Translations under genes and position numbers: made by a program
Part shown: piece after piece, positions 1 through 32,850 of the stretch
How positions within the stretch are numbered: the first letter of the stretch is position 1
Layout of the letters: each line of letters starts with the position of its first letter
IMG/VR virus record: IMGVR_UViG_2548876941_000012
DNA from: a virus
Lineage: Duplodnaviria > Heunggongvirae > Uroviricota > Caudoviricetes
DNA length: 32,850 nucleotides
Direction: 5' to 3' (one strand)
The notes under the pieces: model-generated
What the model saw: only the letters and a program-made list of their open reading frames with translations
What the model was told of the DNA's origin: nothing
Databases searched by the model: none

Positions 1-2043
1 ATGTTTTATTCAGCCAATGAGCTGGCCGGTCTTCCTGGTTTGCCCGGTACAGTTCAGGGGGTGCGCTGGACGCTCAATCGGATCACAGAGACGCACCCAG
101 AATGGAAGCGCAAGCGCGAAGGCACCAAAGCATTCGAGTATCACATCGACTGCCTGCCCGCTGAAGCGCAGAAAGTTTTACGTAAGCGCCTGACTCATCA
201 GGTCCTGGAAGATGCACAACTGCCCGCCGTAGTTGAGCAGAAAGCAGTTAAAAACGTCGCCGTTCGCGATGAACTGGAGGTGATGGTCAAATGCCCGGAG
301 CTGGCATTACGCGAAGTCCAGTCACTGACCGACAAGCAAAAGGCCATCGCTGATGCGCGGATATTGCTGGCTACTGAAGTGCATAAGCTGCGCGAGTATG
401 CCGGAATGACCAGGAAGGCCGCTTTAAAGCACATCGTTGATGGTGTGCGCATGGGGGCGTTACCTGACCGCATTATCGAAGCAGCGAATACTGCAAATGC
501 ACGTCAGGGAAAGCGAACCGGTGTCAGCACCGGCAGCCTGGATAGCTGGTACTCCAGCTGGGTGATGGCGCGCGGTGATGCCAATCAGTTACTGGCGTTA
601 CTGGCTCCCGGTCATCATAAGGGAACACCGTGGGAGCAGGTCTGGTGGTTGAGCGATTTCTTTATGTTCTATCGCTCATGGAAGCGCCCGACTGTTGAAT
701 ATGCGTATCGTGAGTTTTCAGCCTGGTGGCATGAAAAACACGCGAATGATGCGGGAATGCTGGCGGCACTGCCTTCAGTTCACGCAGTAAGACGGGTGTT
801 AAGCAGCGTCCCGGTGATTGTTAAAGAGCGTTTCCGCTCCACCGGTTCAGCCTGGCGTTCGCTCAATCCCTTTGTGCGGCGCGACTGGACATCATTACCG
901 GTTAATGCGGTATGGGTCGGGGATGGTCACTGTATGAAAATGACCGCGTTTAACCCCCTGACCGGCAATATTTTCCGGCCAGAAGTGACGCTGGTTATGG
1001 ATGCGGGGCAACGCTTTGTTGTGGGCTGGTCACTGTCCCTGTCGGAGAACGTGATAGCCGTTGCTGATGCGTTACGTTACGGCATGGCGCAGCACGGGAT
1101 ACCGCTGATTTATTACTCCGATAACGGGGGCGGTGAAAAAAACCGGGTGCTTGATGCCGATATTACCGGGATTCTGCCCCGGCTGGGTGTGGAACATCAC
1201 ACGGGGATACCAGGTAACCCGCAGGGGCGCGGGGTGATTGAACGGGCAAACAAAGGAATACCCAAAGACGTGGCTCTGAGTTTCCAGACGTACTGCGCAA
1301 GGGATGCAGACAAGGAAACCGTAATGATGCAGCAACGGATTATGCAGTCAGCCATTAAGGCCACCCACAAAGGGAAAGAACTGACAAAACGGCAGGTTAA
1401 GGCGAGGGATGAAATCCCCACCTTTGAGCAACTGCTGGCAGCCATAGAGCTGGAGGTCAGACGCTATAACAACCGGCCACACAGCAGCCTACCCCGCAAA
1501 GAGGATGGCGAATATTACAGCCCGGCAGCGTATCGCCGGAAACTGATAAAAGAGCAGAATGTTGAAATTGATTTCCTGTCGCCGGAAGAACTGCATGAAA
1601 TGTTCAGACCGGAAGTGACGCGCAAAACATTTCGCGGGGAAATTCAGTTATTCAACAATATTTATTACTCATATGATCTGGCCGCAGAGCACGGGAATGA
1701 AGTCAGGGTCAGTTACGATATTCATGATGCAAACAGCGTCATTGTCCGGCGGGCTGATGGCTCTTATATCTGCGATGCCATCTGGAACGGTAACAAGGTT
1801 GATGCCTTCGCTAAACCAGTTATCGAACAAAAACTGGAGAAACGCGTCAGGGGCCGCATTGCACGGGCTACGCAGAAAATCGAAGAGGCTAAACGCGAGC
1901 TTACCCCGGCTATTACGCAGAAGCCTGACTTTAATCTGGGATATGGACTGGAGCGCCCGGAGAAAAAGGAAAAAGAAGAACTTTATTTATTCGCATCTGA
2001 ACGCGAGCGCAATTTAAAGAAAAACGGCACAAACAACCGTTAA
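1..2043 (+). CDS. MuA-like DDE transposase
   Basis: 680-aa ORF. N-terminus (ANELAGLPGLPGT) resembles the end-binding domain of Mu transposase; catalytic-core-like motifs VWVGDGH and YYSDNGG; basic Lys/Arg-rich C-terminus; directly followed by a MuB-like ATPase. ORF begins at window position 1, so upstream control region is not visible. Confidence 0.9.
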   Translation: MFYSANELAGLPGLPGTVQGVRWTLNRITETHPEWKRKREGTKAFEYHIDCLPAEAQKVLRKRLTHQVLEDAQLPAVVEQKAVKNVAVRDELEVMVKCPELALREVQSLTDKQKAIADARILLATEVHKLREYAGMTRKAALKHIVDGVRMGALPDRIIEAANTANARQGKRTGVSTGSLDSWYSSWVMARGDANQLLALLAPGHHKGTPWEQVWWLSDFFMFYRSWKRPTVEYAYREFSAWWHEKHANDAGMLAALPSVHAVRRVLSSVPVIVKERFRSTGSAWRSLNPFVRRDWTSLPVNAVWVGDGHCMKMTAFNPLTGNIFRPEVTLVMDAGQRFVVGWSLSLSENVIAVADALRYGMAQHGIPLIYYSDNGGGEKNRVLDADITGILPRLGVEHHTGIPGNPQGRGVIERANKGIPKDVALSFQTYCARDADKETVMMQQRIMQSAIKATHKGKELTKRQVKARDEIPTFEQLLAAIELEVRRYNNRPHSSLPRKEDGEYYSPAAYRRKLIKEQNVEIDFLSPEELHEMFRPEVTRKTFRGEIQLFNNIYYSYDLAAEHGNEVRVSYDIHDANSVIVRRADGSYICDAIWNGNKVDAFAKPVIEQKLEKRVRGRIARATQKIEEAKRELTPAITQKPDFNLGYGLERPEKKEKEELYLFASERERNLKKNGTNNR

Positions 2044-2061
2044 TTTAAAAGGTATTTAATT

Positions 2062-2955
2062 ATGAGTTTAATTACGCAATTAAATGACGTAATGGCCCGT
2101 CGCGGCTATACGCAGACCCACGTCGCCCGTGCTATTGGTCGTAGCAGCGCCGTTATCAACCAGTATTTACAGGGTAAATATCAGGGCGATATGGCTGATA
2201 TTGAAGAACGCATTTCTGCCTTTGTGACCCGTGAGCGGGAAAAGGAAAACAGCCGCCGTATTAAAGCGAAATTTGTTGCCACCGGTATGGCTGCCAAAGG
2301 ACTGGAAGTGCTGGCCTATGCTCACCTGGAATGTGAAATCTGCGTACTGTATGGCGCGGCAGGTCTTGGCAAAACAATGATTCTGCGTGAATACGCCGCC
2401 AGAAACCGGGATGCGGTCCTGATTGAAGCTGACCCGGGCTATACAGCCAGAACACTGCTTGAGGAGCTGTGCCGCCAGCTGGGGGTAAAAGTTCGCGGCA
2501 ATATCCACGAACTGATTGATGCATGTGTGCGAGAACTGCGTGATTCCGGTCGCCTGCTGATGGTGGACGAGGCTGAACTGCTCCCCTATCGCGCACTGGA
2601 GGTTCTGCGCCGTCTGCATGACAAAGCGGGTATCGGGATTGTCCTGGCGGGTATGCCACGCCTTCTGATTAACCTCAAGGGACGTCGCGGTGAGTTCGCC
2701 CAGTTATACAGCCGTGTGGCGCTGGCGCTTAACCTGGGCGATACGCTGTCGCAGGAAGATTTTAACCAGATAGCCACCGGGCTGATGCCGGAAGCAGTAG
2801 AACCGGAAATCAGCGAGGCGCTTTACGAACGCTCGCTGGGTAATGCCCGCCGCCTCTTCAAACTGGCGCGCGGTGTGTACCGGATTTGTGATATCAGCGA
2901 TGCACCGGTCAGTGTGCAGGCCATTGATAAATTCGCAGAAATGTTAATTCACTGA
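2062..2955 (+). CDS. MuB-like AAA+ ATPase (DNA transposition target protein B)
   Basis: 297 aa. N-terminal HTH-like segment (TQTHVARAIGRSSAVINQYLQGKY), Walker A GAAGLGKT, Walker B LLMVDEAE. Position immediately after the transposase. Confidence 0.85.
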   Translation: MSLITQLNDVMARRGYTQTHVARAIGRSSAVINQYLQGKYQGDMADIEERISAFVTREREKENSRRIKAKFVATGMAAKGLEVLAYAHLECEICVLYGAAGLGKTMILREYAARNRDAVLIEADPGYTARTLLEELCRQLGVKVRGNIHELIDACVRELRDSGRLLMVDEAELLPYRALEVLRRLHDKAGIGIVLAGMPRLLINLKGRRGEFAQLYSRVALALNLGDTLSQEDFNQIATGLMPEAVEPEISEALYERSLGNARRLFKLARGVYRICDISDAPVSVQAIDKFAEMLIH

Positions 2956-3194
2956 TGGAGAACAAGACGATGGACAAGCAGACCATTAACGCCGTCCGTT
3001 CCCGTGCCCGTGTGGCCATCCACACCACTGGTGGTCGTGTAACGGGACAACATCACCGTTTACCTGTGGTTTATGCCTGCCCGCCCGTGGGTGGTCCTGT
3101 ATGGCCGGTAACGGAAATCATCCAGACATTCAGCGGCCTGCGCCGCGTGGTGAAAACATCCTGTATCGACGGCTGCACCGTCGTATGGCAATGA
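2955..3194 (+). CDS. hypothetical early protein
   Basis: 79-aa ORF whose ATG overlaps the B stop codon (TGATG). No recognisable motif; possible alternative start at the internal Met (MDKQ). Confidence 0.4.
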   Translation: MENKTMDKQTINAVRSRARVAIHTTGGRVTGQHHRLPVVYACPPVGGPVWPVTEIIQTFSGLRRVVKTSCIDGCTVVWQ

Positions 3195-3206
3195 GAGGAA
3201 ATCAGA

Positions 3207-3422
3207 ATGGCGGTCAAGTTAGAAGTAATTATCTACACCGATGAAAATGGCACGCTTCGTGTCAGGAGTATGGGGGCTATTGATAAAAAAGGATTTACGG
3301 ATGAAGAGGTCGGTGTAAGACAACGGTTATGGGAGGTAATGAATCAAACTCTTAATAAAGAATTTAACGGCGTTGATTTATTTTCTGTTGGCGTGGAACC
3401 CTGCGCGCATAACACACATTAA
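3207..3422 (+). CDS. hypothetical early protein
   Basis: 71-aa ORF with good SD (AGAGGAAA) upstream of ATG; somewhat AT-richer than neighbours. Confidence 0.5.
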   Translation: MAVKLEVIIYTDENGTLRVRSMGAIDKKGFTDEEVGVRQRLWEVMNQTLNKEFNGVDLFSVGVEPCAHNTH

Positions 3423-3451
3423 TCTGTAAATATCACTGAGGTAATTTAATT

Positions 3452-4096
3452 ATGACGACTGAAAATAAAGTTAAGCAATACACGAAAACTCAAGCGCCTG
3501 AAGGTTACTGGGTGGATGCCCGTGGCGTAATGACACCTGAAAGCCTTATCAAAGATATTGACCGCGACCGCGAGCAGCTGGTCGGTGAGCTTGTGGAGAT
3601 GGTGATTGCTGCCTCCGCCTCACTGCGGGAACTGAAACTGCGTGCGTTTGGTGATATTCAGGCGTTTATTGACCTGTCGGCGGAGAAATACGGCGCTGTG
3701 AAAGGCGGTAAAAAAGGGAATATCACGCTTTACAGCTTTGACGGGCGTTACAAGATTCAGCGCGCCATGCAGGACCGTATCGCGTTTGATGAACGCATTC
3801 AGACCGCGAAGTCGCTGATTGATGATTGCCTGGCTGACTGGACGGAAGATGCACGCCCTGAAATTAAGGCCATCATCAGTGAGGCATTCAGCACGGACAA
3901 GGAAGGCAACATCAACACCGGTCGCGTTCTGGCCCTGCGTCGCCTCGAGATTGAGGACGAACGCTGGAATAACGCCATGTCGCTGATTGGTGAAGCCGTC
4001 CAGGTAATTGGCAGCAAAAGCTATATCCGCGTGTATGAGCGCGTCGGTGATTCTGCTGAATACCGCGCAATCCCGCTTGATATTGCAGGGGTTTAA
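3452..4096 (+). CDS. conserved Mu-like phage early protein (DUF3164-like, assignment from memory)
   Basis: 214-aa ORF, SD GAGG upstream. Family call is recollection only, not a search result. Confidence 0.6.
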   Translation: MTTENKVKQYTKTQAPEGYWVDARGVMTPESLIKDIDRDREQLVGELVEMVIAASASLRELKLRAFGDIQAFIDLSAEKYGAVKGGKKGNITLYSFDGRYKIQRAMQDRIAFDERIQTAKSLIDDCLADWTEDARPEIKAIISEAFSTDKEGNINTGRVLALRRLEIEDERWNNAMSLIGEAVQVIGSKSYIRVYERVGDSAEYRAIPLDIAGV

Positions 4097-4097
4097 C

Positions 4098-4331
4098 ATG
4101 CATCAGGATATCAAAGAGTACAGGGCTGGGAACCGTTGCGCAGCGTATTCGCTGGGCGCGTCCAGAGCAGAACAACGCGGCGATTATGCCGAAGCTGAAA
4201 AACTGTGGCGTAAGGCAGCACAAAGCCCGTGTAGTACCCTGCGCCGCATCTGGGCGGAACACCGGGCAGAGTTCTGTGCCAATGCTCACCTGAAAGGATG
4301 GAAGCCGCCTCATGAACGCGAAACGCTTTAA
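4098..4331 (+). CDS. small protein, possibly ANR-family-like
   Basis: ATG at 4098 two nt after the upstream stop; 77 aa with AAYSLGASRAEQRGDYAEAEKLWRKAA and RAEFCANAHLKGW segments. The track ORF 4008-4331 uses an upstream alternative start that overlaps the previous gene. Confidence 0.45.
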   Translation: MHQDIKEYRAGNRCAAYSLGASRAEQRGDYAEAEKLWRKAAQSPCSTLRRIWAEHRAEFCANAHLKGWKPPHERETL

Positions 4332-4503
4332 TCAGCTATATCCGCCAGGGACTCGCTTCATGCACATTGCACATCGGGCAGTGCGTGGTGGTCGGGTGGT
4401 AAAAACTGTTGCACCTGCCAGAGATTTTAAATGTGGTTGTGTGGTTGAAATTAATGTCGAGCCTTATTTCGTTAAAGTCGAAACACTGAAAGCACCGCAT
4501 TAA
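4312..4503 (+). CDS. hypothetical protein
   Basis: 63-aa ORF overlapping the upstream gene by 20 nt; last gene before an AT-rich gap containing a hairpin. Confidence 0.45.
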   Translation: MNAKRFNQLYPPGTRFMHIAHRAVRGGRVVKTVAPARDFKCGCVVEINVEPYFVKVETLKAPH

Positions 4504-4532
4504 TTTAATTTGTTTTTAATTGTTATTTAAAA

Positions 4533-4566
4533 CAGGCGTAAACCCGCAGGGGCTGGCTTACGCCTG
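4533..4566 (-). terminator. hairpin, probable terminator for the minus-strand gene 4644-4862
   Basis: 9-bp inverted repeat CAGGCGTAA / TTACGCCTG around a 16-nt loop. On the minus strand it is followed by TGTTTTAAAT; on the plus strand there is no U-tract. Confidence 0.4.
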
Positions 4567-4643
4567 AATCTGAGGAAGTTTATTTATGAATATTGCTAAG
4601 CAAAAAAAATTCGCCCGCGAAATTAATCTGACAATCGTTTGTT

Positions 4644-4862
4644 TTAATCGTCTTGCGACCAGTTCTCAATCGACAGCAGATGTTCATCCAGCGCCGCAGC
4701 CAGAACGAACTCCCCACGTTCCTGAAGGCCGTGCTGGAAGTTGCGTAATTCAGAATCCAGGGCGCTGAGGTTCAGACAGCCATTTTCTGAAAGCTGTTTA
4801 ACCAGAAAGCTCCACGCAGCTTTGTTAGCAGTAATTGCTGCCGCAATTTCATCATCAATCAT
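4644..4862 (-). CDS. reverse-oriented small acidic protein (72 aa), function unknown
   Basis: Only convincing minus-strand ORF in the window. SD AGGAG 5 nt upstream of ATG on the minus strand; enteric-like codon usage; net charge about -9 with acidic C-terminus ENWSQDD; downstream hairpin with U-tract. Confidence 0.5.
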   Translation of the reverse strand: MIDDEIAAAITANKAAWSFLVKQLSENGCLNLSALDSELRNFQHGLQERGEFVLAAALDEHLLSIENWSQDD

Positions 4863-4950
4863 TTTTTAACTCCTGATTGGGTATGTTGGGGCAGCGATTA
4901 TGACAAGTGTTTTGTGGTTATAAGTTGATCAAAAACAATGAGTTACAACC

Positions 4951-5661
4951 ATGAAAGATAAATACATTGCCAAAATCAAAAAACTGTTACGCCTTGCCAA
5001 AGGAACATCAAGCCCGGAAGAAGCCGCTAACGCTATTGCAAAAGCCCAGGCTTATATGCGCCAGCATGGTATCAGCGAAAACGACGCGGAATTGTTCGAC
5101 ATTCAGGAAGCTGCCAGCGCGGGTGCGCCGAGTGACGCCAGTACGCCGCCGCGTTATATGCACATCCTGTGTGACCTAGTCTGTAAAGCCTTCGGTGTCG
5201 AGTGTTACATCTCCGGCGAATACCGGGCTTCTGGTTCACTTAAACGTTACGTGCGTTTTTATGGTCCTGACAGCCGCCCGGAAATCGCGGCTTACGCGTT
5301 TGATGTGCTTTCCCGTCAGATGATGGCAGAGCGCAAGAAATATCAGGATAAACACTGCAAACGTTGTGGTCCGTCCACGCGGGTAGCCCGTGGCGACCAG
5401 TTCTGCGAAGGCTGGGTCTTTGGTGCCCGTGATGTCATTGCGGTGTATGACGTCTCCCCGGAAGAAAAAAGCCGCCTTGAGCTTTACAGAAAGAACCTGC
5501 ACAGCACTAAGGGACTGCGCGACGGGGATATGCGCACAGCTAAAGCGTGTCGGGGTGCAGAGTTTGCCGCTACTGCCGGTTTTATCGCCGGGAAGAACGC
5601 CAGGCTGCATCAGGGGGTTAATGGTCAGAGCAACAGACCGCTGGCACTGGGGAGGGTGTAA
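4951..5661 (+). CDS. DUF2786-like phage protein
   Basis: 236 aa. N-terminus KIKKLLRLAKGTSSPEEAANAIAKAQAYMRQHGI matches my memory of the DUF2786 N-terminal helix pair; Cys-containing C-terminal domain. Confidence 0.65.
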   Translation: MKDKYIAKIKKLLRLAKGTSSPEEAANAIAKAQAYMRQHGISENDAELFDIQEAASAGAPSDASTPPRYMHILCDLVCKAFGVECYISGEYRASGSLKRYVRFYGPDSRPEIAAYAFDVLSRQMMAERKKYQDKHCKRCGPSTRVARGDQFCEGWVFGARDVIAVYDVSPEEKSRLELYRKNLHSTKGLRDGDMRTAKACRGAEFAATAGFIAGKNARLHQGVNGQSNRPLALGRV

Positions 5662-5663
5662 CG

Positions 5664-5891
5664 ATGGCTTTTAAACTTCTTAGTGTTACCGAAGCAATAT
5701 ACCAGCCGCCCGGAGAACGCCACGAATACAGGATGAATGACGGTAGCGCGGTGGTTGAGTTCCCCGGATATCCGGGGGCTTCCCGGTGGCGGTTCTATGA
5801 CAGTGTGGGACGTCGGATTATTAAAAGAACCGTGCACAACAATATGAAGGCTGCCGTAGAACGTCATAAGAGAAGGTTTAACTGCAAATGA
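5664..5891 (+). CDS. hypothetical protein
   Basis: 75-aa ORF; SD GGAGGG upstream; starts 3 nt after the preceding stop. Confidence 0.5.
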   Translation: MAFKLLSVTEAIYQPPGERHEYRMNDGSAVVEFPGYPGASRWRFYDSVGRRIIKRTVHNNMKAAVERHKRRFNCK

Positions 5892-6118
5892 AAATTGAAT
5901 TTTATGACCATGGGGTCACCGCAACTATCACTATTTCTTGTTGGTTCTGGGAGTTCCACCGTTACTTCAGAGTTGTAGATGCTGCGCTGTTTGTTGCACC
6001 GGGAGCGTTACATCACAGTGGAATCGGTATTGTTATGAACACTGTCATCAGCGGTAAAACGGTCCCGATGTTGCGGGCGTTTAAAGTGGCAAAACAGGAG
6101 GCTGGCAATGGTCATTGA
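5888..6118 (+). CDS. hypothetical protein
   Basis: 76-aa ORF with ATGA stop/start overlap with the upstream gene. Confidence 0.45.
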   Translation: MKIEFYDHGVTATITISCWFWEFHRYFRVVDAALFVAPGALHHSGIGIVMNTVISGKTVPMLRAFKVAKQEAGNGH

Positions 6119-6422
6119 TAAAACGATAACGATAGATGTAGCCATGAATACAGGTCTGGCGCTTATCGGTTATGGCTATATCACTTTTATGTCATTCAGG
6201 TGGTTGATTTCTTCGCTCTTTAAGCAGCGTGAAAAACATCGTTGTAAAGACAAGCGCGCGAAGGCGCTAAATGCGTTTAATGACGCTTTTGATATTGACC
6301 ATATGCAACAGGGCGACCCCGCACGCGTAATTACCCGGGGAGATATTGTAATTCTTGTGTACCGGAATGAAAAAAATGAACAGGAGACAACCAGTGAGTC
6401 AGCAAACCAGAATAAGCGATAA
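6108..6422 (+). CDS. hypothetical membrane-associated protein
   Basis: 104 aa; SD CAGGAGG upstream; hydrophobic segment GLALIGYGYITFMSFRWLISSLF followed by a basic/acidic tail. Confidence 0.5.
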   Translation: MVIDKTITIDVAMNTGLALIGYGYITFMSFRWLISSLFKQREKHRCKDKRAKALNAFNDAFDIDHMQQGDPARVITRGDIVILVYRNEKNEQETTSESANQNKR

Positions 6423-6558
6423 GAGTCTGACCAGACTGATTGCCGATGCGGACAAGGTGCTGGAGCGGAACTCCCCCGTTGCCGATGAGGAATGGTGGCA
6501 GGATTTCCGGGCTGCAATGCTGGAACTTCAGGAACGTCGTCGGGAGGTGTTGAAGTGA
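6394..6558 (+). CDS. hypothetical small protein
   Basis: Track ORF 6355-6558 (TTG start). Best-supported start is GTG at 6394 with SD GGAG 7 nt upstream, giving 54 aa; start is uncertain. Confidence 0.4.
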   Translation: MSQQTRISDKSLTRLIADADKVLERNSPVADEEWWQDFRAAMLELQERRREVLK

Positions 6559-6824
6559 GTGAATTAAAGTGTCGAATTAATGGCAATCAGATAGAACCGT
6601 GTGCGGTACTGGCAAAAGCACTCGAATATGGAAATCCAGCCTTTAAGAGTAAAGGCATATTTATCCCGGAACGCGTGAATATAAACACCGGCGAGCCAGG
6701 CTTAGACATTGCTCAAATTCACTCCGGCCAATATGTCGGTCGTGGTGTTGCCATGTGTTTTTGCCCGTTCTGTGGTGAAAGTCTGAAAACATGGAAAAAG
6801 GAGGCAACCAGTGAGCGAGATTAA
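6555..6824 (+). CDS. hypothetical protein with Cys motif
   Basis: Track ORF 6492-6824. GTG at 6555 has SD GGAGG upstream and overlaps the upstream stop; contains CFCPFCG and an earlier KC...PC pair, suggestive of a small zinc-ribbon. Confidence 0.5.
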   Translation: MSELKCRINGNQIEPCAVLAKALEYGNPAFKSKGIFIPERVNINTGEPGLDIAQIHSGQYVGRGVAMCFCPFCGESLKTWKKEATSERD

Positions 6825-7308
6825 CTATCAGGCACTGCGTGAGGTGGCAGAGGCCGCGAAGGGGGATACGACGTGGCAGAACCTACAGGCTTTTCATGCT
6901 GCGGCTACGCCGGAGGTTGTGCAGGCGTTGCTGGATGAAAACGAAAGACTGTGTCGCGATCTGATAGCTCGTAATGGTGAGATTGAAGGGCTTCGGGAGT
7001 GGGCAGAAGAACTGGAGGCACGGGAGGTGGCTTTGCCAGTAGCGTCATGCATTGTTGAAGATGGATGCATGTGTGTTGATGGGTTCAGTGAGTATGTAGG
7101 TCACTCGCTACCTGATGGAATGCATGAGCTTTATGCTGCCCCGCCAGCGTCGGTAGTGCCGGAAGGACTAGTTAAAGCAGTGCGTTTCTATGAACAGGTA
7201 AAGTGTGAGAATCCGCCAGTCGAAACCGGAGCATGGAAAGACGCGGTTGACTGGGTACTCAACGAGGCTTGCCAGGCTGTAAATATTGACGCCAAAGGAG
7301 GTGCGTAA
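6811..7308 (+). CDS. acidic protein with Ead/Ea22-like N-terminal region (tentative)
   Basis: 165 aa, GTG start with SD GGAGG. N-terminus NYQALREVAEAAKGDTTWQ and ATPEVVQALLDENERL resembles, from memory, the N-terminal region of lambdoid Ea22/Ead-family proteins. Confidence 0.5.
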   Translation: MSEINYQALREVAEAAKGDTTWQNLQAFHAAATPEVVQALLDENERLCRDLIARNGEIEGLREWAEELEAREVALPVASCIVEDGCMCVDGFSEYVGHSLPDGMHELYAAPPASVVPEGLVKAVRFYEQVKCENPPVETGAWKDAVDWVLNEACQAVNIDAKGGA

Positions 7309-7478
7309 TGCGTGTAGCGTTTATCGGTTTATTACCATACCCGACTCGTTTTTGGGCTTCTGCGCTAATTGCAAAGCCACATGCCCTGATGGCTGACAGC
7401 ATCATCCCGGCACCAAAGCGCCATACCGGTATTGCTGCTGCACGACGCGAAGCAAAGAAACGCAGGAGAGCAAAATGA
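7308..7478 (+). CDS. small hydrophobic/basic peptide (56 aa), below the ORF-track size cut-off
   Basis: ATG at 7308 overlaps the upstream stop (TAATG), strong SD AGGAGG 7 nt upstream; stop overlaps the next start (ATGATG). Hydrophobic N-half (AFIGLLPYPTRFWASALIA) and Arg/Lys-rich C-terminus. Confidence 0.4.
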   Translation: MRVAFIGLLPYPTRFWASALIAKPHALMADSIIPAPKRHTGIAAARREAKKRRRAK

Positions 7479-7663
7479 TGAAAAACCGTAAGGCAAGACT
7501 GCTGATAGCAAAGCCAGGGCAACTTATCCGTATCTCAAATCGACTTGTTGTTCGCTATAGATATCTTGGTTTTAGGGAGTGGTCCTCTATTCGTTTTTAC
7601 GGTGTCTGGAGAAACAGAAGCGCGACACAAAACCGCTGGAAGAATCACACTAACGCAAAGTAA
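7475..7663 (+). CDS. small basic protein, function unknown
   Basis: 62-aa ORF, SD AGGAGA upstream; Arg/Lys-rich. Confidence 0.45.
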   Translation: MMKNRKARLLIAKPGQLIRISNRLVVRYRYLGFREWSSIRFYGVWRNRSATQNRWKNHTNAK

Positions 7664-7680
7664 TTAAATAATAACCAATA

Positions 7681-7708
7681 GCAGACCAAAAAGTATTTTT
7701 TGGTCTGC
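7681..7708. promoter_or_regulatory. perfect 12-bp palindrome (GCAGACCAAAAA gtat TTTTTGGTCTGC) with adjacent TTTTGGTC repeat
   Basis: Read directly; lies in a 67-nt intergenic gap inside the early region. Stem contains its own A/T tract, so it could be a bidirectional terminator or a protein-binding site. Confidence 0.4.
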
Positions 7709-7730
7709 CAAAAGTGATGTTTTGGTCATT

Positions 7731-8009
7731 ATGAAGATTGAACAAATCGGAATGGCAGCTTTCAGGCAACAGGCTGAAAGCGGTGGCGTGGATGAGTTCG
7801 TCGTGCAGCGGTTCGGTGGTGTGTATCATCTATTCGCTGTGAATCGCCGCGCCGGGGTGTCCTATTTTCTACAGGAACGTCGTGGCGATTACAAGACATG
7901 GCTGTCTCTTGACCGTGCCGCTGCGTTCTTGTCAGGGATTGGCGTTTCACGTTTTACCGTGCGTTTTGAGGATAACAAACATGCTGAAAAAGATGATCGG
8001 GGCCATTAA
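7731..8009 (+). CDS. hypothetical protein
   Basis: Track ORF 7722-8009 (TTG); first ATG at 7731. 92 aa; overlaps the next gene by 29 nt. Confidence 0.5.
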   Translation: MKIEQIGMAAFRQQAESGGVDEFVVQRFGGVYHLFAVNRRAGVSYFLQERRGDYKTWLSLDRAAAFLSGIGVSRFTVRFEDNKHAEKDDRGH

Positions 8010-8379
8010 AGCCGGTCAGGCGTATCTGGGGTGGGATGATGCCCTTTATCGCCAGACGCTGGCCCGCCTGACCGGTAAAACCAGCACCACACGCTGCAAT
8101 CTCGATGAACTGCGCATCATCCGGGAATACATGCACGAACAGGGATTCCCGCGCAAGGCACCCGCTGGTAAAGGTCGCCGCCCTCGTGTTGCAATGAGCA
8201 GAAAATCAGTATTATCCAAAATTGAAGCGTTGCTGGCTGATGCCGGTCGTTCCTGGGCGTATGCAGAAGGACTGGCATCTCACATGTATAAGCAACATGT
8301 GATCGAATGGCTGACGGATGAACAGCTTTTTGGAGTGATGGTGGCGCTGGTTAAAGATTCAAGAAGGAGAAATCAATGA
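7981..8379 (+). CDS. GemA-like protein (DUF1018-like, tentative)
   Basis: ATG at 7981 within the larger track ORF 7882-8379; 132 aa; position just upstream of the Mor/C-family gene as gemA is in Mu; sequence features (AYLGWDDALYRQTLARLTGKTS) recalled as GemA-like. Confidence 0.55.
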   Translation: MLKKMIGAIKAGQAYLGWDDALYRQTLARLTGKTSTTRCNLDELRIIREYMHEQGFPRKAPAGKGRRPRVAMSRKSVLSKIEALLADAGRSWAYAEGLASHMYKQHVIEWLTDEQLFGVMVALVKDSRRRNQ

Positions 8380-8852
8380 TGAAAAAATGGTTGTTTTGTT
8401 TAGTAGGGGTTATTTTCTCTTGTTCTGTGCTAGCACAGACAGAGGAACAGGCGCAAAAGGAACTGAAACGTTATCAGGATATGAAGCCATTGGCTGAACA
8501 GATGCTTCGGGAAAGTGGAAAACTTTATTACGCTATGCCAGAAGCTGCATCGCAGTATCAGCAGGGAAATATTGAAGAGTGGAAGAATATCAAAAAAGGA
8601 CTAAAACAACTGGATGAACAGGCCAGTAAACTGGGGGACGACCCGCTTGATCCTGTGTATGGTTCCTGCATAAAAATGAAAAACCAGCTACAGGATTACT
8701 GGTCTAACGTTATCAGGGATGACAGGCAGTTTCTGGAGCGTTCAAGAAATCAGTTTAAAGAATATCGTATGGATTGTTTTGATTCGTTTGTTTTTGGTAA
8801 AGAGCAAATAGAATCAAGAAAAGGCCTGGTTATTCTAGACCTGACTAAATAA
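8376..8852 (+). CDS. secreted or periplasmic protein of unknown function (moron candidate)
   Basis: 158 aa with N-terminal signal peptide (MMKKWLFCLVGVIFSCSVLA, likely cleavage after VLA); visibly AT-richer than flanking phage genes; followed by a strong intrinsic terminator. Confidence 0.7.
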   Translation: MMKKWLFCLVGVIFSCSVLAQTEEQAQKELKRYQDMKPLAEQMLRESGKLYYAMPEAASQYQQGNIEEWKNIKKGLKQLDEQASKLGDDPLDPVYGSCIKMKNQLQDYWSNVIRDDRQFLERSRNQFKEYRMDCFDSFVFGKEQIESRKGLVILDLTK

Positions 8853-8862
8853 GACTTAGTTT

Positions 8863-8890
8863 AGCCCCTGCCATGCAGGGGCTTTTTTTG
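8863..8890 (+). terminator. rho-independent terminator
   Basis: AGCCCCTGC cat GCAGGGGCT stem-loop followed by TTTTTTT. Confidence 0.8.
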
Positions 8891-8894
8891 TGGT

Positions 8895-8923
8895 CTGTAC
8901 AGGCGATCATGTATGGCTATAAT
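8895..8923 (+). promoter_or_regulatory. promoter-like element with consensus -10 and weak -35
   Basis: TATAAT at 8918-8923; the hexamer 17 nt upstream is CTGTAC (poor match to TTGACA); about 30 nt upstream of the Mor/C-family gene. Confidence 0.45.
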
Positions 8924-8952
8924 AACAGTAAGTTACTACCGGAGACGCCATC

Positions 8953-9420
8953 ATGCAGACCTTCAGTGAAACAGATCTTCGCGATGCGCAGGCACTGCTG
9001 CCCGATTCCGTGCAGCAACTGATTAGCGTGATTGGCTTCCCCGCCCTGACCCGGTTGATTCGTTCTTTTGGTGGCGTGACGTTAAGCGGTAAAACCGGCG
9101 TACACGCCGAACGCACCGGCGGTGTCCATGCCCTGTTACATGACGTGCTCACCGAAGACGAAATCAACAAACTGATCCGCTTTCTTGGCGGTGCTCCGTT
9201 TTACATTCCCCGTTGCGATCATGCGTTACGTGCCCTGCGTAACACCCGTTTTATGGCTGATTTACAGCAGCATGTAAAAGACGGATGCTCACACCGGCAG
9301 GCGCTGGCACTGCTCTGTCCCCGTTACGGCATTTCAGACCGGTACGCATGGCAGCTGATACACCGACGACAAAAACAGACTTCGCTGAAAAGCCCCACCC
9401 AGGTGGGGCTTTTTGATTAA
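8953..9420 (+). CDS. Mor/C-family transcriptional activator
   Basis: 155 aa; LGGAPFYIPR motif and C-terminal HTH-like LCPRYGISDRYAWQLIHRR resemble Mu Mor/C proteins; position between early region and lysis genes. Confidence 0.7.
   Translation: MQTFSETDLRDAQALLPDSVQQLISVIGFPALTRLIRSFGGVTLSGKTGVHAERTGGVHALLHDVLTEDEINKLIRFLGGAPFYIPRCDHALRALRNTRFMADLQQHVKDGCSHRQALALLCPRYGISDRYAWQLIHRRQKQTSLKSPTQVGLFD
9391..9415 (+). terminator. rho-independent terminator overlapping the 3' end of the Mor/C-family gene
   Basis: AGCCCCAC ccag GTGGGGCT stem-loop followed by TTTTT, ending 3 nt before the stop codon. Confidence 0.7.
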
Positions 9421-9446
9421 TGGGCCTCAGAAAAAAGGAGACACTT

Positions 9447-9725
9447 ATGACCAACTATATGGCACTTGGCGAGTATACGGCCTACTCAGAGCAGGCCCGG
9501 GATGCTGCCGGACGTCGCTTTGCTTATATGAAAAATTTGGCCAGTCAGTTAAACCGAATGGCCGAACAACCGGATATGGTTGTTCAGGAAGAAGCGTTGC
9601 AGTGTGCCATTGCTGACATCATCGCCAGCGAAAACGAGATGCGCGCAGCGATGGAAAAGGCGAACGCCTCTGCTCCGCTTTGTAATAAACCTCTTATTAC
9701 GCCGGATTCTCTTTCCCGCTTCTGA
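9447..9725 (+). CDS. hypothetical protein
   Basis: Track ORF 9420-9725; ATG at 9447 has SD AGGAGA 6 nt upstream, giving 92 aa. Confidence 0.5.
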   Translation: MTNYMALGEYTAYSEQARDAAGRRFAYMKNLASQLNRMAEQPDMVVQEEALQCAIADIIASENEMRAAMEKANASAPLCNKPLITPDSLSRF

Positions 9726-9730
9726 TTTAT

Positions 9731-9750
9731 CACCCCGCCGCCGCGGGGTG
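9731..9750 (+). promoter_or_regulatory. GC-rich hairpin (CACCCCGC cgcc GCGGGGTG)
   Basis: Perfect 8-bp stem, 4-nt loop, no U-tract; its 3' arm overlaps the start of the dyad motif at 9748. Confidence 0.45.
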
Positions 9751-9775
9751 CTGAACTCCCCCAGCAGTACCCACC
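9748..9775 (+). promoter_or_regulatory. candidate late-promoter activator site, copy 1 (GTGCTGAACTCCCCCAGCAGTACCCACC)
   Basis: One of three copies of a GTGCTGAAC-NCCC motif found upstream of late operons (others at 17903 and 29821); about 130 nt upstream of the lysis cassette start. Confidence 0.5.
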
Positions 9776-9907
9776 ACACCAGACCGTTTACCCTGTCCAC
9801 TCAGACCACAAGGCACCTTAAGGGATAGCGCCCTGCAAAAGGCTTTTGTGCCTTTGACAGGGTGTTATTTACGGGCCGTCAGTGGCTCAGATTTACAGGA
9901 GAAACTC

Positions 9908-10300
9908 ATGTCTGAACCCTTATCAGGCGGCGGAGCTGTGGCAGTCACCATCGGTGGTGCCAGTGTGTTTGGCCTTCTCACCAATACCGATTTCGGGGTC
10001 GTGGTGGGCGCGTTTGCCGGGGCGCTTTTTGTTGTCACTCAGCAGAAAGAAATCCCGGTATGGCGAATGGCTATTCACCTGCTCGTCGCGTTTGTGGTTG
10101 GCGTTCTGGGGGCTGGCGTGGCTGCGTCACTGATGCAGTGGCTGACCCACTACAACGACAAACCGCTTGATGCATTGTGTGCGGTCGGTGTCTCGGCGTT
10201 ATCCATCAAGATACTGACCTTTCTTTATCAACAGGAAATTTCATCGCTGTTCGGCCTGTTTTCCAGACTGCGCGGCGGAGGGGGTGGAAATGGAAAGTAG
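9908..10300 (+). CDS. holin-like membrane protein
   Basis: Track ORF 9848-10300; ATG at 9908 with SD AGGAG; 130 aa with three hydrophobic helices; first gene of the lysis cassette. Confidence 0.6.
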   Translation: MSEPLSGGGAVAVTIGGASVFGLLTNTDFGVVVGAFAGALFVVTQQKEIPVWRMAIHLLVAFVVGVLGAGVAASLMQWLTHYNDKPLDALCAVGVSALSIKILTFLYQQEISSLFGLFSRLRGGGGGNGK

Positions 10301-10586
10301 CCTTGCCGGTATCGTGAACGTCTGGCTGTGTCTCGCCATTGTGCTGGGGTTGTTTGTGTATCGCCGCCACGGTGCGGCGCATAAACCGATGATTACCTGG
10401 CTGGCGTACTGGCTGATGCTCGGCTACATCATCATCCCGTTCCGCTGGCTGTCCGGTACATACACGCACTCCAGCTGGCTGGTTGTGGCGCTGAATCTGG
10501 TTTTCTGTGCGCTTATCGTGTGGGCGCACGGGAATTTGTCAAAAATCCTTTCGTTACTGAGGCATCCACATGAAATCAAAAGATGA
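10290..10586 (+). CDS. membrane protein (holin/antiholin-like)
   Basis: Track ORF 10284-10586 (GTG); ATG at 10290 with SD GGAGGGGG upstream; 98 aa with multiple hydrophobic helices; overlaps flanking genes. Confidence 0.5.
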   Translation: MESSLAGIVNVWLCLAIVLGLFVYRRHGAAHKPMITWLAYWLMLGYIIIPFRWLSGTYTHSSWLVVALNLVFCALIVWAHGNLSKILSLLRHPHEIKR

Positions 10587-11115
10587 CATTTTTGATGAAG
10601 TCCTGGGCAAAGAAGGCGGTTACGTCAATCACCCGGACGATAAGGGCGGTCCGACCAAATGGGGCATTACGGAAAAAGTCGCCCGCGCCCACGGATATCG
10701 TGGCGATATGCGCGATTTAACCCGCGAACAGGCGCTGGACATCCTTGAAGCCGATTACTGGTATGGCCCGCGATTTGACCAGATCGCCGCATTATCCCCT
10801 GATATTGCCGCAGAGCTGTGTGATACCGGTGTGAATATGGGGCCAACCGTGGCGTCCAGAATGCTTCAGCGCTGGCTGAATGTGTTCAATCTGCGCGGCA
10901 GGCTGTACCCGGATATGGACGCAGACGGACGCATCGGGCCTCGTACCATCAGTGCATTGCGCGCCTTCCTGAATAATCGCGGTCAGGACGGTGAACGGGT
11001 GATGCTGACGGCCCTGAACTGTACGCAGGGGGACCGCTATCTGGAACTGGCGGAGAAACGCGAGGCTAACGAATCGTTTGTTTATGGCTGGCTGAAGGAG
11101 CGCGTGGCGATATGA
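10570..11115 (+). CDS. endolysin (GH108-type lysozyme with peptidoglycan-binding domain)
   Basis: 181 aa; N-terminal KEGGYVNHPDDKGGPTKWGIT matches the GH108 signature as I recall it; no N-terminal signal or SAR segment. Confidence 0.8.
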   Translation: MKSKDDIFDEVLGKEGGYVNHPDDKGGPTKWGITEKVARAHGYRGDMRDLTREQALDILEADYWYGPRFDQIAALSPDIAAELCDTGVNMGPTVASRMLQRWLNVFNLRGRLYPDMDADGRIGPRTISALRAFLNNRGQDGERVMLTALNCTQGDRYLELAEKREANESFVYGWLKERVAI

Positions 11116-11294
11116 CGCGTCAGCACTGGACCCACAGAACGCCACGTAAAGCCGCGCGCTGTGTTCTGGCCCTGTTTCTGGTGATGTTGCTTCCGGTGGG
11201 ATGCACAGATATTAACAGAACGGGACAGCTGTTAGACGCGGCGGCGCAGGTCTGCCGGATTATTGACGGCATCCGGCAGTGTTCACAGAACTGA
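11112..11294 (+). CDS. small putative lipoprotein (possible outer-membrane spanin-like)
   Basis: 60 aa; hydrophobic N-terminal segment ending LLPVGC (lipobox-like) with further Cys residues; position after the endolysin. Confidence 0.45.
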   Translation: MTRQHWTHRTPRKAARCVLALFLVMLLPVGCTDINRTGQLLDAAAQVCRIIDGIRQCSQN

Positions 11295-11521
11295 TTTTTC
11301 GAAGGTCTGACACAGTGAGCATTATCAGATTTACAGAATACAGAGGTTCAGGAGGTGCTGGCGCTGTCATGGTGCTCGCTGAACGCATCACCCATTTTTA
11401 CCGTCAGTACGGTACACATGATGGCACGGTCATTGAACTGGATACCGGGAAAAACGTGTTTGTTCTTGAAAATCCCGACGAAGTTCAGCGCAGGATTGAA
11501 CAGGCTCAGAAGGACACTTAA
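11279..11521 (+). CDS. hypothetical protein
   Basis: 80-aa track ORF (GTG start); alternative GTG at 11315; no TM segment. Confidence 0.4.
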   Translation: MFTELIFRRSDTVSIIRFTEYRGSGGAGAVMVLAERITHFYRQYGTHDGTVIELDTGKNVFVLENPDEVQRRIEQAQKDT

Positions 11522-12021
11522 TGGCGTGGTCACAGGATATCAGGGACAAAGTCCGTAACGGGTACATCTTTGACCAGCTTCCGCTGGATATCGTCGCCAT
11601 GAAGTTCGCCGTGCCGCACGACACCGCGCGGCGCTGGAAAACGCAGGCGATGAAGAACGGCGACGACTGGGACAAGCTGCGGGCCGCTCACGCGCTCGCC
11701 GGTGACGGACTGGAAAGTGTCGCCCGCACCGTGCTTATCAGTCTGGTGGTGAAGTGTCAGACGACGCTTGAACGGCTGAACCAGAACCCGGACATCCCGC
11801 CGCAGGAGTCCGTCGAACTGCTGGCGAGTCTGTCCGACAGTCTCAGTAAGGCGGTGGCCAGCAGCAAAAAAATCCTGCCGGAAACCGACCGGCTCGCCAC
11901 GGCACTGGAAGTGGTGCAGCGGCTCGGCGCGTTCATCAAGGAGCGTCACCCGGCACAGTATGCCCCGTTTCTTGAGGTGCTCGAAGGCTTCGCTAAAGAG
12001 CTTGAGGATAATTTCAGTTAA
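11521..12021 (+). CDS. terminase small subunit-like protein (Mu gp27-like, tentative)
   Basis: 166 aa with N-terminal HTH-like region (IFDQLPLDIVAMKFAVPHDTARRWK); position upstream of the large terminase. Confidence 0.6.
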   Translation: MAWSQDIRDKVRNGYIFDQLPLDIVAMKFAVPHDTARRWKTQAMKNGDDWDKLRAAHALAGDGLESVARTVLISLVVKCQTTLERLNQNPDIPPQESVELLASLSDSLSKAVASSKKILPETDRLATALEVVQRLGAFIKERHPAQYAPFLEVLEGFAKELEDNFS

Positions 12022-12027
12022 CCACAG

Positions 12028-12047
12028 CGGCCCGGTTTTCCGGGCCG
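12028..12047 (+). promoter_or_regulatory. GC-rich hairpin (CGGCCCGG tttt CCGGGCCG)
   Basis: Perfect 8-bp stem immediately after the TerS-like stop, upstream of the methyltransferase gene; downstream U-tract is weak. Confidence 0.4.
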
Positions 12048-12067
12048 TCTGATATTCGGGATTTGTA

Positions 12068-12808
12068 ATGCAAAAACAGATTATTGGTAACGCAACGTTG
12101 TATTGCGGTGATGTTCTTGATGTGCTGCCGGCGTTATCCGAACGTTTTGATGCCGTCATTACCGACCCGCCTTACAGCAGTGGTGGCACACATAAATCAG
12201 ACCGCAGCATGGCCCCTTCGGACAAGTATGTCGGTCACACCCAGTATGCCGAGTTCAGCGGGGATAACCGCGACCAGCGCAGTTGGGCATACTGGAGCAC
12301 CCTGTGGATGTCCGGGGCTGCCCGCCTTGTGCGCCCCGGTGGTTATGTCATGGTGTTCAGTGACTGGCGACAGCTTCCCACCATGACCGACGTTTTTCAG
12401 GCCGGTGGTGTGCTGTGGCGTGGTCTTGTTGTCTGGGATAAAACGCAGGCTTCCCGTGCGCCACACACCGGCTATTTCCGGCATCAGGCCGAGTATGTGG
12501 TCTGGGGCAGCAACGGAAAACTCGACAAATGTCCGCACGGTGGCCCGTTCCCGGGTGTGATTACGCAGCGTGTTGTCCCGTCCGAAAAACTGCACATGAC
12601 CGCAAAGCCGGTTCAGCTGATGGCCGAGCTGGTTAAACCGCTGGCACCGGATGCGCACGTTCTCGATCCGTTTATGGGAAGCGGCACCACCGCCATCCCG
12701 GTACTTGCCCGTGGCGGACGGTTTACCGGCATTGAAATGACTAACCAGTATTTTGATATCGCCTGCGCACGTATCGAAAAAGCGCAGGCAGAAGCAGCGC
12801 AGGTGTGA
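12068..12808 (+). CDS. DNA methyltransferase, beta-class (N6-adenine or N4-cytosine)
   Basis: 246 aa; catalytic motif IV DPPY near the N-terminus (AVITDPPYSSGG), SAM-binding motif I near the C-terminus (VLDPFMGSGTT); this motif order is the beta-class arrangement. No adjacent restriction gene. Confidence 0.85.
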   Translation: MQKQIIGNATLYCGDVLDVLPALSERFDAVITDPPYSSGGTHKSDRSMAPSDKYVGHTQYAEFSGDNRDQRSWAYWSTLWMSGAARLVRPGGYVMVFSDWRQLPTMTDVFQAGGVLWRGLVVWDKTQASRAPHTGYFRHQAEYVVWGSNGKLDKCPHGGPFPGVITQRVVPSEKLHMTAKPVQLMAELVKPLAPDAHVLDPFMGSGTTAIPVLARGGRFTGIEMTNQYFDIACARIEKAQAEAAQV

Positions 12809-12809
12809 C

Positions 12810-14450
12810 GTGGCAAAACGTAAACTTTCCATTAAAGAGTTTCAGAGAAGCCTGCAGGAGTACATCGCCAACCTCCGCCAGACCATCGAGGCTGAATGTC
12901 TGGGGTTCGATGTAAACCCGCAGGCCACACAGGCCCGCCGGGCGGCAGTCTGTGACCCGGTGACGGGCTACGATTATTTTGTCGAAAACTATTTCCCGCA
13001 CTACGTCCGCAACCCGGCAAAAAGCGAGCTGCATAAATACCTGTTCAGCCGTCTGCCACAGGTTGTGGCAAGCCCGGACCCGGAGAACGACGCCATCGCC
13101 GCGCCCCGTGGTGAAGCAAAATCCACGCTGGTGACTCAGTTGTTTACCCTGTGGACCATTATCCGGGCCATTAAGCATTATCCGGTCATCATTATGGACA
13201 GTATCGACCAGGCTTATCCGATGCTGGAAGCCATCAAGGCTGAACTGGAATTTAACCCCCGTTTAAAAAACGATTTCCCGGAAGTGTGCGGGCAGGGTCG
13301 CGTCTGGCGTATGGGGACCATCGTCACGGCCAACAATATCAAGGTGACCGTTGCCGGTAGTGGTAAAAAGCTGCGTGGTCTGCGCCACGGTCCGTACCGT
13401 CCTGACCTGGTTATCCTCGACGACATCGAGAACGACGAGATGGTGCGTAACCCGGAGCAGCGCGACAAGCTGCATGACTGGCTCACCAAAACCGTGATGC
13501 CGCTGGGCGAGGCTGGTGGTAAAACAGATATTATTTATATCGGAACCATCCTGCATTACGACTCCGTACTGTCGCGCACACTCAATAATCCGATGTGGAA
13601 AACGGCCCGTTTTAAGGCCGTCATTCAGTGGCCTGCCAATATGAAGCTGTGGGACGAGTGGGAAGAACTCATCCGCAACAAACAGCCGGAAGCAGCAGAG
13701 GCACTTTACCGACAGAACGAAGCCGACATGCTCGCCGGGTCGGTGGTGTCATGGGCGGCGCGTCCCCTGCTGGCACTGATGAAAATCCGTGTCCGTGACG
13801 GTCATGACACCTTTGATTCTGAATACCAGAACGACCCGGTCAGCGGTGAAGATGCGCTGTTTGCGGGCTGCATTAAGTTCTGGGTTAACCGTCTTGATGA
13901 ATGGGTGTTTTATGGTGCTGTTGACCCCAGTCTCGGGAAGAAAAACAAAAACCGCGACCCGTCGGCCATTCTCGTGGGGGGCTTTAACCGCTTTACCGGC
14001 ATTCTGGATGTGGTTGAAGCCGATATCCGCCGACGTCTACCAAACAAACTTATCGAAGACGTGATTAAGTATCAGCGGGAATACCACTGTCTGTGCTGGT
14101 CGTTTGAGTCCGTCCAGTTTCAGGAGTTTCTGCGCACCGTGCTGGTTGAGCGTTCGGCGGCGCTGGGCGTTCCGGTTCCGGCGCTGCCGGTCATCCCGCT
14201 GGAGGATAAAGCGCTGCGTATCGAATCCCTTCAGCCGCATATGGCCAACGGCCTGATCCGCATCAGTCCGGCACATCAGACGCTGATTGACCAGCTGCGC
14301 CACTACCCCAAAGCCGACCACGATGATGGCCCGGACTGTCTGCACATGCTGTGGACGCTGGCGGTATCGCGTAGCGCAAAATTTCAGATACACACCCCAC
14401 GCAGCACCGGGCGTGACCGTGGCGGGCGTTTTGGTTCAGGAGGATGGTAA
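12810..14450 (+). CDS. terminase large subunit
   Basis: Track ORF 12753-14450 starts at a TTG inside the methyltransferase gene; GTG at 12810 is 2 nt after the methyltransferase stop. About 546 aa; position before the portal gene. Start is uncertain. Confidence 0.8.
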   Translation: MAKRKLSIKEFQRSLQEYIANLRQTIEAECLGFDVNPQATQARRAAVCDPVTGYDYFVENYFPHYVRNPAKSELHKYLFSRLPQVVASPDPENDAIAAPRGEAKSTLVTQLFTLWTIIRAIKHYPVIIMDSIDQAYPMLEAIKAELEFNPRLKNDFPEVCGQGRVWRMGTIVTANNIKVTVAGSGKKLRGLRHGPYRPDLVILDDIENDEMVRNPEQRDKLHDWLTKTVMPLGEAGGKTDIIYIGTILHYDSVLSRTLNNPMWKTARFKAVIQWPANMKLWDEWEELIRNKQPEAAEALYRQNEADMLAGSVVSWAARPLLALMKIRVRDGHDTFDSEYQNDPVSGEDALFAGCIKFWVNRLDEWVFYGAVDPSLGKKNKNRDPSAILVGGFNRFTGILDVVEADIRRRLPNKLIEDVIKYQREYHCLCWSFESVQFQEFLRTVLVERSAALGVPVPALPVIPLEDKALRIESLQPHMANGLIRISPAHQTLIDQLRHYPKADHDDGPDCLHMLWTLAVSRSAKFQIHTPRSTGRDRGGRFGSGGW

Positions 14451-14453
14451 TTA

Positions 14454-16049
14454 ATGGCACAGCTTGTTGATATTTACGGACGCCCGCTGAAATGTGAGGC
14501 ACTCAAAACCACGCAGTCGGTCAGAGTGGCGGAACGGCTGCGCATTTATCCAGACCACCCGTCGCGTGGTCTGAACATCAGAAAACTGCCGCGCATTCTG
14601 GAAGCTGCCGAACGCGGCTATCTTCCGGCGCAGGCGATGCTGTTTGCGGACATGGAAGAACGTGATGGCCATCTGTTCGCCGAGATGGAAAAGCGCAAAA
14701 AAGCCTTGCTGACACTGGACTGGTCGGTGGAGCCGCCCCGCAATGCCTCGAAGGCAGAAAAGGAGCTGACTGCCGCCGTGGATGAGTGGCTGCACGGCAT
14801 CCCGGACATGGAGGACATCATCCTCAACGGGATGACCAGTGTCGGTTATGGCTTCAGTTGTCAGGAAATCAGCTGGGCGTTCGTGGATAAAACGTGGTTA
14901 CCGGATGCGGTGACGCTGCGCCCGCATAACTGGTTTATTACCCTGCCGGAACACAATGACGAACTCCGGCTGGATGACGGCAACCGTGGGGAAGACGGTA
15001 AGGACGGTTCCGCATTGTGGCCATTCGGCTGGCTGGTTCACCGTTACAACGCCCGGTCGGGGTTCCTGGGTTCATCCGGCCTGTTCCGCGTACTGGTCTG
15101 GCCGTATCTGTTTAAAAACTTTGCGCTGCGTGATATGGCGGAATTTCTGGAGATTTACGGCCTTCCGGCGCGCATTGCCTACTATGCACAGGGCACCAGT
15201 GACGAAGACCGGGATAACATTCTTGAGGCGCTGGTCAATCTGGGGCATGAAGCGGTGGCAGCCCTGCCGCAGGGTAACGAGATTGAGTTCAAGGAAGCCG
15301 CATCCGGCGGACCGGAGGCGTTCATGTCGATGGTGGAATGGGCGGAGCGTACCACCTCAAAAGTGATTCTGGGCAGTACGCTGACCAGCCAGGCCGACGG
15401 TAAAACCTCCACCAACGCACTGGGTAATGTCCATAACGAGGTCCGGCACGACATTCTGACCGCTGATGCACGCCAGCTGTCCGGCATGTTCAGCAGTCTG
15501 ATACAGATGATGGCCAGTCTCAACGGCTGGCAGGATATCCCGTCACGCCGTCTTCCGCGCCTGGTGTTTGATGTGCAGCAGGAAGCTGACATTAAGGGCG
15601 TGGCGGAAGCCGTCAGCGTGTTGCTCAACAATGTGGGGATGAAGGATATCCCGGCGTCGTGGGTGCGCAAAAAAACCGGCATTCCCACCCCGAAAGACGG
15701 CGAAGAGGTACTGGTGCCGGTGGCACAGCCTCTCCCTGTGCAGGTTGGCCTCAGCCAGCTGCGTGAGCGGATGAATGTTGCCGCACTCAGTCAGCAGGGC
15801 AACGGGGAGGACGACCCGGCACAGAACGCCATCGACCGGGCAGAGCTTCCGGCAGAGGCCATCGCGCAGGGGATGAACGAACTGGTGGCTCCACTGGTGC
15901 AGGCCATACAGGAAGGCCGGGATGCAGACGAGGCTATGAACGTACTGGCGGAAGCGTGGCCGGAGCTGCCGGATGAAACGCTGCGGCAGTTGCTGACACA
16001 GGCATTCTTTGTGGCGGATATCTGGGGGCGACTGAATGCCGACAGCTGA
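14454..16049 (+). CDS. portal protein (Mu gp29-like)
   Basis: 531 aa; position between the large terminase and the F-like head morphogenesis gene. Confidence 0.8.
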   Translation: MAQLVDIYGRPLKCEALKTTQSVRVAERLRIYPDHPSRGLNIRKLPRILEAAERGYLPAQAMLFADMEERDGHLFAEMEKRKKALLTLDWSVEPPRNASKAEKELTAAVDEWLHGIPDMEDIILNGMTSVGYGFSCQEISWAFVDKTWLPDAVTLRPHNWFITLPEHNDELRLDDGNRGEDGKDGSALWPFGWLVHRYNARSGFLGSSGLFRVLVWPYLFKNFALRDMAEFLEIYGLPARIAYYAQGTSDEDRDNILEALVNLGHEAVAALPQGNEIEFKEAASGGPEAFMSMVEWAERTTSKVILGSTLTSQADGKTSTNALGNVHNEVRHDILTADARQLSGMFSSLIQMMASLNGWQDIPSRRLPRLVFDVQQEADIKGVAEAVSVLLNNVGMKDIPASWVRKKTGIPTPKDGEEVLVPVAQPLPVQVGLSQLRERMNVAALSQQGNGEDDPAQNAIDRAELPAEAIAQGMNELVAPLVQAIQEGRDADEAMNVLAEAWPELPDETLRQLLTQAFFVADIWGRLNADS

Positions 16050-17202
16050 CGATGTTGACCTGGGTTATGCGTACACCCTGAAGCCGGAAGAAGCGATTAA
16101 GTATTTCGAAAGCAAGGGATACGTTATCGGCTTCCGCTGGCACGATGTGAAGGACATCGCCAACGCCCGGGCGTTCACGGTGGCGGGCGTGCTGAAACTG
16201 GATGTGCTGAAGGATATTCGTGATGGCCTGACGGCCGCACTGGCTGACGGCGGGACGTTCCGGGAGTTTGCTGCACAACTGGAACCACTGCTGGAATCAA
16301 AAGGCTGGCTGGGTAAAAAGCTGATTGTGGACGAGGACACTGGCGAACTGCACGGCAGGCAGCTGACGCCGCGCCGGTTGCGCACGATATTTGATACCAA
16401 TATTCAGTCGTCCTACAACGCCGGACGCTATCAGCAGCAGATGGCGAACGTGGCCGACCGGCCTTATTTTGAGCGCGTGGCGGTGATGGACCTTCACACC
16501 CGCCCGAAACACGCCGCCCTGAACGGTTTTACCGCCCGGGCGGATGACCCGGTCTGGGAGTATTTCTACGCGCCGGACGGATACGGATGCCGCTGCCGTA
16601 TCCGGGCGCGTTCGGCGTCTGATGTGGAGAAATATGGCCTGACGGTGCAGAGCAGCGAGGGGCGACTGGTTGAGGTTGAGCAGGAATATGGCCAGCCGGG
16701 CCAGACCATCAGAACAATGGGGCTGAAGATGCCGGATGGCTCCGTATACACCGCTGACCCGGGCTTCGGTTTTAACCCCGGCAAAGTGTCATGGCAGCCG
16801 GAACTGGAAAAATACGATTACCGCAGCGCTCGCCAGTATGTCACCGGCACCCTGACCGGGCCGGATTTTGCCCGGGGGCTGGCGAACGTCAGCGAACTGG
16901 ATGCGCGCCAGCGATATCCGCTGACCATCCGTTCACCGGAACAGGTCGCCGCCACGGGCGCTGCACGGCAGACGGTAAACCTTACGGCTGACGTTATGAA
17001 GCGCCTCAGTGCAACAGACACGCCCCCGACCGCCGCCGACTATGCGCTGATGCAGCAGACCATCGAACGGGCGGAGCATGTCACGCAGGACGGTAACGCG
17101 TGGCGGTATGCGTTACAGTCGGGAGACCGCTGGTCAGTGGCGACGGTGGAGGGTGACGTGCTGACAGACTGGGTTATGCAGGACACACCGGAGGCATCAT
17201 GA
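16036..17202 (+). CDS. head morphogenesis protein (Mu F-like)
   Basis: 388 aa; overlaps the portal stop; TNIQSSYNAGRYQQQ segment recalled as typical of Mu F / SPP1 gp7-family proteins. Confidence 0.8.
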   Translation: MPTADDVDLGYAYTLKPEEAIKYFESKGYVIGFRWHDVKDIANARAFTVAGVLKLDVLKDIRDGLTAALADGGTFREFAAQLEPLLESKGWLGKKLIVDEDTGELHGRQLTPRRLRTIFDTNIQSSYNAGRYQQQMANVADRPYFERVAVMDLHTRPKHAALNGFTARADDPVWEYFYAPDGYGCRCRIRARSASDVEKYGLTVQSSEGRLVEVEQEYGQPGQTIRTMGLKMPDGSVYTADPGFGFNPGKVSWQPELEKYDYRSARQYVTGTLTGPDFARGLANVSELDARQRYPLTIRSPEQVAATGAARQTVNLTADVMKRLSATDTPPTAADYALMQQTIERAEHVTQDGNAWRYALQSGDRWSVATVEGDVLTDWVMQDTPEAS

Positions 17203-17750
17203 GCAGCGGTGAACTGGATATTAAGATTGATTTAAGCGCGTATAACACCACGCTGGGTAAACTGATTCGTTCCGTGAAGGACCGGCGCGACCTGATGACG
17301 GCGCTTGCGGGTTCCATGCTGGATGCGGTTGAGACTAACTTTGAACAACAGGGTCGCCCGAAATGGATGGGCTGGAGTCCGGCTTATGCGAAGCGGCGCG
17401 GCCCCGGGCAAATCCTTCAGAAGTCCGGGCGACTGGCCGCCAGTATCCGCTCTGCGGTTAACAATAACGAGGCCACGGTCGGGACAAACGTCCGTTATGC
17501 CCGTATCCACAACGAAGGCGGCGAAATCCGCCATCAGGCACGGACGCAGAACCTGTATTTTAAACAGTACAAAAACGGCAGCGTCAGCACCCGCTTTGTG
17601 AAAAAGCGCAACAGTAATTTTGTGCAGAGCGCAACGGTCGGAGCGTATACGGTCAACATGCCCGCGCGCCCCTTCCTTCAGCTTGTGCAGGACGACATCG
17701 ACGAGCTGGAGAACACCGCAAACCGCTATTTTGCGCGTGTGATTGACTGA
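17199..17750 (+). CDS. virion morphogenesis protein (Mu G-like)
   Basis: 183 aa; ATGA overlap with F; position before the I protease/scaffold gene. Confidence 0.65.
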   Translation: MSSGELDIKIDLSAYNTTLGKLIRSVKDRRDLMTALAGSMLDAVETNFEQQGRPKWMGWSPAYAKRRGPGQILQKSGRLAASIRSAVNNNEATVGTNVRYARIHNEGGEIRHQARTQNLYFKQYKNGSVSTRFVKKRNSNFVQSATVGAYTVNMPARPFLQLVQDDIDELENTANRYFARVID

Positions 17751-17842
17751 ATGGCGACAAACGCGCTGTAATCGGCTGTGACAGCATAAACGCTTCATGG
17801 ATGAGGCATAACAGCACCGCATCCCATAAATGCCGTCAGAAT

Positions 17843-17867
17843 CGTTTTTAAAAGGGTTTTAAAAACG
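17843..17867. repeat. AT-rich perfect palindrome (CGTTTTTAAAA ggg TTTTAAAAACG)
   Basis: Read directly; lies in the roughly 200-nt non-coding gap between G-like and I-like genes; followed by a T-rich tract. Confidence 0.6.
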
Positions 17868-17902
17868 GTTTTATTTCCCCTTTTATCCTTTCCCGTTATG
17901 GC

Positions 17903-17930
17903 AGGGTGCTGAACACCCTCCACAGTACCC
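17903..17930 (+). promoter_or_regulatory. candidate late-promoter activator site, copy 2 (AGGGTGCTGAACACCCTCCACAGTACCC)
   Basis: Perfect dyad AGGGTG-ctgaa-CACCCT; shares GTGCTGAAC..CCC and CAGTACCC with the 9748 copy; just upstream of the I gene. Confidence 0.5.
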
Positions 17931-17950
17931 CGTGTTCCCCTTCCGTCATC

Positions 17951-19075
17951 ATGCCGCGTATGAAGATGAACATTGCGGCGTTAAGCCTCGAAATTACTAA
18001 AGCAACCCACAGCGAAATCCAGCTGTTTCCGGCAGGCGAGTTCAGTGCAGTGGATGGTCGCCCACATACCGATGAAGTCGAAAGCGGTAAATGGGTGCTG
18101 ACTGCCGAACTGGCCGCGCAGCTTGTCGCACAGGTGGCAGCCCGTACCACGCCTTTTGTCATTGATTACGAACATCAGACGCTGCGCGCCGTAAACAACG
18201 GCAAGCCCGCCCCGGCGGCGGGCTGGTTCAGCCAGGTGGAATGGCGTGAAGGCGCGGGCCTGTATGCCATCGGTGTGGAGTGGACGGAGAACGCGGCGGC
18301 CATGATTGCCGCCGGTGAGTACAAATTTATTTCCCCGGTATTTGGATACAACCGGCGCGGCGAAGTCATCGAACTGTTACACGCCGCACTGACCAATACC
18401 CCGGCGCTGGACGGTATGGACGCGGTCATGCTGGCTGCGGCCAGCCGTCTGGCGAGTCTGTCAACTGAAACGGAGACCACAACAGTGGATGAAGAACTGT
18501 TAAACGATTTGCTGTCCAGTCTGCGCTGGATGCTTAACCTCCCGGTTACCTCAACGGCGGAAGATATCAAAAACGAGCTGCAAAAGGTCGTTGACATGAT
18601 TTCGAACGGTCAGGGAACGGCGGCGGCATCCGTCAGCCTGCTGGCCCTGCTGAATCAGAAAGACGAGCAAATCGCCAGCCTGTCAGCCAGTGCCTATGAC
18701 CCGTCAAAACACATTTCCCTTGCTGCCTTCGAAGAACTCCAGGGGCGTTATGCCGCACTGGCGCAACAGTCCGGTGAGGCCGAAGCCGGGGCACTGATTC
18801 AGGCGGCGCTGTCTGACGGGCGACTGCTTCCGGCACAGGAAGGCTGGGCGAAAGATTACGCCAGCCGCGATATCAACGGCTTTAAGTCCTGGCTGGATAA
18901 CGCACCGAAACTTGTTGCGCTCAGTCAGACCCAGACCGGCGGCAAACCACCCAAAACGCCGTCGCCTGCCCCGGCGCAGATTAAAACCGGCGATGACGTC
19001 GATGTCGATATCGCCATTTGTTCAATGATGGGCGTCGATCCAGAGGATGTCGCCCGTTACGCAGGAGATGAGTAA
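17951..19075 (+). CDS. head protease/scaffold protein (Mu I-like)
   Basis: Track ORF 17906-19075 starts at a GTG inside the promoter motif; first ATG at 17951 (others at 17960 and 17966). About 374 aa; Ala-rich coiled-coil C-terminal half; position before the capsid gene. Confidence 0.75.
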   Translation: MPRMKMNIAALSLEITKATHSEIQLFPAGEFSAVDGRPHTDEVESGKWVLTAELAAQLVAQVAARTTPFVIDYEHQTLRAVNNGKPAPAAGWFSQVEWREGAGLYAIGVEWTENAAAMIAAGEYKFISPVFGYNRRGEVIELLHAALTNTPALDGMDAVMLAAASRLASLSTETETTTVDEELLNDLLSSLRWMLNLPVTSTAEDIKNELQKVVDMISNGQGTAAASVSLLALLNQKDEQIASLSASAYDPSKHISLAAFEELQGRYAALAQQSGEAEAGALIQAALSDGRLLPAQEGWAKDYASRDINGFKSWLDNAPKLVALSQTQTGGKPPKTPSPAPAQIKTGDDVDVDIAICSMMGVDPEDVARYAGDE

Positions 19076-19471
19076 ATGGATCGCAATACCCCCTATCGTG
19101 ACGGCGAACTGAACCCGGTGCCGGTTGCCGCTGCGACCGAAATTTTTGGTGGTCATATGGTGGCCGTTAACGCATCCGGTTATGCCGTTCCGGCCAGTGC
19201 CACGGCCTCACAGATTACGCTGGGCGTGTCTGATGGCTGGGTGGATAACAGCAAGGGCAGCGATGGCGACGCCACCGTTCTGGTGCGTTGCGGCAAAGAT
19301 TTTCTGATGGTGAACAGCACCTCAGACCCTGTCACACAATCGCAGGTCGGCAAGCTGTGCTACGTGGAAGACAGCGTGACCGTGGCAAAAACCGACAACA
19401 GCAGCGCCCGTCCTGTCGCAGGGAAAGTGATCGGCATCTGTGGCGATGGCGTCTGGGTTCATTTCAGTTAA
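19076..19471 (+). CDS. putative head structural/decoration protein
   Basis: 131-aa Gly/Val/Ser-rich ORF starting at the stop of the I gene (TAAATG); between scaffold and major capsid genes. Function inferred from position only. Confidence 0.45.
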   Translation: MDRNTPYRDGELNPVPVAAATEIFGGHMVAVNASGYAVPASATASQITLGVSDGWVDNSKGSDGDATVLVRCGKDFLMVNSTSDPVTQSQVGKLCYVEDSVTVAKTDNSSARPVAGKVIGICGDGVWVHFS

Positions 19472-19481
19472 GGAGCAAAAC

Positions 19482-20390
19482 GTGTTAGTCAACGTTAAAA
19501 ACGTCAAACAGATTTTTATCAATCTGAAGGTCACCTTCCAGAAAGCCTTTGACCAGTCACCAACTGACTGGCAGAAGGTGGCAATGGAAGTGCCATCAAA
19601 CGGCAAGGAAAACGACTACAGCTGGTTAAGTCGTTTCCCGAAAATGCGCGAGTGGATTGGTGACAAGGTCGTTAAATCACTGGCGGCATTTAACTACACC
19701 ATCCGTAACAAGGACTGGGAAGCCACGGTTGAAGTCGATCGTAACGACATCGAGGACGACCAGATTATGGGCTATGCCCTTCAGGCAAAAGGAGCCGGAC
19801 AGTCGGCGGCAGAACTCCCGGCAGATATTGTGGCGTCCCTTATCAGTAACGGTTTTACCAATCCCTGTTACGACGGCCAGCCGTTCTTTGATACCGACCA
19901 CCTGGTCGCCGGTAAATCGGTGTCCAACAAAGGCACCAAAAAACTCAAAGTTGGCTCGCTTGCCGAAGCGAAAGCCTCCTACGGTGCCGCCAGAACTGCC
20001 ATGCGTAGTCTGAAAGATGACGAAGGCGCATCCCTCAAAATTCGCCCGAATCTGCTGGTTGTGCCACCGGCGCTGGAGGATGACGCGAACTACCTGATGA
20101 CCGCCGAGAAGTTCCCGGACGGTACGCCGAACCCGTACCGCAATACCGCCGAAGTGCTGGTGATGCCGGAGCTGGCGTCGGATTCTGCGTGGTTCCTGTT
20201 TGACACCACCAAACCGGTGAAACCGCTGATTTATCAGTTGCGTAAAAAGCCGGTTTTTGTGGAGCAGACGGACTATAACAGCGACAACGTGTTCAAACGT
20301 AAGAAGTTCCTGTTTGGTGCTGAAGCGCGCTGTAACGGCGGTTACGGCTTCTGGCAGATGGCATTTGGTTCTGATGGTACGACGGAGTAA
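19482..20390 (+). CDS. major capsid protein (Mu T-like)
   Basis: Track ORF 19440-20390; GTG at 19482 with SD AAGGAG upstream, about 302 aa; position after protease/scaffold. Confidence 0.8.
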   Translation: MLVNVKNVKQIFINLKVTFQKAFDQSPTDWQKVAMEVPSNGKENDYSWLSRFPKMREWIGDKVVKSLAAFNYTIRNKDWEATVEVDRNDIEDDQIMGYALQAKGAGQSAAELPADIVASLISNGFTNPCYDGQPFFDTDHLVAGKSVSNKGTKKLKVGSLAEAKASYGAARTAMRSLKDDEGASLKIRPNLLVVPPALEDDANYLMTAEKFPDGTPNPYRNTAEVLVMPELASDSAWFLFDTTKPVKPLIYQLRKKPVFVEQTDYNSDNVFKRKKFLFGAEARCNGGYGFWQMAFGSDGTTE

Positions 20391-20393
20391 TGC

Positions 20394-20726
20394 ATGGAAA
20401 AGGTGATTGAAATTACCGCCCGCCGTGAGGGTTTTCGCCGCTGCGGTGTGGCACACAGTGCAACCACGAAGGCATGGCCGGTGGATGCGTTCACCCCGGA
20501 ACAGCTGGCGGTGCTGAAGGCTGACCCCATGCTGATTGTGGTGGAGCGCGATAAAGCGTCCGGTCAGAACGACGCGGCCCGGGGTGATGAACTGGCCGCA
20601 CAGCTGGATGCCGAGCGTCAGAAAGTCAGCGAACTGACGGCGCAGCTGGAAGAAGAACGCCGGAAGGTCCAGGACCTGACTGCGGAGCTTAAAGCGGCGA
20701 AGAAAACGGACAAGAAGGAGAAGTAA
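20394..20726 (+). CDS. hypothetical head-associated protein with Lys-rich coiled-coil tail
   Basis: 110 aa; C-terminus AAQLDAERQKVSELTAQLEEERRKVQDLTAELKAAKKTDKKEK. Confidence 0.5.
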   Translation: MEKVIEITARREGFRRCGVAHSATTKAWPVDAFTPEQLAVLKADPMLIVVERDKASGQNDAARGDELAAQLDAERQKVSELTAQLEEERRKVQDLTAELKAAKKTDKKEK

Positions 20727-20729
20727 CCC

Positions 20730-21161
20730 ATGTCTTACGCCACACCGGAACAGTTCATCAGGGCGTTCAGTGAACGCGAGGCGTGCACACTGACGGATGA
20801 AGAGATGACCGGGCTTATCAACGAGGAAAAGCTGGCCTCCGCGCTTGCGCGTGCCAGTGCCCAGATTGATGGCTATCTGGTGGGGCGTTACCGGACCCCG
20901 TGGCCTGACAGCCCGGGGATTCTGGTGGGTTACTGCTGCGATATCGCCCGTTATCACCTGGCGACCGATTACCGTATCTGCTCAGAAGAAATTCAGATGC
21001 GCTACCGGGACGCCATCCGCTTTCTGGAGAAAGTCGCGGCAGGACAAATCAACCTCGGGCGGGATACGTCCGGCAGCGTGATCCAGTCATCGTCACAGGT
21101 GCGTATCCGCTCCGGCTCCCGTCAGTTCGGGCGTGAGTCCACGCGGGGAGGTGCATTCTGA
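20730..21161 (+). CDS. DUF1320-like protein (Mu gp36 family)
   Basis: 143 aa; N-terminus MSYATPEQFIRAFSERE and IDGYLVGRYRTPW recalled as DUF1320 features. Confidence 0.65.
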   Translation: MSYATPEQFIRAFSEREACTLTDEEMTGLINEEKLASALARASAQIDGYLVGRYRTPWPDSPGILVGYCCDIARYHLATDYRICSEEIQMRYRDAIRFLEKVAAGQINLGRDTSGSVIQSSSQVRIRSGSRQFGRESTRGGAF

Positions 21162-21796
21162 TTACTGAAATTGAACGAGCGCTGGTTGAACGTCTGCGTT
21201 GTGGTCTGGGGAAAATGGTGCGGGAAGTCCGCACCTATGCCGGTGAACTGGATGAAGACCCGGGCCGGATTGTTCGCAGCCTTCCGGCAGCCTGGGTGAC
21301 GTTCGGCGGCATCGCGAAAACCGAACGCTATTCCACGTCACGCCAGAAATACATTGCCACCGGACGCTTTGTGGTTGTGGTGGGTGATTACAACACCCGC
21401 AGCGAACAGAGCGCCAGACAGGGAGGCACCGTCCGGGATGAAGTCGGGACAAACCAGCTGGTTGAATCCGTCCGTCGCCTGCTGACCGGTCAGGATTTGG
21501 GGCTGGAGATTGATTATTTCGAACCCGGGCGCGTCAGGACGCTGTTTAACACCGGCGTGGCAGAGCGGGCAATGTCCGTGTTTGCCTGTGAGTTTGATAC
21601 CCGCTGGGTGGAGCACGCGCTGGAGAACGGCAAATGGCCGGAGCGCGGTGCAGAAGCGGATATGGTTTTCAACCGTTACCACGGCCGTCTGTCAGACCCC
21701 GACCCGGATTTACTGCGAATTGGTACGCAATACGGCGCAGATATCTGTGGTCTGGATGAATTAAGAGAGCAACAGCATGAACAAAATGAAGGTTAA
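21161..21796 (+). CDS. DUF1834-like protein (Mu gp37 family), probable non-AUG start
   Basis: Track ORF starts at ATG 21215, but the in-frame upstream sequence ITEIERALVERLRCGLGK is open back to the previous stop and follows SD GGAGGTG; candidate starts are ATT at 21161 or CTG at 21158. Confidence 0.55.
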   Translation: MTEIERALVERLRCGLGKMVREVRTYAGELDEDPGRIVRSLPAAWVTFGGIAKTERYSTSRQKYIATGRFVVVVGDYNTRSEQSARQGGTVRDEVGTNQLVESVRRLLTGQDLGLEIDYFEPGRVRTLFNTGVAERAMSVFACEFDTRWVEHALENGKWPERGAEADMVFNRYHGRLSDPDPDLLRIGTQYGADICGLDELREQQHEQNEG

Positions 21797-22010
21797 GGCG
21801 GCTCCCGGGATGAAGTTCCCGATGGAGGATAACGCCCGGAAATACATCACCACGGAAGCGGTGATCGTTGAAAACACCGCTTATTACCGGCGCGCTGTTC
21901 AGGATGGTGACCTGATTCTGGTGGCTGAAGAGCCTGAAACGGCAGAACAGGACACCGGACCAGAAAAAGCGAAGGTGAAGAAAGAGAAACAGGTGGGCTC
22001 CGATGAGTGA
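21777..22010 (+). CDS. hypothetical protein
   Basis: 77-aa ORF overlapping both neighbours; acidic/Lys-rich C-terminus. Confidence 0.5.
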   Translation: MNKMKVKAAPGMKFPMEDNARKYITTEAVIVENTAYYRRAVQDGDLILVAEEPETAEQDTGPEKAKVKKEKQVGSDE

Positions 22011-23424
22011 AATTCAGTTTGACACCATTTCGGGCAGTATCCGTAAGCCCGGTGTGCATTTTGAGTTTAATACCCGGCTGGCCGTTAACACGTTGCCGGG
22101 TAACGAACAGCGTGTTCTGGTGATTGGCCCGATGCTGTCAGGCGGCACCGCCACGCCCCTGAATGCGGTTTCCGTGTATTCCGAAGACGAAGCGGATTTG
22201 TATTTCGGGGCCGGTTCACTGGCCGCAGCAATGGCGCGCGCGGCCATTAACGCCAACAGCTATCTGCAACTGGATGTTATCGGTATTGCAGACGGTGGTG
22301 CAGGAAAAGCGGCAACAGGCGCAGTTAAAGTCACCGGCACTGCAACCAGCAGCGGTACGCTGTCGGTATGGATTGCTGGCGAGCAGATCGCCATTAATGT
22401 GGACGTCGGGGATGAACCGTCGAAAATCATTCCGGCACTGGTGACGGCAATGACGCAGACGCCATCGCTTCTGGTCACGGGGGAATACAAACCTGACACC
22501 TCTCAACTGACAGTGACCGCCCGGACCAAAGGTACCTGGGGGAATGATATCACCCTGTCGGTATCCACCACTGCAACCGGCCTTGTAGTGGCTACCACGC
22601 CGATGGCGAGCGGCGAAATGGACCCGGATATTCAGCCCGCACTGGATGCGGTCTTTGCTGCCGGTCACAACATTCTGATTTGTCCGTTCAGTACCACACC
22701 AGCCCTTGCCGCCCTGAAGCAGCACCTGGAGAAAACCGGGAACGCGATGGAACAGCGTGGCGCGATTGGTTGTGCGGGCTGGACAGGTAGTCTGGGAAAC
22801 GGGATCACCCTTGCAGCCGGTGTGAACAGCGGGCGCGTGTCTGTCCCCTGGTATCGTGGTTCTGTGATGCTTCCTGCCGTGCTGGCCGCCATCTACGGCG
22901 CAGTAATGGCGAGCGAAGAAGACCCGGCACGCCCGCTGAACTCGCTGGCGCTGTCCGGGCTGGATGTGGTCGCCATGTCACAGCGCGAAAGCCGTAACGA
23001 GCAGGAAAGCGCCCTGCATAACGGCCTGACACCGGTTGAGGTTGGACCGGGTAATACGGTGCAGATTGTGCGTGCGGTCAGTACCTACACAGTGAACGCT
23101 CAGGGTGTGGCTGATGTCTCGTTACTGGATATCACGTCCATCAGAACGCTGGACTACACCCGCAAGGCGTGCCGCGAACGTATCAGTCTTCGCTTCCCGC
23201 GTGAAAAACTCAGCACCCGAACCATCGCAAAAGTGGAAAGCGAACTGTATGACGTGCTGCTCAAGCTGGAGGAGTCTGAAATTCTGGAGAATGTGGAAGC
23301 GAATAAGGCAAAACTGCGCGTTCAGCGAAACGGGAAAGATGCAAATCGCCTGGACTGCGCGATCCCTGCCGACGTGGTTAACGGCCTGCATGTGTTTGCC
23401 GGTCGCATCGACATGATTTTGTAA
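22003..23424 (+). CDS. tail sheath protein (Mu L-like)
   Basis: 473 aa; immediately followed by a 124-aa tube-like gene. Confidence 0.8.
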   Translation: MSEIQFDTISGSIRKPGVHFEFNTRLAVNTLPGNEQRVLVIGPMLSGGTATPLNAVSVYSEDEADLYFGAGSLAAAMARAAINANSYLQLDVIGIADGGAGKAATGAVKVTGTATSSGTLSVWIAGEQIAINVDVGDEPSKIIPALVTAMTQTPSLLVTGEYKPDTSQLTVTARTKGTWGNDITLSVSTTATGLVVATTPMASGEMDPDIQPALDAVFAAGHNILICPFSTTPALAALKQHLEKTGNAMEQRGAIGCAGWTGSLGNGITLAAGVNSGRVSVPWYRGSVMLPAVLAAIYGAVMASEEDPARPLNSLALSGLDVVAMSQRESRNEQESALHNGLTPVEVGPGNTVQIVRAVSTYTVNAQGVADVSLLDITSIRTLDYTRKACRERISLRFPREKLSTRTIAKVESELYDVLLKLEESEILENVEANKAKLRVQRNGKDANRLDCAIPADVVNGLHVFAGRIDMIL

Positions 23425-23436
23425 GGAGCCTGATAA

Positions 23437-23811
23437 ATGTCCCTGAAAGAATATATCGGCTCGATTGTGTTGGAAATTGACAGCCAGGAAATCGAGATCA
23501 CCGACCTTGATGTTCAGATCAACACCGGGCGAAAGCTGGTCAAGACCATGAACAAAACCGGCAGGGCTAAAGGCTTTGCCCGTGGCATTGCCACCTACGA
23601 ACTGTCCGTTTCGGCGGTTATTCCTGATACCAACGAGCCGGACTGGGAAAATCTGGAAGGTGTGAAAATCTCGCTGTACCCGCTCAGTAACAGCGGTAAA
23701 CGCACCTCTTATCTGGACTGCTTCACAACCGAAGTGGGTGAGAAATACACCGTCGATAATGAAGCGAAAATTGATATCAAAATGGCTGCACTCAGGAAGG
23801 TGGAAGGATGA
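23437..23811 (+). CDS. tail tube protein (Mu M-like)
   Basis: 124 aa; SD AAGGAG upstream; position after the sheath gene. Confidence 0.75.
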   Translation: MSLKEYIGSIVLEIDSQEIEITDLDVQINTGRKLVKTMNKTGRAKGFARGIATYELSVSAVIPDTNEPDWENLEGVKISLYPLSNSGKRTSYLDCFTTEVGEKYTVDNEAKIDIKMAALRKVEG

Positions 23812-24191
23812 CGATTATCGCTACACAGACCGGCGAACTGTCCGATGGTCTGGTTTTTAACGGCACCATTCATAAAAACTTTGAGCTGCGTCTGCCGGTC
23901 ATGCGTGATAACGGGCAGGCACTGGAAGAAACTGAAGAACGCTTTCAGACAGTGGACGGCTTCGCGGCGGATTATTACTACCGCTGTGCGGTGATGGCGG
24001 CAACGCTGGTCCGTCTGGGGGATATTCCGCAGGAAGAACTGACGGCGGAGCTGTTGCACGACAACATGACGCCGGAAGATTTTAATATTCTGCTGGCATC
24101 ACGCAACGTCCTGAAGGTAAAGCGGAACGGCGGGAATCCCGGCTCGCCGGACTCCGGCTCGCAGTCCTTATCCTCGGGCGCTACGGAATAA
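23808..24191 (+). CDS. tail assembly chaperone
   Basis: 127 aa, acidic; lies between tube and tape measure genes. An alternative frame stays open from 24086 to 24364, suggesting a frameshift extension. Confidence 0.6.
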   Translation: MTIIATQTGELSDGLVFNGTIHKNFELRLPVMRDNGQALEETEERFQTVDGFAADYYYRCAVMAATLVRLGDIPQEELTAELLHDNMTPEDFNILLASRNVLKVKRNGGNPGSPDSGSQSLSSGATE

Positions 24192-24353
24192 CCGAAGAAC
24201 AAATCATGACCATGAGCCGTCCCGAGCTGGACGGCTGGCTTGCCGCCGTTGACAGGCTGAACGGCGGCGGCTCAGGAAGAAAGGACACCTCACAGACCAC
24301 CCGCCAGTCATTTAAATCCCTCAGAAAGAAACGCAGAAAAGGTAAACAGAAAA

Positions 24354-32850: not shown

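Follow-up and report, generated by a model that had tools for sequence, protein, structure and literature searches.

A conserved leftward gene in the early region of a Mu-like Escherichia coli prophage

The early operon of Mu-type phages serves as the textbook example of one long transcript that runs in a single direction. The window analyzed here, a stretch of 32,850 nucleotides, carries in this order a MuA-type transposase, a MuB-type ATPase, the early region, a Mor-family activator, the lysis genes and the head and tail genes. Over positions 3400-5700 the sequence matches the E. coli O127:H6 E2348/69 chromosome at 100% identity, and the window is the Mu-like prophage of that strain, inserted in eutC. 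Within the early region, a gap of 447 nt contains a small ORF that is read backward, which raises the questions whether it is a gene at all, how it came to its place and what it may do. The NCBI annotation (PGAP) includes it as the sole minus-strand CDS in the window and has all remaining CDSs on the plus strand, in agreement with an initial annotation that was made from the sequence letters only. The product carries the RefSeq/PGAP label 'hypothetical protein' and will be referred to here as rev72. The genes that frame the locus are the following:

1-2043, plus strand: MuA-type transposase
2062-2955, plus strand: MuB-type ATPase
4644-4862 (including the stop), minus strand: rev72 CDS, 72 aa with an ATG start, from the ORF listing and identical to PGAP CDS WP_000564495.1
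4951-5661, plus strand: DUF2786/DUF7168 gene, encoding a 236-aa product

The 72-aa ORF is thus present as initially described. By itself it proves nothing, as an ATG ORF of 72 aa was found in 6% of the shuffles of the 447-nt gap, and the case for a gene therefore rests on the comparison with relatives. The Mu-context loci that were compared are the window itself and L004, L005, L006, L009, L011, L018, L030 and L031-33. L004 and L031-33 are found in Salmonella and L005 in a Serratia fonticola genome, and L006/7, L009, L011, L018 and L030 belong to metagenomic or read-assembled prophages. On the opposite strand a second candidate had to be considered:

4573-4768, plus strand: 60-aa ORF with its ATG at 4586, preceded by a GAGGAAG; it is antisense to rev72 in the 3' portion of the latter

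The initial annotation had made its choice of strand dependent on conservation of the minus-strand ORF as coding sequence in related phages, and such conservation was found. In the rev72 frame the dN/dS ratio (Nei-Gojobori) was 0.08-0.16 overall, with 0.12 for L005/L011 (17 synonymous and 9 non-synonymous changes), 0.08 for L018/L019 and 0.13-0.16 for L018 or L019 versus L021 (0.13 for L018/L021). The close E. coli alleles differ by 0 synonymous and 5 non-synonymous changes and hence give no short-range sign of purifying selection. Furthermore, the GC skew is zero or negative over 4600-4900, versus +0.1 to +0.2 in the flanking plus-strand genes. The rival assumption, that the plus-strand ORF is the real gene and the minus-strand ORF its shadow, could draw on the GAGGAAG, which is found 6 nt before the ATG, on the presence of a Shine-Dalgarno (SD)-ATG combination behind the intergenic hairpin (see below) in every rev72-bearing locus, and on the fact that PGAP calls this ORF as a gene in truncated variants of the locus (WP_128497447.1 and WP_157839748.1). 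However, substitutions in its frame are nearly all non-synonymous (2 synonymous and 23 non-synonymous changes for L005/L011, dN/dS 4.1; 2.4-5 for the remaining pairs), the long plus-strand ORF of L018 falls in another frame, and in 5 out of 6 loci the length of the ORF was reproduced by resampling the synonymous codons of rev72. In addition, it has no family match, and its overlap with rev72 is limited to the 3' portion, while the residues of rev72 that are conserved best are N-terminal. The SD-ATG behind the hairpin is a generic start signal for whichever plus-strand gene comes next. The dN/dS values and the resampling result largely refute the plus-strand ORF as a true gene, and we consider the chance that it is one negligible. 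The low dN/dS, the existence of a family, the reversal of the skew and the structural model (the family and the model are described below) identify the minus-strand ORF as the gene and 4586-4768 as its antisense shadow. In short, rev72 is a genuine protein-coding gene, a statement that we consider close to certain, and the PGAP call of the shadow ORF in the common truncated variant is in need of an annotation fix.

An exhaustive phmmer search recovered full-length homologues at 94, 61, 40, 40 and 37% identity, all 72-77 aa long, and two further profile rounds brought the number to around 20 clusters of 72-77 aa. The family members originate from E. coli, Salmonella enterica, several Serratia species, Trabulsiella and metagenomes. 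The family is confined to Mu-like (transposable) prophages of the Enterobacterales and has not been described before; the literature searches yielded nothing on the accession of the protein or on the Mu-like prophage of E2348/69. Searches of Pfam, PHROGs, NCBIfam and PADLOC with rev72 and 16 family members gave nothing or scattered sub-threshold noise (0 of the 16 matched any PADLOC model at E<=1), and rev72 defines a small-protein family that lacks a Pfam, PHROGs or NCBIfam model. A tblastn search of 50,697 phage records, including that of phage Fc02, yielded no match, so that no isolated phage in this set encodes rev72. Neither a megablast search of the phage collection with the rev72 region nor the two scans of the genome contigs, one based on the rev72 profile and the other on the DUF2786 protein, gave a match.

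The residues that are invariant in the alignment, A8, A9, I10, A12, N13, A16, W17, L20, L24 and A55, are concentrated in an N-terminal helix 1 motif that can be written as AAAIxANxxAW..L...L; none of the invariant columns holds an acidic residue. AlphaFold2, when provided with a 16-sequence family alignment, returned a three-helix bundle with a pLDDT of 88.4 and a pTM of 0.72 (pLDDT 71.6 from the single sequence). Rev72 is predicted to be a small, cytoplasmic, acidic three-helix protein. Structure searches of PDB and BFVD recovered no informative neighbour for this generic helical bundle, and the function that is proposed below has therefore been derived from context and analogy.

The initial annotation had taken the reverse orientation as the signature of an acquired accessory gene, and had proposed a comparison of the junction in related Mu-like prophages. 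This comparison revealed rev72 at the same site in several of them and a truncated or absent copy in most of E. coli. The Mu-context homologues, at 33-64% identity, hold the same junction in the same orientation, which contradicts a recent insertion. In all Mu-context loci rev72 is directed opposite to the early genes and is divergent from the DUF2786/DUF7168 gene, at a distance of ~90-265 nt; in L006 and L007 a 59-aa gene is located within this gap. The neighbour on the other side varies between a 63-aa gene (PHROG 5591), which flanks the site in the window, a 188-aa gene and further small genes, the latter for instance in Salmonella (L031-L033), with Gam beyond. In view of this arrangement, rev72 very probably represents an ancient, syntenic gene of the lineage. 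A diverged branch, of the Serratia odorifera type, consists of stand-alone copies in IS-rich islands that contain neither Mu nor DUF2786 genes. In our reading of the alignment, L019 and L020 of this branch have retained an apparent stub of the DUF2786 gene start, on account of which these copies have the appearance of remnants left by rearrangement. The idea that rev72 is connected with the large proteins encoded upstream of stand-alone copies was rejected, as those of L020 (886 aa) and L026 (776 aa) are mutually unrelated.

Among 5,426 complete E. coli genomes, 59 records matched the 447-nt interval. It was whole in 8 of these, 4 of which are assemblies of the E2348/69 lineage, and the intact copies that were sampled are identical within the gene. 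Another 35 records matched the first 272-280 nt only, starting at query position 1 or 8, and the other 16 only the hairpin end. Alignment attributes the loss of rev72 in most related E. coli prophages to one deletion:

4784-4952: segment of 169 bp that most related E. coli prophages have lost

The segment is flanked by CCAT microhomologies at 4780-4783 and 4949-4952. Its deletion takes away rev72 codons 1-26, the SD sequence and the promoter region, and keeps the ATG of the DUF2786 gene. Two protein clusters (P0002 and P0003) join an unrelated N-terminus to the C-terminal residues of rev72, which is what gene calls on such truncated copies would be expected to produce. In E. coli 08-00022 (L022) the order is 63-aa gene, hairpin, DUF2786 gene, so that the genes that flank rev72 elsewhere are adjacent. 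In L002, L023, L024 and L004, one or two unrelated plus-strand genes have been inserted at the site, and a hairpin copy with an SD-ATG behind it delimits each of these. Rev72 is dispensable and most E. coli copies are dead, and the site between the 63-aa gene and the DUF2786/DUF7168 gene is a recombination hot spot.

The same data bear on the possibility that the DUF2786/DUF7168 protein has rev72 as its dedicated partner, be it an inhibitor, an antidote or a regulator. This gene is the one constant neighbour of rev72 and is always divergent from it, while the other side varies. Nevertheless, the DUF2786 gene is intact in the majority of E. coli prophages while rev72 is truncated or absent there, the copies of the Serratia odorifera type persist without a DUF2786 gene, and DUF2786 proteins are far commoner than rev72, being found for example in B3-like and Ralstonia phages. 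An organization as in toxin-antitoxin systems is not apparent either, as the two genes are divergent instead of co-directional and do not co-occur obligately. A dedicated partnership is therefore unlikely, although it fares better than the other alternatives.

One of these is that rev72 is a recently acquired anti-defence gene, encoding a small acidic DNA mimic or an inhibitor of restriction or another defence, as the initial annotation had suggested. The protein is indeed small and strongly acidic, as had been noted (13 Asp/Glu versus 4 Lys/Arg, pI 4.28), and is encoded in a variable spot of the phage early region where cassettes come and go. However, the acidity is not a trait of the family: K+R ranges from 3 to 6 and D+E from 7 to 14, the net charge from -9 to only -2, and the pI from 4.2 to 5.9 (maximum 5.86). 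What is invariant are the Ala, Ile, Asn, Trp and Leu residues of helix 1. The database searches recovered no ArdA, Ocr or other anti-defence match in Pfam or PHROGs and none in PADLOC, and the structure searches provided no neighbour; moreover, the junction is held in several genera, hence the gene was not acquired recently. Finally, given its orientation against the early transcript, expression of rev72 would not coincide with that of the earliest genes on infection, and as an anti-restriction function is expected to ride the early transcript, this orientation counts against it as well. Considering these points, we regard an anti-defence role as very improbable and do not favour DNA mimicry.

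How the gene could be expressed is suggested by the sequence elements upstream of it:

4870-4874, minus strand: Shine-Dalgarno sequence AGGAG, 7 nt from the rev72 ATG
4897-4905, minus strand: candidate extended -10 element TGTCATAAT, with no recognisable -35
4925-4932, between rev72 and the DUF2786 gene: palindrome TTGATCAA, containing a Dam GATC site

The AGGAG had been pointed out before, with a spacing of 5 nt that has to be corrected to 7 nt. A GGAG, GAGG or AGGA is found at equal distance from the ATG across all homologous rev72 loci. In 9 of 12 rev72 loci a -10-like box that matches TATAAT at 5 of 6 positions is present 38-43 nt 5' of the ATG, the hexamer variants being CATAAT, TAGAAT, GATAAT and AATAAT, and in five loci (E. 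coli, Salmonella and L006) it is preceded by a TGn extension. A recognisable -35 box was found in none of the compared loci. A simple consensus scan of 4200-5200 reported zero sigma-70 promoters and zero terminators, which is explained by the fact that the candidate promoter remains under the 9-of-12 promoter threshold and that the terminator rule cannot accommodate an interrupted stem. Around 24 nt upstream of the -10 box, a T(T/C)GATCA sequence is present in the window, L004, L005, L011, L006 and L009. The idea that TTGATCAA constitutes a repeated activator site was rejected, as the window contains it once, which is about as often as expected by chance. A search of 4300-5100 against Rfam gave a single sub-threshold match, to Lnt RNA (26.9 bits versus a gathering score of 55).

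The conserved -10 box leaves room for a role at the level of transcription, in which a leftward promoter placed head-on to the early operon would gate or delay the read-through into the DUF2786 gene and mor, by transcriptional interference or by means of an antisense RNA, the protein being secondary. The convergent arrangement is indeed present in all Mu-context loci, upstream of GemA, Mor and the remaining early operon, and RNA made in the leftward direction would be antisense to the spacer ORF that is translated from the plus strand. A pure RNA device, however, needs neither a protein under purifying selection across lineages nor a confidently predicted fold, and rev72 has both; furthermore, the unit has been deleted in most E. 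coli relatives with the operon otherwise visibly unchanged. A device of this kind hence appears quite improbable. We are equally reserved about a combination in which rev72 and the head-on promoter form a conserved control module, particular to this branch of the Mu-like phages, in which either the protein neutralises the DUF2786/DUF7168 protein or another early protein in the lysogen, or leftward transcription gates the read-through of the early operon in the direction of mor. Were such a module to exist, it would represent an unrecognised layer of lysogeny maintenance or of early-to-middle timing in transposable phages.

On the downstream side rev72 is bordered by a prominent hairpin:

4525-4566, minus strand: hairpin (4533-4566) with a UUUUAAAU tail (4525-4532), terminator-like for leftward transcription only

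The hairpin is present where it had been described, with a stem of 12+2 pairs as minus-strand RNA instead of the 9 reported. In that orientation it has a predicted stability of -22.9 kcal/mol and is followed by UUUUAAAU, which provides a UUUU tail. As plus-strand RNA it is weakened to -19.6 kcal/mol, because a G.U pair turns into an A.C mismatch; the sequence behind it is then AAUCUGAGG, without a U tract. The earlier observation that a U tract exists in the minus orientation only is thereby corroborated. The element is near-identical, base for base, in all lineages, with an invariant outer stem (GGCGTAA/TTACGCC) and an invariant GGGG loop (CCCC on the minus strand). As the stem has been kept mostly by identity (7 of the 14 pairs are invariant and compensatory changes are limited to two outer pairs), the covariation support is statistically weak. 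Two types of inner stem can be discerned. Type A adjoins rev72 in every rev72 locus; counted across 11 variants, it has 12 G.U pairs on the minus strand versus 2 on the plus strand, and in 11 out of 12 variants the minus-strand RNA is the more stable form. For type B the plus strand gives the higher stability. A good minus-strand U tract is found in E. coli and Salmonella, whereas that of the Serratia-type and metagenomic loci, and of the STEC346 copy adjoining rev72, is poor.

The hairpin in the window thus has the features of a candidate one-way leftward terminator, but the initial claim that the gene has a terminator of its own can be upheld in part at most. The hairpin is likewise found behind the 63-aa gene in prophages that lack rev72 and in two phages without it, Klebsiella phage ST405-OXA48phi1.1 and Pseudomonas fluorescens phage VW-6B. 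It follows that the hairpin did not evolve as the terminator of rev72. Judged from its distribution, it is an older, lineage-wide intergenic element and recombination joint that was not brought along by rev72.

In our view the observations are best explained by an old and dispensable, moron-type leftward unit that is expressed in the lysogenic phase and has a protein-binding product. As a whole, we assign this explanation a probability of about 0.5. The independent leftward transcription unit is probable and agrees with the separate unit that was initially proposed, be it at the level of layout: the gene has an SD sequence of its own, a -10-like box whose position is conserved and, on the downstream side, a hairpin. 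Leftward transcription would start from the weak, extended -10-type candidate promoter and would be independent of the repressor-controlled early promoter. The transcript would stop at the conserved hairpin, whose U tract in E. coli and Salmonella is limited to that strand, and early rightward transcription would read through it. As the orientation lets the gene escape the repressor-controlled early promoter and places it on the strand of the repressor-like HTH gene, rev72 may well be made in the lysogen, like the repressor. Given the variable acidity, and the invariance of small and hydrophobic residues together with Asn13 and Trp17, the conserved surface resembles a protein-binding helix face and not a DNA-like array of charges. 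Rev72 could thus bind another protein via the invariant face of helix 1. That the product is a lysogen-expressed protein binder is put forward more tentatively than the transcription unit, and falls somewhat short of an even chance. The best guess at its role would be a lysogen-phase function, such as superinfection exclusion or the damping of a phage early protein.

At present, rev72 is an ordinary hypothetical accessory gene that is correctly annotated in RefSeq. A backward gene that is fixed at one place in the Mu-type early operon of E. coli, Salmonella and Serratia-type prophages nevertheless constitutes a small but genuine departure from the one-directional theme. The conserved backward position is mildly unusual, as is the lineage-wide hairpin that bounds exchangeable cassettes. 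Should rev72 turn out to exclude other phages or to regulate early genes, this would help to explain how the Mu-like prophages of EPEC and STEC interact with other phages.

The comparison with known systems starts with the morons, which are independently transcribed accessory units in prophages (PMC3594210). Rev72 resembles these in being a single small gene with its own SD sequence, a candidate promoter and a downstream hairpin, located between genes that are adjacent in L022, and in being dispensable, patchy and situated in a hot spot of cassette swapping. It differs in that it occupies the same site across genera and is thus no recent add-on, in that the hairpin beside it is older than, and independent of, the gene, and in that it lacks a foreign base composition, its GC content (0.48, versus 0.52-0.58 in the neighbours) being only slightly lower. 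With Ocr and ArdA it shares acidity and an origin in a mobile element. However, rev72 is much smaller, its acidity is not conserved, there is no match in sequence or fold, and its orientation is wrong for immediate-early expression. Aqs1, from the Pseudomonas Mu-like phage DMS3, is a helical protein of ~69 aa; its gene belongs to the early region, is located on the early strand and is expressed on infection. Aqs1 is reported to inhibit type IV pilus function and thereby to block recognition by other phages (PMC13436744). The possible likeness to rev72 is that of a phage protein, in P. aeruginosa, that acts as an inhibitor of a host machine; homology between Aqs1 and rev72 was absent in all searches. 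A further case is provided by the B3-like transposable phage Fc02, in which the repressor strand carries olg1/gene 10, for a protein of 7.9 kDa, in antisense orientation to an early gene; olg1/gene 10 is transcribed in the lysogen and its product excludes superinfecting phages (PMC9936078). Both systems involve a transposable phage and a protein of ~8 kDa that is encoded on the strand opposite the early operon, antisense to an early-strand ORF. The differences are that the Fc02 genes are located in the immunity region by the repressor, whereas rev72 is found in the middle of the early operon, that the antisense early gene of Fc02 is functional, whereas the plus-strand ORF of rev72 is a shadow, and that the tblastn search detected no similarity in sequence. 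With these differences in mind, the Fc02 protein may by analogy be taken as the closest functional precedent found for rev72.

The early-region interval that holds rev72, the minus-strand 72-aa gene at 4644-4862, comprises the following elements besides the gene itself (window coordinates):

4504-4585, joint 3' of the 63-aa gene (PHROG 5591), composed of an AT-rich stretch, a hairpin and a Shine-Dalgarno (SD)-ATG
4573-4768, plus strand, the SD-ATG that follows the hairpin and the shadow ORF that it opens
4784-4952, stretch lost in a 169-bp deletion with microhomology CCAT, which inactivates rev72
4925-4932, palindrome TTGATCAA with a Dam site inside, in the divergent intergenic region

Sequence comparison made clear that the joint is common to the whole lineage, as it was recovered from E. 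coli, a Klebsiella phage and the Pseudomonas fluorescens phage VW-6B. Besides the window, copies were located in the comparison loci L002, L023 and L024, in Salmonella (L004), in E. coli 08-00022, which lacks rev72 (L022), and in L034 (2214-2243) and L035 (2219-2248). Among these lineage copies the outer stem of the hairpin, GGCGTAA/TTACGCC, and its GGGG loop are invariant, and the inner stem occurs in two types that are set apart by compensatory changes. Moreover, each inserted plus-strand cassette has a copy of the joint at its boundary. Its primary role may lie in the processing or stability of RNA, or the joint may serve as a site for a protein or as a linker in recombination.

The SD-ATG is found 3' of the hairpin in rev72-bearing loci of different genera, and the protein encoded by the ORF that it opens is not conserved among these loci. 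In L018, a metagenomic or read-assembled prophage, an AGGA lies immediately against the ATG of the plus-strand ORF and the frame differs. In the window the shadow ORF spans 60 codons from the ATG at 4586, and PGAP calls it a gene in truncated variants (WP_128497447.1 and WP_157839748.1). Ribosome loading at this position may serve simply to maintain translation of the early transcript where it crosses rev72, which faces the other way (anti-polarity).

The 169-bp deletion represents the most frequent state among complete E. coli genomes (35 of 59 records). The start codon of the DUF2786 gene (4951-5661, plus strand) survives it, now with a new GAGG upstream. The core of the palindrome, T(T/C)GATCA, is kept in six loci, at a constant spacing to the -10-like box (4897-4902, minus strand).

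The Serratia odorifera-type homologues of rev72 (L019, L020, L021 and L026-L029) are solitary genes in IS-rich chromosomal islands that contain no Mu genes, with unrelated large proteins as neighbours. Because L019 and L020 retain, in our reading of the alignment, an apparent stub of the DUF2786 gene start, these stand-alone loci look like prophage remnants.

Elsewhere in the early region, the gene at 4098-4331 (plus strand) matched NCBIfam NF033650 (ANR family transcriptional regulator; 56.9 bits, cut-off 32). This is the AraC-negative-regulator family, and a member of it would be notable in the prophage of an EPEC strain. Between two early ORFs lies an inverted repeat, GCAGACCAAAAA...TTTTTGGTCTGC (7666-7723; 27-nt arms, 4-nt loop), which looks like a bidirectional terminator-like hairpin. 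The PGAP annotation places a DNA methyltransferase gene (12068-12808, plus strand) between the DUF1804 gene and the one for the large terminase. As cargo, the related Mu-like prophage in L009 carries genes for a T6SS Hcp protein and a Tlde1-domain protein (1325-2183), with the GemA gene on one side and the lysis genes on the other. Finally, outside the window, the halves of eutC are found on either side of the prophage (L001, 797-1234; L025, 24662-25135), an interruption consistent with insertion into a gene of the host by Mu-type transposition.

Follow-up and report, generated by a model that had tools for sequence, protein, structure and literature searches.

Gene content and arrangement of the early-region cassette

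The window, the whole stretch of 32,850 nucleotides analyzed here, is 99.9% identical to a RefSeq locus of Escherichia coli O127:H6 E2348/69, and is the Mu-like prophage of that strain. The backbone genes of its early operon are A, B, a Kil-like gene, the DUF3164 and DUF2786 genes, GemA and Mor, and the segment at 5664–7663 is a variable accessory portion of this operon, ordinary for such phages. By counting open reading frames (ORFs) of at least 54 aa on the + strand of this segment, we found exactly eight, of 54 to 165 aa (Table 1), rather than the nine of the original prediction. They run in the direction of the A and B transposition genes, and the G+C of the cassette is 0.49 versus 0.55–0.60 in the late region. 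The neighbor on the left, earlier described as DUF2786-like, carries a DUF7168 domain as well.

Table 1 Features of the early-region cassette and its borders.
Feature	Coordinates	Strand	Match or remark
DUF2786 + DUF7168 protein	4951–5661		Pfam; gene flanking the cassette on the left
75-aa basic protein, pI 10.3	5664–5891	+	phrog_9400 at 1.6e-39; absent from RefSeq annotation
76-aa protein, function unassigned	5888–6118	+	phrog_1001 at 4e-29; ATGA overlap with 5664–5891
DUF4752 protein, 104 aa	6108–6422	+	Pfam PF15944; phrog_667
54-aa acidic protein, GTG start	6394–6558	+	phrog_14672 at 1.5e-31; RefSeq-annotated
Cys4 protein, 89 aa, GTG start	6555–6824	+	motif C-x9-C ... C-x2-C
Ea22-family acidic protein, 165 aa, GTG start	6811–7308	+	Pfam Ead_Ea22 (PF13935)
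56-aa very basic protein, pI 12	7308–7478	+	phrog_13831 at 8e-36
62-aa very basic Arg/aromatic-rich protein, pI 12	7475–7663	+	phrog_1380 at 1e-9; last gene of the cassette
Perfect inverted repeat GCAGACCAAAAA/TTTTTGGTCTGC	7681–7709	.	Boundary landmark, non-gene

As predicted, the ORFs are coupled by overlapping stops and starts: all seven junctions overlap (by 4, 11, 29, 4, 14, 1 and 4 nt from left to right), and GGAGG, AGGAG or GAAGG is found within 20 nt upstream of every start, mostly 5–10 nt from the start codon. Together the ORFs cover 100% of the 2000 nt, while ORF coverage in 1000 dinucleotide-preserving shuffles had a mean of 33% and a maximum of 75%, and the real tiling was reached in none of them. 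Each of the eight matches a PHROG family of unknown function, and codon changes are mainly synonymous where testable. Based on the tiling, the Shine-Dalgarno motifs, the PHROG matches and these synonymous changes, all eight ORFs look like genes. Pfam, NCBIfam and PDB sequence searches placed no cassette ORF in a characterized family (0/8), which leaves standing their earlier description as uncharacterized. No match was found by an Rfam scan within the cluster, PADLOC and NCBIfam scans returned nothing meaningful, and our literature search found no study of the E2348/69 Mu-like prophage or its locus tags.

RefSeq annotation at the E2348/69 locus contains six of the eight ORFs; PGAP omits those for the 75-aa and 62-aa proteins, as would be expected if some ORFs, notably these two, were not genes and the dense tiling were partly accidental. 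The Arg/aromatic-rich composition of the 62-aa product is also odd, and its close relatives are too similar for a selection test. However, the 75-aa ORF is intact in five sister prophages, among which its codon changes are synonymous in 11 cases and non-synonymous in 4, biased toward third positions, and in addition to its strong PHROG match it has homologs in three genera. The 62-aa product likewise matches a PHROG family, is 49% identical (E 1e-13) to phiV10 p51 and 37% identical to p50, and has a homolog annotated in another strain, 47-1826. Both ORFs have Shine-Dalgarno motifs and overlapping start/stop signals, and the shuffles never matched the tiling. We therefore regard accidental ORFs as extremely improbable and this reading as already largely refuted, with the 62-aa ORF being the least certain of the eight.

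Properties of the individual proteins

The gene for the 75-aa protein always lies directly after the DUF2786 gene, and in Pseudomonas phage VW-6B and Klebsiella phage ST405-OXA48phi1.1 the corresponding place in the early region is taken by homologs of 36–43% identity. The family is small, with 17 representatives among 1.84 billion proteins in an exhaustive phmmer search; its profile has no match in PDB, and none of its members has one in Pfam. The 75-aa gene is a backbone gene of this Mu-like lineage. The adjacent 76-aa protein is 69–100% identical across five sister prophages, and its homologs (39–47% identity) are encoded close to an end of several phage genomes of lambdoid size, e.g., Fels-1 and Klebsiella phages.

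The third product matches DUF4752 with 131 bits (cut-off 27) over profile positions 1–84 of 84. A membrane anchor had been proposed for it, and in its favor the N-terminus has a conserved hydrophobic stretch followed by a K/R cluster, but as a membrane helix it is no more than borderline in hydrophobicity (Kyte-Doolittle 19-residue maximum of 1.24 versus 1.36–1.67 in homologs). Since the hydrophobic segment and K/R cluster are present, the protein is possibly membrane-anchored. It is 57% identical to orf78 of VT2-Sakai, whose neighbors on either side are genes for a DksA/TraR-like zinc finger and an Ea22-like protein, and 51% identical to the product encoded just upstream of the Ea22 gene of PhiR49_2; we found no mention of DUF4752 in the literature. 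The next gene starts within the DUF4752 gene, overlapping its 3' end by 29 nt and with GGAG 6 nt upstream of its start codon, and encodes a probably helical protein of 54 aa that is 60–94% identical in all five sister prophages.

The predicted Cys-motif protein is well supported, with C6, C16, C70 and C73 invariant in 31 homologs, and is a probable zinc-binding protein; it has no Pfam family and no PDB sequence or fold match. We considered a TraR/DksA-like C4 zinc finger such as lambda Orf73, defined by a zf-dskA_traR profile match with CxxC-x17-CxxC spacing, and rejected it on finding no such match and a spacing of C-x9-C, 53 residues and C-x2-C. The family is confined to Enterobacterales phages, within which the protein is 72% identical between the replication module of a virulent Salmonella siphovirus and Mu-like, lambdoid and P1-like temperate elements. 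Because a virulent phage carries it, a lysogeny-specific role cannot hold for the Cys4 protein. The Cys4 and Ea22 genes lie side by side in this cassette and in a Rac-like prophage; in temperate phages the Cys4 gene often travels with an Ea22-type gene and the two basic peptide genes. A strict Cys4-Ea22 gene pair was ruled out, as the Cys4 gene occurs alone in phage VSiP.

The acidic protein with an Ea22-like N-terminus was confirmed as a match to Ead_Ea22 (59 bits, cut-off 27, residues 2–96), with a pI of 4.3 and a charge of −18. Its alignment with lambda Ea22 is limited to residues 1–61 (44% identity), and residues 91–163 match phrog_26213 at 1e-32, and also phrog_660. We found no lambda-type dimeric C-terminal domain, as nothing past residue 61 aligns and there is no PDB sequence match. 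The product combines the Ead/Ea22 N-terminal and coiled-coil parts with a different C-terminal domain, and its C-terminal ~48 aa recur on unrelated prophage proteins of 145–150 aa. Ea22 alleles in sister prophages are only 28–34% identical to it, or missing. Ea22 has been described as a multidomain protein whose coiled coil is tetrameric and whose C-terminal domain is divergent, and as favoring lysogeny (PMC8614690, PMC7093339, PMC10834534). Tetramerization and the pro-lysogenic effect come from experiments on the Ea22 proteins of lambda and Phi24B (PMC7093339, PMC10834534), which have only ~60 N-terminal residues in common with the product described here.

The two tiny products at the right-hand end, foreseen as basic or hydrophobic, are both strongly basic. 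The 56-aa protein has a hydrophobic N-terminal half and the tail RREAKKRRRAK, and its gene is the cassette module with the widest spread, with ~90% DNA identity to phiV10, Stx phages and P1-like RCS47; relative to phiV10 it has 10 synonymous and 3 non-synonymous codon changes and one in-frame 3-nt indel. The order of an Ea22-like gene followed by genes for ~57 and ~60 aa is also found in phiV10 and PhiR49_2. A 90% cluster with members of 145–150 aa had raised the idea that the 56- and 62-aa ORFs are fused by a frameshift; this was ruled out, as the module found in the longer members is the Ea22-like C-terminal one and not the 56-aa sequence.

Mosaicism of the cassette among sister prophages

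In sister E. coli prophages, the left side (DUF2786, the 75-, 76- and 54-aa genes and DUF4752) and the right side (a 92-aa gene and GemA) are retained, while 6555–7663 is exchanged, being either replaced or missing. Constant flanks around a swapped segment agree with the original prediction of a variable early cassette in a Mu-type phage. The palindrome noted earlier beyond the last gene proved to be a perfect inverted repeat that is kept in six prophage loci regardless of the upstream gene, with one stem position co-varying, and it is the right-hand edge of the variable segment.

Of 5426 complete E. coli genomes, only 4 have this exact combination of genes and 1102 contain fragments of the cassette, with 380 of the places being on plasmids. 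Homologs come from lambdoid ea/exo-xis and nin regions, epsilon15-like phiV10, P1-like phage-plasmids and, for the Cys4 protein, virulent Guernseyvirinae. At least six of the eight genes belong to an accessory pool that is found in the ea/exo-xis and nin regions of lambdoid phages and in other phages of enterobacteria. The Mu-type host-takeover set that had been suggested is not borne out to this extent, as these genes are not Mu-specific.

Absence of Gam

No homolog of Mu Gam had been recognized by eye, and profile searches also revealed no canonical Gam among the ORFs. Gam (PF07352) had no Pfam match at E ≤ 0.1 in the early-region proteins. When Mu Gam was searched by tblastn in the whole window, the best match (E 0.26) fell in the late region; the Gam HMM reached no better than E 1.8 with all six-frame ORFs of at least 40 aa in the window, and no cassette protein exceeded a probability of 1% in hhalign comparisons with the Gam alignment. 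Other Mu-like phages have been reported without Gam, so its absence here is not unusual (PMC5488378).

The lack of Gam in the entire window could mean that linear phage DNA ends are shielded from RecBCD by a non-homologous replacement, be it one of the cassette proteins or the DUF3164 protein encoded upstream. DUF3164 is located after B, is common in Mu-like elements, is carried by two roseophages lacking Gam (PMC5488378), and is conserved in VW-6B and a Klebsiella Mu-like phage. However, DUF3164 compared with Gam profiles gave an hhalign probability of 0.2% and no BLASTP match, and neither the DUF3164 protein nor the Cys4 protein, the two that were fold-searched, matched a Gam or Ku fold. The cassette proteins also had negligible hhalign probabilities, most of them are far shorter than the 174-aa Gam, and the variable genes are missing from sister prophages. 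We thus consider a Gam replacement very unlikely. None of the eight proteins is Gam, and no substitute for it is detectable in the window.

Proposed role of the cassette

The above analyses suggest that the segment is probably an accessory early-operon cassette in which one backbone gene is combined with a mosaic of seven small genes from a shared pool, acting as dispensable modulators. Its position corresponds to that of the ‘semi-essential early’ region of Mu. From their orientation and the lack of predicted promoters, we assume that the eight genes are transcribed together with the transposition genes from the early promoter; there is no internal + strand promoter-like site before 7644. The early promoter itself lies outside the window. 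Translation would be coupled, with each stop overlapping the next start and each start having its own Shine-Dalgarno motif, and the pool genes would circulate among enterobacterial phages by recombination. After induction, the products may act as individually dispensable modulators binding host or phage proteins, as suggested by their size, by where they lie in the early region and by published work on Ea22. For the Ea22-type protein we envisage a coiled-coil oligomer whose C-terminal domain is exchangeable; it is accompanied by the probable Cys4 zinc protein, the possibly membrane-anchored DUF4752 protein and the two very basic peptides.

The low G+C relative to the late region and the horizontal exchange of modules would also suit lysogenic-conversion morons, expressed from the repressed prophage and benefiting the host by, e.g., superinfection exclusion. 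Yet the genes are framed by no promoter-like site or terminator, they are translationally coupled within an early lytic operon running in the direction of A and B, and a better candidate, with its own terminator, lies outside the cassette at 8376–8852. We accordingly find morons very unlikely.

Some or all of the small proteins could instead form a counter-defence island that inhibits restriction, abortive infection and the like, with the turnover in the middle of the cassette reflecting an arms race. Early co-directional expression, small protein size, and very high mosaicism with allele replacement are consistent with this, and the high identity of the Cys4 protein between a virulent replication module and temperate phages is more easily reconciled with a function directed at the host than with one specific to lysogeny. 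In opposition to it, Pfam, NCBIfam, PDB sequence and fold searches revealed no similarity to any characterized protein, and Ea22, the sole family member with a reported phenotype, affects the lysis-lysogeny decision. Our literature search found nothing on anti-defence in Mu-like early regions. Overall, we see counter-defence as possible but somewhat unlikely; it is compatible with accessory modulators and does not exclude them. That the cassette proteins are candidate inhibitors, as originally proposed, is pure inference, with our results pointing neither toward nor away from inhibition. For the Cys4 family in particular there is a small chance that it represents a novel zinc-dependent inhibitor of a host function, the target being either anti-phage defence or a factor of DNA metabolism.

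A variable series of small early genes is a known feature of Mu-like phages, and the lambdoid ea/exo-xis genes are known to be mosaic and poorly understood. The accessory-modulator explanation changes little for phage biology. The analysis provides a corrected gene list with two real genes absent from RefSeq, and evidence that enterobacterial phages of the transposable, lambdoid, phage-plasmid and even virulent kinds have one accessory gene pool in common. Three conserved small proteins, namely the 75-aa backbone product, the Cys4 protein and the widely spread 56-aa basic peptide, are also cheap candidates for toxicity and anti-defence assays in a well-studied EPEC strain.

Comparison with known systems

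In Mu, the semi-essential early region (kil, gp6–gp9, gam, gp11–gp14, up to gemA/mor) takes the same place between A/B and GemA/Mor, in the same orientation and likewise with small, tightly packed genes. A, B, GemA and Mor of Mu are homologous to those of the window, and the Kil-like ORF weakly so. In contrast, none of the eight cassette proteins has a tblastn match at E ≤ 0.1 in Mu 1–10500; the only matches are to A, B, the Kil-like ORF, GemA and Mor, with no homology of cassette genes to gp6–gp14, and Mu has gam, which the window lacks. VW-6B and ST405-OXA48phi1.1 share the same backbone (DUF3164, a 63-aa gene at 4312–4503 in the window, the 75-aa gene, GemA and Mor), but have other genes between the 75-aa gene and GemA, e.g., for a YfdR-like HD hydrolase and a DUF977 protein, and none of the remaining seven cassette genes.

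The exo-xis region has been described as a conserved block ending in ea22 and followed by variable genes, with small ORFs and early transcription (PMC8614690). The lambda block (orf60a-orf63-orf61-orf73-ea22) lies between exo and xis, whereas the cassette is behind the transposase genes of a transposable phage and has none of orf60a, orf61, orf63 and the TraR-like orf73; DUF1317, DUF1382 and zf-dskA_traR had no Pfam matches, and there is no exo or xis nearby. Within lambda 27500–35800, only the Ea22 N-terminus matches the cassette, with only the first ~60 residues of lambda Ea22 being common to the Ea22-family protein. The lambda/Stx exo-xis and P22-type ea regions have an Ead/Ea22-family gene in common with the cassette; in VT2-Sakai, DUF4752 adjoins the Ea22-like gene, as it does in the cassette, and in PhiR49_2 the order is DUF4752-like, a small ORF, Ea22, ~57 aa and ~60 aa, located between cI and xis/int.

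Context of the cluster in a Mu-like prophage

The best-supported reading of the cluster at 5664-7663 is a mosaic accessory cassette. The order of the transposase, B, GemA and Mor genes identifies its surroundings as the early region of a Mu-like transposable prophage, and by megablast 4900-8400 matches the E. coli O127:H6 E2348/69 chromosome over its full length at 99.9% identity. Matches to Mu 1-10500 were limited to A, B, a Kil-like ORF, GemA and Mor. Strict identity with E2348/69 does not hold for the window, as the 56-aa protein differs from CAS10193.1 by P36Q and the 62-aa protein from CAS10194.1 by one residue (R27H). There is also an apparent one-base offset between the window and NC_011601.1 upstream of about 4900.

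Features of the early region and of the cassette (+ and -, strand)
Feature	Position	Source or remark
Mu-type transposase	1-2043	RefSeq, Pfam
B protein, AAA+	2062-2955	RefSeq, Pfam
Small ORFs	between B and DUF3164	RefSeq, Pfam
79-aa ORF	2955-3194	directly after B, overlapping its stop
DUF3164	3452-4096	RefSeq, Pfam
63-aa ORF	4312-4503	
ANR-type regulator	between DUF3164 and DUF2786/DUF7168	RefSeq, Pfam
72-aa ORF	4644-4862 (-)	RefSeq
DUF2786/DUF7168	4951-5661, then the cluster	RefSeq, Pfam
75-aa gene	5664-5891 (+)	
76-aa gene	5888-6118 (+)	
DUF4752, 104 aa	6108-6422 (+)	
54-aa gene	6394-6558 (+)	
Cys4 protein, 89 aa	6555-6824 (+)	
Ea22-like protein, 165 aa	6811-7308 (+)	
Basic peptide, 56 aa	7308-7478 (+)	
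Basic peptide, 62 aa	7475-7663 (+)	
Promoter-like hexamers	7644-7672	ATCACA-17-AATAAT
Inverted repeat	7681-7709	GCAGACCAAAAA/TTTTTGGTCTGC
Third copy of TTTTGGTC	7714-7721	just before ATG of 92-aa ORF
92-aa ORF	after cluster, before GemA	RefSeq, Pfam
GemA	7981-8379	RefSeq, Pfam
158-aa ORF	between GemA and Mor (region 8376-8923)	RefSeq, Pfam
Terminator-like hairpin	8863-8883	followed by T run
Promoter-like site	8896-8923	10/12 matches
Mor	8953-9420, then lysis and morphogenesis genes	RefSeq, Pfam

The 79-aa ORF has weak similarity to the Mu Kil C-terminus (E 0.002) and 27% identity to the annotated kil of phage VW-6B (E 1e-4); RefSeq places a slightly different ORF of 74 aa here. The 72-aa minus-strand ORF, set within 4504-4950 between non-coding stretches of about 140 and 90 nt, breaks an otherwise one-directional early operon and recalls Mu's reversed gp15 gene.

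The original remark that no Gam homolog could be recognised holds. No early protein matched Pfam Phage_Mu_Gam, searching the whole window with Mu Gam by tblastn gave a best E of 0.26, a Gam HMM reached 1.8 at best against all six-frame ORFs, and hhalign of each small protein with a Gam alignment returned probabilities of at most 1%. This absence is not unusual among Mu-like phages, and it is unlikely that a Gam substitute is encoded here. Mu-like phages of E. coli, Klebsiella (55% identity) and Pseudomonas (41%) all keep the DUF3164 protein behind B. The AF2 model of this protein, with pLDDT 78, shows one long helix together with a beta-sheet and more helices; it gave neither an informative neighbour in structure searches nor any link to Gam or Ku.

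Eight overlapping genes

The feature is real and correctly located, with eight rather than the nine claimed ORFs of at least 54 aa on the plus strand. These overlap at all seven junctions (4, 11, 29, 4, 14, 1 and 4 nt, in order), and GGAGG, AGGAG or GAAGG lies within 20 nt upstream of every start, in most cases at a distance of 5-10 nt. They cover 100% of the 2 kb; 1000 dinucleotide-preserving shuffles reached a mean of 33% and a maximum of 75%. What had been said of single ORFs was borne out: the DUF4752 protein has a conserved, borderline-hydrophobic N-terminal segment, the Cys4 protein has four invariant cysteines, the Ea22-like protein is acidic with an Ead/Ea22 N-terminus, and the two last peptides have a pI of 12. 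All eight match PHROG families, every one of unknown function.

We take all eight as real genes, and it is unlikely that some are spurious. The RefSeq (PGAP) annotation of NC_011601.1 leaves out two of them, the 75-aa and 62-aa genes, despite good coding evidence. The 75-aa gene is intact in five sister prophages (related E. coli prophages sharing the cassette flanks), where its codon changes, 11 synonymous versus 4 non-synonymous, lie mostly at third positions. Compared with the epsilon15-like phage phiV10, the 56-aa gene has 10 synonymous versus 3 non-synonymous changes and an in-frame indel. The 62-aa gene varies too little among close relatives for this test; its protein has phiV10 homologs at 49% (E 1e-13) and 37% (E 5e-5) identity, PGAP annotates a homolog in strain 47-1826, and the gene is present in the original GenBank annotation (CAS10194.1).

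A variable middle between constant flanks

As proposed, the cassette is variable. All five sister prophages keep the left flank (DUF2786, 75-aa, 76-aa, DUF4752 and 54-aa genes) and the right flank (92-aa gene and GemA), whereas the middle is exchanged: two of the five carry the Cys4 gene, Ea22 alleles are 28-34% identical or their slot is empty, each basic peptide may be present, divergent or absent, and further unknown ORFs occur. Among 5426 complete E. coli genomes, the full combination 6394-7663 was found in 4, which all belong to the O127:H6 lineage; 1102 genomes contain fragments of 100-250 bp, with 380 of the places on plasmids.

A conserved inverted repeat, the palindrome originally noticed at 7681, marks where the variable part has its right edge. 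It is kept in six prophage loci, whatever lies upstream, and one stem position co-varies (A..T here versus C..G in AVS0151, STEC346 and M8). This element may act as an operator or as alternative RNA hairpins controlling the 92-aa ORF and GemA. Further downstream, the 158-aa ORF, whose N-terminus is signal-peptide-like (MMKKWLFCLVGVIFSCSVLAQ), is followed by the region's strongest terminator-like hairpin; a promoter-like site then precedes Mor. Strain STEC346 lacks this gene, and its GemA to Mor gap is about 100 nt. The 158-aa ORF looks like a moron insertion splitting the early operon.

Origin and possible role of the cassette genes

Searches of Pfam, NCBIfam, PADLOC, Rfam and PDB sequences were uninformative for the cassette beyond two family names. 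The cassette would be expressed early, together with the transposition genes, and its products may be modulators that are small and dispensable; as inhibitors, the role first suggested, they are putative. The main rival, in which some members counter host defences, is compatible with these results; expression of the genes as morons in the lysogen is unlikely.

None of the eight proteins matches Mu 1-10500, and the cassette genes are lambdoid-type accessory genes, not Mu-type ones. The 75-aa gene is a backbone gene. Its homologs (36-43% identity) occupy the same place in the early regions of Pseudomonas phage VW-6B and one Klebsiella Mu-like phage, which also have DUF3164, the 63-aa ORF, GemA and Mor; the family is small, with no Pfam or PDB relative. 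Homologs of the 76-aa protein lie near one genome end in Fels-1 and Klebsiella lambdoid-sized phages. The Cys4 gene occurs in a Rac-like prophage, downstream of replication genes and directly before two Ea22-like genes, and in P1-like phage PH444 (87.7% DNA identity). Its product is also 72% identical to gp39 of VSiP, a virulent Salmonella phage (Guernseyvirinae; 2019-2273 of stretch L017), whose gene lies between those for DNA polymerase and helicase; so close a link of virulent and temperate gene pools is unusual.

What the Ea22-like protein has in common with lambda Ea22 is limited to its first ~60 residues, and its last ~48 are also found on unrelated prophage proteins. Published work describes Ea22 as a coiled-coil protein whose C-terminal domains diverge, and the exo-xis region as a conserved block with variable genes after it (PMC8614690, PMC10834534, PMC7093339); the make-up seen here fits that description. 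In VT2-Sakai the DUF4752 gene has a DksA/TraR-like zinc-finger gene on one side and an Ea22-like gene on the other, phiV10 has the order Ea22-like, 58 aa, 60 aa, and PhiR49_2 carries, between cI and xis/int, a DUF4752-like gene, a small ORF, Ea22 and ORFs of ~57 and ~62 aa.

Follow-up and report, generated by a model that had tools for sequence, protein, structure and literature searches.

The window analyzed here, the whole 32,850-nucleotide stretch of IMG/VR record IMGVR_UViG_2548876941_000012, matches, at 99.6-100% identity, a Mu-like prophage of E. coli O127:H6 E2348/69, whose insertion point is eutC, annotated as truncated (NC_011601.1 around 2,715,600; L001 1-334). Nothing on this prophage was found in the literature. 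The plus-strand gene order begins with transposase A/B-like genes, followed by small accessory ORFs, an Ea22-like gene (6811-7308), and two ORFs of 56 and 62 aa. An intergenic gap (7664-7730) then extends, as the sequence-only reading had it, from the stop of the 62-aa ORF (7475-7663) to an ATG at 7731, and behind it come a 92-aa gene, the GemA/gp16 gene, a 158-aa ORF, a canonical terminator (8863-8883), and the Mor gene (8953-9420). The same reading placed the gap between a cluster of small ORFs and the GemA block. It does coincide with the left edge of a conserved module (see below), but the gene immediately 3' of the site is the 92-aa gene, with GemA second.

On the upstream side, positions 7300-7510, which comprise the 56-aa ORF and the first part of the 62-aa ORF, share about 88-90% identity with ea22-neighboring ORFs of phiV10, lambdoid and Stx-converting phages, and P1-like plasmids or phages. 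Given this resemblance to lambdoid and P1-like ea22 neighborhoods, the upstream side is regarded as a mosaic accessory segment, i.e., a lambdoid accessory segment within a Mu-like prophage. On the downstream side, the slot between gemA and mor holds in the window a 158-aa ORF (8376-8852) with a signal-peptide-like N-terminus, while in relatives it is empty or occupied by other ORFs (339, 477, or 525 nt), so that the 158-aa ORF resembles a moron-type accessory gene. The region 8863-8923 carries a strong plus-strand intrinsic terminator, AGCCCCTGC-CAT-GCAGGGGCT followed by a T-run. A promoter-like TGTACA-16-TATAAT lies after this terminator and just upstream of mor, which may here have its own promoter, unlike the gemA-mor overlap in Mu. 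Other perfect palindromes of the window include one of 12 bp at the mor 3' end (9388-9413, AAAAGCCCCACC-CA-GGTGGGGCTTTT), which, with its flanking A- and T-runs, looks like a bidirectional terminator, and two in the late region, of 13 bp (29369-29398, GGTATTGCCGTTC-CGCT-GAACGGCAATACC) and 11 bp (17843-17867, CGTTTTTAAAA-GGG-TTTTAAAAACG).

Within the gap, the sequence confirmed the perfect 12-bp inverted repeat reported earlier, composed of GCAGACCAAAAA (7681-7692), a 4-nt loop GTAT (7693-7696), and TTTTTGGTCTGC (7697-7708). On the minus strand, the stem grows to 14 bp (7679-7710) when G-U pairs are counted. The direct repeat TTTTGGTC is likewise present in two copies (7698-7705 and 7720-7727), the second starting 11 nt past the end of the palindrome and not 10, as had been stated. 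Overlooked at that stage was a second, weaker dyad, CCAAAA gtgatg TTTTGG (7708-7725), and a repeat search returned 7708-7727 as a weaker copy of 7686-7705 with a 22-nt period. The whole element spans 40 bp, made up of two 18-bp CCAWWW-N6-WWWTGG dyads with 4 bp between them, which repeat every 22 bp, or about two helical turns (Table 1).

Table 1. Features of the element and the adjacent genes (positions in the window)
Feature	Position	Strand	Remark
AT-rich left flank TTAAATAATAACCAATA	7664..7680	+	Left edge of conserved module, mosaic breakpoint
Palindrome, 12-bp arms and 4-nt loop	7681..7708	.	Dyad 1 plus symmetric flanks GCAGA/TCTGC
Dyad 1 core CCA-N12-TGG (CCAAAAAGTATTTTTTGG)	7686..7703	.	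Triplet spacing fixed in 12 compared lineages
Spacer TCTG, 4 nt	7704..7707	.	Length constant, sequence free
Dyad 2 core CCA-N12-TGG (CCAAAAGTGATGTTTTGG)	7708..7725	.	22 bp from dyad 1; ends 5 nt before ATG
Second TTTTGGTC	7720..7727	+	3' half-site of dyad 2
phrog_7844 gene, 92 aa, no Pfam	7731..8009	+	Constant partner of element
GemA/gp16 gene	7981..8379	+	Overlaps end of 92-aa gene; next module member in Mu-like relatives

The palindrome had been judged unlikely to arise by chance, and the counts bear this out. Of 200 dinucleotide-shuffled windows, four contained any perfect inverted repeat with arms of 12 bp or more and a loop of 10 nt or less, and CCAAAA-N4-8-TTTTGG was observed twice against 0.03 expected; considering in addition the folding z-scores given below, chance is an unlikely source. 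Within the 32.85-kb window, the strict motif CCAWW-N8-WWTGG has no other copy, and it is likewise single in each related locus, so a regulon-like spread of the motif elsewhere in the prophage was rejected. The same holds for GACCAAAA and the dyad motif, neither of which is found away from this site, be it in the window or in the related loci, and a dispersed repeat of the multi-copy REP or MITE kind was discarded on this ground. In addition, the consensuses of IHF, Fis, CRP, FNR, LexA, RutR, FadR, and sigma-54 do not seem to fit the element.

Of 5,426 complete E. coli genomes, 58 carry the site. The BLAST alignment starts at window positions 7663-7668 for more than half of the E. coli matches listed, and the 13 E. 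coli loci compared show three unrelated upstream contexts, which converge about 20-27 nt before the palindrome. Since the homology starts and the upstream contexts meet at this place, the element is part of the downstream module, at the left edge of which it lies. The commonest E. coli form is a perfect 28-bp palindrome (GCAGACCAAAACATATGTTTTGGTCTGC); at its center, the window has G in place of A and a paired C:G to A:T change. The arms are nearly constant and the six central bases variable (CATATG, CATGTG, CATGTT, CATGTA, CATATA, TATATG, and AGTATT), and the center of dyad 2 varies as well (GTGATG, GTAGTG, GTAATG, ATGATG, and GCGATG). Arm changes on one side only were seen four times, three of them keeping a G-U pair on the plus strand and one losing it, which is too few to decide on pairing. 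Moreover, the symmetry in this clade reaches 5 bp past the dyad (GCAGA/TCTGC). The four half-sites being near-identical (GACCAAAA-like), and the left flank GCAGA mirroring the spacer and the first base of dyad 2 (TCTGC), dyad 1 becomes in the E. coli clade a long palindrome with a stable hairpin. The long perfect palindrome is restricted to this clade.

The variable center also bears on gene calling. In most E. coli relatives it reads CATATG, and a gene start called at this ATG, equivalent to window position 7695 (e.g., L002 1546 and L156 2501), yields a product of 104-105 aa (cluster P0003, 337 members). The window center, AGTATT, has no ATG, and other variants place the ATG out of frame. The longer start is probably mis-called, a point for annotation, since many genomes begin the downstream gene at this non-conserved ATG. 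A conserved small upstream ORF was rejected too, the ATGs at the palindrome center being in frame, out of frame, or absent.

Protein searches gathered the family of the 92-aa gene into 17 clusters at 90% identity, with diverged members in Leminorella, Intestinirhabdus, an enterobacterium, and assembled contigs of public sequencing runs. The upstream regions of 12 lineages, with about 62-100% protein identity, were aligned on the conserved protein start MK.E..GM. The pattern CCA-N12-TGG-N4-CCA-N12-TGG is exact and ungapped in nine of the 12 lineages and off at one or two triplet bases in the other three, and it ends 2-11 nt before the ATG. Nine of the 12 triplet positions are invariant in this comparison; by column, the triplets are kept in 9-11 of 11 lineages, and the interior columns fall to 4-8 of 11. 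The base or two beside each triplet is A/T-rich, while divergence is close to random in the remaining N12, the N4 spacer, and the two flanks. No indels were found within the 40 nt, whereas the upstream flank, in its length too, and the spacing from the ATG vary freely. Deviating triplets are not compensated on the partner side (L147 TGC/TCA, L152 TGC, L154 CGG, and L014 TCA). The pattern was not recognizable in L035 (55% protein identity) and was not found by eye in L169 (about 30% identity); genome, metagenome, and extra viral scans had added the latter, a distant relative, and one further close lineage (L036). As the triplets and their spacing are retained where the surrounding non-coding sequence is unalignable, purifying selection on the element itself is implied. 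Judged from the alignment, the feature under selection is the four CCA/TGG triplets together, alternating in orientation, rigidly spaced, and with A/T-rich neighbors, and the palindrome is not the conserved unit.

The genomic surroundings change around this unit. In L150 and L152-L154, the gene and the site lie just before a small-terminase gene (Terminase_2), with gemA-mor absent downstream, and in L152 and L153 Mu gp6-like, SSB, and HTH genes are found upstream. The element thus accompanies the gene behind three unrelated E. coli upstream modules as well as in non-Mu phage contexts, and the 92-aa gene is its sole constant companion. In phage Mu, the region upstream of gemA is different, with a divergent gp15 and a GC-rich hairpin (GGCGGTGTTGCAGCACCGCC, Mu 8193-8212, L161 1694-1713) directly before the gemA Shine-Dalgarno, and the 92-aa gene is lacking; tblastn against 50,697 phage records returned no homologue of this gene. 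Most viral-contig matches to GACCAAAA-N-TTTTGGTC were consistent with chance or came from an unrelated GC-rich virus repeat. IMGVR_UViG_3300035661_000038 (L048, L051, L063, L072, and L077) is an unrelated GC-rich 82-kb contig with at least nine copies of a 22-bp palindrome, GACCAAAAAGCGCCTTTTGGTC, which constitute a dispersed repeat. One further contig (IMGVR_UViG_3300028965_000008, L158 5942-5981) has the same tandem architecture, CCAAAAGTGTTGTTTTGG-CTTA-CCAAAACGATCGTTTTGG, a pair of CCAAAA-N6-TTTTGG units; no phrog_7844 gene is nearby, and what follows about 110 nt downstream is, as read from the ORF sequences, a Phd/Doc-like gene pair. These tandem units may be a coincidence or an unrelated operator.

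It is conceivable that the site has no dedicated function and is a quasi-palindrome perfected by template-switch mutation at a module junction, which would serve as a joint for homologous recombination. The site does sit exactly at the mosaic breakpoint, the long palindrome is clade-specific, and the paired C:G to A:T change at the center is the kind of double change that template switching yields. However, 12 triplet positions and their spacing are kept amid unalignable non-coding sequence, and we consider this explanation quite improbable.

An intra-operon terminator, one of the roles put forward from the sequence, found no support on the transcribed strand. The transcribed plus strand has no U-tract 3' of the stem (tail CAAAAGUGAUG / CAAAAGUG), and an intrinsic terminator on this strand was rejected accordingly; moreover, the site lies between co-oriented early-operon genes and not at the end of a transcription unit, with the canonical terminator 1.1 kb downstream. 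The terminator scan flags only the minus strand, where a 14-pair stem (7710-7679) is followed by the tail TTGGTTATTA / UUGGUUAUUA. Considering also that the minus-strand hairpin is the more stable one (see below), a minus-strand or bidirectional intrinsic terminator might keep antisense transcription arriving from the right out of the early operon, or else attenuate the early transcripts. Yet the minus-strand tail is interrupted and not conserved (relatives have GCTTGATT and ATTTGATT), the stable stem is lacking in diverged relatives, and no minus-strand gene lies nearby or to the right of the site, the annotated genes from 7589 (L001 coordinates) being all on the plus strand. A terminator of this kind is very improbable, the least probable of the explanations weighed here.

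An internal promoter with its operator would be another way to read the region, the AT-rich flank and the dyad center then providing a weak promoter for the 92-aa/gemA block, independent of the early promoter, with the dyads as operators. The promoter scan returned ATCACA-17-AATAAT (7644-7672, matching at 9 of 12 positions), from which transcription would start at the palindrome, and a weak -10-like ATAAT in the left flank is partly conserved, many E. coli-clade variants having a similar motif 6-9 nt before GCAGACC. In addition, good -10 boxes overlap the dyads in L149 (TTTAAC-17-TATATT) and L150 (TATAAT inside dyad 2). Against this, a position-weight scan of 21 variants found no sigma-70 promoter at a conserved position, and most of the scores were at background (4-6 bits). 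The -35 of the window candidate falls in the non-conserved upstream module, and several relatives have an upstream ORF that runs to the element or ends within it, which leaves no room for a promoter; the absence of the 92-aa homologue from Mu and its different gemA upstream region also speak against it. We regard this possibility as improbable.

The hairpin was considered next to a role in RNA. A 37-nt hairpin folds with -17.1 kcal/mol on the plus strand (z = -7.4) and -19.5 kcal/mol on the minus strand, with z about -7.5, the plus-strand stem of 12 bp including five G-C pairs, and so forms a stable stem-loop. Folding z-scores range from -4.5 to -8.9 for the window (-4.6 in the element comparison) versus -0.75 to -2.6 for the diverged lineages. 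The long stable hairpin is a feature of the E. coli clade. Two pairing schemes were compared with 500 shuffles of the 12-lineage alignment. The tandem two-hairpin scheme showed no excess covariation, with 71.4% of cells paired versus 71.1% in the shuffled alignments, a level that 252 of 500 shuffles attained; in L150 and L152-L154, dyad 2 (CCATTT...TTTGG) pairs over 3 bp only. The nested scheme, in which site 1 pairs with site 4 and site 2 with site 3, reached 77.4% versus 72.8%, a value matched by 16-18 of 500 shuffles and lying within the stated false-positive range of the tool for related sequences. The gain comes from U:A to A:U swaps at two adjacent pairs, one in a single clade and the other in the same clade and L147. 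Rfam gave no match above the gathering score (best 21.4 bits versus a gathering score of 48.4), and a known RNA family was rejected.

The element could accordingly be read as an RNA element of the polycistronic early mRNA, with one or two hairpins just ahead of the AUG serving as a translational operator, an RNase processing site, or a stability barrier. As an operator, it would bind the gene product or else a host factor, or would simply occlude the ribosome-binding region; as a processing or stability element, it would uncouple the 92-aa/gemA block from the variable upstream genes. The intercistronic place, 2-11 nt from the AUG, is the typical one for translational operators, and no clear Shine-Dalgarno is present before the 92-aa gene in the E. 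coli clade, while other lineages have a GGA inside dyad 2. The very stable E. coli-clade hairpin, the three of four one-sided stem changes that retain G-U on the plus strand, the weak covariation under nested pairing, and a weak likeness of the 92-aa protein to an RNA-binding fold (see below) add to this side. Furthermore, the symmetry that runs past the dyad in the E. coli clade speaks for a hairpin under selection. The lack of a promoter, the abutment on the start codon, the clade-specific extension of the palindrome, and a protein model without sign of a DNA-binding fold favor an RNA element. However, no pairing scheme is kept across the lineages, the diverged lineages have weak folding z-scores, and the triplets are conserved as sequence and never as covarying pairs; the loop lengths are constant, which is atypical of hairpins, and an Rfam match is lacking. 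A stem of 12-14 bp is also short for a typical RNase III substrate. The processing site suggested earlier may hold for the E. coli clade, with its very stable hairpin, but pairing in distant relatives is no better than in shuffles. All in all, an RNA element is the main rival to the reading favored below, a serious possibility though on the unlikely side.

The 92-aa protein matches PHROG 7844 (phrog_7844), a family of function unknown, and has neither a Pfam family nor a sequence match in the PDB. Its AlphaFold model (pLDDT 81) has the strand/helix order b-a-b-b-b-a-b. The best structural neighbors in the PDB are weak (E about 3e-3), namely, the RNA-binding ribosomal protein eL38 and the FtsH N-domain, and those in BFVD are uncharacterized phage proteins; no helix-turn-helix DNA-binding protein was among the structural matches, and the protein has no Cys zinc-finger motif.

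The reading we favor, tentatively and with somewhat less than even confidence, is that the element is the recognition site of a sequence-specific protein and exerts an operator-like control on the adjacent gene, with the own product of this gene as the most economical binder. Of the early proposals, the binding site of a phage or host factor fits best, with the difference that it would be made of four rigidly spaced triplets, the palindrome not being the conserved unit. Since the dyad symmetry resides in the sequence without covariation and indels are not tolerated, we infer a symmetric protein that recognizes the element as duplex DNA and not as RNA. As in DNA operators, the inverted half-sites are kept as sequence, and the rigid N12/N4 spacing is compatible with helical phasing. 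A probably dimeric protein would occupy the four half-sites side by side, and once bound would reduce the expression of the adjacent gene by impeding read-through transcription or the loading of ribosomes. As the 92-aa gene alone always accompanies the site, its product is the most economical candidate, which, by binding its own upstream site, would be autoregulatory. Next to the element, promoter-like matches are weak and at non-conserved positions; given the lack of a consistent promoter and, in several relatives, an upstream ORF that reaches the site, an operator here would need roadblock action, which is unusual. Going one step further, and relying on the structural model, the phrog_7844 protein might be a new small sequence-specific nucleic-acid-binding autoregulator with a distantly eL38-like alpha/beta fold and no sign of a helix-turn-helix, its operator being 2 x (CCA-N12-TGG), and the pair might constitute a portable self-regulated cassette across Mu-like and other enterobacterial phages at the boundary from early to middle/late expression; we put this forward as a speculation that is rather unlikely as a whole.

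Several known systems offer comparisons with the element. TyrR boxes (TGTAAA-N6-TTTACA) and paired ARG boxes are tandem 18-bp dyad operators with three to six specified end bases and a free center, the units of which lie a few bp apart with a 21- to 22-bp repeat on one helix face, an arrangement that favors cooperative multimer binding. The element shares with them the 18-bp dyads, the free centers, and the 22-bp tandem repeat, but specifies CCA/TGG instead of TGT/ACA or the ARG-box consensus; moreover, it has no overlapping promoter and only a candidate regulator, and it is intercistronic and abuts a start codon. The late-promoter activator sites of P2, 186, and P4 (TGT-N12-ACA), bound by Ogr/B/Delta, are found at about -55 and several times per genome. 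Here, the likeness lies in the geometry of 3 bp-N12-3 bp, the regulatory region of a temperate phage, and a small associated protein, whereas the triplets are others, a single tandem pair is placed directly before an ORF, and the 92-aa protein lacks the Cys zinc-finger.

Phage translational operators at start codons are known from Mu com-mom, T4 regA and gene 32, and the MS2 coat-replicase, in which the conserved feature is an RNA structure or a single-stranded motif. Like these, the element is located just 5' of an AUG in a polycistronic mRNA, is capable of forming a hairpin, and is linked to a small candidate autoregulator; unlike in these, the pairing of its hairpin is not conserved, and the dyad symmetry at the sequence level is. 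REP elements and the RNase III sites of T7 early mRNA are intercistronic hairpins for stabilization or processing. A stable intercistronic stem-loop in a long phage operon is common to both, in the E. coli clade only, but the element is single-copy, with a stem of 12-14 bp that is absent in diverged relatives.

Finally, the idealized gix site contains CCAAAA-N6-TTTTGG, and a 26-bp Din-type crossover-like site, TTCTCGAAAACCTTGGTTTGGGAGAA, is found elsewhere in the window, at 32156-32181, inside the ORF 31880-32530, a tail-fiber gene. The AAACC-NN-GGTTT core has its only match in the window at 32167-32178 and is lacking at 7681-7708, where each half-site, when aligned by hand, has one nt more than at 32156-32181. 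On these two grounds, a Din-invertase crossover site at 7681-7708 was rejected. In addition, the units of the element, unlike gix, hix, and pix, are in tandem and do not flank an invertible segment, and they also occur in phages of another type. The site at 32156-32181 itself suggests a crossover site of Gin/Hin/Pin type, with an invertible tail-fiber segment to the right of the window.

The element is previously undescribed, yet it is a conventional kind of cis-regulatory motif and overturns nothing known. It marks a recurrent module junction in these prophages. The phrog_7844 gene that it accompanies is positioned immediately ahead of gemA-mor in the Mu-like prophages of pathogenic E. coli and, in other phages, ahead of the terminase genes, i.e., at the handover from early to middle or late expression, and if the element is a protein-recognition site, it would provide the first functional handle on the phrog_7844 family.

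Follow-up and report, generated by a model that had tools for sequence, protein, structure and literature searches.

The window, by which is meant the whole stretch of 32,850 nucleotides that was analysed, shares 99.9% identity with the Mu-like prophage of EPEC O127:H6 E2348/69. A small gene, here called X, lies on its plus strand between a gemA-like gene and a gene of the Mor/C activator family, and is followed by an intrinsic terminator and a sigma-70-like promoter, both predicted from the sequence. Descriptions of gene X, or of the early region of the E2348/69 prophage, were not found in the literature. The features of the region are:

7981–8379, plus strand: gemA/gp16-family gene, the operon partner upstream of X (Pfam GemA, E-value=2.9e-18; RefSeq 'gp16 family protein')
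8364–8369, plus strand: Shine-Dalgarno sequence AAGGAG, read from the sequence, within the 3' end of gemA
8376–8852, plus strand: cargo gene X, ATG start, specifying a predicted exported-protein precursor of 158 aa (RefSeq WP_000976762.1, 'hypothetical protein')
8376–8435, plus strand: part of X coding for the putative signal peptide (residues 1–20), with a predicted signal peptidase I site between VLA and Q
8436–8849, plus strand: part of X coding for the mature domain of 138 aa, a predicted four-helix bundle (AlphaFold2)
8863–8890, plus strand: predicted early-operon intrinsic terminator of the phage backbone, stem AGCCCCTGC/GCAGGGGCT plus T7 (from folding; kept in relatives that lack a cargo gene)
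8896–8923, plus strand: sigma-70-like promoter TGTACA-16-TATAAT (10/12), putatively for the activator gene downstream, near-unchanged whatever the cargo
8953–9420, plus strand: Mor/C-family activator gene (Pfam Mor and phrog_836)

Over nucleotides 8380–8850 X is the only open reading frame of at least 40 aa in any frame. The Shine-Dalgarno sequence is spaced 6 nt from the ATG at 8376 and 9 nt from a further ATG at 8379, and the start codon at 8376 overlaps the TGA stop of gemA (8377–8379) as ATGA, an overlap of 4 nt. Scanning of the plus strand from 7700 to 8376 by consensus matching revealed no sigma-70-like promoter. The GC content of X is 0.400 against a mean of 0.541 for the 32.85 kb window, in which only 0.04% of all 477-nt segments are as GC-poor; the global minimum for segments of this length (0.398) starts at 8346, on X. 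Its GC3 is 0.40 compared with 0.53–0.57 for gemA, Mor, MuA and MuB, so that the compositional break lies in codon choice and not in amino-acid content alone. In a Xenorhabdus locus (L027) the X homolog likewise has a GC content of 0.33–0.39, against 0.52–0.56 for the phage that carries it.

The N-terminus of the precursor (MMKKWLFCLVGVIFSCSVLA, followed across the predicted cleavage site by QTEEQ) contains two lysyl residues, a hydrophobic core with a best 12-residue Kyte-Doolittle mean of 2.54, and V-x-A at positions -3/-1. All 16 of the family members inspected share this architecture, with two K/R residues, a best 12-residue hydropathy of 2.0–2.7, A, V or S at -3, and A or S at -1 (shifted by one residue in one of them, P0013). 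The signal sequence also includes a lipobox-like Cys16 (IFSC), which fits the PROSITE lipobox pattern. This residue is Phe in two members (P0003 and P0005) and absent from the distant ones; because it is not conserved, X is a predicted soluble substrate of signal peptidase I, and the lipoprotein reading was ruled out. The residues K, E, Q, N, D and R make up 49% of the mature part. The original prediction had described a 158-residue, AT-rich reading frame with an N-terminal signal peptide and a hydrophilic mature part: the frame is present as described, the windowing of GC and codon usage places the lowest GC of the window on it, and composition and hydropathy bear out the canonical signal architecture in the 16 members inspected.

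Structure prediction of the mature domain, which had been proposed as a check, returned a confident four-helix bundle. The AlphaFold2 model, made with 14 sequences, has a pLDDT of 91.8 and a pTM of 0.83, and its predicted helices span mature residues 3–42, 47–66, 76–94 and 97–127. Precursor residues K4, K37, C98, W109 and C134 are invariant in the family, and G64, W69 and G87 nearly so. The invariant pair of cysteines corresponds to C78 and C114 of the mature protein, each of which lies about 18 residues from the turn between helices 3 and 4. Being equidistant from the turn, they would stand side by side in the predicted hairpin, an arrangement that is compatible with a disulfide staple between them, as expected in the periplasm. 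Comparison of the model with PDB and BFVD using Foldseek gave nothing at an E-value below 0.05, and only generic four-helix bundles.

The stem of the terminator (8863–8883) consists of 9 bp, seven of them G-C pairs, with the seven T residues directly next to it. The hairpin folds with -20 kcal/mol (z=-4.2), a stability that 0 of 200 shuffled sequences reached. The hairpin and T-run are kept in seven relatives that have no gene between gemA and the terminator, as well as with every other content of this interval; in the prophages where it is empty the hairpin reads CAGCCCCTGCC.TGCAGGGGC with T6-7, and the same TGTACA-16-TATAAT promoter follows. A second allele of the hairpin, AACCTCCGC/GCGGAGGTT, was found under two different cargo families (A and B, below), and keeps its pairing in spite of the different sequence, which fits selection for RNA structure. 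Since the empty loci retain the hairpin, the terminator belongs to the early operon and the phage backbone, and its interpretation as part of the cargo was ruled out. The strong terminator that the original prediction had assigned to X is thus real as regards hairpin and T7, but it is not X's own.

The search for a second Mor/C locus in the window by tblastn, using five Mor/C proteins, gave none, and together with the Pfam matches this upholds the predicted placement of X between a GemA-like gene and a single Mor/C gene. The activator of the window shows 54% identity to the activator that follows the terminator in the Xenorhabdus locus L027, compared with 36% to the gene at the mor position of the same locus. 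These values suggest that it is the C-position ortholog of the Xenorhabdus Mu-like prophages, and that the mor-position gene is missing from the window. Relatives were not found in a scan of genome contigs with the Mor protein, and an Rfam scan of nucleotides 5500–10500 produced sub-threshold chance matches only.

Comparison with the curated record of phage Mu revealed a close positional parallel. In Mu, gemA (8233–8784) overlaps mor (8781–9170) by 4 nt, and a terminator hairpin (9179–9200), the counterpart of the hairpin in the window, lies within about 10 nt of the end of mor, inside the Mor-dependent middle promoter Pm (9163–9233). In both phages the second cistron (mor, also called gemB or gp17, in Mu; X in the window) overlaps gemA by 4 nt as ATGA. 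At most about 10 nt separate its end from the early terminator hairpin, and the promoter of the next regulatory gene comes after that. The claim that X sits where Mu carries mor was accordingly borne out, X following gemA with the same overlap and preceding the junction of early terminator and promoter. The two are not homologous, X being a predicted exported protein and mor a DNA-binding activator, and in the Xenorhabdus prophages they coexist in the order mor-X-terminator-C. The Mu record also annotates a semi-early promoter upstream of gemA, and a non-coding gap is found at the same relative position in the window. Only four Mu proteins possess membrane-spanning segments, and none of these is specified by the early operon (Chamblee et al., PMC9239132), which suggests that X adds something that Mu lacks.

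The interval between gemA and the terminator, hereafter the slot, was surveyed in 19 IMG/VR loci reached through the Mor gene and in several loci of E. coli, Yersinia and Salmonella, and its states were counted in all 58 complete E. coli genomes that carry the gemA-Mor junction:

State A: X, as two strongly divergent groups of alleles; 23/58
State B: an unrelated 112-aa protein with a predicted signal peptide and one weak Sel1-like repeat (phrog_5882); 12/58
State C/D: a third family of 167–174 aa with a predicted signal peptide and two Cys (phrog_19473); 5/58
State empty: 119 bp from the gemA stop to the Mor start; 18/58

The 119-bp gap was seen in seven of the IMG/VR loci, and the 18 E. coli genomes were scored as empty by a fitting span; the IMG/VR loci show the same states as the E. 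coli genomes. All three cargo families consist of small proteins predicted to be exported. The synteny comparison suggested with the original prediction thus showed closely related prophages with the slot either empty or filled by unrelated exported proteins.

Sequence comparisons point to the way in which the contents are exchanged. Relative to E. coli 08-00022, nucleotide identity is 97–100% across gemA and the first ~85 nt of X, 40–77% at about 8460–8880, and 90–100% from the T-run on. In locus L025 cargo C has its first 13 codons (MMKKWLFCLVGVI) in common with X, followed by an unrelated mature domain, which places recombination joints within the region coding for the signal peptide. Pairwise dN/dS between alleles of X is 0.11–0.15, indicating purifying selection on a real protein. 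For the same pairs of genomes dS is at least 1.0 or saturated for X compared with about 0.09–0.40 for gemA and Mor, so that the alleles of X appear to be much older than the backbones that carry them and to have been recombined in. Fast evolution in situ, or diversifying selection, was ruled out by the low dN/dS and by the fact that the excess divergence is also synonymous. The slot is a recombination cassette, and X is an accessory, non-core gene that is dispensable for the phage. One frameshifted copy of X (P0010) was observed.

A word-indexed search of 5.8 billion proteins yielded 10 clusters, and an exhaustive phmmer search of 1.84 billion representatives gave 11 matches, one of them spurious; a profile search added proteins of Xenorhabdus. 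The family numbers about 20 cluster representatives, every context that could be recovered is a Mu-like prophage, and the exact X protein occurs on about 1000 contigs. The annotation in every source is 'hypothetical' or 'exported hypothetical'. Length, signal peptide and the Cys pair are conserved down to 25% identity. The carriers' hosts include commensals as well as animal, soil and insect-pathogen (Xenorhabdus) bacteria. The gene order is GemA-X-Mor in E. coli, Yersinia, Salmonella and further loci, GemA-HI_1489_N-Mor-X in Xenorhabdus, where a hairpin with U-run and a second activator follow, and GemA-Mor-X-terminator-endolysin in a Logan contig. In one locus (L029) X directly precedes the endolysin gene across the terminator. 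What these gene orders have in common is that X closes the series of early genes and directly adjoins the predicted early terminator on its 5' side. The distant homologs too (25–47% identity), including those of Xenorhabdus, are the last early gene before the early terminator; holding the same position in divergent Mu-like prophages, they suggest that X is not a one-off acquisition but a long-standing, lineage-associated accessory gene.

Searches for relatives outside this family were negative. X has no match in Pfam, PHROGs, NCBIfam or PADLOC, and PADLOC-DB likewise gave nothing for the distant members of the family or for cargos B, C and D. No X match to Pfam Mor (PF08765) was obtained at E ≤1, none of any member to 4HB_MCP or other sensor families of Pfam, and none in a profile search of the PDB sequences with the X family. 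X and three of its distant members likewise found no match by megablast or tblastn among 50,697 GenBank phages. X belongs neither with the Mor/C proteins nor with the lipoprotein exclusion factors, and no catalogued defence family includes it.

Phage morons were reportedly described by Juhala and co-workers in 2000 and by Cumby and co-workers in 2012. Accessory-gene hotspots are known from the Mu-like phages of Pseudomonas (Cazares et al. 2014, PMC4378225). Like the genes in both of these categories, X is a low-GC extra gene between genes that adjoin each other in relatives; it is swapped through recombination in the conserved sequences on either side, and the phage can do without it. Unlike an autonomous moron it has neither a promoter of its own, as far as the consensus scan goes, nor its own terminator, and it appears to be translationally coupled to gemA and to use the early-operon terminator of the backbone. 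With no promoter found, a ribosome-binding site and start codon within and over the end of gemA, and a backbone terminator, X is better described as operon-embedded cargo. The term moron in the original prediction accordingly suits the gene as non-core cargo of atypical composition, but not as an autonomous unit.

Several small exported proteins of other phages provide a functional analogy. Spackle (Sp) of T4 and Sim of P1 are small Sec-exported periplasmic proteins that stop incoming phage, and Sp is made early in infection. They share the functional logic proposed here for X, whose early timing is suggested by its place in the operon; a sequence or structural relationship between X and these proteins was not detected. 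Cor (phages phi80, N15 and HK022) and Llp (T5) are small exported lipoproteins that block the receptor FhuA. X resembles them in being a small phage protein that is predicted to be exported, and differs in being a predicted soluble signal peptidase I substrate.

These data lead to the following explanation. X would be translated from a ribosome-binding site inside gemA by way of the ATGA stop/start overlap, and its transcription would stop at the phage's own early-operon terminator. Following Sec export, cleavage after Ala20 by signal peptidase I would release a mature protein of about 138 aa, which would fold as a soluble four-helix bundle in the periplasm. The left arm of the cassette would be formed by the 3' end of gemA and the first codons of the signal peptide, and the right arm by the T-run of the terminator and the activator promoter, which would allow near-identical backbones to swap old alleles of X, two other small exported families, or nothing at all. 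That the early ('gem') operon of this Mu-like prophage ends in this way with X as an accessory cistron, which specifies an exported periplasmic bundle and occupies a recombination-cassette slot, we regard as very probable. Synthesis of X would begin as soon as the early operon is switched on, and some low-level synthesis in lysogens is possible. In the periplasm it may bind an envelope component, or a tail or injection protein of an incoming phage, and so block the entry of superinfecting phages.

By analogy with Sp and Sim, then, X may be a periplasmic phage-fitness factor that acts at superinfection or entry, a function that we infer and put forward tentatively. Presence and absence together with allele swaps are typical of genes engaged in conflict, and favour this kind of reading; the block of superinfection in particular is favoured by the early timing, which fits, and by the fact that periplasmic exclusion proteins are of an established kind. 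Indirect support comes also from the three cargo families, all of them small proteins predicted to be exported, from the variety of endolysins found with X, and from the low-level Pe transcription reported for Mu lysogens (PMC3820752). On the other side, X shows no link in sequence or fold to known exclusion proteins, a dN/dS of about 0.13, taken over the entire protein, carries no hint of an arms race, and many sister prophages do without it. For the explanation as a whole, anatomy and function together, we estimate a probability of about 0.4.

Other functions have to be weighed against exclusion. Instead of acting on phages, X might be a lysogenic-conversion factor that benefits the host by changing its envelope and, for example, how well it colonises or withstands serum, lysozyme, colicins or type VI effectors. 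Such a factor could well look like X, an atypically composed, predicted exported protein from the prophage of a pathogen, and expression in the lysogen is conceivable in view of the semi-early promoter of Mu and the gap at the equivalent position of the window. In Mu lysogens low-level Pe transcription extends over the semi-essential region, and gem activity is reported 'even in a lysogen' (PMC3820752), which would also suit a host benefit. Beside X itself, however, a promoter was not detected, and translational coupling would tie the gene to a lytic-cycle operon; its carriers, which range from commensals to insect pathogens, are not tied to a pathotype, and X matches no virulence or immunity family. 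A host benefit is thus unlikely, though it keeps some weight. Rather improbable is a role as an envelope helper in the lytic cycle that delays premature lysis, tunes its timing, or inactivates receptors and so spares the progeny from adsorbing to debris. Early expression, inferred from operon position, and the place of X as the last early gene just 5' of the late activator and lysis cassette would suit this role, as would the locus in which it adjoins the endolysin gene across the terminator. The endolysins of X carriers, however, belong to four unrelated types (GH108, M15, GH24 and Amidase_2), and their holins differ too, which speaks against a lysis-enzyme partner and makes an endolysin-specific one unlikely. 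X is moreover absent from the 18 of 58 sister prophages whose slot is empty and is replaceable by unrelated proteins, and in Mu the membrane proteins gp19 and gp20, specified near this junction, are not needed for lysis (PMC9239132).

Two further possibilities involve the four-helix bundle. By mimicking the sensor domain of a chemoreceptor or histidine kinase, X might titrate its ligand or partner lipoprotein and thereby redirect signalling in the infected host. Against this, X shares only 4–9% sequence identity with periplasmic four-helix sensor domains and lacks a Pfam match to them, in every member for 4HB_MCP and the other sensor families. Equal scores are obtained with talin rods and with bundles designed de novo, so that the likeness is generic to the fold. 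Unlike the 4HB_MCP, NarX/NarQ, TorS and QseE sensors, X is also free-standing, without transmembrane helices or a cytoplasmic signalling module, and this function is very unlikely. It is improbable, too, that X founds a new family of periplasmic four-helix bundles specific to transposable (Mu-like) phages, made from the last part of the early operon and acting by a new mechanism. Such a protein might block the entry of competitor DNA in the periplasm or mimic a host sensor and rewire envelope signalling, and the slot would then be a dedicated 'periplasmic effector' hotspot, with the three cargo families as alternative weapons. Finally, X could be a spurious or decaying reading frame in an AT-rich spacer, to which the purely 'hypothetical' annotations and the frameshifted copy might point. 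This is effectively refuted by the selection and conservation data, namely a dN/dS of 0.11–0.15 over synonymously saturated alleles and the retention of length, signal peptide and Cys pair to 25% identity; the confident structure prediction and the occurrence of the exact protein on some 1000 contigs count against it as well.

Superinfection exclusion remains the function that we favour for X, and the locus is of interest beyond this one gene. Although Mu is a paradigm phage, little work has been done outside Pseudomonas on the accessory content at the end of the Mu early operon. In the present loci it takes the form of a precisely bounded slot that holds only small, predicted exported proteins or nothing, and that is common in E. 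coli, Salmonella, Yersinia and Xenorhabdus. Prophages that differ by this cargo alone constitute a natural experiment on what a phage needs early in the periplasm, be it exclusion, receptor masking or manipulation of the host. There is a lesson for annotation as well, in that a strong terminator 3' of a gene need not indicate a moron that brought its terminator along. Since the X family has no relative in Pfam, PHROGs or PDB, a phenotype would annotate about 1000 genes that are now 'hypothetical'. As a candidate phage-exclusion or envelope factor X is worth following up, and its phenotype could add a new mechanism of exclusion.

The coding sequences of X (8376-8852), the last gene of the early operon, and of cargo C (L025 3399-4001), which in a related Mu-like prophage fills the slot between gemA and the terminator in place of X, have their first 13 codons in common (MMKKWLFCLVGVI; window 8376-8414). 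The mature domain of cargo C is unrelated to that of X. Shared codons followed by unrelated mature domains place a recombination joint inside the signal-peptide coding sequence, the signal peptide serving again as a homology arm.

Just 3' of the X stop codon a conserved sequence was observed in the Xenorhabdus locus L027 (7469-7490; CCACTGAACCCCTTCAACC) and in L029 (7454-7475; CCACTGAACCCTCTCACC), two otherwise divergent Mu-like prophages. It precedes the terminator hairpin and possibly has a regulatory role, such as being a target of the Mor-type activator.

The regions flanking the gemA-X block contain the following features:

7479-7730, AT-rich non-coding gap of 250 bp
7644-7672, weak promoter-like site inside this gap
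about 7679-7710, perfect palindrome AGCAGACCAAAAA-GTA-TTTTTTGGTCTGC inside the same gap
8896-8923, near-consensus sigma-70 promoter (TGTACA-16-TATAAT, 10/12)

The gap lies upstream of ORF 7731-8009, gemA and X. For Mu, the database record places a 'semi-early promoter' at the same position relative to gemA, and the gap may therefore serve a gem-type operon as an operator or internal promoter. The sigma-70 promoter follows the early terminator and precedes the window's single Mor/C-family gene (8953-9420), an ortholog of the C-position activator of Xenorhabdus prophages. In Mu, by contrast, Pm lacks a -35 element and is Mor-dependent, but a mor-position gene is missing from this phage.

Gene content upstream of the gemA block also varies among sister prophages (window 6800-7730, L002 1373-2932, L003 2369-2896). 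With this stretch, which comprises an Ead/Ea22-like gene and small ORFs, the early operon has a second region that is variable. Between near-identical backbones the endolysin module has been exchanged: that of the window (10570-11115) has GH108 and PG_binding_3 domains, its counterpart in E. coli 08-00022 (L003 5769-6146) is an M15 metallopeptidase, and more distant relatives carry a GH24 lysozyme or Amidase_2. A DNA methyltransferase gene (12068-12808) is situated between DUF1804 and terL; it is absent from this position in the Salmonella relative L007, and in L032 such a gene lies between those of the holin and the lysozyme. The methyltransferase gene looks like further mobile cargo of this phage group.

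Follow-up and report, generated by a model that had tools for sequence, protein, structure and literature searches.

A single Mor/C-family activator gene set apart from the early operon by a terminator and a sigma-70-type promoter in a Mu-like prophage of Escherichia coli

As for the timing of late genes in transposable phages, the textbook model is the Mor-to-C cascade of phage Mu. Phage P2 relies on a single late activator, Ogr, that has its own sigma-70-type promoter and is not part of the early operon, and its late transcription also depends on phage DNA replication; Ogr is a member of an unrelated zinc-finger family with a different promoter architecture. The middle operon of Mu (AF083977) consists, in order, of the t9.2 terminator, the promoter Pm, genes E18-E20, C and a terminator, and it is followed by the lysis promoter Plys; a terminator hairpin (9179-9200) lies inside the annotated Pm region (9163-9233). 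Proteins of the Mor/C family bind DNA as dimers or tetramers and recruit RNA polymerase via the alpha-CTD and sigma region 4 (cf. 10.1101/2025.05.02.651988), the sites of both C and Mor are centred at -43.5 (PMC2582627), and Mu C contains a beta-clamp-binding motif, QPDLF, that is needed for late transcription (Ho and Harshey, PMC12867686). A layout with only one mor gene has already been described for Pseudomonas Mu-like phages (PMC4378225, PMC9936078). The D3112-like phages and beetreviruses of Pseudomonas (Fc02, PaMx73), and enterobacterial single-mor relatives as well, have one Mor/C gene of PHROG 836 beside gemA; in the single-mor relatives mor overlaps gemA and ends the repressor-controlled early operon (PMC9936078), and those from enterobacteria and Aeromonas have the same late promoter with a CTGAAC dyad downstream.

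The stretch of DNA analysed here (32,850 nucleotides, hereafter the window) is 99.9% identical to a Mu-like prophage located within eutC of E. coli O127:H6 E2348/69, and it runs from the transposase A gene to the tail-fibre region; the gene set for transposition, lysis, head and tail is intact and includes a CI-like repressor and a Ner of the HTH_35 type. The features located below are all on the + strand. The final conserved gene of the early operon is gemA (7981-8379; PF06252 GemA, E 2.9e-18; gp16 family protein in RefSeq), followed by an ORF of 158 aa (8376-8852), a terminator (T1), a promoter-like site (P_mor), the 155-aa ORF of the activator, a second terminator (T2), orf92 (9447-9725; PHROG 7152, unknown function), which has a strong RBS, and the lysis genes, namely two holins and a GH108 endolysin. 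The 158-aa ORF occupies the slot that mor holds in Mu; it has no Pfam or PHROG match, and its N-terminus, MMKKWLFCLVGVIFSCSVLA, is a signal peptide, hence its reading as a variable cargo gene for an exported protein. Scanning the window for Rfam families and tRNAs gave no matches, nor did a megablast search of 8300-9800 against sequenced phages; among isolated phages, relatives are distant and visible at the protein level only, with at most 41% identity.

Regarding this protein, encoded at 8953-9420, it matches the Mor/C profiles, as the first-pass annotation of the sequence had anticipated: it scores 28.5 bits against PF08765 Mor (Pfam cut-off 24.9), it belongs to PHROG 836, "late transcriptional activator" (E 3.5e-42), and RefSeq names it a Mor family protein. 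Pairwise BLASTP gave 8e-5 with Mor and 5e-5 with C, and the protein is about equidistant from Mu Mor (27% identity) and Mu C (41%), these values being those of short local segments; when solved structures were searched with the family profile, the Mu C chain was matched (PDB 9l0x, E 8.4e-4) and Mor was not. The stretch LGGAPFYIPR aligns with LGGGQVYIPR of Mor and LGGRQFYIPC of C, and its conserved LGGxxxYIP pattern corresponds to the glycine-rich beta-strand linker that joins the dimerisation domain to the DNA-binding domain; G79, Y84, I85 and P86 are invariant in 17 aligned sequences. Relative to Mor and C, the protein has two insertions. At the C-terminus it has QVGLF followed by D, and QxGLF aligns with the QPDLF of C; within the subfamily, Q150, L153 and F154 do not vary, and QxxLF is kept across the clade. 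QVGLF thus resembles a clamp-binding motif, as judged by its sequence; the N-terminal version of such a motif, Qx[DE][LM]F, is absent from the 155-aa protein, which starts with MQTFSETDL.

This gene is the only member of the family that was recognised. For a second one, all 1030 stop-to-stop ORFs (25 aa or longer) from the six frames of the window and of 11.8 kb upstream were searched by phmmer, with the 155-aa protein and the two Mu proteins, Mor and C, as queries, and with a family HMM; for the 1.4 kb of prophage past the window end the evidence is the annotation, which lists tail-fibre genes only. Only the ORF at 8932-9417 was found, the next best match among the 1030 having 5.5 bits (E 0.7). 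Pfam scans of 20 early ORFs revealed no further Mor domain, and when the family profile was compared by hhalign with each neighbouring ORF, the probabilities were 0.7% and 0.07%, the former for the 158-aa cargo ORF, which is therefore not Mor-like. The claim of a single recognisable Mor/C-like gene at 8953-9420 is borne out by these results, including the HMM search of the early ORFs for a second member that had been proposed along with it. The rarity that this claim implied does not hold, because one gene is normal in this clade and is known for the Pseudomonas Mu-like phages.

T1 (8863-8889) is an intrinsic terminator by its sequence and is predicted to end the early operon. Its hairpin (8863-8883) has a stem of nine pairs, seven of them G-C, and a loop of 3 nt, and it is followed by a U7 run (T-run 8883-8889); the folding energy is -17.6 kcal/mol (z -3.5), none of 200 shuffles was equally stable, and the site ranked top among the terminator-like sites in 20 kb. 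Its position is also the left edge of a mosaic cassette, and here the sequence exists in several versions: AGCCCCTGCCATGCAGGGGCT, the unrelated AACCTCCGCAAACGCGGAGGTT and, in Salmonella, the compensated AGCCCCGCCAACTGGCGGGGCT, every one of them stable and with a T-run after it (the loci L014 and L015, Salmonella L016, and L030 have such unrelated or compensated hairpins). The hairpin has been kept through sequence replacement, thus a terminator appears to be selected for at this site whatever its sequence; in other words, the predicted function of T1 is conserved, and its sequence is not. A role of the hairpin as an activator site, by analogy with the t9.2 hairpin in Mu Pm, was considered and rejected, because L014/L015 have an unrelated hairpin in front of an unchanged promoter, and a hairpin that is interchangeable in sequence is not a sequence-specific site.

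T2 (9387-9414; -20.6 kcal/mol, z -3.3) is an intrinsic terminator or attenuator placed within the last 11 codons of the activator gene. It has a G-C core of 7 bp (9392-9398/9403-9409) and a U5 run (9410-9414), just before the mor stop codon (9418-9420), and the QVGLF codons (9400-9414) coincide exactly with the end of its loop, its 3' arm and its U-run. T2 is identical in the E. coli relatives and has a single loop change in Salmonella; a scan with a consensus terminator missed it because the extension of the stem by A4/U4 pairs consumes the T-run. No promoter-like site was found in 9415-9447 by the sigma-70 scan, and orf92 has a strong RBS and no promoter of its own, so that some read-through of T2 must occur. 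Both terminators agree with the initial description of the locus, which placed a strong one at 8863-8890 and another in the last codons of the activator (9391-9415).

P_mor (8896-8923) has the form TGTACA-16-TATAAT, with the -35 at 8896-8901, a 16-bp spacer that includes a GATC (8905-8908), and the -10 at 8918-8923, after TGGC; its predicted start is at about A8930, and the RBS GGAG is at 8941-8944. The gene lies behind a strong terminator and therefore needs a promoter of its own. P_mor matches the consensus at 10 of 12 positions, four of six in the -35, which lacks TTG, and it was the best of only four sigma-70-like matches in window positions 1-20000, a region for which shuffles gave 13.7 ± 3.5; the G and C just 5' of TATAAT presumably also fit a sigma-S-preferred context. 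The first-pass annotation had spoken of a weak -35 and a perfect -10: TATAAT is indeed perfect, and "poor" is a fair word for a -35 without TTG, but these counts do not show the promoter itself to be weak.

Part of the P_mor sequence is conserved beyond E. coli. CTGTACA, CGATCA and TGGCTATAAT recur in the window, in L019 and in Salmonella with the 16-bp spacing kept, while the intervening and following bases differ; the activators of L019 and Salmonella have 82% and 66% identity with that of the window. The comparison is based on these three independent lineages, as the E. coli relatives are uninformative on this point because their whole mor region is about 96% identical. The conserved blocks can be taken as modest but real evidence of a footprint, and CTGTACA is unique in the prophage. 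No similarity was detected between P_mor and the c/ner early control region, with no shared k-mers above chance, and the prophage has no second copy of the early operator palindrome, GGATAACAC-N4-GTGTTATCC; an operator common to P_mor and the c/ner region was rejected on these grounds. A promoter with a consensus -10 that is not regulated and precedes the lysis activator should harm the lysogen; no silencing element was found.

As for the targets of the activator, three candidate late promoters were located in the window. The first (Plys-like, 9751-9794), upstream of the holin/endolysin genes, has the dyad CTGAACTCCCCCAG at 9751-9764 and the -10 TACCCT at 9789-9794; the second (PI-like, 17909-17952), upstream of the protease/head genes (ATG 17960), has CTGAACACCCTCCA at 17909-17922 and CATCAT at 17947-17952; the third (PP-like, 29825-29868), between the baseplate V gene and a gp46-like gene (ATG 29875), has CTGAACACCCTCAC at 29825-29838 and CAGACT at 29863-29868. 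The intergenic regions before the holin and protease genes share a 26-bp pattern, GGTGCTGAAC-N-CCC-N-C-NN-CAGTACCC (2 occurrences against 0.00 expected), and CTGAACNCC has 7 occurrences where 0.88 would be expected. What is conserved in these promoters is an imperfect dyad, CTGAAC-N-CC-N-TCA (TGA-N6-TCA, often CTGA-N6-TCAG), and from its centre to the -10 downstream the distance is exactly 31.5 bp; the -10 elements are weak and there is no -35.

Sites with this arrangement, 15 in all, were collected from E. coli, Salmonella, Xenorhabdus, Photorhabdus, Trabulsiella, Intestinirhabdus, Buttiauxella, Aeromonas and metagenomes. Counted from the C of CTGAA, all 15 have a (T/C/A)AnnnT hexamer at precisely 38-43 bp (TACCCT, CATCAT, CAGACT, TATTCT, TACACT, CACAAT, CAGAAT, CAGTAT, CAATAT, AATACT), and the 24 bases between the dyad core and the hexamer are not conserved among them. 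If the hexamer is taken as positions -12 to -7, the dyad centre falls at -43.5. With a weight matrix the three window sites scored 30.8, 30.4 and 33.8 bits, respectively, all above 30 (30-34), against 12 for the next best match and a shuffle maximum of 18.1; the matrix was built with these three sites, so that their scores are partly circular and it is the gap to the next match that is informative. The same scan found no late-promoter sites at the prophage ends. By analogy with Mor and C, we infer that the 155-aa protein binds and activates the three candidate promoters.

None of the three is in front of mor itself. P_mor has no CTGAAC dyad and no match to the matrix, and what is found at its -43.5 position is GGCTTTTTTTGTGG, the T-run and tail of the terminator. 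P_mor is therefore not of the activator-dependent type of this family, and the earlier view of it as typical of activator-dependent promoters is contradicted by its consensus -10, its four of six -35 positions and its missing dyad, as the real class of such promoters in this phage looks different. Autoregulation of mor is likewise unlikely and was rejected for the E. coli prophage, since no CTGAAC dyad lies upstream, unlike in Xenorhabdus.

The region 8863-9444 is a mosaic cassette common to E. coli and Salmonella prophages, in which the cargo upstream differs or is absent. It was found in 58 complete E. coli genomes as well as in Salmonella and IMG/VR contigs, and in 35 of the 58 genomes the similarity starts at 8863 or 8884 and stops at 9444-9447. 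The cargo slot is empty in L013, where gemA is directly followed by T1; it holds a 112-aa protein of PHROG 5882 in L014, a protein of 158/159 aa in the window and L015, and unrelated signal-peptide proteins of 174-175 aa in L019 and Salmonella. In about 10 relatives, instead, a single mor overlaps or is fused with the end of gemA as the last gene of the early operon, with the CTGAAC late promoter after it (loci L004, L006, L007, L009, L010, L021-L024, L027 and L028, from Trabulsiella, Intestinirhabdus, Buttiauxella, Serratia, Aeromonas and metagenomic contigs). A rough neighbour-joining tree places the insulated mor genes of E. coli and Salmonella in one clade, sister to the other groups. Most relatives having mor overlapping gemA within the early operon, the insulated arrangement appears from these comparisons to be the derived one.

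Prophages of Xenorhabdus and Photorhabdus (L003, L005) differ in having two mor genes. In front of the closest orthologue of the activator (55% identity), a cargo gene for a signal-peptide protein and a terminator-like hairpin likewise set it apart from the early genes, and it also has a CTGAAC late promoter 3' of the gene; its own promoter contains a CTGAAC dyad (-10 AATACT at +38), and the terminator-like hairpin begins approximately where the transcript of this promoter would start. A second and distant Mor-family gene (36% identity) is retained in the early operon. By its sequence features, this layout is predicted to be a true Mu-like two-step relay.

When compared with the middle operon of Mu, the unit in the window is similarly placed just after gemA, with the early terminator immediately 5' of the promoter; it similarly encodes a late activator with a C-terminal QxxLF tail and has a terminator just before the lysis promoter (here T1, T2 and the site at 9751), and the late promoters of both phages have a dyad at -43.5 and a -10 with no -35. 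The differences are that no mor gene lies upstream in the early operon, that P_mor has a consensus -10, a -35 with four of six positions and no activator dyad, unlike Pm, that the unit consists of one gene and orf92 instead of four genes, and that the hairpin is about 14 bp farther from the -10 than that of Mu and interchangeable in sequence. Unlike in the other single-mor phages, mor here has its own promoter, and a cargo slot and a terminator lie between it and gemA. What is distinctive is then not the number of genes but the uncoupling of mor from the early operon by a terminator and a sigma-70-type promoter.

On these grounds, the block 8863-9444 is probably the counterpart of the Mu middle operon, with one activator under an ordinary promoter, and the cascade would lead directly from early to late. 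Early transcription (A, B ... gemA, cargo gene) would stop at T1, whose hairpin and T-run are seen in the sequence, and the sole activator would be transcribed from P_mor, a promoter recognised by sequence and conservation, from a start near A8930. T2 would let only part of the transcripts pass into orf92 and would shield the lysis genes from P_mor. The activator, by analogy with Mu C and Mor, would bind the dyads at about -43.5 of the three late promoters and recruit RNA polymerase, probably also through its QVGLF clamp-binding-like tail, and the lysis, head and baseplate/tail operons would be switched on by it; early would thus pass to late via one activator, with neither a Mor-to-C relay nor autoregulation. 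In the E. coli/Salmonella lineage, the terminator and a new promoter would now part mor from gemA. The one-step or differently wired cascade proposed at first survives in that a single activator does not make the Mor-to-C relay of Mu; the route via an activator-dependent promoter does not. As a working guess, P_mor may have a low output, and its product may pass a threshold set by cooperativity only once the template has been amplified by replicative transposition.

The alternatives differ mainly in what turns mor on. P_mor could still depend on an activator, namely an early protein outside the Mor/C family that acts at or near CTGTACA and the -35 after induction, in a two-step cascade. The -35 without TTG, the need of the lysogen for a promoter that is off, the retention of CTGTACA in E. 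coli and Salmonella together with its uniqueness in the prophage, and the presence of several early ORFs with no known function all speak for such a protein; we nevertheless regard it as rather unlikely, given that a perfect -10 with four of six -35 positions at 16 bp is unlike the activator-dependent promoters of this phage, that the sequence 5' of the -35 has been replaced wholesale, which would confine any site to the core promoter, and that Pfam scans of the early ORFs gave no candidate activator. A more speculative proposal, which we hold to be unlikely, lets replication license the switch: P_mor would be weak and unregulated behind T1, and replication itself would signal the passage from early to late, replacing the relay from the early operon to mor. 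The late genes would fire only once replicative transposition had acted in three ways: it would multiply the template, it would leave the GATC of the spacer (8905-8908) hemimethylated or unmethylated, and it would supply loaded beta-clamps for the QVGLF tail. The insulation of mor, the clamp-binding-like tail and the conserved spacer GATC fit with it, the latter in a phage genome where GATC is depleted 3.8-fold (33 sites against 125 expected); the local cluster of GATC around mor, on the other hand, is not significant, as it was reached in 649 of 5000 random placements, and it was discarded as a feature.

It is also conceivable that the P_mor match is incidental and that the activator, its gene behaving as the last early gene still, owes most of its expression to transcripts that pass a leaky T1. 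Most relatives do have mor in the early operon, the expression of orf92 already needs passage through T2, a similar hairpin, and the safety of the lysogen would be explained with no extra regulator. Against this, the T1 stem of nine pairs, seven of them G-C, with its U7 run is the top-ranked site in 20 kb, the maintenance of a terminator at this spot despite sequence replacement indicates that termination is selected, and the elements of P_mor and their 16-bp spacing are kept in Salmonella where the neighbouring bases are not, which together make read-through quite improbable as the main source of the activator. Finally, the eut operon that contains the prophage is disrupted, and window and reference differ by an indel of 1 bp in a homopolymer near 3290, which might suggest a decaying remnant, in which the layout of terminators and promoter would have no regulatory meaning; with the transposition, lysis, head and tail genes all intact, the late-promoter motifs intact too, and the same cassette in 58 complete E. 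coli genomes, Salmonella and IMG/VR contigs, decay is very hard to credit.

In conclusion, the reading in which one activator, under an ordinary promoter, leads directly from early to late describes an insulated single-activator unit, which is new as a modest rewiring of the Mu cascade; the single activator itself was already known. Pathogenic E. coli and Salmonella commonly carry prophages of this family, which have the same late machinery as Mu with one activator, whose gene is separated from the early operon. The consensus obtained for the late promoters is directly usable to annotate prophages of this group. If replication state or an unknown factor turns out to control P_mor, this family would provide a second way of timing late genes in transposable phages, and the cassette, with about 580 bp and three target promoters, would be a compact natural system for tests of clamp-coupled activation.

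Regarding the cargo of the early operon, the slot that separates gemA from the early terminator (8376-8852) is a hot-spot in the window as well as in the relatives L013-L015, the Salmonella locus L016, L019 and L003 (of the Xenorhabdus/Photorhabdus group); the slot proteins are mutually unrelated, and several have a signal peptide. In the window, the slot holds a 158 aa protein with a signal peptide; in Salmonella and L019, it encodes a protein of 174-175 aa (PHROG 19473, signal peptide), in Xenorhabdus one of 175 aa, also with a signal peptide, and in L014 one of 112 aa (PHROG 5882), while in L013 it is empty.

Further upstream, the gap before the gemA region contains a promoter-like site, ATCACA-17-AATAAT (7644-7672), with a very stable A/T-rich hairpin of 12-14 bp 3' of it (7681-7708; z of -6.0 on the + strand and -7.5 on the - strand); in Mu, a terminator and a semi-early promoter are annotated at a position comparable to that of this pair (7644-7708). 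The early region is unidirectional except for the ORF at 4644-4862 (- strand, 72 aa), a RefSeq-annotated gene that could be expressed in the lysogen. Finally, an A-run at ~3285-3295 differs by one base from the E2348/69 RefSeq record (A6 in the window, A5 in the record), and this difference falls within an unannotated ORF (3207-3422).

GATC is 3.8-fold rarer than expected in the whole window (33 sites vs 125 expected); despite this depletion, one GATC (8905-8908) lies within the 16-bp spacer of the predicted mor promoter, and it is kept in L019 and Salmonella. The same phage encodes a DNA methyltransferase (12068-12808).

As for the 3' end of mor, the 3' arm and U-run of the terminator T2 are the codons of the clamp-binding-like tail QVGLF (9400-9414; GTG GGG CTT TTT), so that, as read from the sequence, this single stretch is predicted to be doubly used, at the protein level and at the RNA level. 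In relatives that are more distant, QxxLF is kept but the hairpin is absent.

Of the three late promoters predicted, two would start transcription on or beside the annotated ATG (17947-17962 and 29863-29877): the -10 element CATCAT of the second ends at 17952, with the ATG at 17960, and CAGACT of the third ends at 29868, with the ATG at 29875. Because a Shine-Dalgarno sequence is absent upstream of both ATGs, the late mRNAs may be leaderless, or alternatively the gene starts may be mis-annotated.

The metagenomic contig L026, which carries P0017, has a Mor-family gene (49% identity) outside any Mu-like phage, adjoining a DUF927 primase-like gene; its product has no QxxLF tail, and upstream of the gene (region 1920-2003) lies the dyad CTGACCTCGTTCA, followed 37 bp later by TACGCT. 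L026 could be a satellite-like element using the same late-promoter code. In the Lonepinella prophage L008 (6856-6988), a more distant relative (36% identity), the gemA-mor gap likewise holds a hairpin, ACCTAGGGTGTTAACCCTAGGT, followed by a T-run, ATTTTTTT; from this arrangement, the insulation of mor from the early operon may have more than one origin.

Follow-up and report, generated by a model that had tools for sequence, protein, structure and literature searches.

The prophage and its repeated elements

The stretch of DNA analysed here, called the window in the following, comprises 32,850 nucleotides and matches a Mu-like prophage that interrupts eutC in E. coli O127:H6 E2348/69 (NC_011601.1). 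Positions 8900-10400 are 100% identical to that prophage, and the same segment is found, over at least 80% of its length and at at least 95% identity, in 54 of 5,426 complete E. coli genomes. A few differences at the protein level, gpG and gp46 being 99% identical to the E2348/69 record, mean that the window does not necessarily represent that exact assembly. Genes were assigned by means of Pfam and PHROG, with start codons as in the RefSeq/PGAP annotation, and the resulting order is of the Mu type: repressor and Ner-like genes, transposase A and B, early genes, GemA and a Mor-family gene are followed by the lysis, terminase and portal genes, F, G, I (protease) and T (capsid), and then by the tail genes, N, P, gp45, gp46, gp47 and the tail fibres. 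A search of the whole window against Rfam at the gathering threshold gave no match.

Three near-identical elements on the + strand, each in an intergenic gap upstream of a late transcription unit, had been described in the original prediction, and both their sequences and their placement were reproduced here (Table 1). Copy 1 comes after the small ORF that trails the Mor gene and lies 157 nt upstream of the holin ATG (9908). Copy 2 is found in the G-I intergenic region, 51 nt upstream of the ATG of the gpI protease (17960), and copy 3, between gp45 and gp46, begins one base past the gp45 stop codon and 50 nt upstream of the gp46 ATG (29875), which is the first possible start codon of that ORF.

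Table 1. Positions of the features discussed in the text, in window coordinates unless NC_000929 is indicated.
Feature	Position	Strand	Sequence or description
Mor/C-family late activator gene	8953..9420	+	155 aa; Pfam PF08765, PHROG 836
Small ORF after the Mor gene	9447-9725		PHROG 7152; conserved, 92-101 aa
GC-rich hairpin	9731..9750	+	CACCCCGC-cgcc-GCGGGGTG; 8 bp; adjoins box 1
Element, copy 1	9748-9775	+	GTGCTGAACTCCCCCAGCAGTACCCACC
Box 1 (putative lysis promoter)	9748..9765	+	GTGCTGAACTCCCCCAGC; predicted -53 to -36
-10 hexamer, putative lysis promoter	9789..9794	+	TACCCT; offsets 39-44 from CTGAAC
Element, copy 2	17903-17930	+	AGGGTGCTGAACACCCTCCACAGTACCC
Box 2 (putative head protease/capsid promoter)	17906..17923	+	GTGCTGAACACCCTCCAC
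-10 hexamer, putative gpI promoter	17947..17952	+	CATCAT; predicted TSS 17959-17960, at gpI ATG
Element, copy 3	29821-29839	+	AGTGCTGAACACCCTCACC
Box 3 (putative baseplate promoter)	29822..29839	+	GTGCTGAACACCCTCACC
RNA hairpin	29852..29880	+	GUCCAUGCUGCCA-gac-UGGCGGCAUGGAC; -23.8 kcal/mol, z = -5.5
-10 hexamer, putative gp46 promoter	29863..29868	+	CAGACT; predicted TSS 29875, A of gp46 ATG
Mu Plys	TSS ~10457 (NC_000929)		Leader ~20-23 nt
Mu PI	TSS ~18032 (NC_000929)		24 nt before annotated gene I start; SD-like GCAGGA
Mu PP	TSS ~27341 (NC_000929)		Inside gene N, 347 nt before P

A pattern search of both strands of the window for GTGCTGAACNCCC, which has 12 specified bases, returned three exact matches, at 9748, 17906 and 29822, all on the + strand and none within a gene, while some 0.004 are expected by chance (2 x 32850 / 4^12). 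No sequence with a single mismatch is present on either strand, the next best having at least two. On the - strand, the bare 9-mer GTGCTGAAC is found a fourth time, at 27004-27012 within the gp43 gene; this copy is without the CCC extension and is compatible with chance (~0.25 expected). The longer 15-mer GGGTGCTGAACACCC, proposed originally as the repeated unit, is intact in copy 2 alone; copy 1 departs from it at one position, in the CTCCC arm, and copy 3 at two, in the AAGTG arm.

The GC-rich hairpin noted earlier at copy 1 is a genuine 8-bp stem, and the 36-nt segment 9725-9760 that includes it folds with -17.6 kcal/mol (z = -3.5). The stem is not followed by a T-tract, and the terminator scanner makes no call of an intrinsic terminator at 9731-9750. 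The hairpin is specific to the lineage, being absent from a close relative (L098) and from many others, and does not belong to the promoter core. It is probably an accessory structure, the 3' end or a stabiliser of the activator operon. In Mu, an analogous hairpin, AACCGGCA-tcc-TGCCGGTT, separates the Plys box from the C stop codon.

Architecture of the putative promoters in related prophages

The exact motif occurs in 0 of 79 capsid-related loci. A reading of this result as lack of conservation was rejected, since related boxes were found by means of k-mers repeated within each locus; the exact motif is missing on account of divergence at two bases 5' of a shared CTGAAC (CCA for GTG). With the repeated-word search, each of the closest capsid relatives was seen to have its own triplet of boxes with the same spacing, for example CCACTGAACCCCTTCA at 511, 8443 and 20261 in Trabulsiella, with an identical box in Kosakonia, and GCCGCTTCACCCCCGTA at 347, 8416 and 19950 in Mixta.

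When the sites are aligned on CTGAAC, a -10-like hexamer at offsets 39-44 emerges as another conserved feature. In close relatives, whose Mor proteins are 92-100% identical, CTGAAC and CCC are invariant, and the hexamer at the first site reads TACCCT, TATCTT or TATCCT with A2 and T6 fixed; the further variants TATTCT and TACACT, found at this site among the relatives, keep the same two bases. In several close relatives the right half of the box becomes a perfect CTGA-N6-TCAG. GCTGAACCC.nTCA is retained at the lysis and gpI junctions of contigs whose Mor homologs are 56-82% identical (from Salmonella, Xenorhabdus and others), and a TAnnnT hexamer once more occupies offsets 39-44. The start of NAnnnT was tabulated for 22 sites in 11 phages and is at offset 39 in 20 of them and at offset 40 in 2, with 0-4 occurrences at other offsets, and in both of the offset-40 sites the ATG is likewise shifted by one. 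Another option considered was CTGAAC as a -35 element with a -10 located ~17 bp downstream (offsets 17-28). This was rejected, as no hexamer is conserved there.

Since a scan of viral contigs with the single Mor protein returned near-identical relatives alone, an alignment-based scan of IMG/VR was needed, and it added 61 loci whose Mor homologs are 39-65% identical. For each locus, the first 1 kb downstream of the Mor gene was then compared with the 170 nt upstream of gpI, and the best 16-mer common to both was taken, with no prior motif. This search recovered a CTGAA[C/G] box in ~45 prophages (Mor identity 39-100%), in which the box is found at the same junction as box 2. Motif discovery in homologous prophages, suggested with the original prediction, has in this way found the box again at the same junctions.

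The full collection consists of 67 unique sites from ~50 related prophages, a count that overstates the number of independent observations because orthologous sites are related by descent. The sequence between the conserved columns is largely randomised, so that these columns are informative despite the shared descent. The consensus of the box is tgCTGAACcCC.TCA, with a conserved dyad TGA-N6-TCA whose pairs are complementary in 79% (T2/A13), 100% (G3/C12) and 90% (A4/T11) of the sites. 65 of the 67 sites have A2 in the hexamer, 65 have T6, and in 65 the xAnnnT hexamer begins 31.5 bp downstream of the dyad centre (from offset 7.5 to 39). The best match to TTGACA at a spacing of 16-18 bp agrees at 1-3 of 6 positions in 63 of the 67 sites, which leaves no usable -35 element. 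Finally, a C-A step at offsets 50-51 is conserved, also at lysis sites that have no ATG there, and would typically correspond to the usual -1/+1 dinucleotide.

In the window itself, box 3 has the best dyad of the three copies (TGA ... TCA). Box 1 has its left TGA at 9752-9754 and a degenerate right half-site, CCA, at 9761-9763, and the right half of copy 2 is likewise degenerate (TCC), which makes the dyad at these two sites weaker than in the relatives. The hexamers of copies 2 and 3 are weak, and a scanner for consensus sigma-70 promoters called no promoter at any of the three sites. A position weight matrix was trained on 60 sites taken only from relatives with Mor below 90% identity, and was run over both strands of a 47 kb segment comprising the prophage and its host flanks. 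Among the 93,902 positions, box 3 ranks first (23.6), box 1 second (14.6) and box 2 third (12.7), and the next best score is 6.2. This means that there are exactly three such promoter sequences, and none near the right end of the prophage outside the window. The architecture of these sites, their conservation and their specificity are direct observations, as is the family membership of the protein considered below.

The Mor/C-family protein

The product of the activator gene matches the Pfam family Mor with 28.5 bits (gathering cut-off 24.9) and PHROG 836, "late transcriptional activator", with E = 3.5e-42. It is too diverged from Mu C and Mor to be matched by tblastn at 1e-5. A profile of the subfamily compared with the PDB finds Mu C (9l0x, 9vw8) with E = 5.6e-4, and the match covers the beta-strand, the HTH and the C-terminal Q..LF. 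The protein can be aligned with Mu Mor and C along the beta-strand linker (GG..FYIP) and the HTH; LGGAPFYIPR and GISDRYAWQLIHRRQK of the window protein stand opposite GGRQFYIP and LSQPQIYQIIARQRK of Mu C. The DNA-contact residues reported for Mu C include S110, Q113, Y115 and R120 (bioRxiv 10.1101/2025.05.02.651988); S110, Y115 and R120 correspond to conserved residues (S, W and R), and the position of Q113 is variable. Clamp-binding motifs have been described in this family, an N-terminal Qx[DE][LM]F and the C-terminal QPDLF of MuC (PMC12867686). The window protein ends in QVGLFD, which resembles QPDLF and belongs to a Q-x-x-L-F conserved across the subfamily, and its N-terminus (MQTFSETDLRD) has no clamp-binding motif. 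Both ORFs flanking the activator gene were tried as a second Mor-family gene and failed (hhalign probability <1%). Neither is Mor-like, which leaves the prophage with a single activator, against two in Mu.

Activators whose recognition helix starts with G[FI][SA]DR all pair with CTGAAC-type boxes, and prophages of Mixta and Pantoea, with a helix of the form G[FI](G/A)NT, have CCGCTTCACCCC or CCCGTCTCACCCC at the same junctions and with the same -10 spacing. This co-variation of helix and box comes from essentially one contrast, between two lineages. In a Luteibacter prophage, the A of the gpI and gp46 ATGs lies exactly 43.5 nt past the centre of a palindrome, CAAGCGCTTG or CAAGCCCTTG. In a Xenorhabdus prophage with two Mor-family members (L104), a box with a correctly spaced -10 precedes the second gene, as would be expected for a Mor-to-C cascade. 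From these relations we infer the link between the 155-aa protein and the box.

Proposed mechanism and alternatives

We propose, with a probability of roughly 85%, that the three elements are late promoters of a Mu-like prophage that are switched on by a single Mor/C-family protein, as in Mu. They would serve the lysis operon, the head operon starting with gpI, and the baseplate/tail-fibre operon starting with gp46. Each promoter would consist of an activator box at about -53 to -36, with the imperfect dyad TGA-N6-TCA centred at -43.5, and of a weak sigma-70 -10 element (xAnnnT) at -12 to -7, without a functional -35, so that the host RNA polymerase alone should be unable to use it. The protein encoded at 8953-9420 would bind the box over the -35 position and recruit or activate the polymerase, in a mode of action like that of Mu C at Plys, PI and PP. 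At the lysis promoter, the predicted start is ~9801 +/- 2, and the holin ATG would be preceded by a leader of ~107 nt, while at the gpI and gp46 promoters transcription would start at the A of the start codon and leave the first cistron leaderless. Binding of the activator, dependence of transcription on it and the start positions are the predicted parts of this scheme. The original prediction had likewise pointed to late promoters activated in the manner of Mu C, and the fixed -10 spacing, the lack of a -35, the -43.5 geometry, the conserved junctions and the helix-linked box, all of them comparative evidence, speak strongly in its favour. The mechanism is already known from Mu, and the present box set is a further example with its own consensus.

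One part of the original prediction that did not hold concerns the dyad. A dimer was supposed to recognize GGGTG-N5-CACCC, the centre of which would be at about -48 in the present numbering, and the two arms are indeed complementary at 4/5, 5/5 and 3/5 positions in the three window copies, with GGGTG mostly kept by close E. coli relatives. However, the GGGTG/CACCC pairs are complementary in 3-48% of the 67 sites, compared with 79-100% for TGA/TCA, and the dyad that is conserved lies 4.5 bp further downstream. A relative with a Mor protein that is 92% identical (L098) has TACTG in place of GGGTG at its first site, a large CCACTGAACCCC group is entirely without the GGGTG/CACCC dyad, and in copy 1 the GGGTG is part of the adjacent lineage-specific hairpin. 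A centre at -48 also misfits the Mu geometry. Recognition of GGGTG-N5-CACCC rather than TGA-N6-TCA is in our judgement unlikely. The wording of a dimeric regulator may need revision as well, given a preprint in which Mor and C are reported to bind as tetramers, not dimers (bioRxiv 10.1101/2025.05.02.651988).

It is also conceivable that the boxes are bound by some other protein, a host factor or the product of the small ORF, and that the Mor protein acts elsewhere. The small ORF accompanies Mor in synteny in every close relative examined, and PHROG assigns it no function. On the other hand, it has no similarity to Pfam DNA-binding families or to the Mor profile, the box has the geometry of Mor/C sites and differs where the Mor recognition helix differs, and the Xenorhabdus box stands before a second Mor-family gene; we regard another binding protein as quite improbable. 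An even smaller chance is given to the repeat working as RNA, that is as a processing site, an antitermination signal or a translational operator in read-through late transcripts. Every copy is on the transcribed strand, copy 3 begins one base past a stop codon, and a conserved RNA hairpin is found near the gp46 box, all of which would suit such a role. The box, however, has no conserved RNA structure, the GGGTG/CACCC pairing not being kept, and its fixed distance to the A2/T6 hexamer and to the C-A start dinucleotide is a property of DNA promoters. Site 1, moreover, lies downstream of a hairpin that probably closes the upstream operon, and Rfam offers no match.

GAAC is typical of the -35 elements of ECF sigma factors (RpoE-type promoters), and CTGAAC contains it, with a TCTGA 13 nt downstream in copy 3. 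That the boxes are -35 elements of ECF-type promoters is nevertheless very improbable. The gap between GAAC and TCTGA is 13 nt instead of ~18, TCTGA occurs neither in copies 1 and 2 nor in most relatives, with nothing conserved at 16-18 nt, and no sigma gene is seen among the annotated prophage genes. The downstream element that is conserved, xAnnnT located 32 nt past the box, fits sigma-70 with an upstream activator. As for a chance recurrence, or a recombination scar without regulatory role, the copies do lie at the boundaries of the lysis, head and baseplate modules, where mosaic joints of phages occur. Three exact copies were found against the ~0.004 expected, though, and the box is kept at the same junctions, at a fixed distance from the -10, where the flanking genes are only 40-60% identical; this possibility is effectively refuted.

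Predicted leaderless first cistrons and the gp46 hairpin

For the activator-dependent late promoters proposed here, the position of the start codons deserves attention. With the -10 at offsets 39-44, transcription would begin at offset 51, and the ATG of gpI and gp46 follows 7-8 nt past the end of the hexamer. Every CTGAAC-type phage examined has its gp46 ATG at offset 51 and its gpI ATG at offset 51-52; box and ATG are 50-52 nt apart, and the sequence between them varies. The distance of 50-51 nt from box to ATG at gp46 is kept in five diverged prophages. The start of NAnnnT relative to the A of the ATG was also recorded in 53 unique regions upstream of gp46 from IMG/VR, which carry at least five types of box; it is at -12 in 29 of them, at -13 in 13 and at -14 in 9. 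In addition, the weakest anti-SD pairing among 48 prophage genes is that of gpI (+1.2 kcal/mol) and the second weakest that of gp46 (-1.5 kcal/mol); the chance of this pair occupying the first two ranks is ~1 in 1,128. Since both start codons coincide with the predicted +1 and their Shine-Dalgarno sequences are the weakest among the 48 genes, the first cistrons of the gpI and gp46 operons are predicted to be translated from leaderless mRNAs that start at the A of the ATG.

Leaderless mRNAs are known from temperate phages, an example being lambda cI transcribed from PRM. Common to both cases is a start of transcription at the A of the AUG, which for the present genes is predicted, and the lack of a Shine-Dalgarno sequence. 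The difference is that the cistrons considered here, with their predicted starts, head late structural operons and not a repressor gene.

At gp46, a further element was found, an RNA hairpin (Table 1) in which the -10 hexamer spans the apex, with A-11 and T-7 forming the loop-closing pair, and in which the AUG is located in the 3' arm. RNAalifold applied to 28 diverged homologs yields the same helix with 11 pairs, 4 of them with compensatory double changes. The outer six pairs are nearly invariant, and their one-sided changes are almost without exception G.U; among the four pairs that follow inwards, both bases have changed in a compensatory way in 8, 2, 3 and 8 sequences. Over the helix as a whole, the majority of one-sided changes give G.U on the + strand. 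Folding of several homologs is far more favourable for the + strand than for the - strand RNA, for instance -14.9 vs -4.1 kcal/mol. With the -10 at the apex and the AUG in the 3' arm, the hairpin is possible only in RNA that was begun upstream, i.e. in read-through transcripts. The most economical idea is that it blocks translation of gp46 on such RNA, and action of the same sequence at the DNA level is an alternative that has to be kept in mind.

Taken as a whole, the picture would be that the gpI and gp46 operons begin leaderless, that the gp46 hairpin forms only in read-through RNA, and that the first cistron is licensed by its own activator-dependent promoter. We put this forward tentatively, rating it slightly below an even chance. 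If true, translation would be coupled to the promoter, which would keep the dosages of head, tail and baseplate proteins separate even where transcription reads through. Leaderless first cistrons together with the gp46 hairpin would, if confirmed, be unusual for late structural operons in E. coli and constitute a distinct variant. A literature search for the box, or for leaderless late genes in Mu-like phages, found no relevant prior description.

Comparison with phage Mu

In Mu, C recognizes a 16-bp imperfect dyad that overlaps the -35 region, with its centre at -43.5; each of Plys, PI and PP has a -10 hexamer and no -35, C protects from ~-30 to -55, and in Plys the segment from -52 to -34 is required (PMC2582627). 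The window promoters share this organization. The dyad centre is 31.5 bp before the -10, corresponding to -43.5, where the distance to the -10 is measured and the +1 numbering depends on the inferred start. The activator box overlaps the -35 position, a -10 is present without a -35, and several copies exist, each heading a late operon.

The Mu starts in Table 1 were placed on NC_000929 by means of published promoter oligonucleotides that extend 20 nt past each mapped start (PMC4461284). The comparable positions expected originally are found for two of the three sites. The first site directly follows the activator gene region and precedes the lysis genes, and the second is in the G-I intergenic region, in both cases as in Mu. 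The third is different, since PP of Mu is inside N, upstream of P, and the window promoter is at the gp45/gp46 junction, two genes beyond that position. A fourth promoter of the mom type, present in Mu, is lacking in the window prophage.

The leaders differ too. In Mu, the leaders of the lys and I transcripts measure ~20-24 nt and contain SD-like sequences, in contrast to the gpI and gp46 ATGs at the predicted +1. Mu PI had been considered as a near-leaderless precedent, with an ATG 8 nt past the start of transcription, and was rejected after mapping onto the Mu record. The position of the annotated gene I start and the SD-like sequence before it (Table 1) mean that Mu provides no leaderless precedent.

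The activator has in common with the Mor/C family the GG-x-x-FYIP beta-strand linker and the C-terminal HTH, and its C-terminal Q-x-x-L-F resembles the QPDLF of MuC. It differs from Mu C and Mor by two insertions, of ~26 aa after helix 2 and of 9 aa before the HTH. Whereas Mu has the Mor-then-C pair, the window prophage has one family member; upstream of its gene lie a terminator and a near-consensus sigma-70 promoter, not an activator-dependent middle promoter.

The boxes themselves are unlike those of Mu, CACCATAATCCCGCACC, TAGCATAACCCCAGATT and TGCCATAACCCCGGACG (PMC4461284). The window has CTGAAC.CCC.TCA (e.g. box 3) where Mu has TTAT..CATAAyCCC. The sole feature common to both is the AAC-CCC run, in a different register, the conserved CATAAC-CCC of Mu being located ~9 bp nearer to the -10 than its counterpart in the window box. 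The Mu box sequence defines the specificity of Mu itself, not the promoter class.

The present results provide a sequence-level definition of late promoters, with box, dyad, -10 and predicted starts, for a widespread Mor/C subfamily of Enterobacterales prophages, and the weight matrix can be used for annotating late operons in Mu-like prophages. The -43.5 geometry of Mu persists where the box sequence has changed completely, as in the Luteibacter and Mixta lineages. Because the geometry is kept while the boxes change, these prophages offer a natural series in which the reading of DNA by Mor/C proteins can be studied, which is timely now that the transcription-activation complexes of Mor and C have been solved.

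The gene for the 155-aa Mor/C-family protein, presumed to bind the boxes (the proposed late-promoter activator sites), begins about 30 nt downstream of a near-consensus sigma-70 promoter, which is itself preceded by an intrinsic terminator (see the table). This arrangement suggests that the single Mor-family activator gene of the window has an activator-independent promoter, as it seems from the sequence, unlike the activator-dependent Pm of Mu.

Features in the window and in a related prophage
Feature	Position	Details
Intrinsic terminator	window 8863-8883	AGCCCCTGCCATGCAGGGGCT then T7
Near-consensus sigma-70 promoter	window 8896-8923	TGTACA-16-TATAAT, 10/12 matches
92-aa ORF	window 9447-9725	PHROG 7152, unknown function
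AT-rich palindrome	window 17843-17867	CGTTTTTAAAAGGGTTTTAAAAACG, G-I intergenic region
Sigma-70-like match	window 29739-29766	TTGACG-16-TAAAAT, 10/12
Two Mor-family genes	L104 4315-4779 and 5328-5786	Xenorhabdus prophage, NJGH01000050.1

The Xenorhabdus prophage L104 carries two Mor-family genes, the second of which is immediately preceded by a CTGAACCCCTTCA box (5240-5290) with AATACT at offsets 39-44, counted from the CTGAAC of the box. Read from this placement, the box would be part of a Mu-like Mor-to-C cascade, or of autoactivation, with the same box type. Directly 3' of the Mor gene there is always, in this clade, a PHROG 7152 ORF, with a length of 92-99 aa in the relatives L101-L103. 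The window copy would comprise 101 aa if started at the upstream in-frame ATG at 9420. It gave no Pfam match and, in a profile comparison, no likeness to Mor; its product may be a cofactor.

Other box types are found among the related prophages. In a Luteibacter MAG (L070, ~8550-8604, 20165-20216), the box differs from that of the window and is a perfect palindrome, CAAGCGCTTG or CAAGCCCTTG, centred exactly 43.5 nt upstream of the A of the ATG for both gpI and gp46; positions -12 to -7 read CAACAT or GAACAT. These predicted promoters share their architecture with those of the window, and the box specificity is unrelated. In four IMG/VR loci of another lineage (L159, L167, L171 and L174), the region from -72 to -38 before gp46 contains a perfect inverted repeat that is long (TTTCTGGTCC ... 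GGACCAGAAA). Its centre lies near -54.5, one helical turn upstream of -43.5, and CAACCT or CAATCT begins at -14.

In L187, L189/L104 and L192, the left half of the box recurs in inverted orientation 10-25 nt upstream of the lysis-promoter box (TTCAGCAGG ... CCTGCTGAA), and the palindrome or hairpin so formed takes in the box itself. The arrangement could provide a tetramer with an additional half-site upstream, or it could be the hairpin at the 3' end of the activator operon.

The sigma-70-like match in the table falls within the gp45 coding region, with box 3 (before gp46) about 60 nt downstream, and is probably due to chance.

Comparing the window with the E. coli E2348/69 record (NC_011601.1), we found that the coordinate offset shifts by one base, from 4313 to 4312, within window ~2970-3452, and that three CDS starts have no exact match over 30 nt. 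The window is therefore slightly unlike that record, in which a 71-aa ORF (window 3207-3422) is without annotation.

The AT-rich palindrome precedes box 2 (the one before gpI) by about 40 nt, and is kept as CGTTTTTAAAA-sGGG-TTTAAAA in the diverged relatives L001, L002, L004, L103, L104, L198 and L204. The G-I intergenic region of Mu also has a similar stretch, next to the strong gyrase site annotated there. The palindrome of the window may be a gyrase-site equivalent.

Follow-up and report, generated by a model that had tools for sequence, protein, structure and literature searches.

The window analysed here, the whole stretch of 32,850 nucleotides, consisted of a Mu-like prophage that was 99.4% identical to its counterpart in Escherichia coli E2348/69. 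A megablast search of positions 11000–14500 against the GenBank phage collection revealed no near-identical phage record, and the element is known only in prophage form. A DNA methyltransferase gene was located between a DUF1804 gene and the gene of the large terminase subunit (TerL), which was followed by a Mu-type portal gene. RefSeq already labels the E2348/69 counterpart of this gene as a DNA methyltransferase. The features of the locus were distributed as follows.

8953–9420, + strand: Mor/C-family transcription activator gene, its counterpart in the E2348/69 prophage (99.4% identical) bearing the label 'Mor transcription activator family protein'
11521–12021, + strand: DUF1804 gene, left flank (PF08822, E 1.8e-52; phrog_756 'DNA binding protein', E 1.8e-67)
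12029–12046, + strand: GC-rich hairpin with a 7-bp stem and a TTTT loop (GGCCCGG-TTTT-CCGGGCC)
12057–12799, + strand: inserted cassette of 743 bp, delimited by junction alignments against loci L004, L005 and L006
12068–12808, + strand: methyltransferase ORF, ATG to TGA, 246 aa
12164–12175, + strand: motif IV DPPY, catalytic, residues 33–36 (direct sequence reading)
12671–12691, + strand: motif I FMGSGTT, AdoMet binding, residues 202–208 (direct sequence reading)
12800–12812, + strand: backbone junction CAGGTGTGAC-GTG, the same whether or not a prophage carries the methyltransferase
12810–14450, + strand: large terminase (TerL) gene with a GTG start, right flank (phrog_38, E 3.5e-143; TIGR01630, E 2.4e-24; RefSeq terL)

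The initial annotation had described ORF 12068–12808 as a beta-class amino-methyltransferase in which DPPY precedes FxGSGTT. Both motifs were present exactly so, and the position of motif IV on the N-terminal side of motif I is the order of the beta class. Sequence profiles and the predicted fold agreed with this class. The Pfam search matched N6_N4_Mtase (PF01555) far above the cut-off, with an E value of 6.5e-23 and 82.3 bits against a gathering cut-off of 26.7. The PADLOC model MTase_II (PDLC03321) matched over the full length (E 1.6e-64), phrog_67 matched with an E value of 1.1e-55, and 7437 homologues could be collected at E<=1e-10. Judged from such similarities, the identification is well beyond chance. 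The more narrowly named NCBIfam families all scored below their cut-offs, namely NF010253 (PRK13699; 75.6 against 244), the CcrM model (56.1 against 830) and PRK11524 (YhdJ; 40.2 against 292), which places the protein outside the plasmid PRK13699, YhdJ and CcrM families.

Loss of catalytic residues on careful alignment had been named as one observation that would overturn the assignment. Instead, an alignment of 32 homologues contained 68 invariant columns, including TDPPYSSG, H176-x-T-x-KP and DPFMGS, so that T32-D-P-P-Y-S-S-G39 and D200-P-F-M-G-S205 were both fully retained. The AlphaFold2 model of the enzyme reached a mean pLDDT of 86.2 and a pTM of 0.85. Foldseek comparison of this model returned CcrM, M1.HpyAVI, M.BceJIV, TTHA0409, M.MboIIA, M.PvuII and M.RsrI with a probability of 1.00; CcrM, M1.HpyAVI, M.BceJIV and other beta-class enzymes were the top matches, and the query-normalised TM scores of the beta-class matches were 0.63–0.75. 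M1.HpyAVI of Helicobacter pylori (PDB 5hfj, 5hek), a compact beta-class N6-adenine enzyme of 232 aa, was also the best sequence match of solved structure (E 5e-15, full length), and its DPPY and DPFMGSGTT lined up with those of the window enzyme. However, this enzyme is chromosomal and only about 22–24% identical, and its specificity is not transferable to the window enzyme.

The D/N-versus-S rule for the first residue of motif IV is a rule of thumb by which D points to N6-adenine. Since the D of DPPY was invariant, the predicted enzyme is most probably specific for N6-adenine and not for N4-cytosine, although the presence of N4C enzymes (rotifer N4CMT, M.PvuII) among the structural matches counts against a firm adenine assignment. 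Comparison with the orthologues of nine other loci revealed intact ORFs with dN/dS values of 0.03–0.27, a pattern that shows purifying selection on the ORF. The family, the fold and the intact catalytic and AdoMet-binding motifs of the ORF could thus be shown from its sequence, while the activity itself is a prediction.

On the left, the DUF1804 product is presumptively a small terminase or DNA-binding packaging protein; because it is not similar to Mu gp27, the TerS role was assigned from position only. In SuMu, as in numerous further Mu-like loci, the DUF1804 gene lies directly 5' of TerL, and the TerL of the window was 64% identical to that of SuMu and 60% identical to that of D3112. The initial annotation had argued from adjacency of the terminase genes in Mu, and this argument could be retained only in part. 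BLASTP rejected the flanking proteins as homologues of Mu gp27 and gp28, gp27 belonging to another Pfam family (PF11985). By sequence, the Mu proteins are analogues and not homologues of the flanking packaging proteins, which are of the SuMu/D3112 type. The adjacency argument therefore rests on SuMu/D3112-type loci instead of Mu, as DUF1804 and TerL were adjacent in ten more distant Mu-like loci with an apparent gap of -4 to 33 nt.

The hairpin reported ahead of the gene was real, with a minimum free energy of -23.1 kcal/mol (z = -2.7) for region 12015–12075, but it belonged to the phage backbone and not to the methyltransferase cassette. E. coli prophages with an empty site carry it unchanged, and it was conserved in Yersinia and Trabulsiella. 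A role as terminator could be rejected, as the hairpin has no T-tract, was not called by the terminator scan and is present in the empty-site relatives. No Rfam match was obtained within positions 11000–13200.

Insertion of the gene between a TerS-like gene and TerL, as first proposed, could be demonstrated by empty sites in 19 E. coli prophages and in Trabulsiella. Alignment against empty-site loci placed the exact junctions at 12056/12057 and 12799/12800; the relatives carry seven nucleotides, TGTATAC, where the cassette stands, and match lengths of 3501 bp with the gene and 2765 bp without it agreed with the cassette size. The weak Shine-Dalgarno sequence GGGA at 12058–12061 is the cassette's own. 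At the right junction, the segment 12800–12812 holds the end of the methyltransferase ORF (its final two codons and TGA) together with the Shine-Dalgarno sequence AGGTG and the GTG of TerL. The identity of this segment in prophages of both kinds assigns the TerL ribosome-binding site and start to the backbone and not to the cassette. The methyltransferase gene overlaps that ribosome-binding site, and the gap between its stop and TerL, given earlier as 2 nt, is in fact 1 nt (C12809, between TGA at 12806–12808 and GTG at 12810).

The gene was present in 36 E. coli genomes, while the site was empty in 19 complete ones, the prophages compared being about 96–98% identical in the shared DNA of the 3.5-kb region. 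In strains 2824 (with the gene) and 47-1826 (without it), many early proteins of the prophages were identical. The equivalent empty site of the Trabulsiella prophage speaks against a fresh deletion. The base composition of the cassette did not appear foreign, with a GC content of 0.55–0.60 as in the flanks. Taken together, the aligned sequences show a presence/absence polymorphism with exact junctions and a true insertion. Presence or absence at the gene boundary between otherwise near-identical phages is the mark of a cargo gene ('moron'); a classical autonomous moron would carry its own promoter and terminator and so be expressed from a repressed prophage, and the promoter scan revealed no sigma-70-like promoter in or before the cassette. 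The gene is best described as operon-embedded cargo.

The enzyme had also been claimed to be solitary, and this was borne out. No restriction endonuclease was annotated in three prophage copies (two with and one without the methyltransferase), the gene's direct neighbours were DUF1804 and TerL, and PADLOC found nothing in nine other ORFs of the window, the small hypothetical early ORFs being profiled in part. According to the prophage annotations, no mom or com gene was present at the right end, where the prophage stops after its tail-fibre genes, and no Com-like ORF lay upstream of the methyltransferase gene in the window. The prophage thus contains neither a cognate endonuclease nor mom/com genes. 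A missing partner endonuclease and a gene that is dispensable in nature could also suggest that the ORF merely looks intact and is left over, without function, from an earlier restriction-modification system. Such a relic is hardly credible, as all catalytic and cofactor motifs were invariant, dN/dS was low, the structure model was confident and the same slot has been kept across five genera.

The orthologues behind this last point were found in Mu-like prophages of Yersinia enterocolitica, Serratia, Intestinirhabdus alba and Buttiauxella (P0002, P0014; L008, L009, L018, L019). These proteins are 246 aa long and 77–83% identical, and their genes show the same order of DUF1804, methyltransferase, TerL and Mu-type portal with the stop abutting the TerL start, but the host genera and the upstream lysis modules differ. 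Because the orthologues share the slot and diverge about as the flanking genes do (83% and 77% identity, compared to 86% and 74% for DUF1804 and 77% and 73% for the portal), their sequences suggest a long residence of the gene between DUF1804 and TerL in five genera.

The wider family occupies several other positions. In Salmonella Mu-like prophages it lies between holin and lysozyme; elsewhere it follows the portal gene or occurs in late regions of P2-like phages, including tail regions. The enzyme of the P2-like Escherichia phage Chuche, which is Com-associated, was 55% identical over the full length (E 4e-95), and those of Burkholderia phages and Stenotrophomonas phage Smp131 were 43–46% identical. 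These P2-like relatives are orphans in the late regions of temperate phages with a presumed anti-restriction role (PMC3091744). They carry the Com zinc-ribbon translational regulator (PF10122) directly ahead of the gene, whereas the window gene has no com and lies in a lysis-packaging operon. A Com zinc-ribbon gene stood directly upstream in 25 of the 80 viral family loci, which is the arrangement of mom in Mu, as exemplified by KS5 gp20/gp21 (PMC3091744). Bpm (bbp30) of Bordetella phage BPP-1, an orphan annotated as adenine methylase, shared 52% identity over 94% of the length but lies in the early/regulatory region of a podovirus, beside cro and a primase gene. The central region of the protein was highly conserved from Enterobacterales to Burkholderiales in the 32-homologue alignment. 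A literature search yielded no biochemical data on any family member, and searches on BPP-1 Bpm, E2348/69 methylomes and phage methyltransferase motif surveys yielded no usable literature on the target, the BPP-1 genome paper lying outside their coverage.

The terminase-side position raises the question of a function in packaging or replication, in which the methylation state of phage DNA would influence its recognition or cutting by the terminase, in the manner of Dam methylation at the pac site of P1. The gene does lie between DUF1804 and TerL, ends 1 nt ahead of the TerL start codon and runs across the ribosome-binding site of TerL, and the family stands next to TerL or the portal gene in several independent Mu-like lineages. 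Nevertheless, such a function is very improbable, since close relatives without the gene retain intact packaging genes, the family also occurs in lysis cassettes and P2-like tail regions, and the slot holds unrelated cargo in other Mu-like phages (orf25 in D3112, small ORFs in a Klebsiella phage). Because of this unrelated cargo, the DUF1804/TerL gap is marked by its sequence content as a permissive insertion site and not as a functional linkage.

Regarding expression, the ORFs from 9848 to 17750 all run along the + strand, spaced by no more than about 75 nt. Scanning of the + strand from 9725 to 14600 revealed no promoter-like site and a single terminator-like site at chance level. The Mor/C-type product of 8953–9420 is presumed, by analogy with Mu biology, to activate the late operon in which the methyltransferase gene lies. 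Phage-borne orphan methyltransferases are a well-known means of counter-defence. The late anti-restriction role proposed initially agrees with the layout of the operon and with the consistent placement of family members among late genes, and we infer that it is the best explanation. It is fairly probable that the gene encodes an intact solitary beta-class enzyme, carried as optional 743-bp cargo in the first late operon, which serves in late anti-restriction methylation. The gene would be transcribed only after induction, when the Mor/C-type activator would drive the contiguous lysis, packaging and head genes of this strand as one operon. Phage DNA would then be methylated once replicated, either ahead of headful packaging or in its course, and the virions would inject DNA already protected against restriction enzymes whose sites overlap the target of the methyltransferase. 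The regulation would be unlike that of the P2-like relatives, since neither a Com regulator nor a dedicated promoter is present here. Any benefit would be conditional, because a third of the related E. coli prophages lack the gene.

Orphan methyltransferases of prophages can in general change host methylomes, and the gene is under purifying selection. Both points would also suit an epigenetic regulator of lysogenic conversion, which the prophage would express in the lysogenic state and which would change transcription or phase variation of the host instead of protecting phage DNA. This role appears improbable for a gene in a tightly packed late operon that has no promoter-like site of its own, where the hairpin ahead of the gene is backbone and every family context found was a late structural or lysis module. 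In addition, the comparable enzymes M.EcoGII, Hia5 and Hin1523 are silent in lysogens (PMC5778455, PMC3299994).

The proposed late anti-restriction enzyme would fill in the present prophage, which lacks Mom, the role that Mom has in Mu. The likeness to Mom/Com would lie in late protective DNA modification; the window protein belongs to PF01555 and is not homologous to Mom, and membership in the Mom/Com module could be rejected as no com or mom is present in the prophage. The non-specific adenine methyltransferases Hin1523, Nma1821, Hia5 and M.EcoGII also modify phage DNA late against restriction and are silent in the lysogen (PMC3299994, PMC5778455). Kinship with the Hia5 family could be rejected, as that family is Dam-related and not beta-class (PMC3299994). 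M.EcoGII-type enzymes are beta-class like the window enzyme, but the shared sequence is limited to motif regions: BLASTP against the enzyme of phage 1720a-02 aligned only the regions of motifs I and IV (39.7 and 26.9 bits), which excludes close kinship. The positions differ as well, since Mom-type and replacement genes follow com at the right end or, in lambdoid phages, lie downstream of Q, while the window gene lies between DUF1804 and TerL.

A further reading, compatible with late anti-restriction methylation and a sharper version of it, is that the enzyme has a relaxed or very short specificity and methylates adenines in many or most contexts, like the Hia5/Hin1523 family and M.EcoGII, providing broad protection of the kind that Mom gives Mu. 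The compact conserved family (about 246 aa) would then add a third lineage of separate origin to the broad-spectrum 'Mom-like' adenine methyltransferases of phages, with the window gene as a mom replacement, and would be deployed late either from a lysis-packaging operon, as in Mu-like phages, or under Com control, as in P2-like phages. The prophage has neither mom nor com, and non-specific adenine methyltransferases replace mom in other Mu-like prophages (PMC3299994). Family members of P2-like phages stand directly behind Com, the control used for the toxic Mom (PMC3091744). Moreover, the protein is near the minimum size of its class, with the best PDB sequence match, M1.HpyAVI, similarly small (232 aa), and the conservation of the central region makes it likely that family members have a specificity or a way of binding DNA in common. 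However, small size does not predict relaxed specificity, and the window carries no Com gene. Homology to the known promiscuous enzymes was also missing, as Hia5 and Hin1523 are Dam-like (PMC3299994) and the M.EcoGII-type enzyme of 1720a-02 matched in the motif regions only, with 39.7 bits over 56 residues. We therefore regard this relaxed specificity, and with it the Mom-like lineage, as unlikely.

The methyltransferase gene belongs to an ordinary class of phage accessory genes, and with the label already given in RefSeq the present finding adds detail and no new principle. Complete E. coli genomes offer a natural pair of prophages, one carrying the gene and one lacking it, whose early regions encode many identical proteins; through this pair the benefit of a late-operon methyltransferase to a transposable phage can be probed. 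The interval between DUF1804 and TerL can be regarded as a defined permissive cargo slot of SuMu/D3112-type Mu-like phages. The connection of the family to Com-type translational control in P2-like phages hints that its expression may need restraint, as that of Mom does. If relaxed specificity were true, the family could provide a small new tool enzyme and would represent a clear convergent replacement of Mom.

The initial annotation had described a methyltransferase (MTase) ORF next to the terminase genes, and this ORF of 246 amino acids, reading from ATG to TGA, was present as described. The features of the locus were as follows.

8953-9420: gene for a Mor/C-family protein
11521-12021, + strand: DUF1804 (TerS-like) gene, upstream neighbour of the MTase
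12068-12808, + strand: MTase ORF
12164-12175, + strand: motif IV, DPPY (residues 33-36)
12671-12691, + strand: motif I, FMGSGTT (residues 202-208)
12810-14450, + strand: large terminase (TerL) gene with a GTG start, downstream neighbour of the MTase, followed by a Mu-type portal gene

Gene calls and profile matches agreed in placing the MTase between the DUF1804 gene and TerL. Motif IV lies ahead of motif I, which gives the beta-class order already proposed for it. The profile search for the methyltransferase class revealed PF01555 (N6_N4_Mtase; E 6.5e-23, 82.3 bits, cut-off 26.7), while the PADLOC Type II methyltransferase model PDLC03321 was matched at full length (E 1.6e-64) and phrog_67 with E 1.1e-55. 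A total of 7437 homologues were found at E ≤ 1e-10, and the family match was far above chance. The AlphaFold2 model was confident (mean pLDDT 86.2, pTM 0.85), and the best PDB matches of this predicted fold were all beta-class amino-methyltransferases (CcrM, M1.HpyAVI, M.BceJIV, TTHA0409, M.MboIIA, M.PvuII, M.RsrI, and rotifer N4CMT). The low-confidence parts of the model, the loop following DPPY (residues ~40-70) and residues ~121-140 including the conserved HTGYFRHQ segment, may plausibly be DNA-contact elements. N4C enzymes typically carry SPPY/F. Since the Asp of DPPY is invariant, N6-adenine is favoured as the putative target base; neither homology nor the literature consulted yielded a target specificity.

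Alignment of 32 homologues, down to 56% identity, revealed 68 invariant columns, with invariant blocks at T32-DPPYSSG, D99-WRQL, P132-H-x-GYFRHQ-x-EY, H176-x-T-x-KP, and D200-PFMGS. No loss of catalytic residues was seen, as TDPPYSSG and DPFMGS were invariant throughout. The reading frame was open in all 10 MTase copies examined, and pairwise dN/dS against the window MTase was 0.03-0.27, with dS saturated in distant pairs. The gene is thus intact and selected, and the conserved motifs and purifying selection make an inactive relic hardly credible. Orthologues in Yersinia and Serratia were 83% and 77% identical, respectively, in line with the divergence of the flanking genes (DUF1804, 86% and 74%; portal, 77% and 73%; TerL, 91% and 90%). 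Two MTase alleles could be observed among the gene-carrying E. coli prophages (window 12218-12394, residues ~51-109; IMG/VR loci L043-L046 and L077, positions 3151-3300). Between them, the flanks were 98-100% identical at the nucleotide level, while a ~150-bp patch fell to ~81% and held 15 of the 18-21 amino-acid differences (residues 64-109; predicted helix 70-85, strand 88-98). The patch appears to stem from recombination within the gene; the segment also varies family-wide.

The insertion was delimited by searching 5,426 complete E. coli genomes with window 11000-14500, which produced 58 matching records. Full cover including the MTase was found in 35 of them, and one further partial match also included the gene. 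In 19 records the shared DNA was ~96-98% identical with ~736 bp missing, and the DUF1804 gene and terL were annotated side by side; the remaining 3 were plasmid matches of ~115 bp, confined to the endolysin region. Alignment showed common sequence through 12056 (...GTCTGATATT) and again from 12800 (CAGGTGTGAC-GTG), with TGTATAC at the empty site in place of the 743 bp at 12057-12799. The proposed insertion between the terminase genes is thus borne out by 19 relatives with an empty site and base-exact junctions. By these positions, the backbone includes the hairpin, the GTG of TerL with its Shine-Dalgarno sequence, and the last two codons and stop of the MTase; all that the cassette brings is the remainder of the ORF with a weak GGGA ribosome-binding site. 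The GC-rich hairpin reported ahead of the MTase is real (GGCCCGG-TTTT-CCGGGCC, 12029-12046; -23.1 kcal/mol and z = -2.7 for segment 12015-12075) and does lie upstream, but it is not part of the cassette. The gap of 2 nt given for the TerL junction is actually 1 nt (C12809, between TGA and GTG). A fresh deletion as the origin of the empty site was ruled out by an equivalent site in Trabulsiella (DUF1804 77%, TerL 81% identical), which reads hairpin, ~20 nt, CAGGGG, GTG; the empty site is an old allele. The cassette had a GC content of 0.55-0.60, the same as its flanks. It is nearly certain that the gene is an intact orphan beta-class DNA methyltransferase borne as optional cargo.

The terminase genes had been compared to those of Mu. 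The Mu genes are indeed close (gp27/gp28, 7 nt apart), but the pair is only analogous, not homologous: the gp27 family is PF11985, not DUF1804, and BLASTP gave no significant similarity of the window packaging genes to gp27/gp28. Because these packaging genes are of other types than those of Mu, adjacency was re-tested on D3112/SuMu-type relatives; TerL was 60-69% identical to that of D3112, SuMu, and a Klebsiella Mu-like phage. Among 28 loci from different species, each combining a DUF1804 gene with a TerL of this type, the MTase occupied the slot only in one clade, in which TerL was at least 88% identical and which comprises Yersinia, Serratia, Intestinirhabdus, and Buttiauxella, plus the Escherichia window. 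DUF1804 and TerL were adjacent in 10 distant loci (apparent gap -4 to 33 nt), and other inserts of ~130-1,200 bp were found in 12, which makes the slot a permissive cargo site. In D3112 the insert is orf25 on the opposite strand (L017 1963-2499), with no Pfam match; Klebsiella phage ST405-OXA48phi1.1 carries three small ORFs (L015 1567-2472) and a Salmonella prophage several, including a 159-aa reverse-strand ORF (L011 6529-7592). The slot looks like a general accessory-gene hotspot.

The window is an E. coli prophage of the Mu-like, transposable kind, starting at the transposase gene. Over 32,186 bp it is 99.4% identical to the one located in eutC of EPEC strain E2348/69, whose MTase copy is labelled 'DNA-methyltransferase' in RefSeq (WP_001171800.1). 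Prophages of this type also occur in hyfB (strain 2824) and a ynfE/F-like gene (strain 47-1826), and MTase-carrying copies were seen on ~249-kb E. coli plasmids (NZ_OZ547097.1, NZ_OZ547049.1). The varied interrupted genes and plasmid copies are consistent with recent Mu-type transposition. The MTase proved solitary: no restriction endonuclease was annotated in three annotated prophage copies, and PADLOC gave no defence-system match in nine other window ORFs. The lysis module directly upstream of the packaging genes is exchanged in close relatives, with an M15 metallopeptidase (strain STEC346, L005 98-475; records H88 and H106-H113) versus a GH108 endolysin (window 10570-11115); this is modular exchange. 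A 'SPASM domain-containing protein' was additionally listed under the match in some records. A small conserved ORF at 11279-11521 (phrog_7691, function-unknown label; annotated as 50 aa from 11369) overlaps the DUF1804 start by TAATG; it lies beside DUF1804 in E. coli and Yersinia prophages, and a similar-sized, similarly placed ORF precedes DUF1804 in Serratia. At its end, the window has a 684-bp stretch (32167-32850, tail-fibre region) that was 99.1% identical to L041 (strain 2824) 43008-42325 in inverted orientation, and the E2348/69 alignment ends at 32186. This suggests an invertible tail-fibre cassette resembling the Mu G segment, although no invertase was annotated inside the prophage.

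The wider family was surveyed in 80 IMG/VR loci with relatives at least 51% identical. The DUF1804, MTase, TerL arrangement occurred in 9; in 2 a TerL of another type lies just downstream of the MTase or ~0.5 kb away, in 4 the MTase directly follows a Mu-type portal gene, and in 1 it lies between holin and lysozyme (Salmonella Mu-like arrangement). In a Salmonella enterica Mu-like prophage (L011-L013, 3807-5286), a 62%-identical MTase of the family likewise sits between the holin and lysozyme genes and overlaps each by 4 nt, which makes a second, independent slot of the same late operon. Two samples from the remaining loci were P2-like late regions, with the MTase flanked by head-completion and tail-completion genes in one and by an invertase and the tail sheath gene in the other. 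Every identified context among these Mu-like and P2-like loci was a late module. A role as packaging modulator is very improbable, since natural empty-site phages keep their packaging genes intact and the family occurs in other genomic slots. The closest named phage relatives were Escherichia phage Chuche (55% identical), Bordetella BPP-1 Bpm (52%), and Propionibacterium and Mycobacterium phage methylases (45-49%). A Com zinc-ribbon ORF lay immediately upstream of the MTase in 25 of the 80 loci (Com of Chuche against PF10122, 44.5 bits), as in the gp20/gp21 pair of Burkholderia phage KS5 (PMC3091744).

This Com association could indicate a relaxed-specificity substitute for Mom. Unlike Mu, the E2348/69 and 2824 prophages have no gin, com, or mom homologue annotated at the right end, which directly follows the tail-fibre and tail-fibre-assembly genes (L001 ~42195-43242 and L041 ~42202-43162, respectively), and non-specific methyltransferases are known to take the place of mom in Mu-like prophages (PMC3299994). 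However, the MTase is not homologous to the known non-specific enzymes: Hia5-type enzymes are Dam-like, and the M.EcoGII type has only the motif regions in common with it. Such a substitute is therefore considered unlikely.

The MTase belongs to an unbroken + strand ORF run (9848-17750) of holins, endolysin, DUF1804, MTase, TerL, portal, and head-morphogenesis genes, with gaps of at most ~75 nt. On the + strand of 9725-14600, the scan revealed no promoter-like site and only one terminator-like site, at chance level; the MTase stop and the TerL ribosome-binding site overlap. The sequence shortly ahead of the Mor/C-family activator gene holds a strong terminator-like hairpin that has a T-tract (8863-8883) and, directly after it, TGTACA-16-TATAAT (8896-8923); no other good sigma-70-like promoter lies in 8800-14600. 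The pair probably marks the early/middle transcription boundary. The operon position of the MTase and the fact that similar prophage enzymes stay silent in lysogens (PMC5778455, PMC3299994) make a lysogen-expressed epigenetic regulator quite improbable. Instead, the MTase would be transcribed only after induction, with the Mor/C-family protein activating the late promoter, and would methylate replicated phage copies ahead of headful packaging, so that injected DNA would be pre-protected against restriction enzymes with sites overlapping its motif. This full chain, from late expression to protected DNA, is reasonably probable. A benefit that depends on conditions would agree with the presence/absence polymorphism, and exposure to methylation-dependent restriction may be a cost of methylation.

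Phage-borne orphan beta-class methyltransferases are a well-known kind, and the RefSeq annotation already says so for this gene. What is added here are the exact cassette boundaries, the assignment of the hairpin to the phage backbone, naturally occurring pairs of MTase-positive and MTase-negative prophages, a DUF1804-TerL cargo slot, and the recurrent late-gene and Com-linked contexts of the MTase family.

Follow-up and report, generated by a model that had tools for sequence, protein, structure and literature searches.

A probable counterpart of the phage Mu strong gyrase site, with paired TTAA steps, between the G and I genes of a Mu-like Escherichia coli prophage

The DNA analyzed in this work (the window, i.e., the whole stretch of 32,850 nt) is a Mu-like transposable prophage that shares 99.9% identity with one found in E. 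coli O127:H6 E2348/69. The E2348/69 copy splits eutC and spans approximately 2715945-2751660 (35.7 kb), and relatives of the prophage were found at varied chromosomal positions in 55 of 5426 complete E. coli genomes. The coordinate offset between the window and the E2348/69 sequence is 803 at the A gene and 802 at the G gene, so there is a 1-bp indel relative to NC_011601.1 between 2043 and 17199. The gene set includes a Mu-type transposase, a B-like AAA ATPase, an activator of the Mor/C family, a Mu-type portal, and counterparts of F, G, I, and T, the T-like product being the major head protein. The G-like gene closes the upstream late (lysis-head) operon as its final gene. The amino-acid identity to the respective Mu proteins is 27% for the G-like and 31% for the I-like product. 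The coordinates of the features discussed below are collected in Table 1.

Table 1. Genes, sequence elements, and predicted sites in and around the G–I gap (window coordinates).
Feature	Position	Strand	Remarks
Mu-type transposase	1-2043		
Mor/C-family activator gene	8953-9420		
G-like virion morphogenesis gene	17199-17750	+	Pfam PF05069 (Phage_tail_S), E 2.3e-26; PGAP in E2348/69
Degenerate remnant of GC-rich intrinsic terminator after G	17759-17795	+	5' arm AAACGCGCTG kept; fold z -0.5
Predicted gyrase gate (G) segment	17786-17836		Likeliest 4-bp stagger ~17810-17814, within GGCATAACAGCACCGCA (17805-17821)
Alternative gate register	centre near 17790		Crude W/S scan
First phased AT patch, ATAAAT	17826-17831		22 bp before first TTAA step; anchored alignment and TpA-step spacings
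Possible weak intrinsic terminator of lysis-to-G transcript	17838-17892	+	16-bp A/U-rich stem, then UUUUAUUUCCCCUUUUAU
Two more phased T/A patches	within 17838-17892		TpA steps 17872/73 and 17884/85
Perfect 11+11 palindrome	17843-17867		CGTTTTTAAAA ggg TTTTAAAAACG; two phased TTAA units
T-rich tract	17868-17892		3' of palindrome
Predicted late promoter, motif copy 2	17896-17935	+	Dyad GGGTG-CTGAA-CACCC (17904-17918), then CAGTACCCC; counterpart of Mu PI
I-like head protease/scaffold gene	17960-19075	+	Pfam PF10123 (Mu-like_Pro), E 4.8e-98; PGAP start

The G–I gap occupies 17751-17959 (209 bp), from the end of the G stop codon at 17750 to the I start codon (ATG) at 17960. The initial annotation had described it as a sizeable AT-rich non-coding stretch of about 200 nt, and this was borne out: the GC content is 0.455-0.465 in the gap versus 0.54-0.655 in the flanks, and the gap is the largest unannotated one of the late region. 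The perfect palindrome with 11-bp arms and the T-rich tract behind it were likewise found exactly as described there. The palindrome is composed of two adjacent TTTAAA-type units, each self-complementary, with their TTAA cores at 17848-17851 and 17859-17862 and the TpA steps 11 bp apart. A shuffled window is expected to contain 0.035 perfect inverted repeats with arms of at least 11 bp, and four such loci are present in the window. Other perfect inverted repeats lie at 29369-29398, 9388-9413, 7681-7708, and 8863-8883, two of them in the early/middle region. They include a 13-bp-arm palindrome, GGTATTGCCGTTC-CGCT-GAACGGCAATACC, within the baseplate V-like gene, and AAAAGCCCCACC-CA-GGTGGGGCTTTT, with 12-bp arms, at the end of the Mor/C-like gene, which resembles a bidirectional terminator. 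TTAA steps at 11-bp spacing also occur in very AT-rich stretches of the window at 2040-2065 (the transposase A/B junction) and 4500-4535 (early region), and the A/B junction of Mu (3310-3350) is equally AT-rich, with several TTAA steps 11 bp apart. These stretches in the window and in Mu may simply be AT-rich translation-initiation regions.

Downstream of the T-rich tract, the gap contains a repeated motif whose second copy had been recognized immediately upstream of the I gene; this copy proved to be an exact match of GTGCTGAACACC at 17906, and it is one of three copies in the window. A further exact match is found at 29822 and one with a single mismatch at 9748, all on the plus strand and intergenic, and 12 matches with up to 2 mismatches were counted in the window against 3.25 expected. 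The full motif consists of GGGTGCTGAACACCC plus CAGTACCC. It is found again at 9746, ahead of the lysis genes, and at 29822, in the space between two baseplate genes, where the third copy precedes a gp46-like baseplate gene. The copies at 9700-9800, 17896-17935, and 29800-29860 read GGGTGCTGAAC(A/T)CCC(T/C)C and resemble the Mu promoters Plys, PI, and PP. Furthermore, the motif core CTGAACCCC(T/C)TC is kept upstream of I from the Enterobacterales to Pseudomonas phage DMS3. The Mor/C-family gene is located just upstream of the first motif copy. The predicted promoter of I thus has the features of an activator-dependent late promoter, namely a motif shared upstream of several late operons together with a gene of the Mor/C family.

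Several searches of the gap gave no result. A nucleotide search of the gap against the phage collection returned no matches, and relatives could be reached through proteins only. The Rfam scan of 17650-18050 gave only a chance snoRNA match (E 0.62), the scan for sigma-70 promoters and terminators gave nothing on the plus strand within the gap, and RNA folding of the whole gap was not significant (z -1.3).

The G–I gaps were extracted from 80 loci encoding relatives of the I protein, which were gathered from one-genome-per-species contigs. Most of these gaps are 190-260 bp long, and their conservation is almost entirely confined to the late-promoter motif close to I and to a bipartite TTAA element. 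TTAA-N7-TTAA was present in the G–I gap of 29 of the 34 related loci. Outside the gaps it occurred 7 times in 191.5 kb, i.e., 0.0073 per 200 bp, which is about 100 times rarer than in the gap. In the Enterobacterales the element has the form CG-TTTTTAAA(A)-NGGG-GTTTAAA(AA)-CG. The form in Burkholderia is CCGTTAAACCCCCGTTAAAATCG, with similar forms in Cupriavidus, Chitinimonas, and others, and the TTAA pair is kept in the same gap across Enterobacterales, Burkholderiales, and others. It is also present in the isolated Klebsiella phage ST405-OXA48phi1.1, and a looser form, made of GTTA repeats, is found in Pseudomonas phage DMS3. In several lineages, including Mu, there is a third TTAA 20-22 bp upstream, where the window has ATAAAT. 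By comparing seven E. coli versions of the prophage, the part from 17836 to 17958 is nearly invariant, with the palindrome unchanged, and the part from 17754 to 17835 contains many substitutions and 1-bp indels.

The initial annotation had made its proposal depend on conservation of the palindrome among related prophages, and here the two aspects of the palindrome part company. The TTAA pair is conserved (29 of 34 gaps) and the hairpin is not. As a structure, only the four pairs that come from the self-complementary TTAA units are universal among the lineages; pairing beyond these units is kept in about half of them, with no compensatory changes, and in Burkholderia the element is a direct repeat and does not fold into a hairpin. 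A hairpin or cruciform was therefore rejected as the feature under selection across the whole family. Since the pairing is unconserved and a U-rich tail is mostly absent, the conserved entity is a pair of phased TTAA steps in GC-rich surroundings and not a hairpin.

As regards INDEPENDENCE from neighbours, relatives in the Neisseriales/Chromobacteriaceae have inserted genes of 0.5-2 kb between the TTAA pair and the promoter. In phage DMS3, anti-CRISPR and aca1 genes lie between G and the GTTA-repeat element, and a Cupriavidus prophage has an insert on the G side of the TTAA pair as well. Moreover, the relatives differ in how far the TTAA pair lies from the promoter motif (about 58 to 106 bp). 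Because of these insertions and the variable distance, the TTAA element is regarded as a separate module that is neither the end of the G unit nor a part of the I promoter. The same observations bear on the possibility that the AT-rich phased tract is an upstream element (UP-like or a bend) of the late I promoter. The tract does lie about 50 bp upstream of the late-promoter motif in the window, within the part that is nearly invariant among the E. coli copies. However, the distance to the CTGAAC motif varies as given above, whole genes lie in between in the Neisseriales relatives, and the other two motif copies (9746 and 29822) have no TTAA pair nearby, so we regard this explanation as very improbable. 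The G–I gap is also a hotspot of insertion in its own right. The anti-CRISPR and aca1 genes of DMS3 occupy 292-1040 of its extracted locus (L094), and extra genes of 0.5-2 kb are located upstream of position 2480 in L015, L017, L019, L023, L024, L027, L035, L049, and L050. The inserted genes flank the TTAA element on either side, and none of them disrupts it.

The palindrome was also considered as a terminator of the F/G transcript in the initial annotation. In most relatives, a strong GC-rich terminator of the form AAACGCGCTG...CAGCGCGTTTTT follows right after G; in one of them (L005, 2300-2335) it has a folding energy of -19.2 kcal/mol (z -4.3). In the E. coli lineage this terminator is degenerate (Table 1). 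The palindrome stands directly 3' of the last gene of the operon, and its RNA folds with -12.3 kcal/mol (z -2.3), with UUUUAUUU...UUUUAU behind it, so that a U-tract (GGUUUUAUUUCCCCUUUUAU) directly 3' of the stem is combined with an operon-end position downstream of G. A TransTermHP-predicted terminator also covers the equivalent stretch in the Mu record (lys transcript, 17908-17953, AF083977). The likeness to this Mu terminator consists in a right-arm hairpin followed by GUUUUAU just upstream of the I promoter. The Mu stem is stronger (-19.8 kcal/mol) and closed by GGGAUU/GAAUCCC, whereas the stem of the window is nearly all A/U. The G+C-rich stem that is typical of an intrinsic terminator is missing, and with just two G-C pairs in 11-16 bp the palindrome was not called by the generic terminator scan. 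The hairpin and U-tract are not maintained by compensatory changes either: the U-tail is absent in most relatives, where the TTAA pair lies downstream of an intact classical terminator, and outside the E. coli clade hairpin and U-tail are retained together only in Mu, where their form differs. That the palindrome is an intrinsic terminator and nothing else, ending the lysis-to-G transcript before the I promoter with no role for gyrase, is improbable in view of this weak stem and missing tail, of the lineages without pairing beyond TTAA, among them the Burkholderia direct repeat, and of the genes that part the element from G in DMS3 and the Cupriavidus prophage. The terminator proposal is nevertheless plausible as a second, non-exclusive role, as the Mu record suggests for the same stretch, although the stem does not fit it well. 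Given the decay of the terminator behind G and the presence of a U-rich tail 3' of the palindrome, as in Mu, the sequence as RNA probably also serves to terminate the upstream late operon weakly before the I promoter.

The main comparison is with phage Mu, in which the strong gyrase site (SGS) was mapped with a cut at 17879/17880 in NC_000929 (Pato, Howe & Higgins, 1990). [quoted passage not shown] In cryo-EM, the AT repeats of the right arm face the GyrA C-terminal domain (PMC11626157). The order of features in the Mu GenBank records is the end of G at 17859, the gyrase cut at 17879/17880, the predicted terminator at 17908-17953, the late I promoter at 17977-18043, and the I start at 18056, and a predicted terminator followed by a late I promoter is found in equal order in the window. 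Both sites lie in the same G–I intergenic gap (196 bp in Mu, 209 bp in the window) roughly midway along a Mu-like transposable prophage. Counted from the left end, the predicted site is at 19.2 kb, or 53.7% of the 35.7-kb prophage, and the Mu cut is at 48.7%.

Alignment with the Mu SGS region, which had been suggested as a check on this positional analogy, gave a local match of window 17844-17892 to Mu 17913-17962 (49 bp). Its score was 28; dinucleotide shuffles gave 17.2 +/- 2.5, with 1 of 1000 reaching that score. The homology to the SGS thus concerns the essential right arm; the matching stretch is short, and in the core the similarity is loose. According to this alignment, the palindrome is the counterpart of Mu GATTTTTAAACCGGTATTTAACGG, at approximately +34 to +53 from the cut in the right arm, and the bases of Mu that correspond to the TTAA pair are those at +38 and +49, counted from the mapped cut. 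The phased TTTAAA-type signals of the Mu right arm, TTTTTAAA at +38 and TATTTAA at +49, align with the palindrome. Moreover, a Serratia prophage (L069) bridges both forms, with TAAACGCGCCACGG in common with Mu and GATTTAAACAGGGTTTAAAATCGGTT in common with the relatives of the window. The phased AT patches of the window have TpA steps at 17827/28, 17849/50, 17860/61, 17872/73, and 17884/85, with spacings of 22, 11, 12, and 12 bp, and are separated by GC-rich DNA. Phased bending signals of the Mu SGS type are therefore present in the putative right arm. There are also differences from Mu. The two sequences are unrelated beyond the 49-bp match, ATAAAT in the window takes the place of TTTTTTAAAA, which lies 21 bp ahead of the pair in Mu, and the spacing of the pair is 12 bp in Mu and 11 bp in the window. 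The Mu sequence GGCATAAAATCAGCCGCA, which contains the gyrase cut, resembles GGCATAACAGCACCGCA of the window, but the putative core of the window is 1 bp shorter (GC-N11-GC versus GC-N12-GC in Mu), and the Mu site was mapped by experiment whereas that of the window is predicted from its sequence.

The position of the putative cut was approached with the E. coli gyrase cleavage motif, a degenerate pattern of 130 bp whose arms show an AT/GC periodicity (Sutormin et al., 2019, PMC6379681). An arm of the consensus, ...CCTTTAAGGGGGCCTTTTGG..., is much like TTTTTAAAAGGGTTTTAAAAACGG of the window; the difference is that ordinary chromosomal sites are weak and have no functional positioning. With the first TTAA step as the alignment anchor, an AT profile was built from 25-26 non-redundant gaps and correlated with the published 133-bp consensus AT/GC pattern. 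The best-fit motif centre of the family was 38.5-39.5 bp upstream of the first TTAA step, and the known cut of Mu is mapped 38 bp upstream of the equivalent step (-38). This register was unchanged without Mu, with the Enterobacterales alone, with the non-Enterobacterales alone, and with the TTAA columns masked. The correlation is modest (r ~0.35), and the fit was reached by only 1.6% of shuffled consensus patterns. Exact-base identity and plain W/S identity to the 133-bp consensus were set aside, as both failed the Mu positive control.

Furthermore, a symmetric weight matrix was re-estimated from 416 published cleavage coordinates and the published scores (W3110, 1-200000). The coordinate check of the 416 sites gave G at +1 in 74% and C at +4 in 67%, and the cross-validated r to the published scores was 0.79. 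In the Mu control, the best position in the gap was exactly the known cut, which ranked 17th in the Mu genome. In the gap of the window, the best position was c=17809 (stagger 17810-17813), with a score of 7.3 (z 2.5). It ranks 172 of 32721 positions, which is in the top 0.5% and no outlier, and such ranks from the re-estimated matrix are approximate because its fit is inexact, probably owing to asymmetry and the max-over-strands rule. In the family mean, the top of 800 offsets was -42/-43, compared with -43 for the Mu cut; this signal is modest, with a mean z of ~1.1 versus an sd of 0.55. A crude, ad hoc W-weighted AT/GC score placed the gap first in the whole window (z 4.7), at 17790, i.e., two helical turns off, and it passed the Mu control with the Mu SGS at rank 3. 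The exact cut position is uncertain because the putative core varies, with 1-bp indels, among the E. coli copies. The best predicted family-wide register, on the other hand, repeatedly agrees with the experimentally known cut position of Mu. Of the original analogy with the Mu gyrase site, the location at the SGS position stands, and the palindrome itself would correspond to the right arm, with the predicted cut about 38 bp upstream of it. The analogy with the Mu SGS, which had been one of position, is extended by the nucleotide match to the SGS right arm, the conservation of the TTAA pair, and the gyrase-motif register at the Mu cut.

A second natural site for comparison is that of the Sakai prophage Sp18 (Oram & Pato, 2004), which a review (PMC10052514) describes as the sole foreign site able to replace the Mu SGS in promoting Mu replication. 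The Sp18-type sequence used here was taken from the E. coli O157:H7 strain Z887, not from Sakai. It also has a central G–I gap with the paired TTAA signature, GAATTTAACGGGCTTTAAAATC, and differs from the window in a TTAA spacing of 10 bp, the lack of an extended palindrome, and a gap of 176 bp. In the same Sp18-type prophage (L092), RefSeq annotates a 'tRNA-OTHER' on the minus strand at 1150-1237, between the F-like and G-like genes, which has no counterpart in the window. Several candidate sites from Mu-like prophages were reportedly cleaved by gyrase yet unable to support Mu replication, so homology is no guarantee of 'strong' behaviour.

The strictness with which TTAA is kept, rather than any AT patch, would also fit a sequence-specific protein. 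The TTAA units might be the binding site of such a protein, or of a nucleoid-associated one, from the host or the phage, that acts at the prophage centre independently of gyrase. TTAA is invariant at a fixed 11-bp spacing across distant hosts, with any GC-rich sequence as the spacer, and the Enterobacterales keep a flanking CG...CG symmetry as well. We know of no candidate protein for the TTAA pair, and the IHF consensus had no match in the gap at up to 1 mismatch. The Mu prophage domain depends on IHF, Fis, and HU besides the SGS (PMC3820752). However, the equivalent Mu bases are within the gyrase DNase I footprint, in the arm reported to be essential for gyrase action (PMC6463007), and masking of the TTAA columns leaves the AT/GC periodicity around them in agreement with the gyrase motif. 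We therefore consider a gyrase-independent binding site unlikely.

With its position, homology, conservation, and phasing as described above, the stretch 17786-17892 is probably the counterpart of the Mu SGS in this prophage and a strong gyrase site of a known kind. We infer its binding by gyrase and its biological role from Mu. We hypothesize that gyrase would bind with the gate segment centred near 17810-17814, and that the DNA to the right of the gate would wrap around one GyrA C-terminal domain, with the AT patches at approximately +16, +38, +49, +61, and +73. The two TTTAAA-type units of the palindrome, at approximately +38 and +49 from the predicted cut, would then be the most conserved signals of the right arm, and the phased AT patches in this arm could lead to tight binding and processive supercoiling. 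After induction, a supercoiled loop extruded from the site would pair the prophage ends for transpososome assembly, as has been proposed for Mu (PMC3820752; PMC10052514). Such a loop would join the ends because the site is located about halfway along the 35.7-kb prophage.

As a kind of element, the central gyrase site of Mu-like prophages is already known. The TTAA-N7-TTAA signature with its fixed register may be new: no description of it was found in the literature searched, and two primary papers on prophage SGSs lay outside that search. It is possible, and we propose it only tentatively, that two TTAA steps separated by one helical turn, on the I side of the cut and about 38 and 49 bp from it, are a general signature of the SGS in transposable phages. 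If this is true, the signature would locate strong gyrase sites from sequence alone, and it might account for the failure of some prophage sites to substitute for that of Mu. Another possible meaning of the strict TTAA conservation is that a dedicated protein, and not gyrase alone, reads the prophage centre. For the window itself the result is mostly one of annotation, namely a compact module in the order known from Mu: probable gyrase site, weak terminator, late promoter. For the family it may reach further. The Mu SGS is a standard substrate in studies of the mechanism and structure of DNA gyrase and a rare DNA site that organizes a chromosomal domain, and very few natural sequences have been used to study its 'strong' quality. 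In this family, TTAA-N7-TTAA stays in a fixed register in dozens of diverged natural variants while nearly all of the rest of the gap changes, and this conservation leads to a concrete hypothesis for the minimal determinant of the right arm. The TTAA pair would also be a simple annotation handle for the central site of transposable phages, including the gap of Pseudomonas phages in which anti-CRISPR genes are found.

Follow-up and report, generated by a model that had tools for sequence, protein, structure and literature searches.

A probable CTG start codon for the predicted tail-terminator gene of a Mu-like transposable prophage

Results

The window analysed here is the whole 32,850-nucleotide stretch of a Caudoviricetes virus record (IMGVR_UViG_2548876941_000012). 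It carries a gp36-like head-tail adaptor gene (PF07030, Phage_Mu_Gp36, 113.9 bits), whose product is named 'gp436 family protein' in RefSeq, followed by a gp37-like gene (PF08873, Phage_Mu_Gp37/DUF1834), a DUF2635 gene, a sheath gene (22003-23424) and a tube gene. The features at the junction between gp36 and the gp37-like gene are given below.

20730-21161, + strand: gp36-like head-tail adaptor gene, 143 aa
21134-21136, + strand: TGA in the gp37 frame, bounding this frame upstream
21147-21153, + strand: Shine-Dalgarno (SD) sequence GGAGGTG, within the 3' end of gp36
21156-21158, + strand: TTC, last sense codon of gp36; the stop TGA at 21159-21161 overlaps the proposed gp37 start
21158-21160, + strand: proposed initiation codon CTG, formerly TTG, forming CTGA with the gp36 stop
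21161-21163, + strand: ATT, which encodes Ile2 in the proposed product and is also the alternative near-cognate start
21161-21214, + strand: N-terminal extension ITEIERALVERLRCGLGK, encoding the predicted helix alpha-1
21215-21217, + strand: codon of the internal Met20, the earliest ATG of the frame
21158-21796, + strand: full coding sequence of the gp37-like, predicted tail-terminator protein, 212 aa plus stop

Inspection of the sequence places the earliest ATG of the gp37-like reading frame at 21215-21217, as the first-pass annotation had stated. That annotation also described the frame as open back to the stop of the preceding gene. Translation of 21101-21799 confirms the openness, which begins at 21137, but the bounding stop is the in-frame TGA at 21134-21136; the gp36 stop lies in a different frame and a gene starting at CTG 21158 overlaps it by 4 bases (CTGA). 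By our arithmetic an open stretch of 26 codons has a chance of about 0.3, so its length alone is not significant. No ATG, GTG or TTG is found in the gp37 frame between TGA 21134 and ATG 21215. Near-cognate codons in frame include ATT 21155, CTG 21158 and ATT 21161, and the in-frame residues up to the internal Met read ...C-I-L-I-T-E-I-E-R-A-L-V-E-R-L-R-C-G-L-G-K-M.

The extension upstream of the ATG is coding and conserved. With a start at 21158, the protein matches PF08873 with 169 bits (gathering threshold 25 bits), its residues 2-150 spanning positions 2-148 of the 149 in the profile. If the protein begins at the ATG, the score falls to 144.2 bits and only profile positions 20-148 are covered; the 18 codons upstream of the ATG add 25 bits. 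Because residue 2 aligns with profile position 2, CTG 21158 corresponds to position 1 of the Pfam profile. PHROG 490 is matched with 213 bits with the extension versus 188 bits without it, and the NCBIfam models give no match to either protein form. Among the matches listed, the N-terminal segment is common to 114 of 120 protein clusters, and the usual orthologue N-terminus is M-I-T-x-I-E-x-A-L/I-x-x-R-L-x-x-G-L-G-x-M. In a 55-sequence alignment, five of the 26 invariant residues of the family lie within the extension (E6, R12, L13, G16 and G18). Orthologues thus do not uniformly begin at the internal Met; just four of the listed clusters do so (P0008, P0023, P0025 and P0060). The DNA was read behind two of these four, P0023 and P0008. 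A TTG start lies upstream of the internal Met in P0023 (Trabulsiella, locus L068) and a CTG in P0008 (locus L069), and a genuine shorter form is rejected for both clusters, which are gene-caller truncations.

Selection acts on the same codons. Within the clade that carries the CTG (described below), polymorphic sites in the extension are distributed over the three codon positions as 1/0/10, and pN/pS is 0.10 for codons 2-18 and 0.23 for the remaining codons. The extensions of the window and L069 differ by seven synonymous and no nonsynonymous changes; with 28% synonymous sites, seven of seven corresponds to P of about 1.5e-4 by our calculation. These data support purifying selection on the extension in the gp37 frame within this clade.

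The AlphaFold2 model of the gp37-like protein has a mean pLDDT of 82.5 and a pTM of 0.73. Residues 2-20 form the first helix of the predicted fold with a pLDDT of 95, in agreement with the initial impression that the segment reads like a genuine N-terminal helix. The best Foldseek match is the Mu gp37 terminator 9khy (E 3.8e-7; TM 0.51 query-normalised, 0.60 target-normalised), and every one of the 23 PDB matches at E <= 1e-3 is a terminator, collar or neck protein or a structural-genomics relative. Mu gp37 (PDB 9khy, 9lj8; PMC11915804) shares just about 15% sequence identity with the window protein and was not found among PDB sequences with either the single protein or the 55-sequence profile; the two are linked only through the fold comparison. 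In Mu, the adaptor gp36, gp37, a small ORF and the sheath follow in the same order as here, and the cryo-EM structure identifies gp36 as the adaptor (PMC11915804). As modelled, the gp37-like product has the fold of the tail terminators of long-tailed phages (Mu gp37, lambda gpU, T5 p142, pyocin collar), its gene has their place between head-tail adaptor and sheath and tube genes, and it is the predicted tail terminator of a Mu-like transposable prophage. The hexameric ring capping tube and sheath is established for Mu itself (PMC11915804).

The SD sequence GGAGGTG is conserved in relatives with a TTG start. Its anti-SD pairing of -12.3 kcal/mol is the strongest among the local starts, with six neighbouring gene starts ranging from -4.6 to -8.8 kcal/mol. 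The motif occurs seven times in the window, in all cases on the + strand, while 4.0 copies are expected over both strands. From the end of GGAGGTG there are 4 nt to CTG 21158 and 7 nt to ATT 21161; these distances become 6 and 9 nt if only the GGAGG core is considered. The motif had been noticed at first reading, and the spacing of 8-10 nt then given for both codons is to be replaced by these values. CTG is thus at a functional distance, 4 nt past the paired stretch and 6 nt past the core. ATT 21155 is ruled out as a start, since just 1 nt separates it from the SD pairing. The segment 21100-21220 folds at -31.2 kcal/mol versus a shuffle mean of -39.9 kcal/mol (z = +2.4) and is less stable than 199 of 200 shuffles. 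By this comparison, local RNA structure that would block de novo initiation at the gp37 start is absent in 21100-21220, and strict coupling through an SD hidden in a hairpin is unsupported by the folding.

If only ATG 21215 were used, the product would be a 193-residue protein without the segment ITEIERALVERLR, and the upstream frame would be untranslated. This ATG is the sole canonical start codon in the gp37 frame, the corresponding form is annotated in 21 RefSeq genomes, and a weak G-run precedes it. However, an untranslated stretch would not be expected to change at third positions only and to have a pN/pS as low as 0.10, as the 18 codons before the ATG do. The extension also carries five invariant residues and the confidently modelled helix. 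The G-run is a GGGG 3 nt upstream, which makes the earlier statement that no SD precedes this ATG nearly right; anti-SD pairing there is predicted to reach -5.5 kcal/mol, with a spacer of 2 nt. Furthermore, several orthologues have L, I or A in place of Met20, and the Trabulsiella gene is truncated in the same manner despite its TTG, which looks like a gene-caller habit. Exclusive use of the ATG is very unlikely. The core proposal of the first-pass annotation, a non-AUG start upstream of the ATG behind a strong SD, is supported by orthologues, Pfam match, selection and structure. Judged from the sequence, the gp37-like protein almost certainly starts upstream of the ATG, most likely at CTG 21158, 19 codons upstream.

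Homologous loci were collected by a peptide-pattern scan of viral contigs (64 loci), to which single-protein look-ups were added, and by a scan of genome contigs, where the patterns were too specific and gave 9 loci. Megablast against GenBank phage records gives no match. All 33 loci read from the CTG clade, nearly all E. coli prophages, have CTG as the codon aligned to 21158; they represent 24 distinct gp37 DNA sequences with the window included. The next relatives, at 89-57% identity, have TTG at the identical place, where it overlaps the gp36 stop by 4 nt (TTGA) behind an unchanged SD; the nearest ones outside E. coli come from Citrobacter, Yersinia, Trabulsiella and others. The TTG start with its TTGA overlap is found in 26 distinct sequence contexts. 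In a further group of relatives the TTG lies one codon upstream of the aligned position, and more distant relatives start with ATG or GTG, the ATG being within one codon of the aligned position. A neighbour-joining tree shows the CTG sequences as one clade nested within the TTG sequences, and independent origins of the CTG are rejected by this monophyly. The CTG is homologous to the TTG of the relatives, and the clade is of single origin and persistent. The T-to-C change at 21158 is silent in gp36, where TTT becomes TTC and Phe is kept. The window and L069 have a synonymous divergence of about 0.3-0.45, and the CTG is kept throughout.

The same comparison bears on the choice between the two near-cognate codons that were originally proposed, CTG 21158 and ATT 21161. 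Initiation at ATT 21161, in the manner of infC and pcnB, would give 211 residues beginning with fMet-Thr-Glu-Ile, a product that differs from the CTG product by one residue. This ATT is in frame and follows the SD at an ordinary distance, 7 nt from its end and 9 nt from the core, and ATT is present at this position in every E. coli member of the CTG clade. AUU initiates at 1-2% of AUG, the class of CUG, and both confirmed non-canonical starts cited are AUU (bioRxiv 10.1101/063800). By sequence alone the two codons are inseparable, since CUG and AUU are about equally weak in reporter assays (bioRxiv 10.1101/063800) and both spacings are usable. The homology argues for CTG as the better supported of the two. 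ATT 21161 aligns with codon 2 of the orthologues, an Ile codon written as ATT, ATA or ATC in relatives and as ATC in L069, the basal member of the CTG clade. The orthologous start and position 1 of the Pfam profile align with CTG 21158 instead, and the SD-to-start spacing handed down from the TTG ancestors also fits 21158. The NCBI annotation pipeline, working independently, settled on CTG in 34 of 55 genomes. Use of ATT 21161 is therefore improbable, and CTG 21158 is kept as the proposed start.

A different possibility is that the start codon has been lost and gp37 is decaying in defective prophages. A change from TTG to CTG should lower initiation several-fold (bioRxiv 10.1101/063800), and some copies are clearly degraded: gp36 and the SD have given way to an IS3 element in strain C5, and the tail-fibre end of the E2348/69 prophage looks rearranged. 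Against this, all 24 distinct gp37 sequences of the CTG clade are intact ORFs, with pN/pS at 0.10 in the extension and 0.23 over the gene, and the CTG persists over the synonymous divergence between the window and L069. Insertion sites also vary among strains. In each of four genomes the right-hand junction of the prophage lies elsewhere, namely at eutC, in a cbtA/yeeW region, inside another prophage and next to fadR, and one copy is found on a plasmid. The differing chromosomal sites indicate that the CTG lineage stayed mobile and kept integrating after the CTG arose. They are evidence of transposition or integration, by which infectious virions are not strictly proven. Decay of gp37 is, on this balance, a poor candidate with very little probability.

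A start codon would also be unneeded if gp36 and gp37 were fused through a programmed -1 frameshift in the last gp36 codons. Relative to gp36, gp37 lies in the -1 frame, which is open for seven codons before the CTG, and an SD-like element lies within these codons. Such elements can stimulate frameshifting, as in dnaX and prfB. Yet no slippery heptamer of the form X XXY YYZ is present in 21137-21158, where the zero frame reads TCC ACG CGG GGA GGT GCA TTC, and the fusion is rejected because this site is absent. At the gp37 site, relatives begin with a normal TTG or ATG codon. Furthermore, adaptor and terminator are separate proteins in Mu virions, with 12 and 6 copies (PMC11915804). We consider such a fusion extremely improbable.

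Discussion

We propose that a 212-residue Mu-like terminator is made from CTG 21158, a codon descended from a TTG start, and regard this full account as likely. CTG 21158, probably rather than the adjacent ATT, would be read by the initiator fMet-tRNA. Initiation would be driven by the very strong SD GGAGGTG, 4 nt upstream, within an unusually unstructured stretch of mRNA, with a probable contribution from ribosomes that terminate on the overlapped gp36 stop TGA (CTGA). The ancestor would have had a TTG start with a TTGA overlap and the same SD, and one T-to-C change at 21158 would have weakened the start to CTG, which was then retained across one mobile prophage clade, nearly all of it in E. 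coli. A weak start may be tolerated with a terminator needed at 6 copies per virion, and low expression could be sufficient or even favoured.

Near-cognate starts of this kind are known in E. coli. CUG initiates there at 1-2% of AUG and gives an N-terminal Met (bioRxiv 10.1101/063800). The CTG starts of hda and yfjD were verified by start-codon mutagenesis (EcoGene 3.0, PMC3531124). As in these two genes, the CTG of the gp37-like gene is the sole plausible start that includes the conserved N-terminus, an SD lies upstream of it, and it is predicted by sequence conservation together with inspection of the ribosome-binding site. hda and yfjD are chromosomal and confirmed by mutagenesis, whereas the gp37-like gene is a prophage structural gene with a predicted start; its CTG overlaps the upstream stop and goes back to one substitution in a TTG. 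The first-pass annotation had cited infC as precedent. It belongs to the right class of near-cognate starts, and the hda and yfjD CTG starts (PMC3531124) are more apt. With infC and pcnB the gp37-like gene shares a near-cognate start of the class at 1-2% of AUG and a low expression of a protein needed sparingly, but its homologous start is the CTG and its ATT is codon 2. The AUU start of infC underlies the autoregulation of IF3. A feedback of this type is not expected for the gp37-like gene.

The gene pairs coupled through ATGA overlaps (Huber et al. 2019, PMC6728339) are similar to the present one in the 4-nt stop/start overlap, in the SD inside the upstream gene and in that both genes encode interacting subunits, here adaptor and terminator. 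Termination-reinitiation occurs at such 4-nt overlaps in E. coli and is SD-dependent in four of five gene pairs (PMC6728339). The gp37-like start differs from them in being CTG (TTG in relatives) instead of ATG and in having no local RNA structure that suppresses de novo initiation. Since the termination-reinitiation model invokes structure for exactly this suppression, coupling may add little at the unstructured gp37 start.

One could also suppose that the CTG is selectively neutral, or has even been selected, as a setting within a coupled pair of adaptor and terminator genes, where the weak codon fixes a low terminator:adaptor ratio (6 to 12 copies per virion). Ribosomes finishing gp36 would be held by the strong SD and reinitiate largely irrespective of the codon. 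If true, an essential phage structural gene would run on CUG over long evolutionary times, and the identity of the start codon would matter little at NTGA overlaps. We consider this reading unlikely and keep to the proposed weakening of an ancestral TTG.

Starts at CTG, weak start codons preceded by a strong SD and overlaps of 4 nt are already established, and the gp37 case is tidy but ordinary. It is a clean, datable case in which a synonymous substitution in one gene alters the start codon of the next gene, which overlaps it, and in which a CUG start persists in a mobile phage lineage. Literature searches on the E2348/69 Mu-like prophage and on phage CTG starts retrieved nothing specific to the gp37-like gene.

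The consequences for public records are more practical. Among 55 complete E. coli genomes in RefSeq, 21 carry the ATG form, and the same truncated call is made in Trabulsiella. In CP059840.2 and 20 other genomes the 193-aa product is annotated as 'phage protein Gp37'. These 21 genomes, and many gene-caller outputs, present a terminator without its first helix and five invariant residues, and expressing or modelling from such records would give a truncated construct. The CTG start is already in the public annotation of the other 34 genomes (about 60%), for instance as WP_071791946.1 in NC_011601.1.

Genomic context of the gp37-like gene

The gp37-like locus is carried by a Mu-like transposable prophage, and the site lies within its late-gene region, in the following gene order.

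19440-20390: major head protein gene, upstream of the HI1506-related gene
20394-20726: HI1506-related protein
20730-21161: gp36-like adaptor (PF07030, 113.9 bits)
21158-21796, + strand: gp37-like gene, directly after gp36 (PF08873, Phage_Mu_Gp37/DUF1834)
21777-22010: small DUF2635 ORF, between the gp37-like gene and the tail sheath
22003-23424: tail sheath
23437-23811: tail tube

Between 20730 and 21800, identity with E. coli O127:H6 E2348/69 is 99.9%. A search of 5,426 complete E. coli genomes gave related DNA in 55. The single difference from E2348/69 is synonymous: at 21176-21178, Arg7 of gp37 is CGA in the window and CGG in all other members of the CTG clade (related gp37 loci with CTG at the equivalent of 21158). 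The major head gene begins at GTG 19440 in the mechanical ORF list and at ATG 19482 in RefSeq. Two RefSeq starts are also found for DUF2635, ATG 21810 in E2348/69 (66 aa, 21810-22010) and ATG 21777 in other genomes (77 aa, overlapping the gp37 end by 20 nt). Of the two, 21810 has the stronger SD pairing (-7.6 vs -4.6 kcal/mol at 21777), and the Pfam alignment, in which residues 20-51 correspond to profile positions 14-45, is compatible with either.

Reading frame and Shine-Dalgarno sequence

As the first-pass annotation described, the gp37-like frame has its first ATG at 21215 and is open upstream. It is open from 21137, and its bound is the in-frame TGA 21134-21136 rather than the stop of the preceding gene; the gp36 TGA (21159-21161) lies in another frame and shares bases with CTG 21158 as CTGA. 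No ATG, GTG or TTG is found in the gp37 frame between TGA 21134-21136 and ATG 21215, and the near-cognate codons there are ATT 21155, CTG 21158 and ATT 21161. The GGAGGTG reported ahead of CTG and ATT is present at 21147-21153, although its spacing needs correction. Its predicted pairing with the 16S rRNA 3' end is -12.3 kcal/mol, stronger than at six other nearby starts (-4.6 to -8.8 kcal/mol). ATG 21215, described as having no such sequence, is preceded by weak pairing only (-5.5 kcal/mol, spacer just 2 nt). When the 121 nt around the start were shuffled 200 times, 199 of the shuffles folded more stably than the actual sequence (z = +2.4), so the initiation region is open. Seven copies of GGAGGTG are found in the window, all on the + strand (276, 6543, 7023, 7297, 11351, 21147, 27463; 4.0 expected on both strands together), which fits repeated use of extended SD sequences in this phage.

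The stretch upstream of ATG 21215 is coding

Four independent lines (profile, orthologues, selection and structure) establish that this stretch is coding, and they support the proposed non-AUG start upstream of the ATG. The protein begun at 21158 matches PF08873 with 169 bits over profile positions 2-148 of 149, that begun at ATG 21215 with 144.2 bits over 20-148; for PHROG 490 the long and short forms score 213 and 188 bits. The N-terminal segment is present in 114 of the 120 listed orthologue clusters, usually as M-I-T-x-I-E-x-A-L/I-x-x-R-L-x-x-G-L/M-G-x-M, and 5 of the 26 invariant columns in a 55-sequence alignment (E6, R12, L13, G16, G18) fall within residues 1-18. Orthologues do not uniformly start at the internal Met: four of the six other clusters do, and the two traced in DNA are both truncated gene calls. 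A CTG identical to that of the window is found upstream in a DRR170629 contig from a truncated-call cluster. In Trabulsiella odontotermitis JNGH01000102.1 (loci L068/L070; L068 1444-1503) the deposited gp37 (201 aa, cluster P0023) begins at the internal Met, with a TTG start, TTGA overlap and SD upstream. Since this gene is truncated despite its TTG, the gene-calling artefact is general to the family and not peculiar to CTG loci. The internal Met is not a conserved alternative start, because L, I or A occupies its position in several orthologues.

Among 24 distinct CTG-clade gp37 sequences, the 18 codons of the extension (21161-21214) are polymorphic at 1, 0 and 10 sites of codon positions 1, 2 and 3. 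The pN/pS is 0.10 for codons 2-18 and 0.23 elsewhere in the gene. Between the window and L069, the most divergent clade member, all 7 changes in the extension are synonymous. This purifying selection postdates loss of the canonical start. In the AlphaFold2 model built from the alignment (mean pLDDT 82.5, pTM 0.73), residues 2-20 form a helix with pLDDT 95, in agreement with the earlier reading of the segment as a genuine N-terminal helix; a protein begun at Met20 would be without the entire first structural element. Use of ATG 21215 as the only start is at odds with how the extension has been selected, with its invariant residues and with its structure, and is very unlikely.

CTG 21158 as the putative start

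The comparison drew on DNA from 64 IMG/VR loci, 9 loci in species-representative genomes, several RefSeq E. coli loci and several contigs reached via single proteins. In the CTG clade, which consists almost entirely of E. coli prophages, all 33 loci have CTG at the equivalent of 21158. The next relatives outside this clade carry TTG in precisely the same place, preceded by the same cggggaggtgcattTTGatt and overlapping the gp36 stop as TTGA (protein identity: Citrobacter braakii 89%, a metagenome contig 88%, IMG/VR locus L024 87%, Trabulsiella 76%, Yersinia enterocolitica 73%). Further TTG relatives extend down to ~57% (Intestinirhabdus, Buttiauxella, Edwardsiella), and more distant ones start with ATG or GTG. 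Among 54 distinct sequence contexts, TTG occurs together with the 4-nt overlap and strong SD pairing (-7.8 to -12.6 kcal/mol) in 26. In 11, CTG occupies the aligned codon and no canonical start lies nearby; the survey assigned two more CTG loci (L069, L085) to spurious codons far upstream.

Position 21158 is also the wobble base of the final sense codon of gp36. The T-to-C change there was silent in gp36 (TTT to TTC, both Phe) and turned the putative gp37 start from TTG into CTG. In a neighbour-joining tree of codons 2-180, the CTG sequences all group in a single clade that is nested within the TTG sequences, which indicates one event, kept without reversion. Comparison with relatives thus supports a putative CTG start derived from TTG, with the strong SD and 4-nt overlap inherited from their architecture.

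Of the two codons proposed earlier, only CTG 21158 is favoured. ATT 21161 is of the same efficiency class and its spacing is usable, but relatives have codon 2 (Ile) there as ATT, ATA or ATC (ATC in L069). Because Pfam profile position 2 aligns with the Ile of ATT 21161, the family initiator Met falls on CTG 21158, and initiation at ATT is unlikely. A gp36-gp37 fusion by -1 frameshift finds no slippery heptamer and no support from relatives, and is extremely improbable.

Proposed initiation and function

The arrangement here, a 4-nt gene overlap and an SD inside the upstream gene, is classic for termination-reinitiation coupling. Termination-reinitiation operates in E. coli, where it dropped substantially on SD removal for 4 of the 5 pairs examined (PMC6728339). 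Reporter assays in E. coli place UUG in the class of 10-100% of AUG and CUG, AUU, AUC and AUA in the 1-2% class, and the N-terminal Met is retained in proteins from non-AUG starts (bioRxiv 10.1101/063800). At CUG 21158, fMet-tRNA would initiate at a low rate, aided by the strong SD. Ribosomes finishing gp36 would perhaps raise this rate, and such coupling could add to de novo initiation; strict coupling is not indicated, because no occluding RNA structure is found.

The low rate would probably be sufficient for gp37. Mu gp37 is a hexameric tail terminator docked on the dodecameric adaptor gp36 (PMC11915804); six terminator copies per virion suffice, which fits a weak start. The best PDB match of our model is the Mu terminator 9khy (E 3.8e-7, TM 0.51 query-normalised, 0.60 target); other top matches are contracted Mu 9lj8 and further tail terminators and collars, among them cyanophage A-1(L), T5 p142, pyocin R2 and lambda gpU. 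Although Mu gp37 is the closest fold match, sequence identity is ~15% and sequence-level PDB searches did not find it. Fold, Pfam family and gene order point to a probable tail-terminator function. In PHROGs, phrog_490 is labelled 'portal protein' in the head-and-packaging category, a label that looks wrong because the modelled fold and the cryo-EM structure of Mu both point to a tail terminator.

Annotation and persistence of the CTG clade

Non-canonical CTG initiation is already known, with experimentally verified CTG starts for hda and yfjD in K-12 (PMC3531124), and some RefSeq records already begin the protein at this codon; what is new is one further, putative case, whose origin is traceable to a substitution synonymous in the overlapping gene. 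The NCBI pipeline annotates WP_071791946.1 (212 aa) from CTG in NC_011601.1 and WP_000251260.1 (193 aa) from ATG in CP059840.2, the same strain. Over the 55 genomes the product is named 'DUF1834 family protein' in 34 and 'phage protein Gp37' in 21. In the nine opened records with intact gp36, the former always corresponds to the CTG start with 4-nt overlap and the latter to the ATG start; the tenth, strain C5 (IS3 in place of gp36), also has the short form. Annotation is therefore inconsistent, and 21 of 55 (38%) complete E. coli genomes with the locus hold a truncated model.

Right-hand junctions of CTG-clade prophages differ in four genomes: a truncated eutC in E2348/69, the cbeA/cbtA/yeeW region in Ecol_AZ146, the inside of another prophage in 08-00022, and fadR adjoining in M8. 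One further copy is on a 249-kb plasmid. Since the insertion sites differ, the lineage kept inserting after CTG arose, which counts against a dead gene. The C5 copy of the prophage (L085, NZ_CP010122.1, locus 1-865) is clearly degraded: a frameshifted transposase of the IS3 family stands in place of gp36 and of the SD immediately before CTG, and gp37 and downstream tail genes remain. Pseudogenisation of gp37 is highly improbable for the clade: ORFs are intact, pN/pS is low and CTG persisted across synonymous divergence of ~0.3-0.45. In E2348/69 (L086, NC_011601.1 2749500-2758500) the prophage right end abuts the truncated eutC, and ISEc13 interrupts eutA in the same operon, so this strain has two disruptions in its ethanolamine-utilisation operon.
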